A stretch of DNA of 64,000 nt from Octopus vulgaris (taxonomy: Eukaryota), in the NCBI GenBank assembly GCA_951406725.2, contig OX597826.1, positions 52,204,001 to 52,268,000 of the forward strand, given 5' to 3'. Below the pieces are notes generated by a model. It was not told where the DNA came from. It did no database searches and worked only from the letters and a program-made list of their open reading frames with translations. This document shows, in pieces, positions 1 to 64,000 of the stretch. Position 1 is the stretch's first letter; the number at the start of each line of letters is the position of its first letter. The position numbers and the translations under genes were made by a program.

Positions 1-544
1 AATTTTTTAACTCCGGTTTTTCACAAATTTAAATATTCGTTGCATTCACTGTGGAGTTTTCCGTTTTTATTTCTAAAGTCTCTCATTTCCTATTTCAATG
101 TTTTCATTTCGAGTTCGCTATATGGAAAACCCAGTATATTCTATATACGTTATGTAAAAACATTATTCTTTGAATTTTTTTAAAAATAATAATACTGGTA
201 TAATTTTTATAAAAAAGAATTAAGAAGTGATTTTGTTATTATGGCTGTTTTGGAACGCGATAAGCCTTACAATAACTATTCGGACCGAGTTTGGCCATTT
301 TTTAAAACTTAAAAACCATAGGAGGGGCCATTTTGGTAAAAAAAAAAAACGTAAATATTTTCAGAGGTAAAGGTGAACAATTAAACCCCACTCACACATG
401 TATTGATGTTTTTTTTAATATTTTTCTCCCATTTTATAAAATAATGATGCTGAAGTGACACGCAAATGGTCCATTGGTGGAATATAAGCAACAAAAATTG
501 TAATCTAAATTTTTACCCCGAACTCAATCAAGCGAAGCCGTGTG

Positions 545-668
545 TATGTGAAACGTATGATATTAAAAGTGTGTGAAAAGTATGCTATTAAAAGTATGTG
601 AAAAGTATGATATTAAAAGTATGTGAAAAATATGCTATTGAAAATATGTGAAAAGTATGCTATTAAAA
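545..668. repeat. Minisatellite, 5 x 25 bp (gtatgtgaaaagtatgatattaaaa)
   Basis: Five adjacent near-identical 25-mers read directly. Confidence 0.9.
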
Positions 669-1849
669 TGAATTATCGCTTACGAAACTCTTTCTTTAAA
701 TCACTGTGGATAAATGCCAGCAATGACCTTCTCAGGCTCTCCAATAGTTTAATTTATAAACCTAAACAATCGGGGGCAGGGAATGGGATTGCAAAATGTT
801 CGTGACTTTTCAAATTTTCTTTTCATTAGCATGTAAATGTATTTATGGGGACAAAAATATAGAAAAACATCAATATATGCGAGAGTGATAAAGAAACGTT
901 GAGCGTTGTCTTGGGATGTGCTAGAAACAACAGCCACATCTCCCTTAAATTACACACTTTTTCCTCTGAAAATTTTAAATTTGTTTTTACCGAAATGCCT
1001 CACCTCCACCCCGTGGTTTCCATGTGCAACAAAAATTAAACAAAATATGCCCAGAGTAGGATGATGAGGGGGTGGTACTAAAAAAGAATTTTAACTTTTT
1101 GTATACAAAGATGCTCCCCACCCTACCCTATCAATTCGGAGGCTGTGATTTTAAAAGAAATGGGGAACGCCCCCCCTCGCTAAAACAGAATAGTTCTAAC
1201 TTATTTTGTCTTGTTGATCCGAAACTCCTTTTTAATGAAATTTCTCTCCCCCGGAAAAAAACTTTTCGACACAAATTTCTTTATAATCGTAACCTATGTC
1301 ATTTAAAAGGTATCTGAATAAACTTTCATTAAAAGATACCAATTTTCCTGAAAGTTATGAGGGATCGGGTGAATATACCCAAACTCCTCTCTCCACCCCC
1401 AAGGAAAAAGTCTTTCCCTAAATCCTACCTACTCTGAAGTCACAACATATAAGCGGTGTTTGTAAAAAATTTTGTTAAAATGTATCCATTGTTTGCAACG
1501 ATCTCTCTTCCTCTCTCTCTCACACACACACACACAAACACACACACACATACACACATACACACACTGCAAGGCTTAAACACGGGCTGCTGAACTGGAA
1601 ACACTATGGTTGCTTTGAGAGGGAAGTAAAACTTGACAAACTGCTTCCCCCTCTGTAGTTGGACTACTTTGATGTCTGTTTGAAAAAAGAGATTATGACA
1701 GTGATAAAAACAATGCTAGCAATATTTACTTACCAAGTGAGCACTTGCTTAGATATAATTAGATGTAAAATATTAAAATTATTAGAATTGTGAAAATATT
1801 ATCATGTGACTAGTAGAAATCACCCGTAGCTCGCTCTTTCTGCTAGTGC

Positions 1850-1915
<66 letters not shown>

Positions 1916-2055
1916 GCGCAGGAGTGCGTGTGTGTAGTAAGTAGCTTGCTTACTCTCTCGCTCTCTCTCTCTCTCTCTATAAATATATATATAAAACATA
2001 TGTATATAATATAAATTAATATACATATAATATATATGAGATATATGTAATATAT

Positions 2056-2107
<52 letters not shown>

Positions 2108-2108
<1 letters not shown>

Positions 2109-2267
2109 GGAGTGGCTGTGTGGTAAGTAGCTTGCTTACCAACCACATGGTTCCGGGTTCAGTCCCACTGCGTGGCATCTTGGGCAAGTGTCTTCTGCTA
2201 TAGCCCCGGGCCGACCAATGCCTTGTGAGTGGATTTGGTAGACGGAAACTGAAAGAAGCCTGTCGTA

Positions 2268-2330
<63 letters not shown>

Positions 2331-2538
2331 GTGTGTGTGTTTGTGTGTCTGTGTTTGTCCCCCTAGCATTGCCTGACAACCGATGCTGGTGTGTTTACGT
2401 CCCCGTCACTTAGCGGTTCGGCAAAAGAGACCGATAGAATAAGTACTCGGGCTTACAAAGAATAAGTTCCGGGGTCGATTTGCTCGACTAAAGGCGGTGC
2501 TCCAGTATGGCCGCAGTCAAATGACTGAAACAAGTAAA
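2108..2538 (+). mobile_element. tRNA-derived SINE, family B, with internal (TA)n/(TG)n
   Basis: Head aggagtggctgtgtggtaag...ggttcagtccc (A/B-box-like) and tail ctccagtatggccgcagtcaaatgactgaaacaagtaaa. Near-identical to the copy at 53328-53740. Confidence 0.9.
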
Positions 2539-2666
2539 CATGTATATAATATATGTAATATATATATAGGCGCAGGAGTATATATGTAATAAGAATATAT
2601 ATGTAATATATATATGTATATATATAAAATATATATATATAATATATATATATGTATATATATGTA

Positions 2667-2697
<31 letters not shown>

Positions 2698-2699
2698 GT

Positions 2700-3014
2700 G
2701 AGGGCGCGGGCTTAGTGGTTAGGGCATTCGGCTCATGATCGTAAGGTTGTGAGTTCGATTCCCGACGCGTTGTGTCCTTGAGCAAGACACTTTATTTCAC
2801 GTTGCTCCAGTCCACTCAGCTGGCAAAAATGAGTTGTACTTGTATTTCAAAGGGGTCAGCCTTGTCACTCTCTGTGTCACGCTGATTATCCCCGAGAACT
2901 ACGTTAAGGGTACAGTGTATATGGAATGCTCATCCATTTGCACGTTAATTTCACGAGCATAGCTGTATCCGTTGATCGTATCAAATGGGACCTCGTCGTC
3001 GTAACCGGCGGAGT

Positions 3015-3016
<2 letters not shown>
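2700..3016 (+). mobile_element. tRNA-derived SINE, family C
   Basis: Head ggcttagtggttaggg...gagttcgattccc. Homologous minus-strand copy at 60805-61072. Confidence 0.8.
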
Positions 3017-3064
<48 letters not shown>

Positions 3065-3102
3065 TATAATATATATGTAATAAATAATATATATATATAT
3101 AT

Positions 3103-3478
3103 ACTCTTTTACTTGTTTCAGTCATTTGACTCCGGCCATGTTAGAGCACCGCCTTTTAGTCGAGGAAATCGACCCTAGGACTTATTATTTGCAAGCCTAG
3201 TACTTATTCTATCGGTCCCTTTTACCAAACCGCTAAGTTACGGAGATGTAAACACACCAGCATCGGTTAAGCGATGTTGGGGGTACAAACATAGACACAA
3301 ACACATATATATATATATACATATATACGACGGGCTTCTTTCAGTTTCAGTCACAAGGCTTTGGTCGGCCCGAGGCTATAATAGGTGACACTTGCCCAAG
3401 ATGACACGCAGTGAAACTGAACCCGGAACCATGCTGTTGGGAAGCAAGTGTTTTGCCACACAGCCATAACTACGCCTA
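3103..3478 (-). mobile_element. SINE family B
   Basis: Reverse complement of the family B consensus, with a small internal deletion. Confidence 0.85.
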
Positions 3479-3479
3479 C

Positions 3480-3529
<50 letters not shown>

Positions 3530-3801
3530 TATATATAGGTGTTCTCATTTTCACCGATCTTCAGCTTTATATTAACATCTGCTTATGCATGTATGTATGT
3601 ATGTATGTATGTATGTATGTATGTATGTATGTATGTGTATGTGTATGTATGTATGTGTGTGTAACCGGAAAAGTTGGTGTTACTTTCTGTTCTCATTCCC
3701 ATTACACTGTTTCATGTCCTATCTCGTTCCCTGTTCAGTTCCCATTTTAGTTCCGCTCCCATTTCTATCTCCAATTCTATGTCAATAAAGTAATTCTCTC
3801 T

Positions 3802-4034
3802 CTATCCGCTCAGTCGAAGTCGACTCTCGGTCACTCGTTGGATCAGTGTCCTCCAGTCAGTTCTATCCTGGGTCGCTTCCTTCAGATTGGCCATGTCCAT
3901 TCCGGTATCACCCCTGATGGTGTCAAGCCAGCGGGTTCTTGGTCGGCCTCTTCCTCTCTTGCCACTGACCATTCCGAGCATGATGTCTTTCTCCAGGGAT
4001 TTTCTCCGCATAATATGACCGAAATATGCCCAAC
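3802..4034 (-). mobile_element. 3' end of an RTE-clade non-LTR retrotransposon (5'-truncated)
   Basis: Translation YFGHIMRR..LEKDIMLG.V.GKR.RGRPR.RWLD is the typical RTE ORF C-terminus. Confidence 0.8.
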
Positions 4035-4774
4035 CCATTGTTTATGGTAATAATTTATTGCTAAAGATATGTATTATATACTATTATTTCCATTAGTGGG
4101 TGAATAAGGAATGTCCCAATATTATTTTAATACACGAATATGCATCTGACATAATTGGATTTAAATAAAAATCTGTAATTGGCCCCCTAAGGAGAGAGCT
4201 GTAGCACGTGTTTACTAATCAGTTACGATAAGTAATTAAGACATTAAATATTTTATTCACTTTTATGGTAATTAATTTATTACAAAAAAATGGGTATTAC
4301 AAACAATTAATACGATAAGTGGGTAAATAAGGTATGCCCCTATATTATCTTAACAAACGAATATGCATCTGAGTAAAATAAATGAGTTGACCGGTATACC
4401 GGGAAAGTGGAGGTTATCCCCAGTTCCCATTTACCACTACACTGTTCCATATCCCATCCCATTTCATGTTCAGTTCTTGCCTTTATGCCCAACCCATCGT
4501 TTATGGTTATAATTTATTGCTAAAAATACGTATTATATTCTATTATTTCCATTAGTGGGTGAGTAAGGAATGTCCCTATATTACTTTAATAAACGAATAT
4601 GCATCTGAGTAAAATATATTAGATAAATAGATATATTTACAAATATATTAACAAATAGTCCGCTTATTGTAGCTGGCGTTGTCGCGTGTCGTAGCTTATC
4701 GTAACTGATTAGTAAACACGTGCTACGGCTCCCTCCCTAGGGGGCCAATTACAGATTTTTATTTAAATCCAATT
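4025..4774. repeat. Mosaic of ~125-bp direct repeats and ~80-bp inverted repeats
   Basis: Direct: 4025-4150 and 4485-4608, partial at ~4318-4370. Inverted: 4153-4232 vs 4695-4774. Confidence 0.75.
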
Positions 4775-5623
4775 CGCCTATAATACAACTGGGTGTTATG
4801 AACAAATAAATAACAAAGTCGGATTTAACGTGGAAAATTATTTCAATATACCAAATTTGAGAATTTTGACGCAATTTGAAAATCTCACAATATGTGACAG
4901 TAACAAGGAAGACCCTACGAAAGTAGAGAGAGACAGACAGTTGTAGGACGCGACACACACACACACGCACAAATTTTAAAACGTACACATACGTAATCAC
5001 GAGTTTATGATGGTGTATAATAGACATATGTGTGTATTAAGTATGTATATATGTATATATGTGTGTCTATTTCTTTGCGATGAACAGCAGAAAATGCACC
5101 TAGCCCGTCTCTCTTTAAAACTACGTATTCCTCACACCCACCTTCCTGTGTGTGTGTGTGTGTGTGTGTTGTATCTCTGTATTTACGAAAGTATATATGC
5201 AGCGTCGCGTGTATATGACAACTATATTAACGGTAACATCCCATTGCACTGCTGTTCTCGCCTTCACTGACATAATTTACCCTCTATTTGTTATTAACTT
5301 TCCCTCCGACTAATACTTTTTGCAACCTTCTCATGCTATCATATAATTGGCCCAATGCCTCTGGGGGATACATTATAGATGTTATTTGAAATCTAGTTAG
5401 CCTATTATTGAACTGGATGTTAGTGTAACATGCATGCAAAGTTTCGTAAATATTGGTTCGCTGGTTTAGGTACAAATATGGTGACAGACAGAAATGGCCA
5501 TATATATATTATTTCACGTTGCTCCAGTTCACTCATCTGTAGAAATGAGTTGCGACGTCACAGGTGCCAAGCTGTATCGACCTTTGTCTTTCCCTTCTTT
5601 CTAGGTGCATCCATTCATTCATG

Positions 5624-5660
<37 letters not shown>

Positions 5661-5686
5661 CATGCATATATACATATCTACACGCT

Positions 5687-5717
<31 letters not shown>

Positions 5718-5869
5718 GCATACGTACATTCATTCATTTATTCGAAGCAACAAATCGCGTATTCGGCGTGGGGAGACTATTTATTGAAAATACGATGAAT
5801 ACTATCTCCATCTTCGGAGCCACATCTCTCAGCCTTGTTAAATAACTGTTTAATCTTCAGGTGAATTAA

Positions 5870-6455
5870 GTGAGGAAGCCTTTTAATCACGATCGTTGTG
5901 ATTTTCAACTGAAACTTGAATTTAGCATGCATAGAGTTACTACAAATAACATGGCTGGAGACAACATCAACACAATCGAGGAACAGAAGGAAAAAAACAG
6001 CTCGATAGGTAAACAAATTCTTTCAAGCTCCAGAAACCGTAACTACAAAACTCATTTCTCTTGGAGTTATGAACTGAATAATGATCTACTTAACTGCTAC
6101 GAAAAAGCGAAACAAAACCCCGCTGTTGGCTATATGAATCGATTGAAATCTTATCCGGATGATCTGCATTCAGAATTAAATCATTTTACTGCGAAGCAAC
6201 TACGCCAAAAGGCAACATTTGTAGAACATAGAAAGAAGGTTAGTAACTGAGACTTTATTAAAAAATCGAAAATTAACCTTCTTCCCAACTCTATAAACAA
6301 AAACGAAAGCGATATAAGACCACCACGTGGTTCCGCAGCTCGCGATATTCCAACAGATTCCATAGTGCCTGCCAGCCAAACTACATTACTGACCACTGTC
6401 CCTACTACAACTATGGTAAATAGCAGGGACAATTGTAACGATTATTGTAGTAGTA

Positions 6456-6487
<32 letters not shown>

Positions 6488-8450
6488 GAGGATTATATGC
6501 CTATTTCTTTACTACCCACGAGGGGCTAAACATAGAGAGGACAAACAAGGACAGACAAAGGGATTAAGTCGATTACATTGACCCCAGTGCGTAACTGGTA
6601 CTTAATTTATCGACCCCGAAAGGATGAAAGGCAAAGTCGACCTCGGCGGAATTTGAACTCAGAATGTAACGGCAGACGAAATACAGTTACGCATTTCGCC
6701 CGGCGAGCTAACGAATCTGCCAAGCTCGCCGGATTATATGCCGGTGAAATGTGCCCTTACTGAAACTTTCTGAGAAAAAATAACTTTGGCTTTGAAGGAT
6801 TCTTTCAGAGAGAGAGAGAGTATTCTCTACCGAAGTAACTAAAAGACTACCAGATACGGTATTAAAAGCTGTTAAGCAAATTGGTGATGCGTATTTACAG
6901 CAGTGTGATGAACCCACATACTAGTAGATTAACGCCTGTCTATATGCTCTGGCTACTACTGTAAAACAGTAGATGAATGATATTAAAAAAGTAAACCAAA
7001 CCGAAATAACAAAGGAAGTACCTTCATGGGTTTTGAAGATAGAGAAAAAGATAACTGGTTTACGGAAGACCATCAGTCATGTGATGTTGCTTATTGCACG
7101 CAAACAAGCAAATCATTATACGTCCCACCAACTGAAAGTAAAGAAAGAGATAGAAATGATGTTTGGAGACAGCAAAAAGTGGACACTCACTTGCAAACTG
7201 ATTACCCTCAAGCAGGAGCTAAAAGCTGTCAGTGAAAAACTCCGATATCAGAAGAGAACAACTGAGAGAACAATAAACAAAAAAATTTAACCGCAACCAG
7301 GAAAGAGTATACAGAGACATGAGAGGAGGAGCAATAGATATCACGGAAGCTACTTCACGGAAAAAACATAGACTCCTTCTGGAGGAAAATCTGGAGCGAA
7401 GAGAAGGAATTTAACCAAGATGCTCTGTGATTGGAAGAAATCCGAAAAAGTTATTGCTCCTGCGTTACATCCAAGACATACAACATTGAAGGTGAAACTT
7501 TTACAACTGTGATCCAGAAACTCCAGGATGGAAAATCACCTGGAAGAGACTTGATTGTTGGATATTGGTACAAGTAGCTAACATTCTACTGACTATATCT
7601 TATCAGTCTGTACCAGCAAGCTAGCTCTGGCAGACAAAATTGATCCCCAAATGCAGAACCACACACAAGGTAAAAAAACTACCGACCAATTGCATACCAG
7701 AACTTAATGTACAAGATATATACATCATCTTTAAACCTCTTCCTTCAAGACCATTGTGAAATCAAGAACATTATCACAGCAGAACAAGCAGCTGGGAAGA
7801 AGGGAGTCTGGGAGTGTGCCGAGCAATTGCTAATCAACAAAACTGTGATGTCAGAGGCGCGAGAGCATAGGAGGAACCTAGTTTCAATGTGGCTAAATTA
7901 CAAGAAAGTCTTTGTCTCTGTTCCCTACTCATAGTTGCTAGAAGGCCTTCAACTTGCTAAAGTTCCAGTGAGAATAGTAAAACCCATAGCTGACCTGACT
8001 TCATCGTTGGCCACTATCTCGAAATTAAACACAAAGAGTGACTGTATTATCACCGATAGAATACTACATCACAAAGGCATATTGCATGGAGACAGGCTCT
8101 CTGTGAAGATGTTTATACTTTCTGTAAAAATCCTTGTCATTCATGTTAAGGAAGTCTGAAGGATACATCACTGGTTCACAAGGAAACAGAAATATCAAAA
8201 TTACACACTGTTTCTTTGTGGATGACTCAAAACTTTATGCAAAGAATATACATGAGATGAAAAGGAGTCTTAACCTAGTTACAACATTCCCGAAGGATGT
8301 AGGGTTGGAGTTTGGTCAGGATAAATGTTATATGGTTGTGAAAAGGAGGAAGACTATAAACCAGACTGCTAACATCTCCATCAATGATTTGACTGCTTCC
8401 CCTGTCTGTCGAGGAATATTACAGGTATCTAGGGGTGGATGAAAATATAC
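5870..8450 (+). mobile_element. Degenerate non-LTR retrotransposon, R4/Dong-like RT, frameshifted and 3'-truncated
   Basis: Colinear broken ORFs carry RT motifs: EQAAGKKGVWECAEQLLINK, WLNYKKVFVSVP, KGILHGDRLS, HCFFVDDSKLY, GLEFGQDKC. Clade assignment is by motif recall. Confidence 0.75.
6502..6730 (-). mobile_element. tRNA-derived SINE, family A, inserted in the R4-like LINE
   Basis: Family A consensus with 12-bp TSD ggattatatgcc at 6490-6501 and 6731-6742. Confidence 0.92.
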
Positions 8451-8970
8451 CCCACTTCTACTCCCACCCTCAGCCTAACCCACACCCCACCTTTGATTTC
8501 CCCACTCTCACCTCCCCCACCTCCCAACACCATCGCACCTCACACCACTACACCATACCACACAACACATCAAATCACATCACACTACTACGCACAGACT
8601 AGCACTGACCACTTCCCAGCCCCATATTTTCACACCTACACATGCACACACGCACACGTCAAGATCAATAGCCCTCTTCCACACGCACATACGTACTCTC
8701 TTATACACGCGCCCCTTCGTTTTGGGATCACCACTACTTTAATATCTCTCCTTCTTCTTAGCTCTCCTGTGTTACCCTTCTATCCGGCATTCGCCATGAT
8801 AGATCGCTAGCCACTACACATTCTTTATTTTTTCTCCTTGTTTCTTTCTGTGTTTCTGTGGAAGAGCGTAGGCTCGACACGTTAAAGACGTTTTCACTTC
8901 CTGAGCGTTAAACTAATACATCTGTTTGTTGTCTACATCACCTGTCTTAGTGTTTTTTTTTGTGAATTCT

Positions 8971-9029
<59 letters not shown>

Positions 9030-9191
9030 TATATGTATATATATGCATATGGGCTTTTCACCACTTAGACTACATGTGTAAACATACGCGCATATATTCT
9101 TAAATGTGTGTGTATGCTCGCGCATAATATCTAGCTATCTATCTCACAACTTACATACATACATACATACGTACGTACATACATACATACA

Positions 9192-9253
<62 letters not shown>

Positions 9254-9329
9254 TAAGGAAATAGATAGCATCAACATTATCATCATTATTATCAACATTA
9301 TTTTACGCTCGCTGTTCCACCATGTTTGC

Positions 9330-10010
9330 ACTAGTTGAACAGGCTTTTTCAGTGTTTTGGCACATGTTGCGATTCCACCTCATCTTTAAATTCCTCCTTT
9401 ACTACTTTCCAGGTCTTCTACAGCAATTTCCTTCCATTTCGATCACGTGACATTTCTCTGTCCAATTGTGATTCGTAATATATATGCACCAGATATCCAT
9501 GCCGGCGTAGATCTTCTCTTTAGTATAATACATCTGGTACCTGTTACATCCTGTTTTTCGTCCAGACTATTTTCGCTCTGGTATTCTCCATACAATCGAG
9601 TGTTCCGTCGATCATGCTACTTGAAAATATCGTACTTCATACATAAACGTCATGACACTCTTTCCTTTACTCGCTGAGATGTTTGCTTTGCTGTGAACAG
9701 AAATGACGGCACCTTGAAAATTCCCACTCCATCTTTATTTTGGCAACTATGCTTTCAAAATATTTACCGTTATCTTGGTATCAACTATTTCCAGGTAACC
9801 ATCTACGTATTTAAAAGAATTTATTTTATAGGAGCCACTAACTACTCAAGTATACCTCCTACACTTAAAGTCCTTTCTTCTCTGTCAGTTTACTTGTTAA
9901 TCTTCTAAATCTCTTGTGCAGACTATTTACATTTGATGCACCATGTGAAAATGTTAGCAAGTCCTCATCTGCATATAAAACATAGACACTTCGCAGATGT
10001 TTTTTCGTTC
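9330..10010 (-). mobile_element. Highly decayed non-LTR (RTE-like) RT fragment
   Basis: Minus strand reads LYADE (YADD-like) near 9965, followed by broken coding-like sequence. Confidence 0.4.
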
Positions 10011-12314
10011 CTATGTTTACTTTAAAATTCCTTGAATCCAGACTTTGCTGTCATGTTTGGAATTACTTCTCTAGTTTTTCAACAAATTCAATTACGAAAA
10101 GTACGTCATCGGCACAACAAAGTTTCCAAAGACATCTGGTCTTAAAACTCCTGTATTATGACTTTGAAAACTATAACGAACAGGAGAGAGTCGACATTCT
10201 GGGGAAGTGCGATTAAGCCTAGTATTAGTGGCGAGCGTATGAGAGTCACACACTGTGGGTGACACAGAAGGAGAGGCATACAAGTCGGTGATAACTAAGT
10301 AGATGTGGCACGAAAATAAGCAGCTCCTAGAAGACGTGCAAGGTTTGGATTCAGTCACCTACATAGCCGATTCAACGCTGATTTATTTGATAGCAGACAT
10401 TTAAATGTTTCGTTCATTCTCATCCTCCCCTCGCTCTGATTATGTATGCGAGCAGATTTCTCTTTATGTGTATGAGAGAGTGCTTACGTCAACCGTGTTC
10501 TATTAATATATTATAATACCTCTCTCTCTCTCTCTCCCTCTCTTCCTCTCTCTCTCTCTCTTTCTCGCTTACACTCACACTTTTTCTGTATGTGCATTTT
10601 TCTGCGCGCGTGTGCGTGTGTTTGCTTCCAGTACCAAAATAGTACTGTAGTCAAGCAAGTTCAGTTTCTCAGTCAGCTGTGCCAAATCGCAAGCATTCAT
10701 ACAGTTGCGTCCAATAGTTTCATTCCGTCCTAGAACACATCATAGAAGTTTCGGTAGAAAAGGCCGAGAGAAGAGACAGCATAGCTGTGGCACAGATGAT
10801 AGAGCGTGTTGATGAGTAACTTCATGCCAAGTCAGGGATTGTTCTGGTTTTTGGATGTGGTGTTGGATGCTTGAATGCCCTAAATATGAGGACAGCACAC
10901 CACTTTGAGTCTAACAAGAATTATGTGGAAGATTAGCATTTGTTGGGGGACTGCAGAATGTTCTGGTTTTGGATAAAGTTAAACTTTGTGATACAGATTC
11001 TTTTGAAGATGAAAATGTACGCTTCCCTGAAGAAACCGTTTGTGATGGTAAGACTTAATACTTTTAACAACGCTAAGAGTTTCGGTTGCACTTTGTTCAA
11101 GTATTTCTCAGCTTGTCCTTTTTTCTTAACAGCATCATCTCCTCGTTAGATAAACCTTATAGGACTCACTCACTCGTATTATTCTCTATGAATTCTTCAA
11201 ATCCTTCATCCTTTGAAAGTTTTCTTCAAATGCCCAAGACAATTAGTAACAAACTCTGTATCAACGCCTGCAGGTTCACCAGTCATTTTTATTTTGTGCA
11301 AATTCATGTACTTGCAAACCGGCTTTTACTAAGCAAAAAGGAGTTTTCATTAGATGTTTAAATCTTCTTTTTTCTACAAATTGTTATATAAACGTCTGTC
11401 TTTTTTTTTTTTTTTTTTAAATTATCATCGTGTTTATCGGCACATTATGCTGATTCTGATACTCGGTCCTGAACCTCGATCAAGAGTTGTTCTCTTTTAA
11501 GCATTACATTAAATCCAAGGAAAATAAGGTCTTGAGAGTTAATGGAGTTGATACTTGAGCACGTAACATAATTTTCTTTCTGCTGTCACGTTTTGTTTCC
11601 ACTGCAGACGTTGTAAGATTTAATGTTTTGGCAATATAACTTAGTTTTACTTTCACATCAAATTTTTTTTAAACATTAAATTTAATATCCAATGTAATCC
11701 CTTTACAGTTGCTTTTCGCACTGCTAACTTCAGTTCTACTTGATAGCTTCTTTGCAGACATCTTAAATTGAAGGCAAATCCAACAGCAGTGGGGATTAAT
11801 TATCCGCAAAGAATATGTAGTAAAAGTAAAAAATATTCTTTTCTATTCTAAGCACAAGGCTCCAAATTTTTTTTTTTTGGGAGGGGGAGGGCAGTCGATT
11901 ATATCGACCCAGTACAAAACTGGTACTTGATTTATCGACCCCGAAAGGATGAAAGGTAAAGTGATGGTAGGCGGGTATTGTTGTTGTTGTGGTGATTATA
12001 TTGTTCTTGCAAATTGTATTATTGTGGCTGTTCAGTCTCACATTAATCCTCGTTCACCTAAGATCAAAGATACACTAGGACACGACATTATGTTCTTTTT
12101 TGTATTTGAAACGGATTTGCTTTACTACTTCATACTATACATCACTGTTCTTGTTGGTGGTTATGTTGATATTGATAATAGAAGCACACACTTACACATA
12201 CATACATGCATACATACATACATACATACATACATACATACATACATACATACATACATACATACATAAACACACACACATACATGTATGTATACCTACA
12301 TATATAAACCCATA

Positions 12315-13508
12315 TTTTGTAACAAAAAGTTCCCGGACTAGTTATGTTTAATAAAAATAAATTATTTACCAAAGGTTTAATATCATCTCCTTCGAAATAG
12401 TCACTTTGCACAGCAACATACCGGTACCGCATCACTTGTGGAATCCGGCCTGGAATTCGTTTTCCGTAAGCGAGTCGAGGACCTTCTGTGATTCGCTCTA
12501 GATCTCGACAGCGGTGCTAAAACGGTGACCTTCGAGCTGCTATTTCATCTTGGGGAAGCGATGGAAGTTCACAGGTGCTAAATCTGGCGAATAAGGTGTG
12601 GGTGCGGAAGCGACACTTTGTTATTTTTGGCGGGAAACTCACGAGTGACAGGGCGCATTGCCGTCGTGAAGAATCGAGTTGTTCGCGCTCCACAGATCCG
12701 GTCGCTTTTGCAGAATGCCCTCCTTCAAAACGTCGCAGCAAAACTTAAGACTGACAGTCAGGCCCTGTGGGACGAATTCTCGATGCACAATACCGCAGCT
12801 ATCGGAAAATACGACGAACATGTTCTTGATTCAGTCGCAGCTCTGATTCAGTTCTTGATCCAGTCGTTCCTTCATCAGTTGTGCAGATGAAACGTTCGTT
12901 CCTTGTGACAACTGTTGCTTTGTCTAACGGTCGTCACCCGCGCCACACGAAACATTGCGTTCCTCCCATTGCCTCGTCACCGTAAACCTGCCAAAGCATG
13001 CTCAATGTCTCTGTAGCAGACGTCCTAAGTTTAACGCAAAATTTCCCGTTGGCTCTTTGTTCCAACTTCCTGTCCATGACAAAAATCGCAGACTACAGCA
13101 TCCACGTGATCATAGAAACACGAATTTCACATCTTACGAAGTAAACACAGCGATGTCAGTATGCCAAGCCACTACTAGCTTTCACTGCGCACGTAACCTA
13201 TTTCTTTATTACCCACAAGGGGCTAAACACAGAGCGGACAAACAAGGACAGACATAGGTATTAAGTCGATTACATCGACCCCAGCGCGTAACTGGTACTT
13301 AATTTATCGACCCCGAAAGGATGAAAGGCAAAGTCGACCTCGGCGGAATTTGAACTCACAACGTAACGCAGACGAAATACCGCTAAGCATTTCGCCCGGC
13401 GTGCTAACGTTTCTGCCAGCTCGCCGCCTCACTGCGCACGTAACCTTGTGTTGTCATCTGTAGGCGCACTATAGAACTAGTCCGGAAACCTTTTGATACC
13501 ACCTCTTA
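12315..13508 (-). mobile_element. Mariner-family DNA transposon relic
   Basis: Transposase remnants VFSDSCGIVHREFVPQG and ILHDGNAPCH. Degenerate TIRs caaaaagttcccggactagt / actagtccggaaaccttttg. Confidence 0.85.
13200..13428 (-). mobile_element. SINE family A inserted in the mariner
   Basis: Perfect 18-bp TSD tcactgcgcacgtaacct at 13182-13199 and 13429-13446. Confidence 0.95.
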
Positions 13509-16500
13509 CATCATATATACATGCGTGTATGTGTATGCATATATGTGTGAAATGTGATGATAGTTTTTTAAATCGTTAACTATATAATTTGATCTTAACT
13601 AAAACAATAATTTGCCCTTCAGCTAAGAAGAAAGTGTAGTTTAAATTGTTCGCAATTTAAAACTATGTGAATCCAAGTTTTTGTAGGAATGAAATTACAG
13701 ACTGTATCCCGGGATTAATGGTGATACTTTACAATTTCTGTAAGCACAAAATCCAGTAACCTGAGGTTACCGTAACGCGGGGAAGACTGTATTTGTTGGC
13801 GTAAAGAAAGAGAAAGGGAGAGAAAGAGGGCGAGAGAGAGAGAGAGAAAGAGAGGGAGAGAGAGAGAGAGCTGGGAGAGGCAGAGACGAAAAGTTATAAC
13901 AGGATGAATATGTATTTTCTGTTCTTGAAATTCCTTTAAGAAGGACCTGGTCTGTATGTATGCAACAAAATTCCACTTCTTGGAATTTAAACAACTATAA
14001 AGAACCAAATTAAAACTTTGAAGGAAAGGAAGTGAATATTTTCCTTCTGCTTATAAACAGAATTGCATAATATCAATTGATTTTTTTAAGGCAATGAAGT
14101 ATCTGGACAGCTTAGAATCTGCTCGTTAGTCGTATCCAAGATCCGCCATATGCATGCGCTCAAAGTGAATTTTATTTCATCCCGTCAGAGACCAGTGATA
14201 ACAGTAGTAAAAATAATTGCTTTCAATTTAAAGGAGAGCTAAAATAACTTTCAGTGCTGATAGTAGTCACATTGCGTGATACAAGACTTCATGTGTTCAA
14301 TCTCAACCAGAAGTCATGAACCTCAGTCATGCTAAGTACGACATATAGCAAAGAAAAGTGATTAAATTGCTCCAAGAGCTAGTTTTAAAACAATAGCAAT
14401 AATTGCAATATCAAAAATGAATTTATTGATAGACATTGAATATGAGCTTAACAGTGCGAAATATCTTACATAAAATATTAGAATATAAATAAAATTTATT
14501 AACGTGAAGTTTTAATCAATGTTTTGGAACAACTGAATATCAAACTTTTTTCATGTATATCTAAGTTACTTGGTAATTGATTCCGTAAAAATGTATGTGG
14601 ATACACACGCGCACGCGCACATAGTGAGAGAGATTGAGAGAGAGAGAGAGAGAGGGAGGGAGAGGGACTGATAATAAAAATATAAGAATGGGTTATCTGG
14701 AACCACTATAATTCTTTAATTAAGAGTTTTTATTGTGACGTAAGCGTGATACCGTCAGGTATGTAGTATTCACATAAGATTACGTAATACGCTACGGAAC
14801 TCTCAACTCTTCAGGCTTACCAAACATACAAACCAGCAGTGAAAAGCTGAAGATGCAACAGTTCATCAACAAGATTTTGACTCAGAATTGTCAACATTTG
14901 GCAAATGTAAAGTAGTGGGACTACACTCAGTTAATTACGAGAGCTAATAGCAGAAAGGTGTCATAAGCTATTGAATAGTTAAAACTATAGAATAGTTAAA
15001 AGGCATATCAATTCTAAAGATGACATTAAACTTAGCACCATCGCTCAGAAAAGCTGGTACTGGCAAAACAGGCTTATATACCAGCAGACAGCTGGCGCCA
15101 GGCATTGCATTTAACATATCATGTATATCAGAAGACAGTTGCCAATACTGTTCTAAGATAAAAAAACAAACATAATTTACTGTTAAACTGTTTAGTACAT
15201 CAAAGAAGTGACATGGCTAATCAATTCAAGTGTTACTGATTCATTATCTTAATTCCTCTAGATTAAACTGTTCCGATTAATCACTGCACAAATAATAGAT
15301 TGTTAGCTTTAATTAAGGGTTATCCAGCTAAGAAATCATGGGAAATAACTTAGAGAGAAATGGAAAAAATAGCGAAGATCTCTACGAAATTTCGGAGTGG
15401 TGGACGGGGAGAAAGACGGACTGAAGTGGAAAAGGTAAAGAAAATTTACTCAAAAATTTAATAACGATGCACTTCACTTATTCGAACAACTGGAATAATC
15501 ATCTTCGAAACTGACGCAAAATGCATTTAAGGATTGTGTGTCTGCTTATGTATTCATGTATCTATATTTATATAAATGTATGAATACGCTATAGATGCAT
15601 ATAAGAGGTTTATGTTAACATTCAAATATATTTATTAAGAAAATGTTGTTGATAATTTATGCATACTAATATCAAGATAGGATCGTGCGTAGCCAAGTAA
15701 GTAGCTAGGAGTGTCATAATGACTTGAGTTCAGTTCCTGGTCTTGGAAGCGAATTGTGCCCTTGAGAAAGGCACTTTATTTCCATTGCTTTACTCTGTTC
15801 AGCTGAAATGAATACCAGCCAGGGTGTTGGGGCAGCAATCATGCCCTACCCAGCAATCTCGGATATTTCACTGGCTTAAGTGTGAGGGAAACGGATGGTC
15901 GTCTATATCTATTCGTTACTATACCAGCACTTAAAAGAATTAGTGAAAGCACAGTACATGTTACCAAGCCATACTCGTTTGAGAGAGACGGCTGGCTGTA
16001 TTAGTTTCAAAACATCATTTAATCAAATATTTCAAAATTCTTCAGTAGATAATTAAATATCATGTAACTTTGCAATGATACCATAATCCTACTTTAAGTA
16101 GTTAATCGTCGATGTTTGGCGTTTCATTAGAACCAAGAATCTTGGATCATAAAGAGAAGAAGGATATCGACTGATATAAGCTTACACTATAGATTTCTAT
16201 AACCTTTTTTTAATTTCTTCTTACAAGGTTCGACTCAGACTGACGCCATCAATGACTTAATTATTGATTTAACTTTTTTCTTTTAAATCTTAGTTCAGAT
16301 TTGATTGAAAACCAATTACACTTAGTAAATGTATTTTCTTTTTCTTTCTTTTTATTTATTTGTTTATATAGTTTTCACAAGATCGTCCACTAAAACCAGA
16401 CATTTCATTTCGATGTTAATGGGTTTGTTTGGAATTGTTTTATATATGAACAAAAATTAAAAATTAGATGTTTTATGTTGCTTTTGATATTGTTATTTTT

Positions 16501-17799
16501 TTATACTGCTAGTAATACTGTATTGTTCAATCAAAAGCAAAAACAACCAAAAAAACAACAACAAAAGAAACAAAGTGTGCAAATAGAGACACAAAACTGT
16601 GGTTTCTACCAATCGAATGCTTGAACGTGACATACAAATACAAAATCACTAACGTAGCCAATTTCTAGACACTACATCTTACAGCTCTATATTTTACATA
16701 TTACGCAAGACTGAAAGGGCGACTAACTACTGGCAGGATTGTAGCTCAAATATTTAAAACCACCAACAGAATTGTCACATAACCACTTTCCCTTTGTGTT
16801 TTATCACTGGATTATCTCCTTTGATTAATGGGCAGCTCATCTGTTCTTAGGATATGAAACGAATACTTACAATATTGAAGAACTGTTTACATTGACGTTG
16901 GAAACTGTGAATACTCTTAGAAATAAATCTAAAGGTTATGTTATCCCATTCTTTTTGGTACACAAATATTCCCGAAGTGCTGATCAGATCTACAAACATA
17001 CATTACGCCTCTGTTCTTTCGTCTTTCCCGTGGTATTACATGAAGACCGAAAGCTTACGCAAAAGCTTTCTTCATCAAGTCTTTTTATTCCGCCAGTAAA
17101 GTATTACACGTTTGTGTACCACAGGAAACGAATCAAGGAATAACCAAATGGAAATTTGAAGTCCTAGTTCTATTATTTTTTCACTTTTTTTTTCTTACAG
17201 GCCCTAGTTACTGGACTGCAGTGATGCTGGGACTCTAAAATTTAAGGGTTTTAATTGTTCATGTCGCAGTCGAAACTTATTTTAGCTTAGTACCTTTCTT
17301 TACCGACATCTGTTTTTCGAACTGCTAACCCACGGTGAATGAAGGGCCTCAACATGAACACGGTTACCCAATGTGAATATAGACAAGCACAGACATATCT
17401 TTCTCTTTCTCTCATTATCTCTCCCTTTCTCTCTCTCCCTCTCACACACACATACACACTCATAAACCCATAGACACACACATACATGGCTGTGACAGTT
17501 TACATAGTCTGTTGTTGGTGATTAGCCCAAGAAGTCATGAAATGCTGTAGGAACAGTAACCCCATCAAAGATACACATCTCTAAATAGAAGTGATCAAGA
17601 TATCAACAGAGCTATAACTCCCTGACCTTTACTGTACTGTCGACACTACGCACACACGTCCCATTAACAGTAGAAGAATTGCTAATACCCCTTGAAAATG
17701 CTGCAATCAATAGTAGGTCATGCAAACTATCACAGCCATATGTGCGTGTGTGTGTGTGTGTGTGTAAGATATGTCTGTGTTTGTCTGTATTTACACTGG

Positions 17800-18240
17800 G
17801 TAACAGTTTTCATATGGTTCTTCATGTACTGAATTATCAGTTTTATAAACAGATATCGGTAAAAAGAAATGTTACTAGGCTAAAATTATCTACTAAAACC
17901 CTTTCAAAAAAGATTGAACACATGATCATACATTCAATGATGATGATAGCCGTTTACCAATTCGTTCCAAAGGTGACGCACAACTCAAGGAGATCGACGA
18001 TTTCAAGTATCTTGAATCTCATGCTGCTGACTGTAAGAAAGATTTCCTGACAGGCATGGAACAAGTCAGAACTTCTAATAAGTCTTTCACCGTCTGAAAG
18101 CAGATACCTTTAAGTCGACAAGGTAGGTCTTCTTTAGAGCAGGTCTTGAGAGAATTTTTTCTCTGTGGAGCCGAAACCTGGAATATGACAAAGAAGCTTT
18201 ATGATCGCTTAGATGGAGCGTTTACCAAGATTTTGCAGTT
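17800..18240 (+). mobile_element. Decayed RTE-like LINE fragment
   Basis: IDDFKYLES (FKYLGS motif) near 17993 and GAETWNMT (YGAETW motif) near 18167. Confidence 0.55.
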
Positions 18241-18334
18241 GGCTTTTGCGGGTATCAGCTGTTAAATAAATTATCGATGAATATAAACATTTGGAGGGCA
18301 GTGTGTTGCGTTCGTGATGACCACACAAATACTT

Positions 18335-18740
18335 ACCTTTTATCTTTTACTTGTTTCAGTCATTCGACTGCGGTCATGCTGGTTCAAAGCCATGAAGTCG
18401 AACAAGGTGACCCCACTACTTTAGTTTTAAGCTTGGTACCCATTCTTACCGAACCTAAGTTAAAGTGAGGCAAACAAACCAACACAGTTTATCAAGCTGT
18501 GGTAGGGAACAAGCAAAAGCACAATGATATACACACGCATACATACATGCGCGCATGCACACGCACACACACACACATATCTACACGTCGGGCTTCATTG
18601 CAGTTTCCGTCTATCAAATTTCATCCACAAGGCATCGATTAACCTGAGATCATAGTAATTACACTAACATTATGTGTTGCACAGTGGGATCGAACACAGA
18701 ACTACGCAAGGGAAAAGCAGACTTCTTAGTCACATGGCTT
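18335..18740 (-). mobile_element. Old SINE family B copy
   Basis: Diverged match to the family B tail and body. Confidence 0.65.
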
Positions 18741-20484
18741 CCTTCTGTAAAGTTCAAGTGGTAGGAGCTGATTTTTTTTCGATAAAAAACAGATATAATT
18801 TATTCCGTGGCTATTCAGTGTTTTGTTATGTGCGATGTCTGAGGCGATAAAAATCTTGTCGCCAGAACCATCATACATAGTAAGAAATTCCAAGTAACGA
18901 CGGAATGAATCAATAGCTATTTCTGAATTATAAAGAATAAAAAAAGATATTCACATTGTTGAGGGTTTCTAAATGTTGTGCTGTCTACATGATGTAGATT
19001 GCTGGCCTTTCCAGTCACCATACATAGCAACGAATTAGATTTAGCGTCCAGATCCAGCGTCAGGATGAATCAACCGAGCAAGGTCGACCTAGTACATTTT
19101 TACACAATCTCTGAAAGAAGTTGAAGCATACAGCGTAAAATAGAAATCAAAATTAATTTAGTAGCTTATGATTATCTATTTTATTTCTCTCCAGATTCAA
19201 CAATTTTTTCAGAATTCATTGCATACTGCCGTTTTAATCAATCAGTTTATTAAACTGTAATAAGAACATAATTGTGTTAAAACTAGCAGATAATCCTCAA
19301 AATTAATAAAGATTGAAGAAAACTTTTAAATCAAGAGAAAATGCTACAAAAAATGCTACAAATAAAATATTTCTTGGAAACAAATCAAAACTGACAATTA
19401 TGATAATAATTGGCGCATTTATAACATGTTCGATAATGGCAGTTTTTCTTTATTTAAAGTTTAATTTTCCTTGGTTACTATCGATGTTTTTAATTCCTTG
19501 CATGTTTTTTAATGCTTTATTTTTCTACTGATATGCGTCATTCTAGAAAGATATACACCGTAATGTTTTCAAGACTAAAGCAAAAACTATTTTCTTCACA
19601 TATCCTGGTTTGCTTGCAACCCTGAACATTCTGAAATGATCATGCCTGTGGCGTAATGCCTGCAAAACCTGGTGAGTCAAAGTAGATTGTTCAGTGTGCA
19701 GAACGAATAAATACGTTTTTATCTAAAGCTTTTGCTAATGATTTCTGCATCATTAAAATTCTTCTGTAGTATTTCCTCTGCCTGTCTTGTTTCATTCTTC
19801 AAAGCTTTTTATGCAGTCAGATTTCGCAGCAGCTTAACAAATTCACCACCTGTGCACTTTAGTGAGGCGATATCATTGTGGACATTGTTGATTCAGAAAT
19901 AAATAAATAAACTACAAGAAAAAAAAACTCAATCACATTCTTTACATTATCATTCTGTTCATTGGTGATGGATGAATCGCCAATCCAATATTTCTTAGTT
20001 TCTTTATCACAAAGTTAGGATTGATTTTATGGCTACATCAATATTTTTTTCCAATTCATTCTTGCCCAAATTTCCAAGTTTCAGTAGAGTGTCATAAATA
20101 ATTTATATAGACATTTACATTTTCTTCTTGTACCATGCATTTTTGAATAATAGCGTCGCTAGTTTAAGGTTTCTGTGGGCCAGTCACTGGTTCACTGCAT
20201 ATCTGGTGGCGAAAACGACAAGGCGGGTTGTGTGCAAAACCAGTGGCATAAACAGCATCATTACTTTCTGGAATGCATTGATTTGGCGGTAATTTCTGCT
20301 GATGGGTATTTCTTTCATCGATAACCCCATCACACCGCCCACGCGCGCGCATGCACACACATGTACGTGCATATATGCATATATACGACTCATAAATTTA
20401 TTTATATACATATACATTTATATAACACATATACACATATACACGTATATTATATATATATGTACATATATATATATATACATA

Positions 20485-20557
<73 letters not shown>

Positions 20558-20789
20558 TAATAATTCAGGCGAAATACGTAGCAGGCTATCTGTACAGAAA
20601 GATACACCAGGCTAGCAAATATGTCCTGTTGTAGATCTGGGAATCCAGATAATCCAGGTAATCCGAACTTAAGTTGTCACCAGTCCAATTTGTAAATTCG
20701 AGGAATAGTCACAAAGTAAAAATTTGTATGTTGGTACAGAGTAATATATAAAGAAAACAAAATGCACACAGATAATGGTTTTTTATTAC

Positions 20790-21210
20790 ATTTATTCCAA
20801 ATAGCTTGTATATGTTTATAATAAATTTGGAGACGTCTAGTTCCCTTGTGTAATAATCATATTTGTCAATCGATCCAGAGTCGATCGATTGAAAAAATAA
20901 GAATATAGATCTGAATATTCTTCCGTGCTACCACATACTGGTTGTTAAGATAAGGAATCCGACCAATGAATATTAGTTAAAAACTAGGTCAAATACATGG
21001 TTTTAACAGATGACCCGGTTTTCAATAATACCCTTTAATAAGATTCTTTATTTTGGCAGCCAGTATGTGATATCTGAAAAAGATAAAGGAGCTGATCTGT
21101 TCTATATTTTTTCTAACGATCGACTATAGATCGATTGATAGATGATTATTACACAAAGGGACTAGCCTATCCAAATTTTGACGGAAGCATGTAAGCTCAC
21201 TGGAAAATAT
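20790..21210. repeat. ~420-bp imperfect fold-back centred near 20998
   Basis: Nested complementary blocks, e.g. ttgtgtaataatcat/atgattattacacaa and cacatactggttg/cagccagtatgtg. Confidence 0.8.
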
Positions 21211-21246
21211 GTGCATTATCTGGACTTTTTATATATGTACGTAAGT

Positions 21247-21305
<59 letters not shown>

Positions 21306-21630
21306 TTAAAGGAGTAGCAGTAGAAGTAGTACAGGTGCCAATCGATTACGGCCGTTACTCATATTAACTCATATTTTATTCACCTGTCTCGGAATCTGCC
21401 CATCGTAAATTTTATGGACCGTTTATTTAATATAATGTACGTCTGAATAGTTTAAGAGCGGATTTCTTCACTCAGCTGGGTTTAATTGTCTACATACACT
21501 GCAAGAATATCATTCAGCCGGTACATATGTATCAGGTTTGATATTTACATAGTATTGTTGCAGTGTGTATATTATTCCGATCTAACGAGGTGCCTCAATT
21601 TAAGTATCTAATTCAACTGAATCTTACATG

Positions 21631-21683
<53 letters not shown>

Positions 21684-21684
<1 letters not shown>

Positions 21685-22255
21685 TTCATTTACTCTTTTA
21701 CCTGTTTCAGTCATTTGGCCGTGGCCATGCTGGAGCAGCGCCTTTAGTCAAGAAAATCGACACCCAGTGCTTATTCTTTGTAAGCCTAGTATTTATTCTA
21801 TCGGTCACTTTGGCCGAACCGCTAAGTTTCGGGGACGTAAACACACCAGCATCGGTTGTCAAGCGATGTTGGGGGGACAAACACAGACACACAAACATAT
21901 ACACACACACATACATATATATATATAGACATATATACGACGGGCTTCTTTCAGTTTCCGTCTACAAAATCCACTCACTATCGGTCACTTTGGCCGAACC
22001 GCTAAGTTTCGGGGACGTAAACACACCAGCATCGGTTGTCAAGCGATGTTGGGGGGACAAACACAGACACACAAACATATATACACACACATACATATAT
22101 ATATATATAGACATATATACGACGGGCTTCATTCAGTTACCGTCTACCAAATCCACTCACAAGGTTTTGATTAGCCCGGGGCTATAGCAGAAGACACTTG
22201 CCCAAGGTGCCATGTGGTTCGTAAGCAAGCTACTTACCACACAGCCACTCCTATG

Positions 22256-22258
<3 letters not shown>
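21684..22258 (-). mobile_element. SINE family B with ~180-bp internal tandem duplication
   Basis: Segment ctatcggtcactttggccgaacc...atccactca occurs at ~21798 and ~21978. Confidence 0.88.
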
Positions 22259-22313
<55 letters not shown>

Positions 22314-22343
22314 AAGAGACGGAGGGAGTAGGGGCAGACAGAC

Positions 22344-22381
<38 letters not shown>

Positions 22382-22859
22382 GTAGATAGATAGACAGATA
22401 GATAGATAGATAAATGAGAGACAAGCGAAAATGATTTACGTAATCACTTTCATGGGCTTACAACTGTTTCTACTATAAGAAGCATTGCGCTCGGAGCTGA
22501 GTGTTCCTGCGACAAGCAGTTACAAAGGGTAATGAAAGTGATTACGCGACGCTTGTTCTTTTGTATTTCATTAATTGATATTATACTCTGTACTAGATTA
22601 TTGGTTTACTTTAAAGCTGAATTCTAACCATTGGTTTTTATTATCCCTTTTGTATGCCTTAGCGAAATCGTTATGTGTGTGTGTGTGTGATGGGTCTCTG
22701 CATAGTTTGTTTTCTTGATCTCACTCAGACGGTATTTGTTAGCTTGAGACTATGATATAGATCGTACTATAATAACGTAACATGCAATGAAATAGAACCC
22801 GAAATCATGCAGTGACGAAGCGGACTTGACGGCCACAGATCGATGCTTTTTTTTTAATA

Positions 22860-23000
22860 TAAGGTTGTCTCAAAAGTTCGTAGAAAGTCTTGGAAAATAA
22901 TGGTCTTTATTTTGAGGAATAATTTTTGTTGTTTTTGTTAGTACTTGGCGAGTAAAAATTCAATTTTCGCAAGTGTTTACGAACTTTTGGGACAACCTTA
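22860..23000. mobile_element. Tc1/mariner-type MITE
   Basis: TIRs taaggttgtctcaaaagttcgta / tacgaacttttgggacaacctta, flanked by TA. Confidence 0.7.
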
Positions 23001-23337
23001 TATTTAAAAAAAACATCGATTTGTGGCCGTCAAGTCCGCTTCGTCACTGCATGGTTTCGGGTTCTAGTTTACATGTCACAAACAGTAGTAGTAGGGTAAA
23101 TATCATTTGGGGTATAACAATTTGTTCCTGTATAATAAAGTTCAGTAGTTTTGATTGTAAATAGCATGAAGCCACGAAACCTTTTCAATACAGTTTTTAC
23201 CTAGGTCCAATCCAGTTAACGCCCCACCAATGCACTGAGCTATCTCTTCAAGTTAAACAAAAGTCATTTACTTTTAGGTCTCCATGTATTCACCATCTAA
23301 TAATAGTGAGATATTTTCTTTTTTATTATACATACTA

Positions 23338-23484
23338 TAGGTGCTGGTGTGACTGTACGATAAGAAGCTTGCTACCCAGTCACATGGTTCTGGGTTTATT
23401 CCCGCTGCATGGTACCTTCTACCATTTCTTTGGGCCAACCAAAGCTTTGTGAGTAGATCTGGTAGACGGAAACTGAAAGAAGCC

Positions 23485-23519
<35 letters not shown>

Positions 23520-23765
23520 GTGTGCGTGGGCGTGGGCGTGCGTGCCTGGGCGTGGGCGTGTGTATGCGTCCTCTGCCGTCGCTTGACAAGCGGTGTCTTG
23601 CTTACCTACCCGTAACTTAGCGGTTCGGCAAAAGAGACCGATAGAATAAGTACCAGGCGTTAAAAAAGATAAGTACTGGGATCAATTCGACCGACTAAAA
23701 TGCTTTAAGGCGTTGCCCCAGCATGGCCACAGTCTAATGACTGAAACCAGTAAAAGATAAAAGAT
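23338..23765 (+). mobile_element. SINE family B (diverged)
   Basis: Head, body and tail match family B. Confidence 0.8.
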
Positions 23766-25744
23766 ACTATATTTAGATTTTAAGCGTTGTTCTTCTCTGT
23801 AAATTGTTAAGAAGCTTATTCTATCAATGATAACTAAGATGAAGAAACTAAAATGGAAAAATAAAAGACAAAATTTCCATTGTTCGTAAATTGAATACGA
23901 CTTTTGTCACTGAATTTTGTCTTCAGTTTCCCATGTGTCTTCAGTGTTCAGAGTCTTAAAAAAATTCATGATCAATTGTTATGGTGCCTAACATTCACTA
24001 ATTCTATAAATCACCCCAACTGACGTGTTTAGACAAACTCTGCTTGTAATTTATGAGAGGCATCAGATAATAAGATCAATGCATGTGTGGAAGTCTTTCA
24101 TCTTTAGTCTCATGTTCAATAATTGCGTTCGACTATTGATGGACTCCCCAACCAGTTTCTCAAATTGTCACTTCGCAAGACCAAATTGTAAGTTATCCAA
24201 CTGAATTTCTTAACAGTTTCTAAGCATCAGAAACCCTCCACACAATCAAATGCATAAGTTTGAATCATGAATTATGTTACTTCATAAACTAGATCCTCAA
24301 TAACTTTACAAATGACAAAAAAACTTATCATCAATAACGTTCTGGAGTTACAATCATGCCAGGGAAATTCGCTGATGGCAGCTCTTACATTTCCAAAATA
24401 TTACTGAATCCAAATGGTTTGTCATTTGGGTTTCATTTGGTTTCCTGTTAAGATACAGTTCTACCGTTACGATAGAAATAAATTTCTAGGACAATCAACG
24501 AAAGTTATTAGATTGAACCGAAAAGATCCTCTCTTTACGCAATTTAAGATTTACGTTGATACTTCAACACTTGGGAATCCTGCTCTCTTCATCGAAGTAC
24601 CACACGGCAAAAACCGACAATATTATCTATCTTCAGACTAGCAGGCGGAACAAAATGCTAAGTGGCATTTCGCCCAACCTTGCATTCTGAATTCATGTTT
24701 GGCTGAGGTCGGCTTTGCATTTCATCCTTTTGGGGTCGATAGATTAAGTGCCAGTTGAGCAACCGGGTGGTTGTAAGCGATTTACTCCACCTTCCCGAAG
24801 TAAGCCAGAATTTGAAACCATTATTTACCGTCAAAATTTGGAATGAACAATAAAACACTACTTCAATGACAATGTATTAAGACCTTAATTCTTTATTCAC
24901 TCTGTAATGCATGCCGTAATCTTCATATTAGTGCGTAGCGTTTTTTTTTTTATATAGAATTACCGGGTACCTCGTCCAATAAGGAGAAAACCGATCGACC
25001 TTTATGGTTGTTCTTCCGCCTAAGTTGCATAGACATTCCCTTGTCACTGTTCCTATCGTCAATGCCGTGAACCCATGATTGGCCCGTTATAAACTTGAAA
25101 TCAATAACACCATTGTTCATAAAATGACATAGAAAAACAACCAATCAATAAATAAATATACTTAGGTAATTTATCGAAAAAGACACGTTTTATCGAACTA
25201 AACATTGCGATATCTGCAAAGAGCACACAATTATTGATTAGAACGTTTACTACTAACAAGAAAAACAGGAAGAAAAACACAACGAACAAGTGTGTTTCTT
25301 TTTAATGCACGAAAATGCTTTAATTTTCTCCATTAATAAAAAAATACAGAAATACTAATTATATTATTTTGTTGTATCTATTTTTTGCTTTTCGTTTCAC
25401 AAATACATTTAAACAGAATTAATCAAACACAATATGCAGAGTTACATCTTCCATTGCTCACATTCGCTTTCTCTCCCTCTCCCTCTCGCTCCCACTCCTT
25501 TACTTATTGATTGTATGTGTAATTGTTTGTGTTATGTTTTTTATTACACTAACTCGAGAGAACATGATTTAAAGCGACCAACCCAAAATCAATGGTTTTC
25601 TTAATTTCGTTTTGTAAAATTTACTTTAATTATAATAAAAGAATACGTCTTTTGTCAATGTTTACTTTAAAATGTTTGCGGTCTTTTAGAAACAGCAATT
25701 CCAATGACCAACGTCATTATCTAAAGAAAGTAAATATAAGTAAG

Positions 25745-25745
25745 A

Positions 25746-25776
<31 letters not shown>

Positions 25777-25782
25777 AATAAC

Positions 25783-25830
<48 letters not shown>

Positions 25831-25837
25831 AATAATG

Positions 25838-25868
<31 letters not shown>

Positions 25869-25885
25869 TAATAATAATAATAATG

Positions 25886-25925
<40 letters not shown>
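25745..25925. repeat. (AAAT)n then (AAT)n microsatellite
   Basis: Direct. Confidence 0.95.
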
Positions 25926-25926
<1 letters not shown>

Positions 25927-26109
25927 GTTGTGATGCATGTGCCTAGTGTACCCTTATCAGACGGGTAGTCATGATGGGTATACAGGGCTTCGTATATTTT
26001 ATCCCACTGTCACTTTGATAGCATGCACTGCTCCCTCACTCAATAATAATAATAATAATGATAATAATAATAATATTGATGATGATGATGATGATAATAA
26101 TAATAATAA

Positions 26110-26762
26110 TGGTTTCAAATTTGTGGGGGAGAGGATAAGTTGATTACATCAACACAAGTTCGCAACTGGTACTTAATTTATCGACGCTGAAAGGATGAAA
26201 GGCAAAGTGGACCTCGGCGGAATTTGAACTTAGAACGTAAAGACGGACGAAATACTGCTAAGCATTTAGCCCGGCTTTCAAACGATTCTCTCAGATTGTC
26301 ACTTTTGAAACGTAATAATTATTCGTTCTACTATAGGAACAAGTCCTAAAATTTTGTGGAAGGAGGCTAGTCGATTGTATCGACCCCAGTGTTCAACTGG
26401 TACTTATTTTATCGACCTTGAAGGGATGAAAAGCAAAGGTATCTTGGCGGAATTTGAACTCAGAACGTAAAGACGGACGAAATGCCGCTAAGCATTTTTT
26501 CTGCTGTGCCAAAGAATTTGACATCTCGCCGCCTTAAAAACAATGATATTATTATTATTATTAATAATAATAATCCTTTCTACTATGGGTACACGGCCTG
26601 GATTTTGTGGGGAGGGGGACAGTCGATCACATTAACTCCAGTATTTAACTGGTACTTATTTCATCCACCTCCAAGAGATGGAAGATAGAGTTGATCTCGG
26701 CAGAATTTGAACTTAGAACATAGCGAGGGGCGAAATACCGACGATTCCACCAGCTCGCCGCC

Positions 26763-26797
<35 letters not shown>

Positions 26798-27212
26798 TCT
26801 TATTCCTTTATTGTCCACAAGGGGCTAAACATAGAGGGAACAAACAAGGACAAAGGAATTAAGTCGATTACATCGACCCCAGTGCGTAATTGGTATTTAT
26901 TTAATCGACCCCGAAAGGATGAAAGGCAAAGTCGACCTCGGTGCAATTTGAACTCAGAACGTAGCGGCAGACGAAATACCTATTTCTTTACTACCCACAA
27001 GGGACTAAACACAGAGAAGACAAACAAGGACAGACAAACGGATTAAGTCGATTACATCGACCCCAGTGCGTAACTGGTACTTAATTTATCGACCCCGAAA
27101 GGATGAAAGGCAAAGTCGACCTCGGCGGAATTTGAACTGAGATCGTAACGGCAGACGAAATACCGCTAAGCATTTCGCCCGGCATACTAACGATTCTGCC
27201 TGCTCGCCGTCT
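26110..27212 (-). mobile_element. Cluster of co-oriented family A-related SINEs, ending in a tandem dimer (26800-27212)
   Basis: Core ctggtacttaatttatcgaccccgaaaggatgaaaggcaaagtcgacctcggcggaatttgaactc repeated five times. Several copies separated by (AAT)n. Confidence 0.85.
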
Positions 27213-28859
27213 TACAATGACAATAATAATAACAATAGTAGTTTCTGATTTGCACAGAAGTCAAACAATTTTGAGGAAAAAGGATTCAATCGGTATCATT
27301 GACTCTAGTACATAACCAAATCTCACATCGGTAGGAATTGTATTCTGAAGTGCATTTTGCTTGACTTTTTAACGATTTTGCGAGTCAAAGTCCCCTTATA
27401 AATCTTTATATGAAGGTCACAATGCCAGGAAGTTTAACAGGAGAGAGTCAGCCGATTATATCAGCTTCGGTACTGAACTTGTATATTATATTATCAACCA
27501 CGGAATGTTGAAAAGTAAAATCGACCTTGGCGAATTTTGAATTCAGTTCGTAAAGAGGAGTAACTAAATATTGTAAGATACTTTGTCCGACTCTTGATCG
27601 ATTCCAAGTCTTAAATTTGGGTTGAGTGAGTAATCAATTAAATCTACACAAGTGTGTGATTGGTACTTTACTTATAGAACCCAGAAGAATGAAAGGTAAA
27701 GTCAAACTTGACAGAATTTGAACATTAAATAGAAGAATCTCTAACAAATTCCATAAACTACTTGTCCGACTCTCAAATTATTCCGAAAAAAAAAAAACAA
27801 AGCACAAAAAAACATAAGACTTTGGGAAAGAACTTCAAAGATAAAATGTATGGGAAAGCAACAAATCAGAAATAGTATTCGTATTATATTTAATTGATAA
27901 CATTGGCATACTGCATACATTAGATGACACCAGCATTACTACACTATGTAGAATTCTGCAAAGGAATACTGAATGGTGCTTTAAGGGATGACTTGTGAAT
28001 TTTTTTCTTCCTCATATGTTTCATCAAACTGTCTTATGTATATAAATAATACTGAAACGGAAAATTACGAATCAAGAATTCAGTCATGATGTAGACGAAT
28101 ACCGGGAAGAATTATATTATTATACCCCAACCGTCTGGAAATAGTTTAAAGATAAACGCTTGTGACCTCATCTAAATACTGTATGTCTTCTACAAATATC
28201 TTCGAATACTAGTCTTTGTATTTTTCTTTTTTCTTTTTTTCAAAGTCCTGAAGACATTGTAGAGCAAAAAAAAAAAATGAGTTTCAAACGAGCAAGCTTC
28301 GATCTCTAGTTGAAACTAATTTACTTGAATGTAATCGCACTATAGTCACCGAAAACACTCACGCATACACCACCACCACCACCACCACCGCCACTACTAC
28401 CATCATCATCATCAGCATTATCATCATCATCATTCCCTTCCACACATTCCAGTTTTATGTTTTTCTTCTTAACCGAAAATAAAGCAATGATTTTTTCTTT
28501 TTATTTGTTTTTCTACTGTTTCTCTTAGTGCTGAGCACTCTTATGCATAGAAGTCTATAGACATAAAGTTTTCTTCGTTTCAATCAATTGGTGAAGTTTG
28601 ATAAATCTTTCTTTGATGACCCAAGGGACTGCAGCCGTTCACGAAATGATTTCCAATCGTCAGTCATCTTTTAGAAATTCTATTGATGTATTTGAATTGT
28701 ACAACTTAAACAAGCAAAATTCTGCAGCAACTTTCATTGAATGTATGAGACATGTTTAGATAAATCGCCATTTGATAGTTATCATATGTAAAAAAAAAAA
28801 GAACAAAAAAAAACTTTTGAAAAGTTATTATTTTCACTATTTTTAATGAAATAGAATTA

Positions 28860-29423
28860 TTGGTTTGTCCGGAAAGTTCATGCCGATTTTTAAAGGAAAG
28901 ATAAAGGTCAATAAATACTTGCCATTACATTTTTAATCAACCAAATAGGAACCATTTGGTTGCACAATGCGTCTCCATCTTTCCTTTAACTTGAAAATAC
29001 CCTCTTCCCAGAATTGAAGTGGCTTCATGGCAAAGAATTCATCAAGGTATCTTTTTACGTCATTAAAGGAATTGAAATTTTTACCATTAAGACTATTCTG
29101 CAGAGACCTGAATAAGTGGAAATCCGAAGGAGCAATATCTGGTGAATATAGAGGGTGGGGTAACACATCCCAGCCGAGCTGCAGCAATTTTGTCTGGTTC
29201 CCAAAGCATCAAGTGCCGAAAATGAACTTTCTTATCTTCCATTTTAAAGGGTTACAGAATTAACACAGATTAGAGGAACATAAACCTTCTTCACGAAAAG
29301 ATAACTTAAACTGTGCTCTAAATGGAGGTGTAGTCAAATCCTATTTTATGGACTGAACCACGTTCTAAAATAAGCCGAAAGGTAAGCTACTATAAATCGG
29401 CATGAAGTTTCCGGACAACCCAA
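28860..29423 (-). mobile_element. Internally deleted mariner element
   Basis: ~30-bp TIRs ttggtttgtccggaaagttcatgccgattt / aaatcggcatgaagtttccggacaacccaa with TA TSD. C-terminal transposase HPLYSPDIAPSDFHLFRSL at 28933-29187. Confidence 0.93.
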
Positions 29424-30808
29424 TATAAGCAAAGTACCTCAAGATGACTATAAAGTAGAGGGTATTTCTTGTTTCAAGATTTTTCTAAATAGAAATATAA
29501 CCGAAATTCATCTTTGTTTCCATTTTCCGAGGAGGATCAAATAACATCCAGCTATATGTTGTTGCGGTTAATATATTTTTATCCCCAAGTCAGTCCTGAT
29601 AAAGTACAAAAATGATCAAAAGCGTCATGGCTATGTCCATCTAGTCTTCTTAACAGACAGTAAATTCATAAAATAGAGAGTGTGTAAAAACCTTAATAAC
29701 GTTATACTTTCAAATTTGTTTGCCAGCACATTTGATACCGAACGAGCAACCAGGTAAAAGCCAGTTTCTTCAAGGTTTAACACATTCATTTGTATATATA
29801 TATATATATATATATAAATGTGTGGCGTTAGCTAACGCCGAGGTGACTTTGCCTTTCATCCTTATCGATAAAACATCCAGTTACGCACTGCGCAATATTA
29901 TCGATCTTACATCGTTTGTCTGTCCTTGTTTGTCCTCACTGTGTTTAACCCCTTGTGGATAGTAAAGAAATAGGTATTTCGCCCGTCGCTACCGATCGGG
30001 GTCGATAAATTAAGTGCTGTGAAATTTGGGTGTCGATGTTTCACACAAATCGACTACGTCCCCTCCCCACCGAACCTCTCACCATTCAATTATCGGCCAT
30101 TGTGCTTATGAATATGAAAGGTGAATTATTTTAAACAGTAAAGGAGAAGGTTTGTCCTCATGTCTCTATTACTGATAAAGATGGCCATATGTTTACCTGA
30201 GAATCAATAGGTGAAAGGATAATAGATTTCTTCAAGTTACATACAAAGAAATCATATCAAGTGTTTCATTGCTTAGACAGTGATATGACTTTGTAACTGA
30301 TGAAAGGGTTTCTGACCATACATAGAAATGTTATACTATAAAGCTACAACGTACCAGCTGGTTGGCACATTTTCTCTTAAACTTCACACAAAACATTATT
30401 CAACCGGTAAAAAACACTGGTCATTAAAACAAATTTATTGTATTTTTTTATAGATTACTTTACGAATTCAAAGAAATTAGTATTGGCTGAAATGAGGGTT
30501 CATACTCTTTCCGTTTCTAGTTTTACACAATTTTTACTCATACCATACACACATTTACACACATGAACATCTACACGCACACACACGTACGTACACACAT
30601 ATATGTATGTATTGGACCCACTGTGCTGTTGATTTTCTTTTCTCTTTTAAATGATCTCTTAAGCTTTAATCAATTCCCTTTCATTCAATCAGCTTATCAT
30701 CTTTGTCCTTTCTTCTTCTTCTTTTCCTTCTGCATTTACTTGTAAATTTTACATACATATACATACACACACACATCACACACACACACACACACACAAA
30801 CACACAAA

Positions 30809-30839
<31 letters not shown>

Positions 30840-31053
30840 CATACATATGTATATATGTCGGAATGTAATTGTATATATGTATACGTGTATATATGCATAT
30901 GCGTTTATGTCTATATATTGGTAAGTAGTTGTTTATATTTGTATGTGTATATAAATATATATACAGTACATATGCACGCATCTGCATACGCATGGCATGT
31001 ATATATATATATATATATATATATACATACATTTATATATATATATATATATA

Positions 31054-31089
<36 letters not shown>

Positions 31090-32627
31090 TGTGCGTGTGT
31101 GTATTCGTATGTATTGATGTCTAATTTGATATCTAGCTAGGTTATACAGATATAATGGGTAAAAATCATAGATGGATAAAAATTAAAGAAAAATTACTTT
31201 CCTGAATGTGTAAATATCTCACACTTTACAGACAGAATTAGAATCAGAATATTATTGATTAAGCTATTTTACTTTACTGCTATACGAATATACAGATATG
31301 CAGGTGATGGGCATGTGTATCCTCGTGGGAAACTAATACATAGCTGTGAAGGCTATAGGCTTGTGTCGGTCACTGCCTGGGAGACTAATACATAGATATG
31401 TATGCAGGTTAAGGCAATAAAATTAGCCACAGTATTTCCAAGGGCGACAGAGATCGATGGTGCGTTACGAAGAGAAACAGGATTTCAGCTTACAGTACTG
31501 AGAGATGGAGCCAGAGGCATCTCAACTACATAAATAGGGGTGCGTATAGGTGATATGTTGCGAACTGGAGAGAAATAGGTCGGCAGTGCTCTATCTCATG
31601 CTGTAGTGAAAACTGAGCTCGGTTTTTGAAAGGAAGATGTCAGGTGTATTGCATTTAGACATCTCCAACAGAAAACACGAATGGAACGTGATTCAATATT
31701 GATATGAGTAAAAGATGCTTCTGGTGGGATGTCAATGCGAAATCAACTCTTTTTGCAGAGTCATATGTCGGCGTAAAGATTCAATATTGATACGCACACA
31801 ACCAGATGGCAACTTCACAAACGGGATGTCAACAAAACGACCAATCATTTTTTGAAAGCAGTCAACTGTCGGTAACAATTGGAGACAACAACAGATAGTA
31901 AACGACTCCGGATGTTGCCTTAATGTCATCGGCTTAGGCGGATTATGAAAATCCAAACTTAGATTTCAAAAGTCGGGAATTCATAACTAGCACCGGCAGA
32001 GTGGAGGGGATGGGGCTGAGTTGATGATACGCTAGAACAGACACACACACACACACACACACACAAGCTGTATTGATACGCGTGCACATATAAAGATACA
32101 CCAGATGAAAAGTATGCAATAAAAGGAGCTACAGTAGACACGAAGCGAGAATGTATACGTGGAGGTTAGATGTGTGACGAAAGATTTCCGGACTAGAGTC
32201 GAACTCTTGTCAAGATTCTAATAGTGAACGACTAAGAACAAATACATACGTTTACTTCTGAAAAACAACGATATTATTGTACGAGCTGGCAGGAAACGTT
32301 CACGCAATATCTGTTTAACATACGGTTTCACATCAGAGTTCCTTGCAGCACAAATGTCTATATACCGAGGTCGACTAGATTCCTTCATAACATGAGACTT
32401 TAAGTAGGTCGATATTATAAAATACGACTTGTATCTCAAACCATCTTTCAGTATCTGAGTTGAGTTGCCGTCTCGCAGACTTTGACATGTTTTCTGTTCT
32501 TTTGTTCTAGTGAAATAGGTATTATTGCATGAGAAAGTAAAGGGAGAGAATATGTCTATTTAAGAGTGCTGTCTGGTCAATACCGTAACTGAGAGAACGA
32601 AGCTATAAACACTGCAGCTGCTGCTGT

Positions 32628-32923
<296 letters not shown>

Positions 32924-33769
32924 TCTTCCTTTCATCCTTTAACAATTCATTGATTTAATACCATAGATTAAAACAAAACCAACCAAATTTCATATGCGAG
33001 TTCACAAATAAATAGACAAATGAGAAAAAAACTGGTTTAACTCACAGCATCTGACAATTATTAAGTATTCATAATTGGAAAAATAAAAATTGAATACTAA
33101 GCATTTATGGAACAAAAAACGCAAAGAAACATTAAAACGTTCACAGATAACCACCGAACAAGAACAACAGAAACAACAATTAGAAGGACAGGCAAAAAAA
33201 ACATAATTCTTGGCTTATCTGTCTTCATTTAAGTACCAGAAGCAGTCCATGCAGGTATGTATGTACAAATTACGGCATTAAAGCTTGTTATCTTTCAACT
33301 ACCTTGTTTCAATCATTCGACTGCGGCACGCCTGGGTCACCACCGTTGTTACATGTATTCGATAATTCGATCCTATCGCGTAATTCTATACTCGGTGCCT
33401 GCAATCGTTTATATAATTGATCGTTGTTACATCATCATCCTCCTTTCATAACAACCTCTATCCAGCTAATAAGGAAATTAGCGCGGTTTTCCTTCCACTT
33501 CCTACGGATTCTACATCATCATGATCATGATTAGGATCAAGATCAGGATCATGATCGTCGTCGTCGTCGTCATCACCATCGCCATCGCCATCGCCATCGT
33601 TCTCTGCTACTATTTGATTAATAATTTTATCATTATCGTTATTATTGTTGTTGTTGTTGTTGTCGTTGTTGTTGTTGCTGTTGTCGTTGGTGATGGTGTC
33701 ATTGTTGTTGCTGTCTTCGTCGCAGTATTTAGAAATGTAGGAAAATATTTTTTGCTATTTATGATTATC

Positions 33770-33835
33770 ACCATCACAATCCCCTTCCTTTTCCTCCACC
33801 TCCTCTTCCTCCTCCTCATCGTCATCATTGTAATC

Positions 33836-33867
<32 letters not shown>

Positions 33868-33876
33868 CATCACCAC

Positions 33877-33911
<35 letters not shown>

Positions 33912-33972
33912 CCATCACCATCATCATCATCACCATCACCATCATCATCATCATCATTATAATCACCATCAC

Positions 33973-34028
<56 letters not shown>

Positions 34029-34085
34029 CCACCATCACCATCATCATCATCATCACCATCACCACCATCATCATCATCATCATCA
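33770..34085. repeat. (CAT)n/(CAC) trinucleotide array
   Basis: Direct. Source of the poly-I, poly-M and poly-D ORFs. Confidence 0.95.
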
Positions 34086-34718
34086 AGATGGCGATCTGAC
34101 AGAATCGGTAGCACACCGAGCCAAAAAGGCTTGTGGGGGTGGGGGCATTTCTGAGTTCAAATTCCATCGAGTTTTGATTTGGTCTTTCATCTTTTCGGGG
34201 TCAATAAAATAAGTACCATTTGAACTTTGGAATCGATATAATCGACTTACCCGCTTCCTCGAAATTGCTGGCCTTGTGTTAAAATTTGAAATCATCATCA
34301 TCATCGTCGTCCTTGTTTTTGTTGCTATTATTATTACTATTGCCATTGTTGTTGTCGCTGTTGTTTTTGTTATCGACATTATCTTGGTACTGTTTATGAC
34401 GATATCATCGCCGTTAACATTATTAGCATTATACAAAATTTTCATTAACATTCTTTAATTTAGTTTGTTTTCTCACTCAATTGAAGCAGGTTTATTTAAG
34501 GGTTGAAGGTTGAAAAAAGGGTCGAATTAATCAAATCTTGTATTAGTTCTCCGCTTAATTGTCATTTAGATGAACTGAAATGTTCAAGCTATAAACAGCA
34601 GTCTTTTTTTTTATGGATTTTCTGCTAAAGCATTTAAAGTGGCGAATATTTTACTATTAAAATATTGAACAAATCGTTCCCAATTTGTTTTATCATATCT
34701 AAAACGATAGTACATACA

Positions 34719-34748
<30 letters not shown>

Positions 34749-34749
<1 letters not shown>

Positions 34750-34977
34750 TGGTAAAAACTGTAAGACAACAAAAGAAAGAAAGAGACCTCAATATTATGT
34801 AAATAGAAGAAATTTATCGGTAAAATAATATGTCACAATTATTCAATAGCCATGCAAAGGTGGAAATCCACAACACCATCTCTTTGGTTATCTGGCCATA
34901 TGACCGAAGAGATGGTGTTGTGGATTTCCACCTCTGCATCCGAAACTCAGAGTTTTATCTTGGCTATTCAATAATTG

Positions 34978-34981
<4 letters not shown>
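34749..34981. mobile_element. Small head-to-head insertion of HHR-like (Penelope-type terminal) fragments in (TA)n
   Basis: ~40-bp near-perfect arms around tggcca (34893-34898). Right arm reads CCGAAGA-GATG..CATC-C-GAAA-CTCAGAG-TT-TTATC. (TA)n on both sides. Confidence 0.55.
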
Positions 34982-35064
<83 letters not shown>

Positions 35065-35077
35065 CATGCACACACAA

Positions 35078-35192
<115 letters not shown>

Positions 35193-35212
35193 TGTATGTA
35201 TGTATGTATGTA

Positions 35213-36462
35213 TTGGGTTGCCAAGGAAGTAATTTCGGGTTTTCAGTGTGAAATAAAAATAATTTTTTTTTATACAAAGAATTCTGTTCGATGACCTTTT
35301 GGTATCTTTCTGGCAACTTCCTGATTCGCGTTCATACAGCTTCAGGTCCTTATCAGCTAAAAACTGAAGCAAGTGCGATTTCAGGTCATCATCATTATTG
35401 AAATTTTTACCATTCAAAGAATTTAGCAAACATCCAAACGCATGGTAATCTGATGGTGCAAGGTTAGGACCGTATGGTGGATATGTCATCTCTTCCCAAC
35501 CAAGCTCCAATCATTTTTTATGAGTTAGCTAATGCGTGTGTGGTCCTGCGTTGTCATTGTGGAACACGATTCCTTTACGATTTACCAATTCTGGCCGTTT
35601 TTCTTTGAAGTCTTCCTCTAGTTTCATTAGTTGTTGGCAGTAAACATCTTAATTGATTGTTTGGTTCCTTGGAAGCAGCTCAAATTACACAGCATTTTTG
35701 TAATCCCACCAATTTGACAGCATGACCTGTTTTTGATGCAGTTCAGTTCTCGATGTGGTTTGTTCTGGTTCATTACACATGGACTATGATCGTTCTCGAC
35801 AGATGTTATTGAATAAACAATCCATTTTTCATCAGTAGTGATGATTCGTTTCAGAAAAGGTCGATTTCATTGCGTTTCAAATGCATATCGCAAATATTGA
35901 TTCGTTGTGTTAAGTGAATCACTTTCAACTTATGTGGAACCCAAATATTGATCTTCTTAATTAGTCTAAGACATTTTAAGTGATTTTCAATTGTTGTGTG
36001 TGAGACATTTAACCTCCCTTCAATCTCTCGCACAGTTATATGACAATGAGATTTAATATGGCTTTGATTCGTCCATCAACTTCAGTAGGTCGACCAGAAC
36101 GTTGGTCATCTTTGAGTGAAAAATCTTCAGAACGGAATTTTTAAAAACATTTCTGACATGTGCGTTCTGTTAAGCAATCAATACCATAAACTTCACACAC
36201 TTCTTTGTGAGCCTCAGCAGTTTTCTTGCCTTTACGGAAATCGAAAAGCAAAATATGGCGAAAATGTTCGTTTTTTTTTTCATTCCATGTTAAAATTGAC
36301 ACTGAACTAACACTTGTAAACAAAATTACGCGCAATTTGCTTCTAAAAGTAACGGCTATCAAATGTCAAAAGGAAAAAAATCATAACGTTGACAAACATC
36401 ATTCACACAAATTGTAACGCTATCTATTTGTAAAAGACGAAATTACTTTCTTGCCAACCCAA
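35213..36462 (-). mobile_element. Full-length (1.25 kb) mariner with disrupted transposase
   Basis: TIRs ttgggttgccaaggaagtaatttcg / cgaaattactttcttgccaacccaa with TA TSD. Motifs EHFRHILLF, WVPHKL and [12 protein letters not shown] in broken frames. Confidence 0.95.
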
Positions 36463-36695
36463 TATATATATATATATATATATAATCAATATAGGGTGGC
36501 AAAAAAATTTTTGTAGAATTCTTTTGCCACCAGCGGCCTAGTAGGAAAAAATTAAATAGTCATAAACCATTTTTACGTTCAACATCACAATCAGTGAACG
36601 GCCATAATAGGCCATTCACTAATACTAGAAATAATTAACCGCAAAATAACATTAATACCGTAAACTGGAGAAAATTGAAAAACTTTTACCCTGTA

Positions 36696-36801
36696 ATTTT
36701 TAGACGATGCACCGTTTCATCTACCGTTTAATGGTAAACTAACCTGATTAAATTAAATCAAGTTAATCCACCATAGGCCCTTAGACTCATCAGTAAGAAA
36801 T
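36696..36801 (-). ncRNA. Type I hammerhead ribozyme, minus-arm copy with 1-nt deletion in stem I
   Basis: tcatcag at 36787-36793 and gacgatgcaccgtttc at 36703-36718 are the reverse complement of an intact core. Confidence 0.75.
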
Positions 36802-37257
36802 AGCCAAATCGGAACAGATATTTTTCACGAGGCATTCCTCTGCTAATTCGGCAATATCTGACCTAAAATTTTTCAAATGTCGCACTCGCGCCAAATTTAT
36901 GGCAGCAAATAAACCACCGATTTCGTTACGGAATTCAACCAGAAATTCATAATTAATCAATATAGTAGCGGCAAAATTTTTGTAGAATTCTTTGCCACCA
37001 GCGGCCTAGTAGGAAAAAATTAAATAGTCATAAACCATTTTTACGTTCAACATCACAATCAAGGGAACGGCCATTACATAGGCCATTCACCCACTAGAAA
37101 TAACAGCAAAAAAGCTTTAACCGCAAAAATAACATTAATACCGTAAACCAGGAGAAAATTGAAAAACTTTTACCCTGACGATTTGAAAATTTTAGGTCAG
37201 ATATTGCCGAGGTAGCAAGAGGAATGCCTCGTGAAAAATATCTGTTCCGATTTGGCT

Positions 37258-37364
37258 ATTTCTTACTGATGAGTCTAAGGGCCTATGGTGGATTGGCTTG
37301 ATTTAATTTAATCAGGTTAGTTTACCATTAAACGGTAGATGAAACGGTGCATCGTCTAAGAAAT
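37258..37364 (+). ncRNA. Type I hammerhead ribozyme, predicted cleavage after GUC at 37356
   Basis: Stem I ATTTCTTA/TAAGAAAT. Core CTGATGA at 37266-72. Stem II GTCTA/TAGAT with long hairpin insert. GAAA at 37341-44. Stem III ACGG-TGCA-TCGT, then C17. Confidence 0.92.
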
Positions 37365-37742
37365 TACAGGGTAAAAGTTTTTCAATTTTCTCCTGGTTTA
37401 CGGTATTAATGTTATTTTGCGGTTAAAGCTTTTGGCTGTTATTTCTAGTGGGTGAATGGCCTATTATGGCCGTTCCTTGATTGTGATGTTGAACGTAAAA
37501 ATGGTTTATGACTATTTAATTTTTTCCTACTAGGCCGCTGGTGGCAAAAGAATTCTACAAAAATTTTTTTGCCACCCTATATTGATTAATTATGAATTTT
37601 CTGGTTAGTTCCGTAACGGAATCGGTGGTTTATTTGCTGCCGATAAATTTGGCGCGAGTGCGACGATTTGAAAATTTTAGGTCAGATATTGCCGAGGTAG
37701 CAAGAGGAATGCCTCGTGAAAAATATCTGTTCCGATTTGGCT

Positions 37743-37849
37743 ATTTCTTACTGATGAGTCTAAGGGCCTATGGTGGATTGGCTTGATTTAATTTAATCAG
37801 GTTAGTTTACCATTAAACGGTAGATGAAACGGTGCATCGTCTAAGAAAT
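37743..37849 (+). ncRNA. Type I hammerhead ribozyme, predicted cleavage after 37841
   Basis: Same sequence as 37258-37364, 485 bp downstream. Confidence 0.92.
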
Positions 37850-37967
37850 TACAGGGTAAAAGTTTTTCAATTTTCTCCTGGTTTACGGTATTAATGTTAT
37901 TTTGCGGTTAAAGCTTTTGGCTGTTATTTCTAGTGGGTGAATGGCCTATTATGGCCGTTCCTTGATT

Positions 37968-38003
<36 letters not shown>

Positions 38004-38057
38004 CTGAAATGCTCTGCCTTCATCTGTGGAATATACTCAGAAAGCACATAAACACAA

Positions 38058-38083
<26 letters not shown>

Positions 38084-38089
<6 letters not shown>

Positions 38090-38220
38090 GATATGATTAC
38101 ATATACGAACGTATACATACATATAAATGCACGTATGCACACGACCTATTTAATTTAAACTGGTCGTGTGCATACATGCATTTATATGTATGTATACGTT
38201 CGTATATGCAAGTATATCGT

Positions 38221-38224
<4 letters not shown>
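38084..38224. repeat. ~140-bp hairpin, centre of an older fold-back with outer arms at 38006-38052 and 49648-49695
   Basis: catatacgaacgtatacatacatataaatgcacgtatgcacacgacc / ggtcgtgtgcatacatgcatttatatgtatgtatacgttcgtatatg. Confidence 0.9.
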
Positions 38225-38258
<34 letters not shown>

Positions 38259-38333
38259 TTGAGTTGTGGGGTATCGCACGAGTGGGATTATATATGAAAA
38301 AAGGTTTGAAAATGCAATTTAAACGATGTTTAT

Positions 38334-38379
38334 TTACTTAACCGGTTTCACTCTTTGTTAAAAAGATTGTCAAAAGTAA
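38334..38379 (-). ncRNA. Minimal variant hammerhead motif of the PLE pseudo-LTR
   Basis: Same as 49543-49588 on the opposite strand. Partial third copy at 44161-44203. Confidence 0.55.
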
Positions 38380-39144
38380 CATTGAATATTATGGGTTCAA
38401 AAAAAGTTTTTTACATAATTGTCACATTGAATATTATGAATTCAAAAATGTTTTTTTATACATAATTGTCACATTACATGTATAAATATAGTATAAAAAA
38501 GTTCAATAGTGTGATGAGAATATTTGGAAAAATTGGCAGAAAAGAATAAAACAAATATATTATTGGAAATTTGGTTGCGTTAATTATTGGTTGTCGCAAA
38601 TTGTCACATTACATGTATATATATACAGTCTTTGGTAGAAATGACATGTTAAAGACATAAGGAAGTGTAATAGTTTGGTGAGAAAGCTTGTAATATTGAC
38701 AGAGAAAATTAAAATGGATATTTTAGACATCTCAGAATATTTTGAATCGAAGGCGAGAATTTGTTTTTTACTGACCTGTTTGTTTTAGCAGAAAAGTTGA
38801 ATTGAGAGAAAAAAAGATATGTACCCAATTTGGTTTATACTTCCCCTTCAAGCATCAGTGACTTTGGGGTTATTGGGAGGTGAGTATGCGGGTGTGAATA
38901 GATGTGTCCGTGTGCCTGCTGGTCAGACAGCGTCTGTTTGTCACACACATATATAACACACACACACACAACAACAATACACACACACACATAGTATACA
39001 CACACACACCACATACACACAACACACACACACACAGAACACACACACACACAACGCACCCACATATATAATATATACACACAGCACACAAATATAACAT
39101 GTATTTATATATAATATACACACATATATAAAACATACACACAC

Positions 39145-39194
<50 letters not shown>

Positions 39195-40430
39195 TATATA
39201 CATAATATAAATATCACACAAATACACCTAGCATATATATACACATACAATACACATACACAGCATGTATATAATACACATACACAATATATGCATGCAA
39301 TATACATACGCAATACATACATATAATATATATATATATAGAGACAATGCATATACATATATACATATATACATATAAATAGTGTTTACATACACATACA
39401 TAGATATACCACATATACACACAATATACATACATACAATGCATACACATACACGTACGCATACATATAAAATATATAGACACACACACACATAACATAC
39501 ATACACAATGCATACATATATATACACGCAACGTATATACATGTATTCATGTATATATAGCACACTTACAATATACATATATACAATGCACACATACACA
39601 CATATATACACTTAATTGTACACATACATATACAATACACATACATACAATATACATATACACAATGCGCATGCAAATAATGCACATGTTTATACACCCA
39701 TATACATGAAAATATATATACACACACACACATACACACACACATATATATATATACACATATATATATATATATACACATATACATACATACATACATA
39801 CATGCACATACATATATTTTTTCACACACATACACACACATATATATATAAATTCACACACACACCCACACACACAAATACAAACCTATAGTGTACACAC
39901 TCAAATATATCTCTACATACCGCACACACACACAAACAATGTACTCACATATACACACATACCATGCATATACACACACAGCACACACACATATATATAT
40001 ATATATATATAAACAAATACACATGTAAATACATACACTCGTACACAATGCTCACACACACACACATACACACACACACGCACACAGTGCACACACACAC
40101 ACATATATACACACGTGCACACACACACACAACGCGCGCACACACACACACATACACACACGCACACAGTGCACACACACACACACACATAAACACACGC
40201 GCACACACACACACACAACGTGCACACTCACACACACACACACAACACTCACACACATACATAACCTACATATATATAATGCATGCGTGTGCGTGCCACG
40301 TATGTGTGCGGTCAATGCCCGCTAGTGTGTCCTATGCGTGCCGATGCGCGCATGTGCCCACCCGCACGATATGCTGTGAGTGTGTGCGCGCCCCTGTGTG
40401 TCTGCTCTGGATGTGTGCCCAGGGGGTATG

Positions 40431-42707
40431 TTAGAGTATGTTTAGTTGTGGTCTGTATTTTTGAATAAGATTACTTTCCTTATTTATTCGTGTTTGGTCT
40501 GTGGTGTTGTCCGAGCATTGGTATAGTGGGAAGACTAAGAATTTGGGGGACTTATTGTGTGCACAAAGGTCTAAGTGTCCACTTAGTGGTATCTGTCTTG
40601 TGGAGGGGTCCCTCAGTTGTTGTCGGTGAACTGTCATTCTTTCTCTGAGGGTAAGGCTCGTTTGCCCTATGTAGTCTTCGTGGCATCCTTCACACCTTAT
40701 GACGTAGAGTAAATTTTTTGATGCGCACGTGAAATTATTTTTTATGATGAATGTGTGTCCCGAGTGGAACTTGTACGACGATCCCTCAATGAGGTGGATG
40801 CAGGTCTTGCAATTGGGGCGACCACATTTTTTGATGGTGGGCGGTGGGTTTGTGTTGTGTAATTTTGCGTTGGTGAGGAGGTTTTTTAGGGATTTAGGTT
40901 GTCTCTTACTTTTTATTATTTTATGAGCTGCCAGTATTTTTTTCAGGCGTGGGTCTTGATTTAGTTGTGGAATGTTGTTGTATATAATAGTGTAAGCTTC
41001 TGCATTCCTTGGGTTGTGTGTTGAGAGATAGGGGAGGCTATTTACTGAACTGTGGATGTGTTTGGGTTTTCGTAGGTCTTGAATGTTGATTGATTTGGCC
41101 CGTTCTATTCCGTTGTCTACTAGTGATGCCGGGTAATGTCTTTCGAGAAGAATTGCCCTTAGTTCCTGGAGTCTTCTATTTCGTGTTGTGTCATTTGAGA
41201 CAATAGTGCAGATTCTTCTCGCTAGGTTGAAGGGGATATTTGTCTTTGTGTGTTTTGGGTGATTGGAGGTGAATAGAAGGTATTGTTTAGAGTCAGTGGG
41301 TTTGTAATGGATGTCAGTTTCAATGTTGACGCCTTTTTTAATGATTAGGATGTCAAGAAAAGGGAGTTGGTCCTGACTATATTCCATTGTGAATTGAATG
41401 TTGTTATTAACACTGTTGATAAGGTTTTTGAAGTCTTTAAGTTGGTCGAGTGTGTGGGACCATAGGATGAGGCAATCATCTAAGTAGCGTTTCCAGTTCT
41501 CCAACAGGTATTTGTGGAAAGACTGGCCGTACTTATATTTGGATTTTTCATAGATATGTGATTCCAGGTAGGCCATCACCAGGTTTGCATAGGTAGGTGC
41601 AACTTTCGTACCCATTGCAGTTCCTGAGACCTGTCTGTAAGTGTTGTTGTGGAAATACATGAAGTTGTTTTGCAGAATAAATTTGAGGCCCTCAATTATG
41701 AATTCTTTTTTAATTCTTTCCGGGATCTCATTGGGATATTTATCCAGCCAGAATTTAATGGCTTCCAGTCCATATTCATGTGGGATTGTGGTGTAAAGAT
41801 TAATAACATCAAAAGAAACGATTAAGGTGTCTTTATCGGCATGTTTGGGGAGATGATTTAATAGGTCCAGGTCATCTCTTACAATACTTGGAATGTGTTT
41901 CAGTATTGGCTTTAAGATGATATCTATAAAGTTGCTAAGTCTGTGTGTTTCACAACTTGGGCCTGCCACTATTGGTCTCAGTTTGAGATCAGTGGGATGT
42001 GGTATAGTGATGCAGGTTGAAGTGGACTTTTTGCAAGCTTCTGTGATAATTTGACTCTTGTGTATTTTTGGAAGCCCATAGAGTGTGCTGGTTTTGCAAT
42101 TAGATTTAGTAATGTAGTCGCATTCCTTTGCTGTCAAGTCATTCCGGTGTTGGTAAATGAGTGCCTTCAGTTTGGTCATTGTTTTGGATTGCTGGTAGTC
42201 GACTACTCTCTCATAGTATGTGGTATCCTCTAAAAGGAGAGATACAGAGTTTTTATATTGCTCAGTATTCATAACAACGACCGTACTACCCTTATCAGCT
42301 TCCTTTATTGTGACGTTATGATTGTCTCGTAGCGTATGTATGATTTCCCATTCTCTTTTACTGGTGTTGGGTTTGAGTTTAGGTTGTGGGAGTTCACCAT
42401 AAGGGAAGTTTGAGATGTAATCGCAAAATTTGTCTAAGGTTTTGTTTTTGCCTTTTATGGGATTATAGTTGCTTTTGTTACGGACCATTGATTCGTCGTT
42501 ATTATTAGTTTTCCTGTCAAAGAATTCCTCTGTGAGGCGTAATTTTCTGCAAAAGTGTGAGATGTCATCCTGTATTTCCCTCAGGTTAGGGTATTGCGGA
42601 GTTGGGGTGAATTTTAGTCCTCTTGAAAGGATTTTTATTTGTGGTGTCGACAGGTTTAGGTTAGAGAGATTCACTATTTTTGGTTTTTCGGGGTTGGTAT
42701 CTACCAT
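40431..42707 (-). CDS. Penelope-like reverse transcriptase + GIY-YIG endonuclease (758 aa, intact)
   Basis: PLE N-terminal IVNLS..LS......LSRGLKFTPT. RT motifs YGLPKIHK, LRPIV, SFDVINLYTTIP, GTAMGTKVAPTYANL, RYLDD, FLD. Cys motif CGRPNCKTC. Endonuclease LLYVIRCEGCHEDYIGQT...RERM..HR. Confidence 0.97.
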   Translation of the reverse strand: MVDTNPEKPKIVNLSNLNLSTPQIKILSRGLKFTPTPQYPNLREIQDDISHFCRKLRLTEEFFDRKTNNNDESMVRNKSNYNPIKGKNKTLDKFCDYISNFPYGELPQPKLKPNTSKREWEIIHTLRDNHNVTIKEADKGSTVVVMNTEQYKNSVSLLLEDTTYYERVVDYQQSKTMTKLKALIYQHRNDLTAKECDYITKSNCKTSTLYGLPKIHKSQIITEACKKSTSTCITIPHPTDLKLRPIVAGPSCETHRLSNFIDIILKPILKHIPSIVRDDLDLLNHLPKHADKDTLIVSFDVINLYTTIPHEYGLEAIKFWLDKYPNEIPERIKKEFIIEGLKFILQNNFMYFHNNTYRQVSGTAMGTKVAPTYANLVMAYLESHIYEKSKYKYGQSFHKYLLENWKRYLDDCLILWSHTLDQLKDFKNLINSVNNNIQFTMEYSQDQLPFLDILIIKKGVNIETDIHYKPTDSKQYLLFTSNHPKHTKTNIPFNLARRICTIVSNDTTRNRRLQELRAILLERHYPASLVDNGIERAKSINIQDLRKPKHIHSSVNSLPYLSTHNPRNAEAYTIIYNNIPQLNQDPRLKKILAAHKIIKSKRQPKSLKNLLTNAKLHNTNPPPTIKKCGRPNCKTCIHLIEGSSYKFHSGHTFIIKNNFTCASKNLLYVIRCEGCHEDYIGQTSLTLRERMTVHRQQLRDPSTRQIPLSGHLDLCAHNKSPKFLVFPLYQCSDNTTDQTRINKESNLIQKYRPQLNIL

Positions 42708-42735
42708 CTGGTGTCGTGGAAACTGATGCCCTTGC

Positions 42736-44046
42736 CTAAAAAAGGAATCCTGGGGTTCTTCTATCTGCGGTATTTTGCTGTATGTGATTCTGTCCCCCGT
42801 TGATATGTTGTCTGTTGAAGAGGTTTTGGTTGTTGTGATTCTGTCCCCCGTTGATATGTTGTCTGTTGAAGAGGTTTTGGTTGTTCCAGGGTCTGGGTTG
42901 TTGGTGTGGCCTCCTGGAAGAGTTTTGGTTATTCCAGGGTCTGGGTTGTTTGTCCTGGGTGTAATGTTGGTTCCTTAGAGTGGGTTGGAAATTACATTCA
43001 TGGTTTAGAAGTGAATTCCTATATGTTGGGGGAGAACTCTGAGTTAGGAGCGGTTTGGGTTGGAATCTACAATCATAGTTCAGAGATGGGTTTCTAAGTG
43101 ATGGGTAGGATCTCCGAATCTGGAACGGTTCTTGTGTGGGTTGGGGTCTACGTTGTCTGGTAAAGTTTTGTCTTGTGATGATGGGTGTCTCGGTTCTTTT
43201 GATGGGATTGTAGTGCTGTCTGTAAGTTCTGTTGTTGTTGTTGTCGATGTTAGGGGTGGTGTGTGTTCGGTGTTTTGTGGTTGGTTTTCTTTGTTTTTGG
43301 CGAGGGGTGTGAGTTGAGGTAGATATTTTAAAATATGGGTTGCTTGAAAGGTGTTCCTTTGTGAACTCTGTTTCATAATTGGCGAACCAGCTGTTTTTTT
43401 CCATTCGCTGGAGGGATGTTAGTTCTTCATCCTCGCAGTTTTTTCTCCAGAGTTTGGTGGTTTCATCAAGGAGTGCTCCTTCACAGTGTTTTGAGATTTC
43501 AATCTGCATTTCATTGTCAAGGGTCTTGAATTTTTCTTCACTGGCGTTGGCTCTGAGCCGCAAGAGTTCTACTTCCGTTTTGAATTTTTCAAAAGCTAGT
43601 TTCTCCCTGAGGTTTTTTTGGTTTTCTGGTTCATTTTGGATGGGTTTTATTTGTAGTTTTCTGGGTAGGATGATAGGGGTGGAGTTGAGCCACTTTTCAT
43701 AAATGTCAGCTTTGTTGCTATTTTTTATGAAATTCCAGAAGGCAAACTTACGCGCTTTGAGATTTTTACTCCAGGTGTTGTTAAGAGAGCTTTTAACTGA
43801 GAAGCAGTCTTTAGTTTGCTCCTGCTTTGGGAGCACTGCCGTCTCTATGGATTTCATTAGGTTTTGCAGTGTTGGGATGATGTCAGGGATTTGATTGGTT
43901 GTTTTGGCCTCCATGAGTCCATTTAGGTATAAGTGCGATTGTTCGACTTTGTTTATTATGGTTGAAAGTTTCGAGGAGATTTCTTGTAATTCTTTTAGGA
44001 TATTTTGGTTCATTAAAGATTCTGCTTGTTGTGATTTGGGTGGCAT
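42736..44046 (-). CDS. PLE ORF1 (436 aa from first ATG): helical/coiled-coil N-half, basic and N/Q/R/P-rich disordered C-half
   Basis: Long open frame inside the element unit, same strand and base composition as the RT ORF. ATG at 44046 (MPPKSQ) just after the pseudo-LTR. Confidence 0.82.
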   Translation of the reverse strand: MPPKSQQAESLMNQNILKELQEISSKLSTIINKVEQSHLYLNGLMEAKTTNQIPDIIPTLQNLMKSIETAVLPKQEQTKDCFSVKSSLNNTWSKNLKARKFAFWNFIKNSNKADIYEKWLNSTPIILPRKLQIKPIQNEPENQKNLREKLAFEKFKTEVELLRLRANASEEKFKTLDNEMQIEISKHCEGALLDETTKLWRKNCEDEELTSLQRMEKNSWFANYETEFTKEHLSSNPYFKISTSTHTPRQKQRKPTTKHRTHTTPNIDNNNNRTYRQHYNPIKRTETPIITRQNFTRQRRPQPTQEPFQIRRSYPSLRNPSLNYDCRFQPKPLLTQSSPPTYRNSLLNHECNFQPTLRNQHYTQDKQPRPWNNQNSSRRPHQQPRPWNNQNLFNRQHINGGQNHNNQNLFNRQHINGGQNHIQQNTADRRTPGFLF

Positions 44047-44210
44047 TTTCGGGACTCGTGTGATGTTTATATATATATAAAAAAGTTGAGTTGTGGGGTA
44101 TCGCACGAGTGGGATTATATATGAAAAAAGGTTTGAAAATGCAATTTAAACGATGTTTATTTACTTAACCGGTTTCACTCTTTGTTAAAAAGATTGTCAA
44201 AAGATTGTCA

Positions 44211-45223
44211 AAAGCTGACATTTATGAAAAGTGGCTCAACTCCACCCCTATCATCCTACCCAGAAAACTACAAATAAAACCCATCCAAAATGAACCAGAA
44301 AACCAAAAAAACCTCAGGAGAAACTAGCTTTTGAAAAATTCAAAACGGAAGTAGAACTCTTGCGGCTCAGAGCCAACGCCAGTGAAGAAAAATTCAAGAC
44401 CCTTGACAATGAAATGCAGATTGAAATCTCAAAACACTGTGAAGGAGCACTCCTTGATGAAACCACCAAACTCTGGAGAAAAAACTGCGAGGATGAAGAA
44501 CTAACATCCCTCCAGCGAATGGAAAAAAACAGCTGGTTCGCCAATTATGAAACAGAGTTCACAAAGGAACACCTTTCAAGCAACCCATATTTTAAAATAT
44601 CTACCTCAACTCACACCCCTCGCCAAAAACAAAGAAAACCAACCACAAAACACCGAACACACACCACCCCTAACATCGACAACAACAACAACAGAACTTA
44701 CAGACAGCACTACAATCCCATCAAAAGAACCGAGACACCCATCATCACAAGACAAAACTTTACCAGACAACGTAGACCCCAACCCACACAAGAACCGTTC
44801 CAGATTCGGAGATCCTACCCATCACTTAGAAACCCATCTCTGAACTATGATTGTAGATTCCAACCCAAACCGCTCCTAACTCAGAGTTCTCCCCCAACAT
44901 ATAGGAATTCACTTCTAAACCATGAATGTAATTTCCAACCCACTCTAAGGAACCAACATTACACCCAGGACAAACAACCCAGACCCTGGAATAACCAAAA
45001 CTCTTCCAGGAGGCCACACCAACAACCCAGACCCTGGAACAACCAAAACCTCTTCAACAGACAACATATCAACGGGGGACAGAATCACAACAACCAAAAC
45101 CTCTTCAACAGACAACATATCAACGGGGGACAGAATCACATACAGCAAAATACCGCAGATAGAAGAACCCCCAGGATTCCTTTTTTAGGCAAGGGCATCA
45201 GTTTCCACGACACCAGATGGTAG
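44211..45223 (+). pseudogene. 5'-truncated ORF1 of the inverted copy
   Basis: Peptide identical to ORF1 apart from the last residues. 1-nt deletion near 44317. Stop overlaps the RT ATG (ATGGTAG). Confidence 0.8.
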
Positions 45224-47492
45224 ATACCAACCCCGAAAAACCAAAAATAGTGAATCTCTCTAACCTAAACCTGTCGACACCACAAATAAAAATCCTTTCA
45301 AGAGGACTAAAATTCACCCCAACTCCGCAATACCCTAACCTGAGGGAAATACAGGATGACATCTCACACTTTTGCAGAAAATTACGCCTCACAGAGGAAT
45401 TCTTTGACAGGAAAACTAATAATAACGACGAATCAATGGTCCGTAACAAAAGCAACTATAATCCCATAAAAGGCAAAAACAAAACCTTAGACAAATTTTG
45501 CGATTACATCTCAAACTTCCCTTATGGTGAACTCCCACAACCTAAACTCAAACCCAACACCAGTAAAAGAGAATGGGAAATCATACATACGCTACGAGAC
45601 AATCATAACGTCACAATAAAGGAAGCTGATAAGGGTAGTACGGTCGTTGTTATGAATACTGAGCAATATAAAAACTCTGTATCTCTCCTTTTAGAGGATA
45701 CCACATACTATGAGAGAGTAGTCGACTACCAGCAATCCAAAACAATGACCAAACTGAAGGCACTCATTTACCAACACCGGAATGACTTGACAGCAAAGGA
45801 ATGCGACTACATTACTAAATTTAATTGCAAAACCAGCACACTCTATGGGCTTCCAAAAATACACAAGAGTCAAATTATCACAGAAGCTTGCAAAAAGTCC
45901 ACTTCAACCTGCATCACTATACCACATCCCACTGATCTCAAACTGAGACCAATAGTGGCAGGCCCAAGTTGTGAAACACACAGACTTAGCAACTTTATAG
46001 ATATCATCTTAAAGCCAATACTGAAACACATTCCAAGTATTGTAAGAGATGACCTGGACCTATTAAATCATCTCCCCAAACATGCCGATAAAGACACCTT
46101 AATCGTTTCTTTTGATGTTATTAATCTTTACACCACAATCCCACATGAATATGGACTGGAAGCCATTAAATTCTGGCTGGATAAATATCCCAATGAGATC
46201 CCGGAAAGAATTAAAAAAGAATTCATAATTGAGGGCCTCAAATTTATTCTGCAAAACAACTTCATGTATTTCCACAACAACACTTACAGACAGGTCTCAG
46301 GAACTGCAATGGGTACGAAAGTTGCACCTACCTATGCAAACCTGGTGATGGCCTACCTGGAATCACATATCTATGAAAAATCCAAATATAAGTACGGCCA
46401 GTCTTTCCACAAATACCTGTTGGAGAACTGGAAACGCTACTTAGATGATTGCCTCATCCTATGGTCCCACACACTCGACCAACTTAAAGACTTCAAAAAC
46501 CTTATCAACAGTGTTAATAACAACATTCAATTCACAATGGAATATAGTCAGGACCAACTCCCTTTTCTTGACATCCTAATCATTAAAAAAGGCGTCAACA
46601 TTGAAACTGACATCCATTACAAACCCACTGACTCTAAACAATACCTTCTATTCACCTCCAATCACCCAAAACACACAAAGACAAATATCCCCTTCAACCT
46701 AGCGAGAAGAATCTGCACTATTGTCTCAAATGACACAACACGAAATAGAAGACTCCGGGAACTAAGGGCAATTCTTCTCGAAAGACATTACCCGGCATCA
46801 CTAGTAGACAACGGAATAGAACGGGCCAAATCAATCAACATTCAAGACCTACGAAAACCCAAACACATCCACAGTTCAGTAAATAGCCTCCCCTATCTCT
46901 CAACACACAACCCAAGGAATGCAGAAGCTTACACTATTATATACAACAACATTCCACAACTAAATCAAGACCCACGCCTGAAAAAAATACTGGCAGCTCA
47001 TAAAATAATAAAAAGTAAGAGACAACCTAAATCCCTAAAAACCTCCTCACCAACGCAAAATTACACAACACAAACCCACCGCCCACCATCAAAAAATGTG
47101 GTCGCCCCAATTGCAAGACCTGCATCCACCTCATTGAGGGATCGTCGTACAAGTTCCACTCGGGACACACATTCATCATAAAAAATAATTTCACGTGCGC
47201 ATCAAAAAATTTACTCTACGTCATAAGGTGTGAAGGATGCCACGAAGACTACATAGGGCAAACGAGCCTTACCCTCAGAGAAAGAATGACAGTTCACCGA
47301 CAACAACTGAGGGACCCCTCCACAAGACAGATACCACTAAGTGGACACTTAGACCTTTGTGCACACAATAAGTCCCCCAAATTCTTAGTCTTCCCACTAT
47401 ACCAATGCTCGGACAACACCACAGACCAAACACGAATAAATAAGGAAAGTAATCTTATTCAAAAATACAGACCACAACTAAACATACTCTAA
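45217..47492 (+). pseudogene. RT/GIY-YIG ORF of the inverted copy, with a 1-nt frameshift near 47040
   Basis: A5 vs A6 run relative to the minus copy splits it into 45217-47181 and a downstream frame ending at 47492. Could be a sequencing homopolymer error. Confidence 0.85.
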
Positions 47493-47913
47493 CATACCCC
47501 CTGGGCACACATCCAGAGCAGGCACACAGGGGCACGCGCACACTCACAGCATATCGTGCGGGTGGGCACATGCGCGCATCGGCACGCATAGGACACACTA
47601 GCGGGCATTGACCGCACACATACGTGGCACGCACACGCATGCATTATATATATGTAGGTTATGTATGTGTGTGAGTGTTGTGTGTGTGTGTGTGAGTGTG
47701 CACGTTGTGTGTGTGTGTGTGCGCGTGTGTTTATGTGTGTGTGTGTGTGTGCACTGTGTGCGTGTGTGTATGTGTGTGTGTGTGCGCGCGTTGTGTGTGT
47801 GTGTGTGCACGTGTGTATATATGTGTGTGTGTGTGCACTGTGTGCGTGTGTGTGTGTATGTGTGTGTGTGTGAGCATTGTGTACGAGTGTATGTATTTAC
47901 ATGTGTATTTGTT

Positions 47914-47947
<34 letters not shown>

Positions 47948-48742
47948 CTGTGTGTGTATATGCATGGTATGTGTGTATATGTGAGTACATTGTTTGTGTG
48001 TGTGTGCGGTATGTAGAGATATATTTGAGTGTGTACACTATAGGTTTGTATTTTGTGTGTGTGGGTGTGTGTGTGAATTTTATATATATATGTGTGTGTA
48101 TGTGTGTGAAAAAATATATGTATGTGCATGTATGTATGTATGTATATGTGTATATATATATATATATGTGTATATATATATATGTGTGTGTGTATGTGTG
48201 TGTGTGTATATATATTTTCATGTATATGGGTGTATAAACATGTGCATTATTTGCATGCGCATTGTGTATATGTATATTGTATGTATGTGTATTGTATATG
48301 TATGTGTACAATTAAGTGTATATATGTGTGTATGTGTGCATTGTATATATGTATATTGTAAGTGTGCTATATATACATGAATACATGTATATACGTTGCG
48401 TGTATATATATGTATGCATTGTGTATGTATGTTATGTGTGTGTGTGTCTATATATTTTATATGTATGCGTACGTGTATGTGTATGCATTGTATGTATGTA
48501 TATTGTGTGTATATGTGGTATATCTATGTATGTGTATGTAAACACTATTTATATGTATATATGTATATATGTATATGCATTGTCTATATATATATATATT
48601 ATATGTATGTATTGCGTATGTATATTGCATGCATATATTGTGTATGTGTATTATATACATGCTGTGTATGTGTATTGTATGTGTATATATATGCTAGGTG
48701 TATTTGTGTGATATTTATATTATGTATATATGTGTGCGTGTG

Positions 48743-48790
<48 letters not shown>

Positions 48791-49542
48791 TTTATATATG
48801 TGTGTATATTATATATAAATACATGTTATATTTGTGTGCTGTGTGTATATATTATATATGTGGGTGCGTTGTGTGTGTGTGTGTTCTGTGTGTGTGTGTG
48901 TTGTGTGTATGTGGTGTGTGTGTGTATACTATGTGTGTGTGTGTATTGTTGTTGTGTGTGTGTGTGTATATATGTGTGTGACAAACAGACGCTGTCTGAC
49001 CAGCAGGCACACGGACACATCTATTCACACCCGCATACTCACCTCCCAATAACCCCAAAGTCACTGATGCTTGAAGGGGAAGTATAAACCAAATTGGGTA
49101 CATATCTTTTTTTCTCTCAATTCAACTTTTCTGCTAAAACAAACAGGTCAGTAAAAAACAAATTCTCGCCTTCGATTCAAAATATTCTGAGATGTCTAAA
49201 ATATCCATTTTAATTTTCTCTGTCAATATTACAAGCTTTCTCACCAAACTATTACACTTCCTTATGTCTTTAACATGTCATTTCTACCAAAGACTGTATA
49301 TATATACATGTAATGTGACAATTTGCGACAACCAATAATTAACGCAACCAAATTTCCAATAATATATTTGTTTTATTCTTTTCTGCCAATTTTTCCAAAT
49401 ATTCTCATCACACTATTGAACTTTTTTATACTATATTTATACATGTAATGTGACAATTATGTATAAAAAAACATTTTTGAATTCATAATATTCAATGTGA
49501 CAATTATGTAAAAAACTTTTTTTGAACCCATAATATTCAATG

Positions 49543-49588
49543 TTACTTTTGACAATCTTTTTAACAAAGAGTGAAACCGGTTAAGTAA
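49543..49588 (+). ncRNA. Minimal variant hammerhead motif (PLE 3' end)
   Basis: TTACTT-TTGACAA-TCTTT ttaac AAAGA gt-GAAA-CCGG-TT-AAGTAA. 6-bp stem I, U3/A8 compensatory core, palindromic ACCGGT stem III. Base of stem II irregular. Confidence 0.55.
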
Positions 49589-49667
49589 ATAAACATCGTT
49601 TAAATTGCATTTTCAAACCTTTTTTCATATATATATATATATATATATTTATGTGCTTTCTGAGTAT

Positions 49668-49726
49668 ATTCCACTGATGAAGGCACAGCATTTTCTATGC
49701 AGAGCCAGAAATCGGGGATCTGGAAT
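49668..49726 (+). ncRNA. Type I hammerhead ribozyme of a different, older element
   Basis: ATTCCA-CTGATGA-aGGC..GCAT tttct ATGC..GCCa-GAAA-TC ggg GA-TC-TGGAAT. Predicted cleavage after 49720. Confidence 0.75.
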
Positions 49727-50496
49727 TATCCAGTATTTTTTTTTGCTAGTTTATTTTGTCTTTTTGTCTTCTCTCCTGGTGCTGTATGAATATTTAATGT
49801 GGGTTTAGAGTCAAGTTTTGACTGCTATTTCCAGCGTGGTGGTATCTCTTAGATACCCTAAATTATAATTTTGAATGTATATGTATATATATTTCGTTCC
49901 TCACTATAGCAGCCAATTTTTTGGCCTTCTATGATGTGAGTATGGTTTAAATTGTTATCCGCATTTTAGAGTAAGATAAAATACCCTGATTAAGTGTTGT
50001 TTTGTGTTAAAAATTATATGAACGTCAGAAACCACCCCATCCCGGCTTTTCCATCGCCGTAAAATAAATAATTCTGATCATGCACTAATGGATATCTCAT
50101 GTTATAAAACGGGAAAAATATTGATAAGATTTGCACTTGGGTGACAGTGTCTTTGTGCAAAGCTATTCACGGCTTCATCCAAAGAAAAAATGAGTCATTA
50201 GTAAAAAAAGTCAGGTAAAAATAACAACTTTGAGTACGAATGCAGAAATTTTTGTAGAAAGGAAGTGCTGCTTTTTCTATCAATTGAAGATGAGCAATAT
50301 TTCAGAATACAAACAAACAAAATTCAATCAAAACTAAGCCCAGATAAAAATCAAATAGTATTGTCGGGAAACAGGAAATTACAGAAGCAGACAAAGGAAT
50401 AAACCAGAAAATAACCCGAGCAGTAAAAATAGATGGAATATCGTAAACTTTCTCTCCTTCCCACTTCTCTCATTGTCTGTCTGTCTGTCTCTATCC

Positions 50497-50534
<38 letters not shown>

Positions 50535-51772
50535 GTCTCTGTCTCTCTCTCTCTATCTATCTATCTCTAGCTCTCTGGAAGTACAGGCCACACCCATAAT
50601 CTCCTTCATTAAATATGACACAACTGTACACAAAGCGGCAAAAAGCAAATCCAATTCCTTTTGTCATTCTTTATCACAAAAGTACCACGTATCAGCTGGT
50701 GATTGATTAAACACAATTGTTACGATGCTACAGAAAGTGATTCTCATTCAAACGATATGAAATTAATGCGGAAACTAAAAAGACTAAAGTTACAGGTCAT
50801 GGTGAAATTTCTGCTACATTTCTGAATGGACGTGCTAATCACCTCTGTAGCCAGTTCCGCCTTTGCTACATGTATGACCTGTTTCTAAACATGTGGATGA
50901 ACATCTCTATGTTTCCTATGCATAAAATGCATAAAACGGACTTCAGCTATCATAGATTAAAATTCCTACCTATATCATTAATTATCTGTAAATTATTGGA
51001 ATCAGTCTTTCATGAAAACGTACATTACTATCAGCAAAAATCTGAAAGTATCTTTAAATCTAATTTCGGCTTCTAACGAAATCATAGCGCAGCGGAAATT
51101 TTTTTACAATCCTTCCCAGAAGTTATAAAAAATGACCGGGAAGTACGTTAGAAAGTATGAATCTTGGACATAGTTTACGTTTTGGCAAAGTTTTGAACAA
51201 CTTACTCTGCGCTAATCCGCAACAATATATGAGAAATTAAATTTCTAAGGTGGCTTCAAAGCCTCTGGAAAAATCTCAACATATACAGTTTACAACACAG
51301 GGGGTAGACTGCTGCAGGCATAGTGAGCCATAAAACAAGGCATCCTTTGAAATTTCAAAATTATGCTGACACCACAGTACGAAAGAGGTTGTTTTAGGAG
51401 GACTTGTTATTTGTGCTTTCGAACAGTTTCTCAAATCCTGATGCTAAGCCATTTTTTGTACAGTAGAATCGTGTATTTGATTACCAGAATTTGGAACGAA
51501 CTTTCAAAAACTGCCATCAGAACCGCCTCGGCTGACGTGAGATAGGTCTTAAAGACCATGTGCTCAGATACGCCTTGTCATTTTAATTAGTAGAAATGCA
51601 TTGAGCCAGTGACAGGCCTATTGCATTCATGTAAAATAATAGCGCTGTTGCCCACTAATGTATGGCGTAGTGAAAATCAAGGGAACAACGTATATTTTTC
51701 TCTCTACTGCTAAAAATTAATTTATATTTCTCTTTTCCTGATAATATACGTGTATGTGTGCAAGTGCCAGTG

Positions 51773-51830
<58 letters not shown>

Positions 51831-53327
51831 TGCCTTCGTATGAGTTAGAATATGTGTGAGAGTAAGCATGCAAAATTTTAAGGCGTTTAACCTTGATGAT
51901 AATTCATACACACATAACGTATTTTTGTATGTGTGAAATGACAGGAAATTTTCGCTGAAAAGACACGATTACAAATGACATGGAAATATCAGCGCGCACA
52001 AATGCGAGTGCATTTGAATATATTTGCATATATGTATATACATGCTAGCATGTTCATACATTCATGAATACATGTATACATATACATACATGTACACATA
52101 CTCACTCACTCATTAATTCACACACATACAGATTCGCGCGCGTGTGCGTGTGTCTGTGTGTGTGTGTGTGTGTGTGCGTGCATGCGTGTGAAATATTAAT
52201 TTGTTAGCCTTTCAAAAGGCTAATTAAATTGCCTTTCATAAAAAACTAATTAATATCATTCGCATGCCAACAGAGTTTCCAGAATAATGAATGTTTATAT
52301 GTCATTATAAATAGAAAAAGCAACATCAAAATCAGAAAGAGTCCTTCAACCATTTCTCCATAACTTGATATAAACTTCAACGTTAGACACTTTTTAAAAT
52401 TAAACAGTTTCGAGAATTTGTGAAGAATTTGATTCCAAAACGGATAGAAAGCATTTTTGAACTCACTATCACCGTTAGAGTCTAACAACACTTAACAAAA
52501 GTAAAAAATTCAACCAACTCAAATTTTGAAGAATGATATATAAGTTAGGGAAACAGCTGAAATAGACGAATTGCATGAATCTGGATAATTAATTTAAGAG
52601 GTGATGTACTAAATAAACAATATTTTTTTAATTGAAAATTTCTTTCTTAGCTTGAAACAGAAAACAACATAGCGGCAGATGCTAGCGACTCTTAAAGGAA
52701 AGGGGAAACAATTTTAGCAAACTGAGAATTAATTTCCTTAAATTTAATTTACATGTTGTGAGGAAAGGGAAGTGAGAGGTATTTTGAGTATAGTATAGTC
52801 GTACTAAGTCTGCTGATCAGTTAACGTACATTTTTAAATATAGGGAGTTACGAATAAATTTCGACCTGTATAACTTTTGTAATTAAAAATAAGTCAACGT
52901 AAATAACTTAAATGAACCAAAATTGTGTATGTGGGTTAAGATAAGGAGTACGGTGCTATATTATTTATGGAAGGAAAGAAATTCTTAATTCAGTCCACCG
53001 TTCCCTAATTAAAATATACAGTTAAAATATACGAAATCACTCACTAATTACTCTCACCAACTCCGTCAAATTCCCTGGTATTTTACAGTTTTGCTTCAAT
53101 AGTCGGGTGAAATGATAAACAATTCTAAAACCCAACAAAAAAAGAACAAGTGAAATTATCTCATACAAACCCAGCAACCACTTGTGTAGACCCTTAAAAT
53201 TTGTAGAAGGATAATTCGTTACATCACTAACCTTTGTATCCCCTACTCCAAATTACGATACAAAATCAGACCTCTACTCTTGTCTATCACTCAATAAACT
53301 ATTAACTGAACGCATAAAATACACGAT

Positions 53328-53740
53328 AGGCGCAGGAGTGGCTGTGTGGTAAGTAGCTTGCTTACCAACCACATGGTTCCGGTTTCAGTCCCACTGCGTG
53401 GCACCTTGGGCAAGTGTCTTCTACTATAGCCTCGGGCCGACCAAAGCCTTGTGAGTGGATTTGGTAGACGGAAACTGAAAGAAGCCCGTCGTATATATAT
53501 ATATGTATCTGCATATATGCTTGTGTGTCTGTGTTTGTCCTCCTAGCATTGCTTGACAACCGATGCTGGTGTGTTTATGTCCCCGTCACTTAGCGGTTCG
53601 GCAAAAGAGACCGATAGAATAAGTACTGGGCTTACAAAGAATAAGTCCCGGGGTCGAGTTGCTCGACTAAAGGCGGTGCTCCAGCATGGCCGCAGTCAAA
53701 TGACTGAAACAAGTAAAAGAGTAAAGAGTAAAGAGTAAAG
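53328..53740 (+). mobile_element. SINE family B, full-length
   Basis: Complete head to (gagtaaa)n tail. Confidence 0.93.
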
Positions 53741-54246
53741 AGATAGATTCATCAACAAAACCTTTCACTGATCCACACTAACATCGACACTGACAAAACG
53801 TTTCTTGCTATCCGCTCATTCAATCAGTTTCTAACACCGCCATAAAAAAAAATACGGACAATAAATGAAGTCTCATCATCAAATTATTTAACGTTGGAGG
53901 CCAATTCCAAAGCTTACAGTTTTCTGAATGGAGCGCTACACAGATTTGTTTCCTAAGCTACTCTTTTAAATTTATATCTATACGATCTTCTCGTTCCTGC
54001 ACAAAACAAACCACCACATGCTGTGCTGATGGCATCCTACACATGCCTTATCATTATTTTCAAGAAAATGTTGCACATCCTACTGCAAAGCGTTCATGAG
54101 TCATTTACAAGCCTGTCACTGTAAAAGCAATAACAGACTTAGAGTATTATCAATCAAATCTGCAGTCTCCCTTCTAACCAGCAATACTAGAGAACATGAA
54201 ACACAACACCCATAACAATATAATGCATAACTTAAATAAATATACC

Positions 54247-54476
54247 TATTTCTTTATTACCCACAAGGGGCTAAACACAGAGGGGACAAACAAGGACAGA
54301 CATAGGTATTAAGTCGATTACATCGACCCCAGTGCGTAACTGGTACTTAATTTATCGACCCCGAAAGGATGAAAGGCAAAGTCGACCTCGGCGGAATTTG
54401 AACTCACAACGTAACGCAGACGAAATACCGCTAAGCATTTCGCCCGGCGTGCTAACGTTTCTGCCAGCTCGCCGCC
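54247..54476 (-). mobile_element. SINE family A, young copy
   Basis: 15-bp TSD ttaaataaatatacc at 54232-54246 and 54477-54491. Almost identical to 13200-13428. Confidence 0.95.
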
Positions 54477-55211
54477 TTAAATAAATATACCACACACACA
54501 CACATGCACTAAGAGAGAGAGAGGGGGGGAAGAAAGTGGGGGACGGAATGGAGACAAAGACACGAACGTCATCAAATGAAGAATAGAACTATATAATCGA
54601 TCTACTCGCTAGAAGTTGCAGTTAAACCTTTCACGACATACATCATAACATTTTAAAATTGCAAACGATACATAATTAAGTTCTAGATATCATTGAAGTG
54701 AAGACACATGGCCTTGTGGTTAGGGTGTTGTGCTTACTATTATAAGGTCGTAAATTCAATCTCTGGTGAGAGCGTCACATTGTCCTTGAACAGAGCATAC
54801 CATTTCACAGTGCTTCAGTCTAAACAGGTGAAAATGAATATCAGCCGATTGCTAGTGCAGACCCTTACTTTCTCTCTAACTGTAATATATTCGATAGGCC
54901 ATGGAGTCATGGGTGGGCTGGCTGGCTTAAAAGGATGCCTATATCAGCTTGCTACTAAAATAATTTGGGAAAAGCATGGCCCAAGCTATCAGGTGCTTTT
55001 TTTTTTCTCTATAGATGTCGTCGAAAAGACAGGTCGATCATATTTGGCAAAGCTGGTGTGATTTGAACTCAGAATAAATTCCACGCGTAATTTTTACCTC
55101 GAAGATCTGACGATTGGGCTAGTACGTCTCTCTATCCCCTAAACTGTAAAGAGTAAATGTTGTAGCGGTCCTTTATTTTCCCAGTTGTGATATCTTGGCT
55201 ATTCCACTATG

Positions 55212-55442
55212 TATTTCTTTACCACCCACAAGGGGCTAAACACAGAGAGGAGAAACACGGACAGACAAACGGATTAAGTCGATTATATCGACCCCAGTGC
55301 GTAACTGGTACTTAATTTATCGACCCCGAAAGGATGAAAGGCAAAGTCGACCTCGGCGGAATTTGAACTCAGAACGTAACGGCAGACGAAATACTGCTAC
55401 GCATTTCGCCCGGCGTGCTAACGGTTCTGCCAGCTCGCCGCC
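55212..55442 (-). mobile_element. SINE family A
   Basis: TSD cttggcta(t/c)tccactatg at 55194-55211 and 55442-55459. Confidence 0.93.
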
Positions 55443-56104
55443 TTGGCTACTCCACTATGGTCATGAATGAGGGGTTAGCGTAAACAGTGTCTAAGTCTCT
55501 TGGTGATTATATAGGCACCTAAAATAATTGACGAAAGCATGGTACTTGTTACCAAGCCATACTTGCTCGTGAGTGACGTCTAGCTTTTCTGTACTGCACC
55601 GATGATATTAGCATCACTGAGGTCAAATTAATTTCCAATCTTTCAGTAATTAGCTAACACAAACGTCTTATATCTAATTATGTGAATCCGTAAACTGTAA
55701 ACGGAATAAAATAACAGGAAAGCGTGAAATAGAATAAAATGAAACGAAGTGAGGGATGAGGGAATAAAAATATAATTAGATATTCAGTATAACACATCCA
55801 ATATTTCAATTCGGTGAAGACAAATATGTGCGTGTGCATATGTGGTGGTGGTGTACGTCCGTGTATGTATTTGTGTATGTGTGTGCATGTGTGCGTAAAA
55901 TGATTTATTATATGTATGTAAATTAATTTTTTTTAATGTATATACAAAGATGTATGCTTATAATTATAATTAAAAATTAACTGAGTTAGTACATTATGTA
56001 AACATGCATGGATTTAGATATGCATGTATGTACCTAAGTATATAAGTATATTTAAGATTATAACTATATATATATATATATATATGTATGTATATATACT
56101 ATAT

Positions 56105-56470
56105 CTTTTATCTTTTACTTGTTTGAATCATTAGACTGCGGCCATGCTGGGGCGGCGCCATAAAGGATTTTAGTCGAACGAATCGGTACTTATTCTATCG
56201 GTCTGTTTTGCCGAACCGCTAAGTTACAGGGACGTAAATACAGTAACATTGGTTACCAAGCGGTGGTGGCGGATAAACACAGACTCAAGCACACACACAC
56301 ACACACACACATACGTCGAACTTCTTACAATCTCCTTCTACCAAATCCATTGACAAGTCTTTGGCCGGCCCAATAATATAGCAGAAGATACTTGTCCAAG
56401 GTACCAGGCAGTGGGACTCAACCCGAAACCATGTTCTTGGGAAGCAAGATTCTTACAACACAATCACGCT
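56105..56470 (-). mobile_element. Old SINE family B copy
   Basis: Diverged reverse-complement match. Confidence 0.75.
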
Positions 56471-56674
56471 TATATTATATTATATTATATTATATATTTA
56501 GAATATACAAAACTTATAAGAAATCTTACAGGTATGAGATTTTTGTTTGTAGTCTTTATGTGCATGTGTACTTGTGTTTGTGAGTGTGTATTGCAACTGG
56601 GATAAAATTTGATACGATTTAACGTGAAGAAAACTTTCTGCTGATTGATTAGGATATGCCCAGTAATAATAATG

Positions 56675-57270
56675 ATTTCATATTTTGGCACAAGGCCGAC
56701 AATTGCGGTGGAGGTGGTAAATCGATTACATCAACTCCAGTGTTCAGCAGATACTTATTTTGCCCATTCCTCAGCGGAATTTGAACTTAGAACATAAAGA
56801 CTGAAGAAATACTGCTAAGTAATATTTTTTTAGATGCGGTAACGATTCTGCTAGCGCGCCGCCTTATGATCAGTAATAACGGTTTTAAATGTTTGCATAG
56901 GGCCAGCAATTTCAGGGGAGGGTGTAGGTCAATTACATCGAACTCAGTGCTCAACTGGTACTGATTTTATCGAATCCGAAAGGTTGAAAGGTAAAGTCAA
57001 CCTCGGCTGAATTTGAACTCAGAACGAAAAGACGGACGAAAAGCCGCTAAGCATCATGCTCGGTGTACTAACAATTCTGCTCGCTCGCTACCTTCTCATC
57101 AGTAGTAGTAATAGTAATAATAATCCTTTCTATTATAGGCACAAGGCCTGAAATCTGGGGGAGCCGGATAGTCTATTATATCGACCCCAGTACTCAACCG
57201 GTACTTAATTTATCGACCCCGAAAAGATGAAAGGTAAAGTTGACCTCAGCTCAATTTGAACTCAGGACCG
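56675..57270 (-). mobile_element. Three tandem diverged family A-related SINEs
   Basis: Repeated tcgattacatc..ctccagt..ctggtact..tttatcga..ccgaaagg..gaatttgaactcag core. Confidence 0.75.
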
Positions 57271-57459
57271 AAGAGCCTCCCTCTTCACTCTGATCCGCCT
57301 GATAAAGTTGATCAGAAATTCGCCAGAGAGGAATGTGCCCGGACATACATCAGTGTTTCTGGCACTTGAAAGGTGCTGGTGCCAAAGATCACATCCTCTC
57401 TCACGACATCATTCCTCCGTGCTAAGCGGTCCATTAATTGTTTATTTGATCTCCTAACT

Positions 57460-57528
57460 AGAAGAAGAAGAAGAAGAAGAAGAAGAAGAAGAAGAAGAAG
57501 AAGAAGAAGAAGAAGAAGAAGAAGAAGA
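57460..57528. repeat. (GAA)n microsatellite
   Basis: Direct. Confidence 0.95.
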
Positions 57529-58303
57529 ACCTGATGGAGATGTTTTAAGATGAGAAATAAAGAATTTTTTCTTTCTGTTTAGCTGAGCCTTTTCTTCAAT
57601 GAAACAGAGAAACTCTCTGGATACTGTTGAAAAATCTTTTATAAACAAATATTGCAAATTTAATTTCTCTCTGTTAATCGAGATTAATAAAGGAACCAAG
57701 TGATCTATAACGGAAACATTCGCGTTTGTTTAATGCGATAAATGGAATTAGTAAAATTTGGTAAACAATTTCTAAACCACTCTAAGTTTTATTACGTTTG
57801 TGCAACATTCCAGTTCCGTGACACTTCTTTGTTTTACGTCAATATCGATTGTTAAACGACCTTGCAATTTCGTGTCATTGCAGTGCTTTTATTGCCGAAC
57901 AATTTTCAAATAATGGACAATAAAAACTATTTTGAATACTGGCATCAGGCCACATGGCCAAACAATTTGAAGGGTGGGTTGCAGTTGATTTAATCACTGT
58001 ACTGTACTACTGGCTACTTATTTTAATTGATCGATGATTAGGGGGATCGAATCCAGCAACCAAATTTAAAGTGAACCTATGATCATTGAGTACAACAAAA
58101 GATTTTGATTCGGTGATTTACTGTTTCTGCTACCCAGTGCCTTTTCTCACGCCCTATAATTATAATTCCCAAAGGTTTCCACAAGGATATGCATTTAGAG
58201 ATGGATACAATATGTTACTGATACATATTTTGTTAAAATCTTGGAAGGATGGAAGGAAAAGTTAGTATATAGAACGGCAAAGTTTTAAATCAGGACACAA
58301 AAC

Positions 58304-58716
58304 GGCGGCGAGCTGGCAGAAACGTTAGCACGCCGGGTAGAATGCCTAGCGGTATTTCGTCTCTCGTTACATTGAGTTCAAACTCCGCTGAGGTCGACTT
58401 TGCCTTTTATCCTTTCGGGGTCGATTAAATAAGTACCAGTTGCTCACTGGGGTCGATATAATCGACTTAATCCGTTTGTCTGTCCTTGTTTGTTCTCTCT
58501 GTGTTTAGCCCCTTGTGGGTAGTAAAGAAATAGGTATTTCGTCTGCCGCTACGTTCTGAGTTCAAATTCCGCCGAGGTCGACTTTGCCTCTCATCCTTTC
58601 AGTGTCGATAAATTAAGTACCAGTTACGCACTGGGGTCGATGTAATCGACTTAATCCCTTTGTCTGTCCTTGTTTGTCCACTCTATGTTTAGCCCCTTGT
58701 GGGCAAGAATGAAATA
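58304..58716 (+). mobile_element. SINE family A dimer (full unit plus 5'-shortened unit)
   Basis: Second unit starts at ggtatttcgtctgcc (~58533). caaaacggcg repeated at both ends. Confidence 0.9.
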
Positions 58717-60066
58717 GCAAAACGGCGTAACTTAATTCTAACTTTTAGTCAGGGATTGAAGGGTAATGTTCATGACTATGTATTTTCTCAGGGCCTCCAA
58801 ACGTGGCGAAAAAAATGAAGGAAGTTAGTCGCAAACGGGATATTTTGGTTTGGCTGTTCGTAACAGAGTAAACTCCGCTAAAGTCACCTAATGGTCAAGT
58901 GGTGATGTTAAACCGGTTGATAGATGAGCTATACGAATTAAAATCTCAGAATGAAAAGAGCCGAGCAAATAAAATTCCATCCTTGACATCACTAAACTCC
59001 ACATCTTCTCCTCCAAATCACAATAAGATTTGACCATTGCACTCAAAAACTGCACTGTTCATAAAATTAACACAAAAATTCCATATCGTAAAAAAGAAAG
59101 GAAAATACACGTGTCTTTCTAACCATCATTGACACTCGTGATTCTTTCAGCTCAACCTTTCGCTATTCCACCCATACAAATAGACTCAATACCACTTTAA
59201 AAAACGATTCAAAACACCAGCTACCCGTTAGTCTATTTCCTTACCTGTAATTTATCCCTTTATGGTATCACACTCTGCAGATACTTCTGCAAAACTATTC
59301 TCTCATCCAGAAACTGTACCCAGGTAACATCATAAGATGCAGATAATATGATAATGTTCACATTCCCCATCTTACTGCAGACAATTTTGCGAAACTACTC
59401 TTAAATCACATAAGAATTTGACTCTACAAGAACTGGCTAACCCCAATCCTATCGAATCAACCGTCTCCATTTTTTCCAGTAAAGTCTGAGAACCTCAGAT
59501 ACCAACAAAAAATTTTTTAAAGACATTACATTGTAAAGAACAACAAAACTTGCACAAGTAGTAAATAACAATCCAAAGAGTTACAGTTTTTTGCCAAACA
59601 TTCACAACCTACACAGCCAAGAAAATAAAATTATGCACAGGCCGAATTTGACCTCAAAAGAAAGAAACAACTACGATATAGTATAAAGTATCGAAAATCT
59701 AACTTTATAGAGAGAAAGGATAGTCCTTTACATCGTAGCCAGAGCTCAACTGGTACTTACTTCATCTTTCCCGCAAGGGTGGGGAAAAAAGTCAACCTCA
59801 GCAGAATTTCAGCTCAGAACGTACAGACAAACGAAATGCCGCTAAGAATTTTGTCCGGCGTGCTAACGATTCTGCCTGCTCGTCACCTTAATAATAAAAA
59901 TAATGGCATCACATTTTGGCACTAGATCAGCAGTTTCGGGATAGGGGTAAGTCGATTACATCGACTCCAGTGCTCAACTGGAACTTATTTTATCGACCCC
60001 AAAAAGATGAAAGGCAAAATCGACCTTGGCGGAATTTGAACTTACAATATACATATATATATACAT

Positions 60067-60122
<56 letters not shown>

Positions 60123-60124
60123 GC

Positions 60125-60596
60125 AATCAATAATCTATATATGGAAATTCTAGAAGGGCTGGTACCTAATTTCGTCATTGAATGTTATACAAATGCCAGA
60201 ACTGGCCGCCATTGTATTGTACCGAAGGTACCATCCACTCCATCTACATTCAGGACCAGGTACTGCAATAGTTAAGGGTTCAAGGACCCACAGCTCTTCA
60301 ACGCCCTGTCACAAAAATTAAGAAATCTGCATAAGGTGGAAGTAGATATCTTCAAAACGGAGCTAGACATACTCCTCTCCACAATACCGGATGAACCAAC
60401 AGCCCGATATGAAGTGCAGACAAGGGCAGCGGAATCAGAATCCCTTATATACCAAATGGGCCATCAGCTGAAACAAAGGCACATACAGGAGTGGTGATGT
60501 GAAACACCTCAGACTGAGGAAAAGAAAAAGACCACGGTGGTACTCCAGCATGACCACAACCGCATGGCTGGAACGAGTAAAGGAGTAAAAGAGTAT
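60125..60596 (+). mobile_element. 3' end of a CR1/L2-group LINE
   Basis: ILEGLVPN...TGRHCIVP...PQLFNAL...FKTELD..L..IPDEP, then a short 3' UTR and gagtaaa repeats. Confidence 0.7.
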
Positions 60597-60718
60597 CTAT
60601 AAACGTGCATGCATATAAGTATATATACGCATGTATGCATGTGATTTAATCAGCAACTCGTTCTTGTATATATGTGTGAACTAACCTTGTGACATGAATA
60701 TATATGCACACACACACA

Positions 60719-60802
<84 letters not shown>

Positions 60803-60804
60803 CA

Positions 60805-61072
60805 TAAGGAGCATTCCGTCGGTTACGACTACGAGGGTCCCAGCTGATACGATCAGCAGAACAGCTTGCTTGCGAAATTAACGTGCTAGTCGCTGAGCAA
60901 TCCACAGACACGTGTATCCTTAACGTAGTTCTCAAGGAGATTCAGCGTGACACATTGTGACTAATTTTTGCCAGCTGAGTGAACTGGAGCAACGTGAAAT
61001 AAAGTGTCGCCGGTAATTGAATTCACGACCTTACAATCGTGAGTCAAATGCCCTTACCACTAAGCCACGCGT
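60805..61072 (-). mobile_element. SINE family C
   Basis: Reverse complement of 2700-3016 with deletions. Confidence 0.8.
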
Positions 61073-61779
61073 CTTAATTTTATATATATATATAATTATA
61101 TATAGTTATGCATATAGACGTATATATGTATACTTGTGTGAGCGTGTCTCTGCTTTTCTTCTCATCGTCTGTGTGTGTGAGTGTATGCTTTGTGTGTGTG
61201 CTTGTGTGTGTATGTGTGTGTGTAAGTAAACGTTCATTTTTATAAGCTCTTTGTAATTACAAGAATATTAATTCTAATTCAATAAGCAGGGCATTAAATG
61301 GTAATTAATTTGGAGGATATCAAGACTGACTCAATCGTACTTGGTATTCTTAAGTAACGTTTCCTTTCATTGATCTTCGATGAAAAACAAAAAAAAGACA
61401 ACAGAAAAGTTCAACCTCGATGGTGTATCTAATCTCAAATCGTAAAGAAATATGTCTAAAATATGATAGGGTTGACATTTTTACAGCACTTTACCACTTC
61501 CGGTCATCACCCGTCCTTCATATAACTATAAATTAGACATGTTAGAATCACTGTCTCTGTGTTTGCTTTTCTTCTCACCATGTGTGTGTGTGTGTATTTA
61601 TGTGTATGTGTGTGCGTTGTGTGTGTATGTGTGTGTGTTGTGTGTGTTTTTCTTTATTATGTTAATCAACCACTGTTGTCTACACATCATTATTGCTGTC
61701 ATCGTCGTCTCCGTCGTCCTCGTCCTCGTCATCATCTTTATCATCACTACCACCGCTACAATCATTAGCATGACTATGA

Positions 61780-61836
<57 letters not shown>

Positions 61837-62199
61837 CATTACCATTGTCAACATGATCGTCTTCTTCATAAGCAGCATCTCCAATGTTATCATGCTCGTC
61901 GTTACGGCTCTAGCTGTCGTAACAGCACCGCCACCACCCACCCAAAAACCCAAACAACCAATCCACCCACCACCACCACCACAACAACAACGTGAGCTAC
62001 ATCGCCGACGACGACAACCTTGATAATAATGATGATGATTTCTTTCATTTTTCAGAGGCACATGAGATGAAGGGAACATTGCAAGAACAGTTTACAAATG
62101 TGTCTGGAAATTTGCATGAAAGAGTAGAAGAAGTAAAAGAAATTATATAAAAGCATACATTTATGCATAATATAGAAAGTATGTGAATATGTGAAAGAT

Positions 62200-63250
62200 G
62201 CAGTCAGTCCTCCTGAAACAGGTGAACCAGTAGCTAGGGCTAATGAAGGAAACTCACAGATCCAGCATCATCTTGATCACAAAAGGCAAACTCTTGTCAA
62301 ATTGTTGCTCTCCAATCTCTGGCGCAAGCTTAGAGTAGATACATTCATTCTTACCCTTCTTTCAACACTCACCTATCTTTTGACATATTCAATAGGAAAG
62401 AACATATCTCTCTCGACCATTTCCTTTTGAAGTAGAGCTTAGAAAGGACTATGGGGGATTGATCGAAGAGGAAAGTCTCTTTCCTCAACTCTTTCAATCT
62501 TGAGCACCATACAGCCACTTCCGCCGTAACTACTAAACAAAGAAATACAGTCGGCCCCGCCTTGTTAAAGGTGGCTGGTGGGACAATCCTCACGACAGAC
62601 TCGATTAAGAGTTTGGATTCATCCTACACGTGACAACAGATGCTTGATATGACTCTAGATGTCAGCAATATTTGGAAACTCCACGAGTGCATGTAGCTTC
62701 ATTGCTCTGTGCACATCTCAGGCGGCCCTGCCTGGCGGCGTTTCCGCACTTATAGGGTTTATTTTGAATCGGCAGTGCCTCCAAATGTCCTCCTAAGCAA
62801 ACCAACTGGTTCGTCCTAGAGTTACCTCGAGAACATCATTACTTATCTAACGCTAATTCTTTACATGTTACTAACATAAACACGGGCTGCCATTGCAGAT
62901 ACCAGGCGTCCAACTTTGGTCTTTTCTTACTATTCTTTGCATAGGACTGCAGATCCGTCCAAGAGATGAGCTGCGGAAAGACGTGTCTTACAAATGGAGA
63001 CCACACCTGCTTACCGTTTAAGAAAATCTGCAGGTGGTGTTGGCTCAGTGCGAGTATGCGCGTCAGGAGACACAAAATGCCGAGCCTGCGTTCCAAAGGA
63101 TGCTGACAACAGATGGACCACCTGACAAGTGGAATGCCTCCCTTTTGTAGAAAGCAAAAAATTAGACGCTCCAATCTGGCCAAAAGTGAACTGGAGCAAG
63201 GCACAAATGTCAACGATAAGTTATTAAGGAGTCGATGTAAGCATTTGTAA
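62200..63250 (-). mobile_element. Possible decayed retroelement coding region (DIRS-like?)
   Basis: Higher-GC broken coding-like sequence. RGRLYFF followed by ..SINPP recalls the DIRS RT N-terminus. Weak. Confidence 0.3.
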
Positions 63251-64000
63251 TCTCTGCTCGATCTTTCAGGAGTAGATTTCTCCTGTCCATTTCTAGTAAG
63301 GCTGAATAACAAGAATTACTATCACTACTATCATGATTAGATTCAAAATAATCATTATCATCACCATCACCACCTTCATTCATTTTATCACCAGAAGTGA
63401 GTGAGTCACGCAATACTGTCGGTTGCAGATCATCACTAAAGAGCTGGTATTGATAGCGAGAGATGAAAATAAAATAGATATTTCTATAGGATTGAAGTTT
63501 AGTGTGAAAGACAGTACAAAGAGAATGGAAAGAAGATGACTGGATAAGAGTGATGGTTACGGTTGAAAGTGGAAAGTAATCGAATTGATATTAGATTAAG
63601 GAATGTTGTAGTTCTGACTTGCTAAGTGTTGTAGATGTAATGTAAGAAGCTTTGTATAAATGAAGAAGTGTGGAGATGAAGTGTGACCGGAAAGCCGTGC
63701 TGTTTGCGGAGAAAGAAATAAAGGCAGATGAAAGAGAAAGGAATGAGAACGGAGTGAACGAGAAAAGAGAATGAAGAAGGAGGAGGAGGAGGAGGAAGAG
63801 GGGGAGGAATAACGAAGAAAATCGAAAAGATAATAAGACTATGGAAACTAAAATATGGGGGATTTAGGGTAAAAAGATGAATGGAAAGGAGTTGAGATCA
63901 AGAAATATATACGTGGATTAACAAAATATGTAAACGCAAGCGAGAAAACCAGAAAAACCTCAATGGCTATGAAGAAGGTCCGTTGTGATATTTTTTCTGC

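Follow-up and report, generated by a model that had tools for sequence, protein, structure and literature searches.

A locus in Octopus vulgaris raises the question of whether the mechanics by which a retrozyme is inserted can be read from its inserted copies. Animal retrozymes are assumed to be moved by Penelope-type elements (PLEs) through circular RNA, and the support for PLE-driven retrozymes in the published material available to us comprises co-occurrence, similarity of terminal repeats and RNA circles, not the mechanics of insertion. The locus lies in a stretch of 64,000 nucleotides (GenBank assembly GCA_951406725.2, contig OX597826.1, positions 52,204,001 to 52,268,000), here called the window, to which all coordinates without a locus name refer. 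Positions 36483-37972 hold two head-to-head arms of one 485-nt repeat, bounded by (TA)n runs, and the region is laid out as follows.

36463..36484, unstranded: left run of (TA)n target sequence, into which the 3' end of the minus arm merges
36483..37177, minus: inverted arm, 1.4 units, from unit position 11 to site B (~232)
36695..36801, minus: third hammerhead, with its core at 36793-36787 and cleavage predicted between 36703 and 36702
37177..37972, plus: direct arm, 1.64 units, from unit position 306 to site A (131)
37258..37364, plus: type I hammerhead 1, core 37266-37272, stem II 37273-37340, predicted cut after 37356
37357..37841, plus: unit of 485 nt from cut to cut, the predicted monomer or circle; GC 37%, plus strand structured
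37454..37475, plus: hairpin immediately upstream of site A, retained in the sister family
37488..37593, plus: "tail" of ~105 nt from site A (~37487) to site B (~37588-37593)
37540..37576, plus: long hairpin immediately upstream of site B, retained in the sister family
37743..37849, plus: second type I hammerhead, the same in sequence as hammerhead 1, with cleavage predicted after 37841
37971..37999, unstranded: right run of (TA)n target sequence
38241..49633: neighbouring two-armed PLE, a separate element, with minus arm 38241-44203 and plus arm 44211-49633

The earlier note on this DNA had taken all of 36483-37972 for a tandem array. This holds for the plus arm (37177-37972), whereas 36483-37177 proved to be an inverted arm with a third hammerhead that had been missed. 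The arms overlap by 1 nt at 37177. The two plus-strand passes are 100% identical over the 311 nt in which they overlap, and the minus arm is ~93% identical to the plus unit, with private differences that are rich in indels. Since 248 of the 264 novel 15-mers of the minus arm occur in none of 93 other loci checked, these differences may be assembly errors; as they stand, the two arms of the window differ in haplotype, contrary to a clean one-circle model. Tandem Repeats Finder did not report the 485-nt unit, present in the window in fewer than two copies, and the joints listed included no empty-site joint spanning the element. Directly to its left, 34968-36460 is decayed sequence whose translated motifs resemble a mariner transposase, a presumptive label. 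Elsewhere in the window an abundant interspersed repeat of ~184-230 bp, probably a SINE, occurs at 6495-6739, 13196-13432, 26801-27215, 54240-54482, 55212-55444 and 58304-58717, sometimes in tandem.

The hammerhead motifs at 37266-37356 and 37751-37841 are identical and spaced 485 bp apart, with the two predicted cuts that the earlier note had given them. Each has a CTGATGA / GAAA / GTC core, with 8 bp in stem I and 4 bp in stem III, whose loop is the TGCA noted there, and the third copy (36793-36703, minus) carries a single mismatch in stem I. A strict hammerhead descriptor gave 0 matches in 100 block-shuffled windows, as did the hammerhead pattern in 100 dinucleotide shuffles. The motifs had also been called canonical, and here the description fails: a canonical type I hammerhead has a short stem II (~4 bp) whose loop contacts stem I, and stem II of this unit is 68 nt long, with a 5-bp base, an internal loop and an 18-bp G-U-rich hairpin. 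A stem of this length is unable to make the usual loop 1-loop 2 contact, and cleavage may therefore be slow. The search with hammerhead models that had been proposed as a check returned 0 Rfam matches at gathering thresholds across the whole window, most likely because of the long stem II.

The rest of the unit has the character of a structured non-coding RNA. Its plus-strand monomer has a predicted fold of -146.3 kcal/mol (z -5.5 against shuffles) and its minus strand one of -86.5 kcal/mol (z -2.0), a modelled strand bias that is as expected for a G-U-rich RNA. The G-U-containing hairpins named previously are present, and G-U pairs make up 31 of the 162 pairs in the predicted circular fold; in the predicted minimum-energy fold of the circle, stem III does not form. 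The longest frame of the unit (GC 37%, below 50%) is 64 aa. We considered this 64-66 aa frame, which starts at site B where an ATG lies, as a possible gene and rejected it, as it shrinks to 26 aa in some subfamilies and to 22 aa in the sister family, and a Pfam search gave no match to it. A frame joining a reverse transcriptase (RT) to a GIY-YIG endonuclease, the mark of an autonomous PLE, is absent from the unit and is continuous with no arm in 80 loci, and no long terminal repeat (LTR)-plus-interior layout was found in these 80 family loci.

A search of the source genome (2.8 Gb) yielded 668 candidate regions, and in the best 40, which were scored, full-length units are 95-100% identical. 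Counted genome-wide, as had been suggested, an exact 24-nt pattern of the ribozyme 3' half occurs in 704 copies, against 0 for its reversed control. Units are arranged head-to-tail with periods of 482-496 bp across the family, subfamilies are present at ~88-95% identity, and a sister family that is ~70% identical gave 2341 candidates. The reading of a young, dispersed, non-coding, retrozyme-type tandem family with (TA)n flanks and more-than-unit copies was thus upheld. The sister family (L066:5342-5991; L071-L081), with the core CCGAUGA, is older and more numerous and has the same two end sites. Core positions N7 and the cleavage base tolerate change in hammerheads; among the subfamilies the core varies at N7, where all four bases occur, and at the cleavage base, giving GTC or GTA, and the sister family has a C at core position 4.

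Covariation was assessed in 13 sequences picked to span the subfamilies and the sister family, in an alignment that misaligns the stem II base of the latter. In this set 94.7% of cells pair, compared with at most 46.6% in slid controls, and changes on both sides are seen in 8 of 33 pairs, 4 of them in stem I, compared with at most 2 pairs in slid controls. The count of covarying pairs failed to beat a shuffle control (62/500), and most double changes trace to one split between the two families. The constrained core together with the compensatory changes suggests that the ribozyme is under selection. Related and unrelated elements were also encountered. A further, more distant sister family is represented by two copies (L141:1290-1690, L142:1369-1700) in which stem II is shortened and which end at site A. 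A two-armed element that resembles a retrozyme but is unrelated (L064:2165-3580; period ~546 nt, stem II of 46 nt) directly adjoins a copy of the 485-nt family within one TA run. Two more hammerhead motifs, belonging to other families, lie at L059:7658 and L059:4167 (both minus), and stem II of one of them is 60 nt long; stems II of such length seem to be common in the Octopus vulgaris genome.

The record of insertion lies in the arm ends, which we mapped in two samples: the 40 best-scoring loci, including the window, with no selection on ends, and 40 loci picked by one exact end (28 by B, 12 by A). Among the 140 arms in these 80 loci, 65 end at unit positions 126-138 (A) and 69 at 230-243 (B), with 6 elsewhere, so that 134 of the 140 arm 3' ends fall at two fixed sites, A at ~131 and B at ~237. 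TA-rich DNA, the flank that had been sought, follows 133 of the 140 arms. The two sites are combined strictly: 52 of 58 divergent pairs are A+B, none is A+A or B+B, and the remaining 6 have one unassignable end, attributable to an assembly gap, a contig end or very short or cut arms. In the sample not selected on ends, 24 of 24 assignable pairs are A+B. One apparent exception, an 8-kb pair of B ends on C1, was rejected as a single insertion when it resolved into two separate A+B insertions (L143). Arms are on average 1.6 units long, the longest 7.2 units, and overlaps at the junction between arms are mostly 0-4 nt. The earlier claim of arbitrary start points is therefore correct for the 5' starts, which vary, and wrong for the 3' ends. 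Genome-wide counts on the forward strand were 269 for A and 669 for B, which are not mutually comparable because the patterns differ in stringency; those on the reverse strand are inflated because matches overlap.

The insertions thus combine an inverted 5'-truncated copy, a "tail" (37488..37593 in the window) found at only one end of any insertion and a (TA)n target, as Penelope-type insertions do, and the A+B pattern reads as the Penelope "tail" signature. From this two-armed, two-start-site footprint it follows that the element was likely copied by a Penelope-type enzyme.

We then looked for traces of the template in variants that occur in the arms of 24 two-armed loci (the window, homopolymer edges and arm ends being excluded). 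When testable in both arms, recurrent substitutions are common to both in 39 of 40 cases, and rare substitutions, present in at most 2 loci, in 15 of 16, which indicates that both arms were copied from one template source. Variants private to a locus (the comparison covered 40 of the several hundred loci) are repeated in every pass of an array or in almost every one (for example, G147A in 8 of 8 passes in L067), and such repetition points to a monomer bottleneck. Of the 221 unit-unit junctions, 216 match the unit exactly and 5 depart from it by substitutions only; no added bases were found at any of them in a search that required an intact 5' side. The arrays also contain exceptions to a clean one-circle model: in L034 and L045 one unit carries a 6-nt insertion, and in L036 and L053 two unit variants alternate. 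These mixed arrays are not explained by one monomer circle, and may reflect either template switching between RNAs or assembly polishing.

The 5' ends of the arms bear on the cut itself. They fall at positions 1-13 in 10 of 97 cut-crossing arms, against 2.6 expected (p 3e-4), and in L060 the 5' ends of both arms coincide with the predicted cut, one after 1.3 units and the other after 3.5. As indirect genomic evidence, this piling suggests that the hammerhead cuts where predicted. Family pieces are present in assembled contigs from four distinct runs that we guessed to be RNA, as are pieces of other repeats, and several unique bins are empty in those contigs. Relative to two large runs, the unit had a smaller summed depth, a measure unsuited to ranking, than either the PLE frame or the short interspersed repeats.

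The element in the window lies close to a PLE that had been put forward as its specific helper. This neighbour has a frame with RT plus GIY-YIG at 40431-42974 (minus), and we label it Neptune type because of its cysteine linker and (TA)n target (PMC8557442, in the portion available). It is young, with 1269 candidates, many of them 100% identical, and has an extra upstream frame and a 2.1-kb microsatellite-rich 3' region; its arms end ~50 nt and ~90 nt past the predicted cut. Both arms end inside the fetched stretch in 30 of 38 loci of its family, and, counted by eye, the long end used for selection is joined by the short end in each of the 30, the same insertion geometry as in the 485-nt family. 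A hammerhead-like motif lies just to the right of this PLE (49662-49735, plus) and an inverted partial copy just to the left (38007-38073, minus), perhaps an older two-armed element that was split by the PLE insertion. The role of specific helper is not borne out. The PLE carries its own, unrelated minimal hammerhead with a U3-A8 core, a covariation described in the accessible part of PMC3088659, and shares no DNA similarity with the 485-nt unit, the best matches being 8-18 nt at E 0.18 or worse. We likewise rejected the unit as a pseudo-LTR of this PLE, with whose terminal repeat it has no identity. As the two share no sequence, their adjacency reflects a common (TA)n target.

A wider search was made for a coding relative. 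In a GIY-YIG survey, 150 of 6136 candidates were scored, giving 148 matches, from which 20 loci were examined; the unit served as a terminal repeat in 0 of 20. The earlier note would have given up its reading if the unit had proved to be a coding PLE's pseudo-LTR, which was the case neither in these 20 loci nor in the 80 family loci, and no parent or helper PLE was found among either set. PLE fragments near the 80 family loci are separate insertions, and a 53-nt A-ended unit fragment beside a PLE end in L129 is read in the same way. A search for the same hammerhead with a stem II of 12-40 nt gave 4 matches, 2 in deleted copies of the further sister family and 2 unrelated, with no PLE frame within 1.5 kb of any of the 4. 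The 40 end-selected loci that lack a nearby exact ribozyme contain nothing but short copies or members of subfamilies. Loci L119-L123 represent a PLE family that is very young and high in copy number; it has a 781-aa RT-endonuclease frame that is 56% identical to that of the neighbouring PLE and repeated TGATGACGTC motifs in its 3' region; by age it is a helper candidate, with no sequence link to the unit.

Taken together, we consider it probable that the element is a non-LTR retrozyme, with an RNA predicted to self-cleave and circularise, that is copied in trans by a PLE RT-endonuclease. The element would be transcribed and its hammerheads would cleave after GUC to release a 485-nt monomer, a cleavage predicted from the intact cores, the covariation and the 5' ends piling at the cut. 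By analogy with published retrozymes, and in keeping with the array structure, the monomer would be ligated into a circle. A PLE protein would presumably cleave a (TA)n run on both strands, and the DNA ends so made would prime reverse transcription ~105 nt apart, one at A and the other at B; the resulting A/B pattern of ends is directly observed. Copying may then circle the template as many as 7 times, or run off the 5' end of a cleaved RNA, and the two cDNA ends would join head to head through the overlaps of a few bases seen at the junctions. It is tempting to speculate further, as a possibility that we hold only tentatively, that every insertion documents one event, in which one PLE dimer holds one small RNA circle and primes the two ends of a staggered (TA)n break at two different fixed sites of that circle, and that two copies chase one another around the circle until the hammerhead re-opens it. 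The hammerhead would then set array length, the hairpins before A and B could be a recognition signal by which an RNA that encodes no protein hijacks PLEs, and the 68-nt stem II might represent an unrecognised hammerhead architecture with a tertiary contact in its internal loop.

Two-site priming by a PLE does not by itself demand a covalent circle, as uncleaved multimers, or end-to-end template jumps between linear cleaved monomers, could supply the same arrays. Uncleaved RNA is the dominant PLE substrate in vitro (PMC11167929, as far as that source was available), mixed arrays occur, and the many short arms that stop near the cut imply that linear templates occur. In a multimer, however, a mutation would be expected in one unit, yet rare variants span passes and both arms; the lack of added bases at the 221 junctions (given the intact 5' side that the search required) speaks against template jumps, and both arms of L060 stop at the cut despite having made unequal numbers of turns. 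On balance we regard a mechanism that dispenses with the circle as unlikely. Rather less credit is due to the idea that the unit is a pseudo-LTR, or an internally deleted form, of an unsampled coding PLE, of which the insertions would be stumps. The insertions do carry the footprint of a PLE, site B has an ATG at the place where frames of PLEs start, the survey covered 20 of 6136 GIY-YIG candidates, and retrozymes of Xenopus are related to PLE pseudo-LTRs according to the available part of a preprint (bioRxiv 10.64898/2026.07.22.740005). On the other hand, 0 arms run into a PLE frame in the 80 loci, the 20 GIY-YIG loci include none with the unit as terminal repeat, the small frame is shortened in subfamilies and the sister family with no Pfam match, and pure arrays reach 7 units, all of which makes this origin improbable.

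The inverted arm might instead have arisen by fold-back (self-priming) on the first cDNA, or from an antisense template, and not by a second target priming, as proposed for head-to-head PLE repeats in the accessible part of PMC3846280. Fold-back would account for the variants common to both arms, one arm could fit inside the other in 43 of the 52 pairs, and in some short pairs the two arms have almost coincident starts. Nevertheless, neither arm fits inside the other in 9 of the 52 pairs, including that of the window, and no single direction of fold-back works when A fits in B in 29 pairs and solely B in A in 14; fold-back also leaves unexplained that the second arm invariably ends at whichever fixed site the first did not use, and we judge it very improbable. 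Least credible of all is that this is a plain satellite or DNA-level repeat whose hammerhead is fortuitous or dead, a reading compatible with the absence of an Rfam match and with a cleavage activity that is so far a prediction. Dispersed short arrays, fixed 3' ends with variable 5' ends and (TA)n targets argue against it, as do the strand-specific G-U structure, the constrained core and the compensatory changes.

The copying of a retrozyme circle in trans by a PLE, which we prefer, gains from this family predictions at the level of single bases: the cut site, priming sites at ~131 and ~237, one of each per insertion, and multi-turn copying. The arm ends make the PLE-circle model testable with an existing in vitro PLE assay, and a hammerhead with a long stem II is of the kind that standard models miss. 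The retrozyme class, the tail and the two start sites were already known; what this family adds is an unusual stem II and a mechanistic insertion footprint. A literature search of limited coverage, which took in no supplements or repeat databases, returned nothing on this family, and within the same limits on coverage and supplements nothing on fixed two-site ends in retrozymes; the word "ribozyme" is absent from the accessible part of the octopus repeat annotation (PMC13282606).

Metazoan non-LTR retrozymes, in the available portions of two descriptions (PMC7229834; bioRxiv 10.64898/2026.07.22.740005), are like this unit non-coding tandems with one type I hammerhead each, a GC content below 50%, a highly paired monomer and co-existing PLEs, and their mobilisation by PLEs via a circle is the model proposed there. 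By these features of its sequence, the element would be classed among them. Its 485 nt compare with published sizes of 150-450 bp (PMC7229834) and 51-972 bp (bioRxiv 10.64898/2026.07.22.740005). It differs in its 68-nt stem II and in that its RNA and cleavage are predictions here, and dispersed two-armed insertions with two fixed 3' ends, as seen here, are absent from those portions of the two descriptions. According to accessible text, non-LTR retrozyme repeats carry no motif that points to a helper (PMC7761336), and 1 of 9 predicted retrozyme dimers cleaved (bioRxiv 10.64898/2026.07.22.740005).

With endonuclease-positive Neptune-type PLEs, as far as the sections available describe them (PMC8557442, PMC3846280, PMC4209133), the element shares (TA)n targets, 5' truncation, partial tandems, an inverted 5' copy, a tail at one end and a hammerhead upstream of the 3' ends; one-sided tails with inverted 5' copies are described for PLEs in PMC8557442. 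Unlike them, it has no RT or GIY-YIG frame, and it has a full stem III in place of a minimal hammerhead; its tail is ~105 nt, compared with 30-40 nt. Its arms reach 7 units, whereas those of the neighbouring PLE family rarely exceed 1. The element thus lacks what an autonomous PLE encodes, yet appears to insert like one. The closest experimental parallel is Anolis Poseidon, for which the available part of PMC11167929 reports that in vitro the PLE protein cuts AT-rich DNA on both strands, extends each of them and starts at two internal sites bounding the tail, as the arm ends of the unit would imply for its own copying, and that the hammerhead is dispensable, with uncleaved RNA as the main substrate. 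No difference in start site between strands was seen for Poseidon (PMC11167929), whereas insertions of the unit pair A with B strictly and include arms with ends at the cut site.
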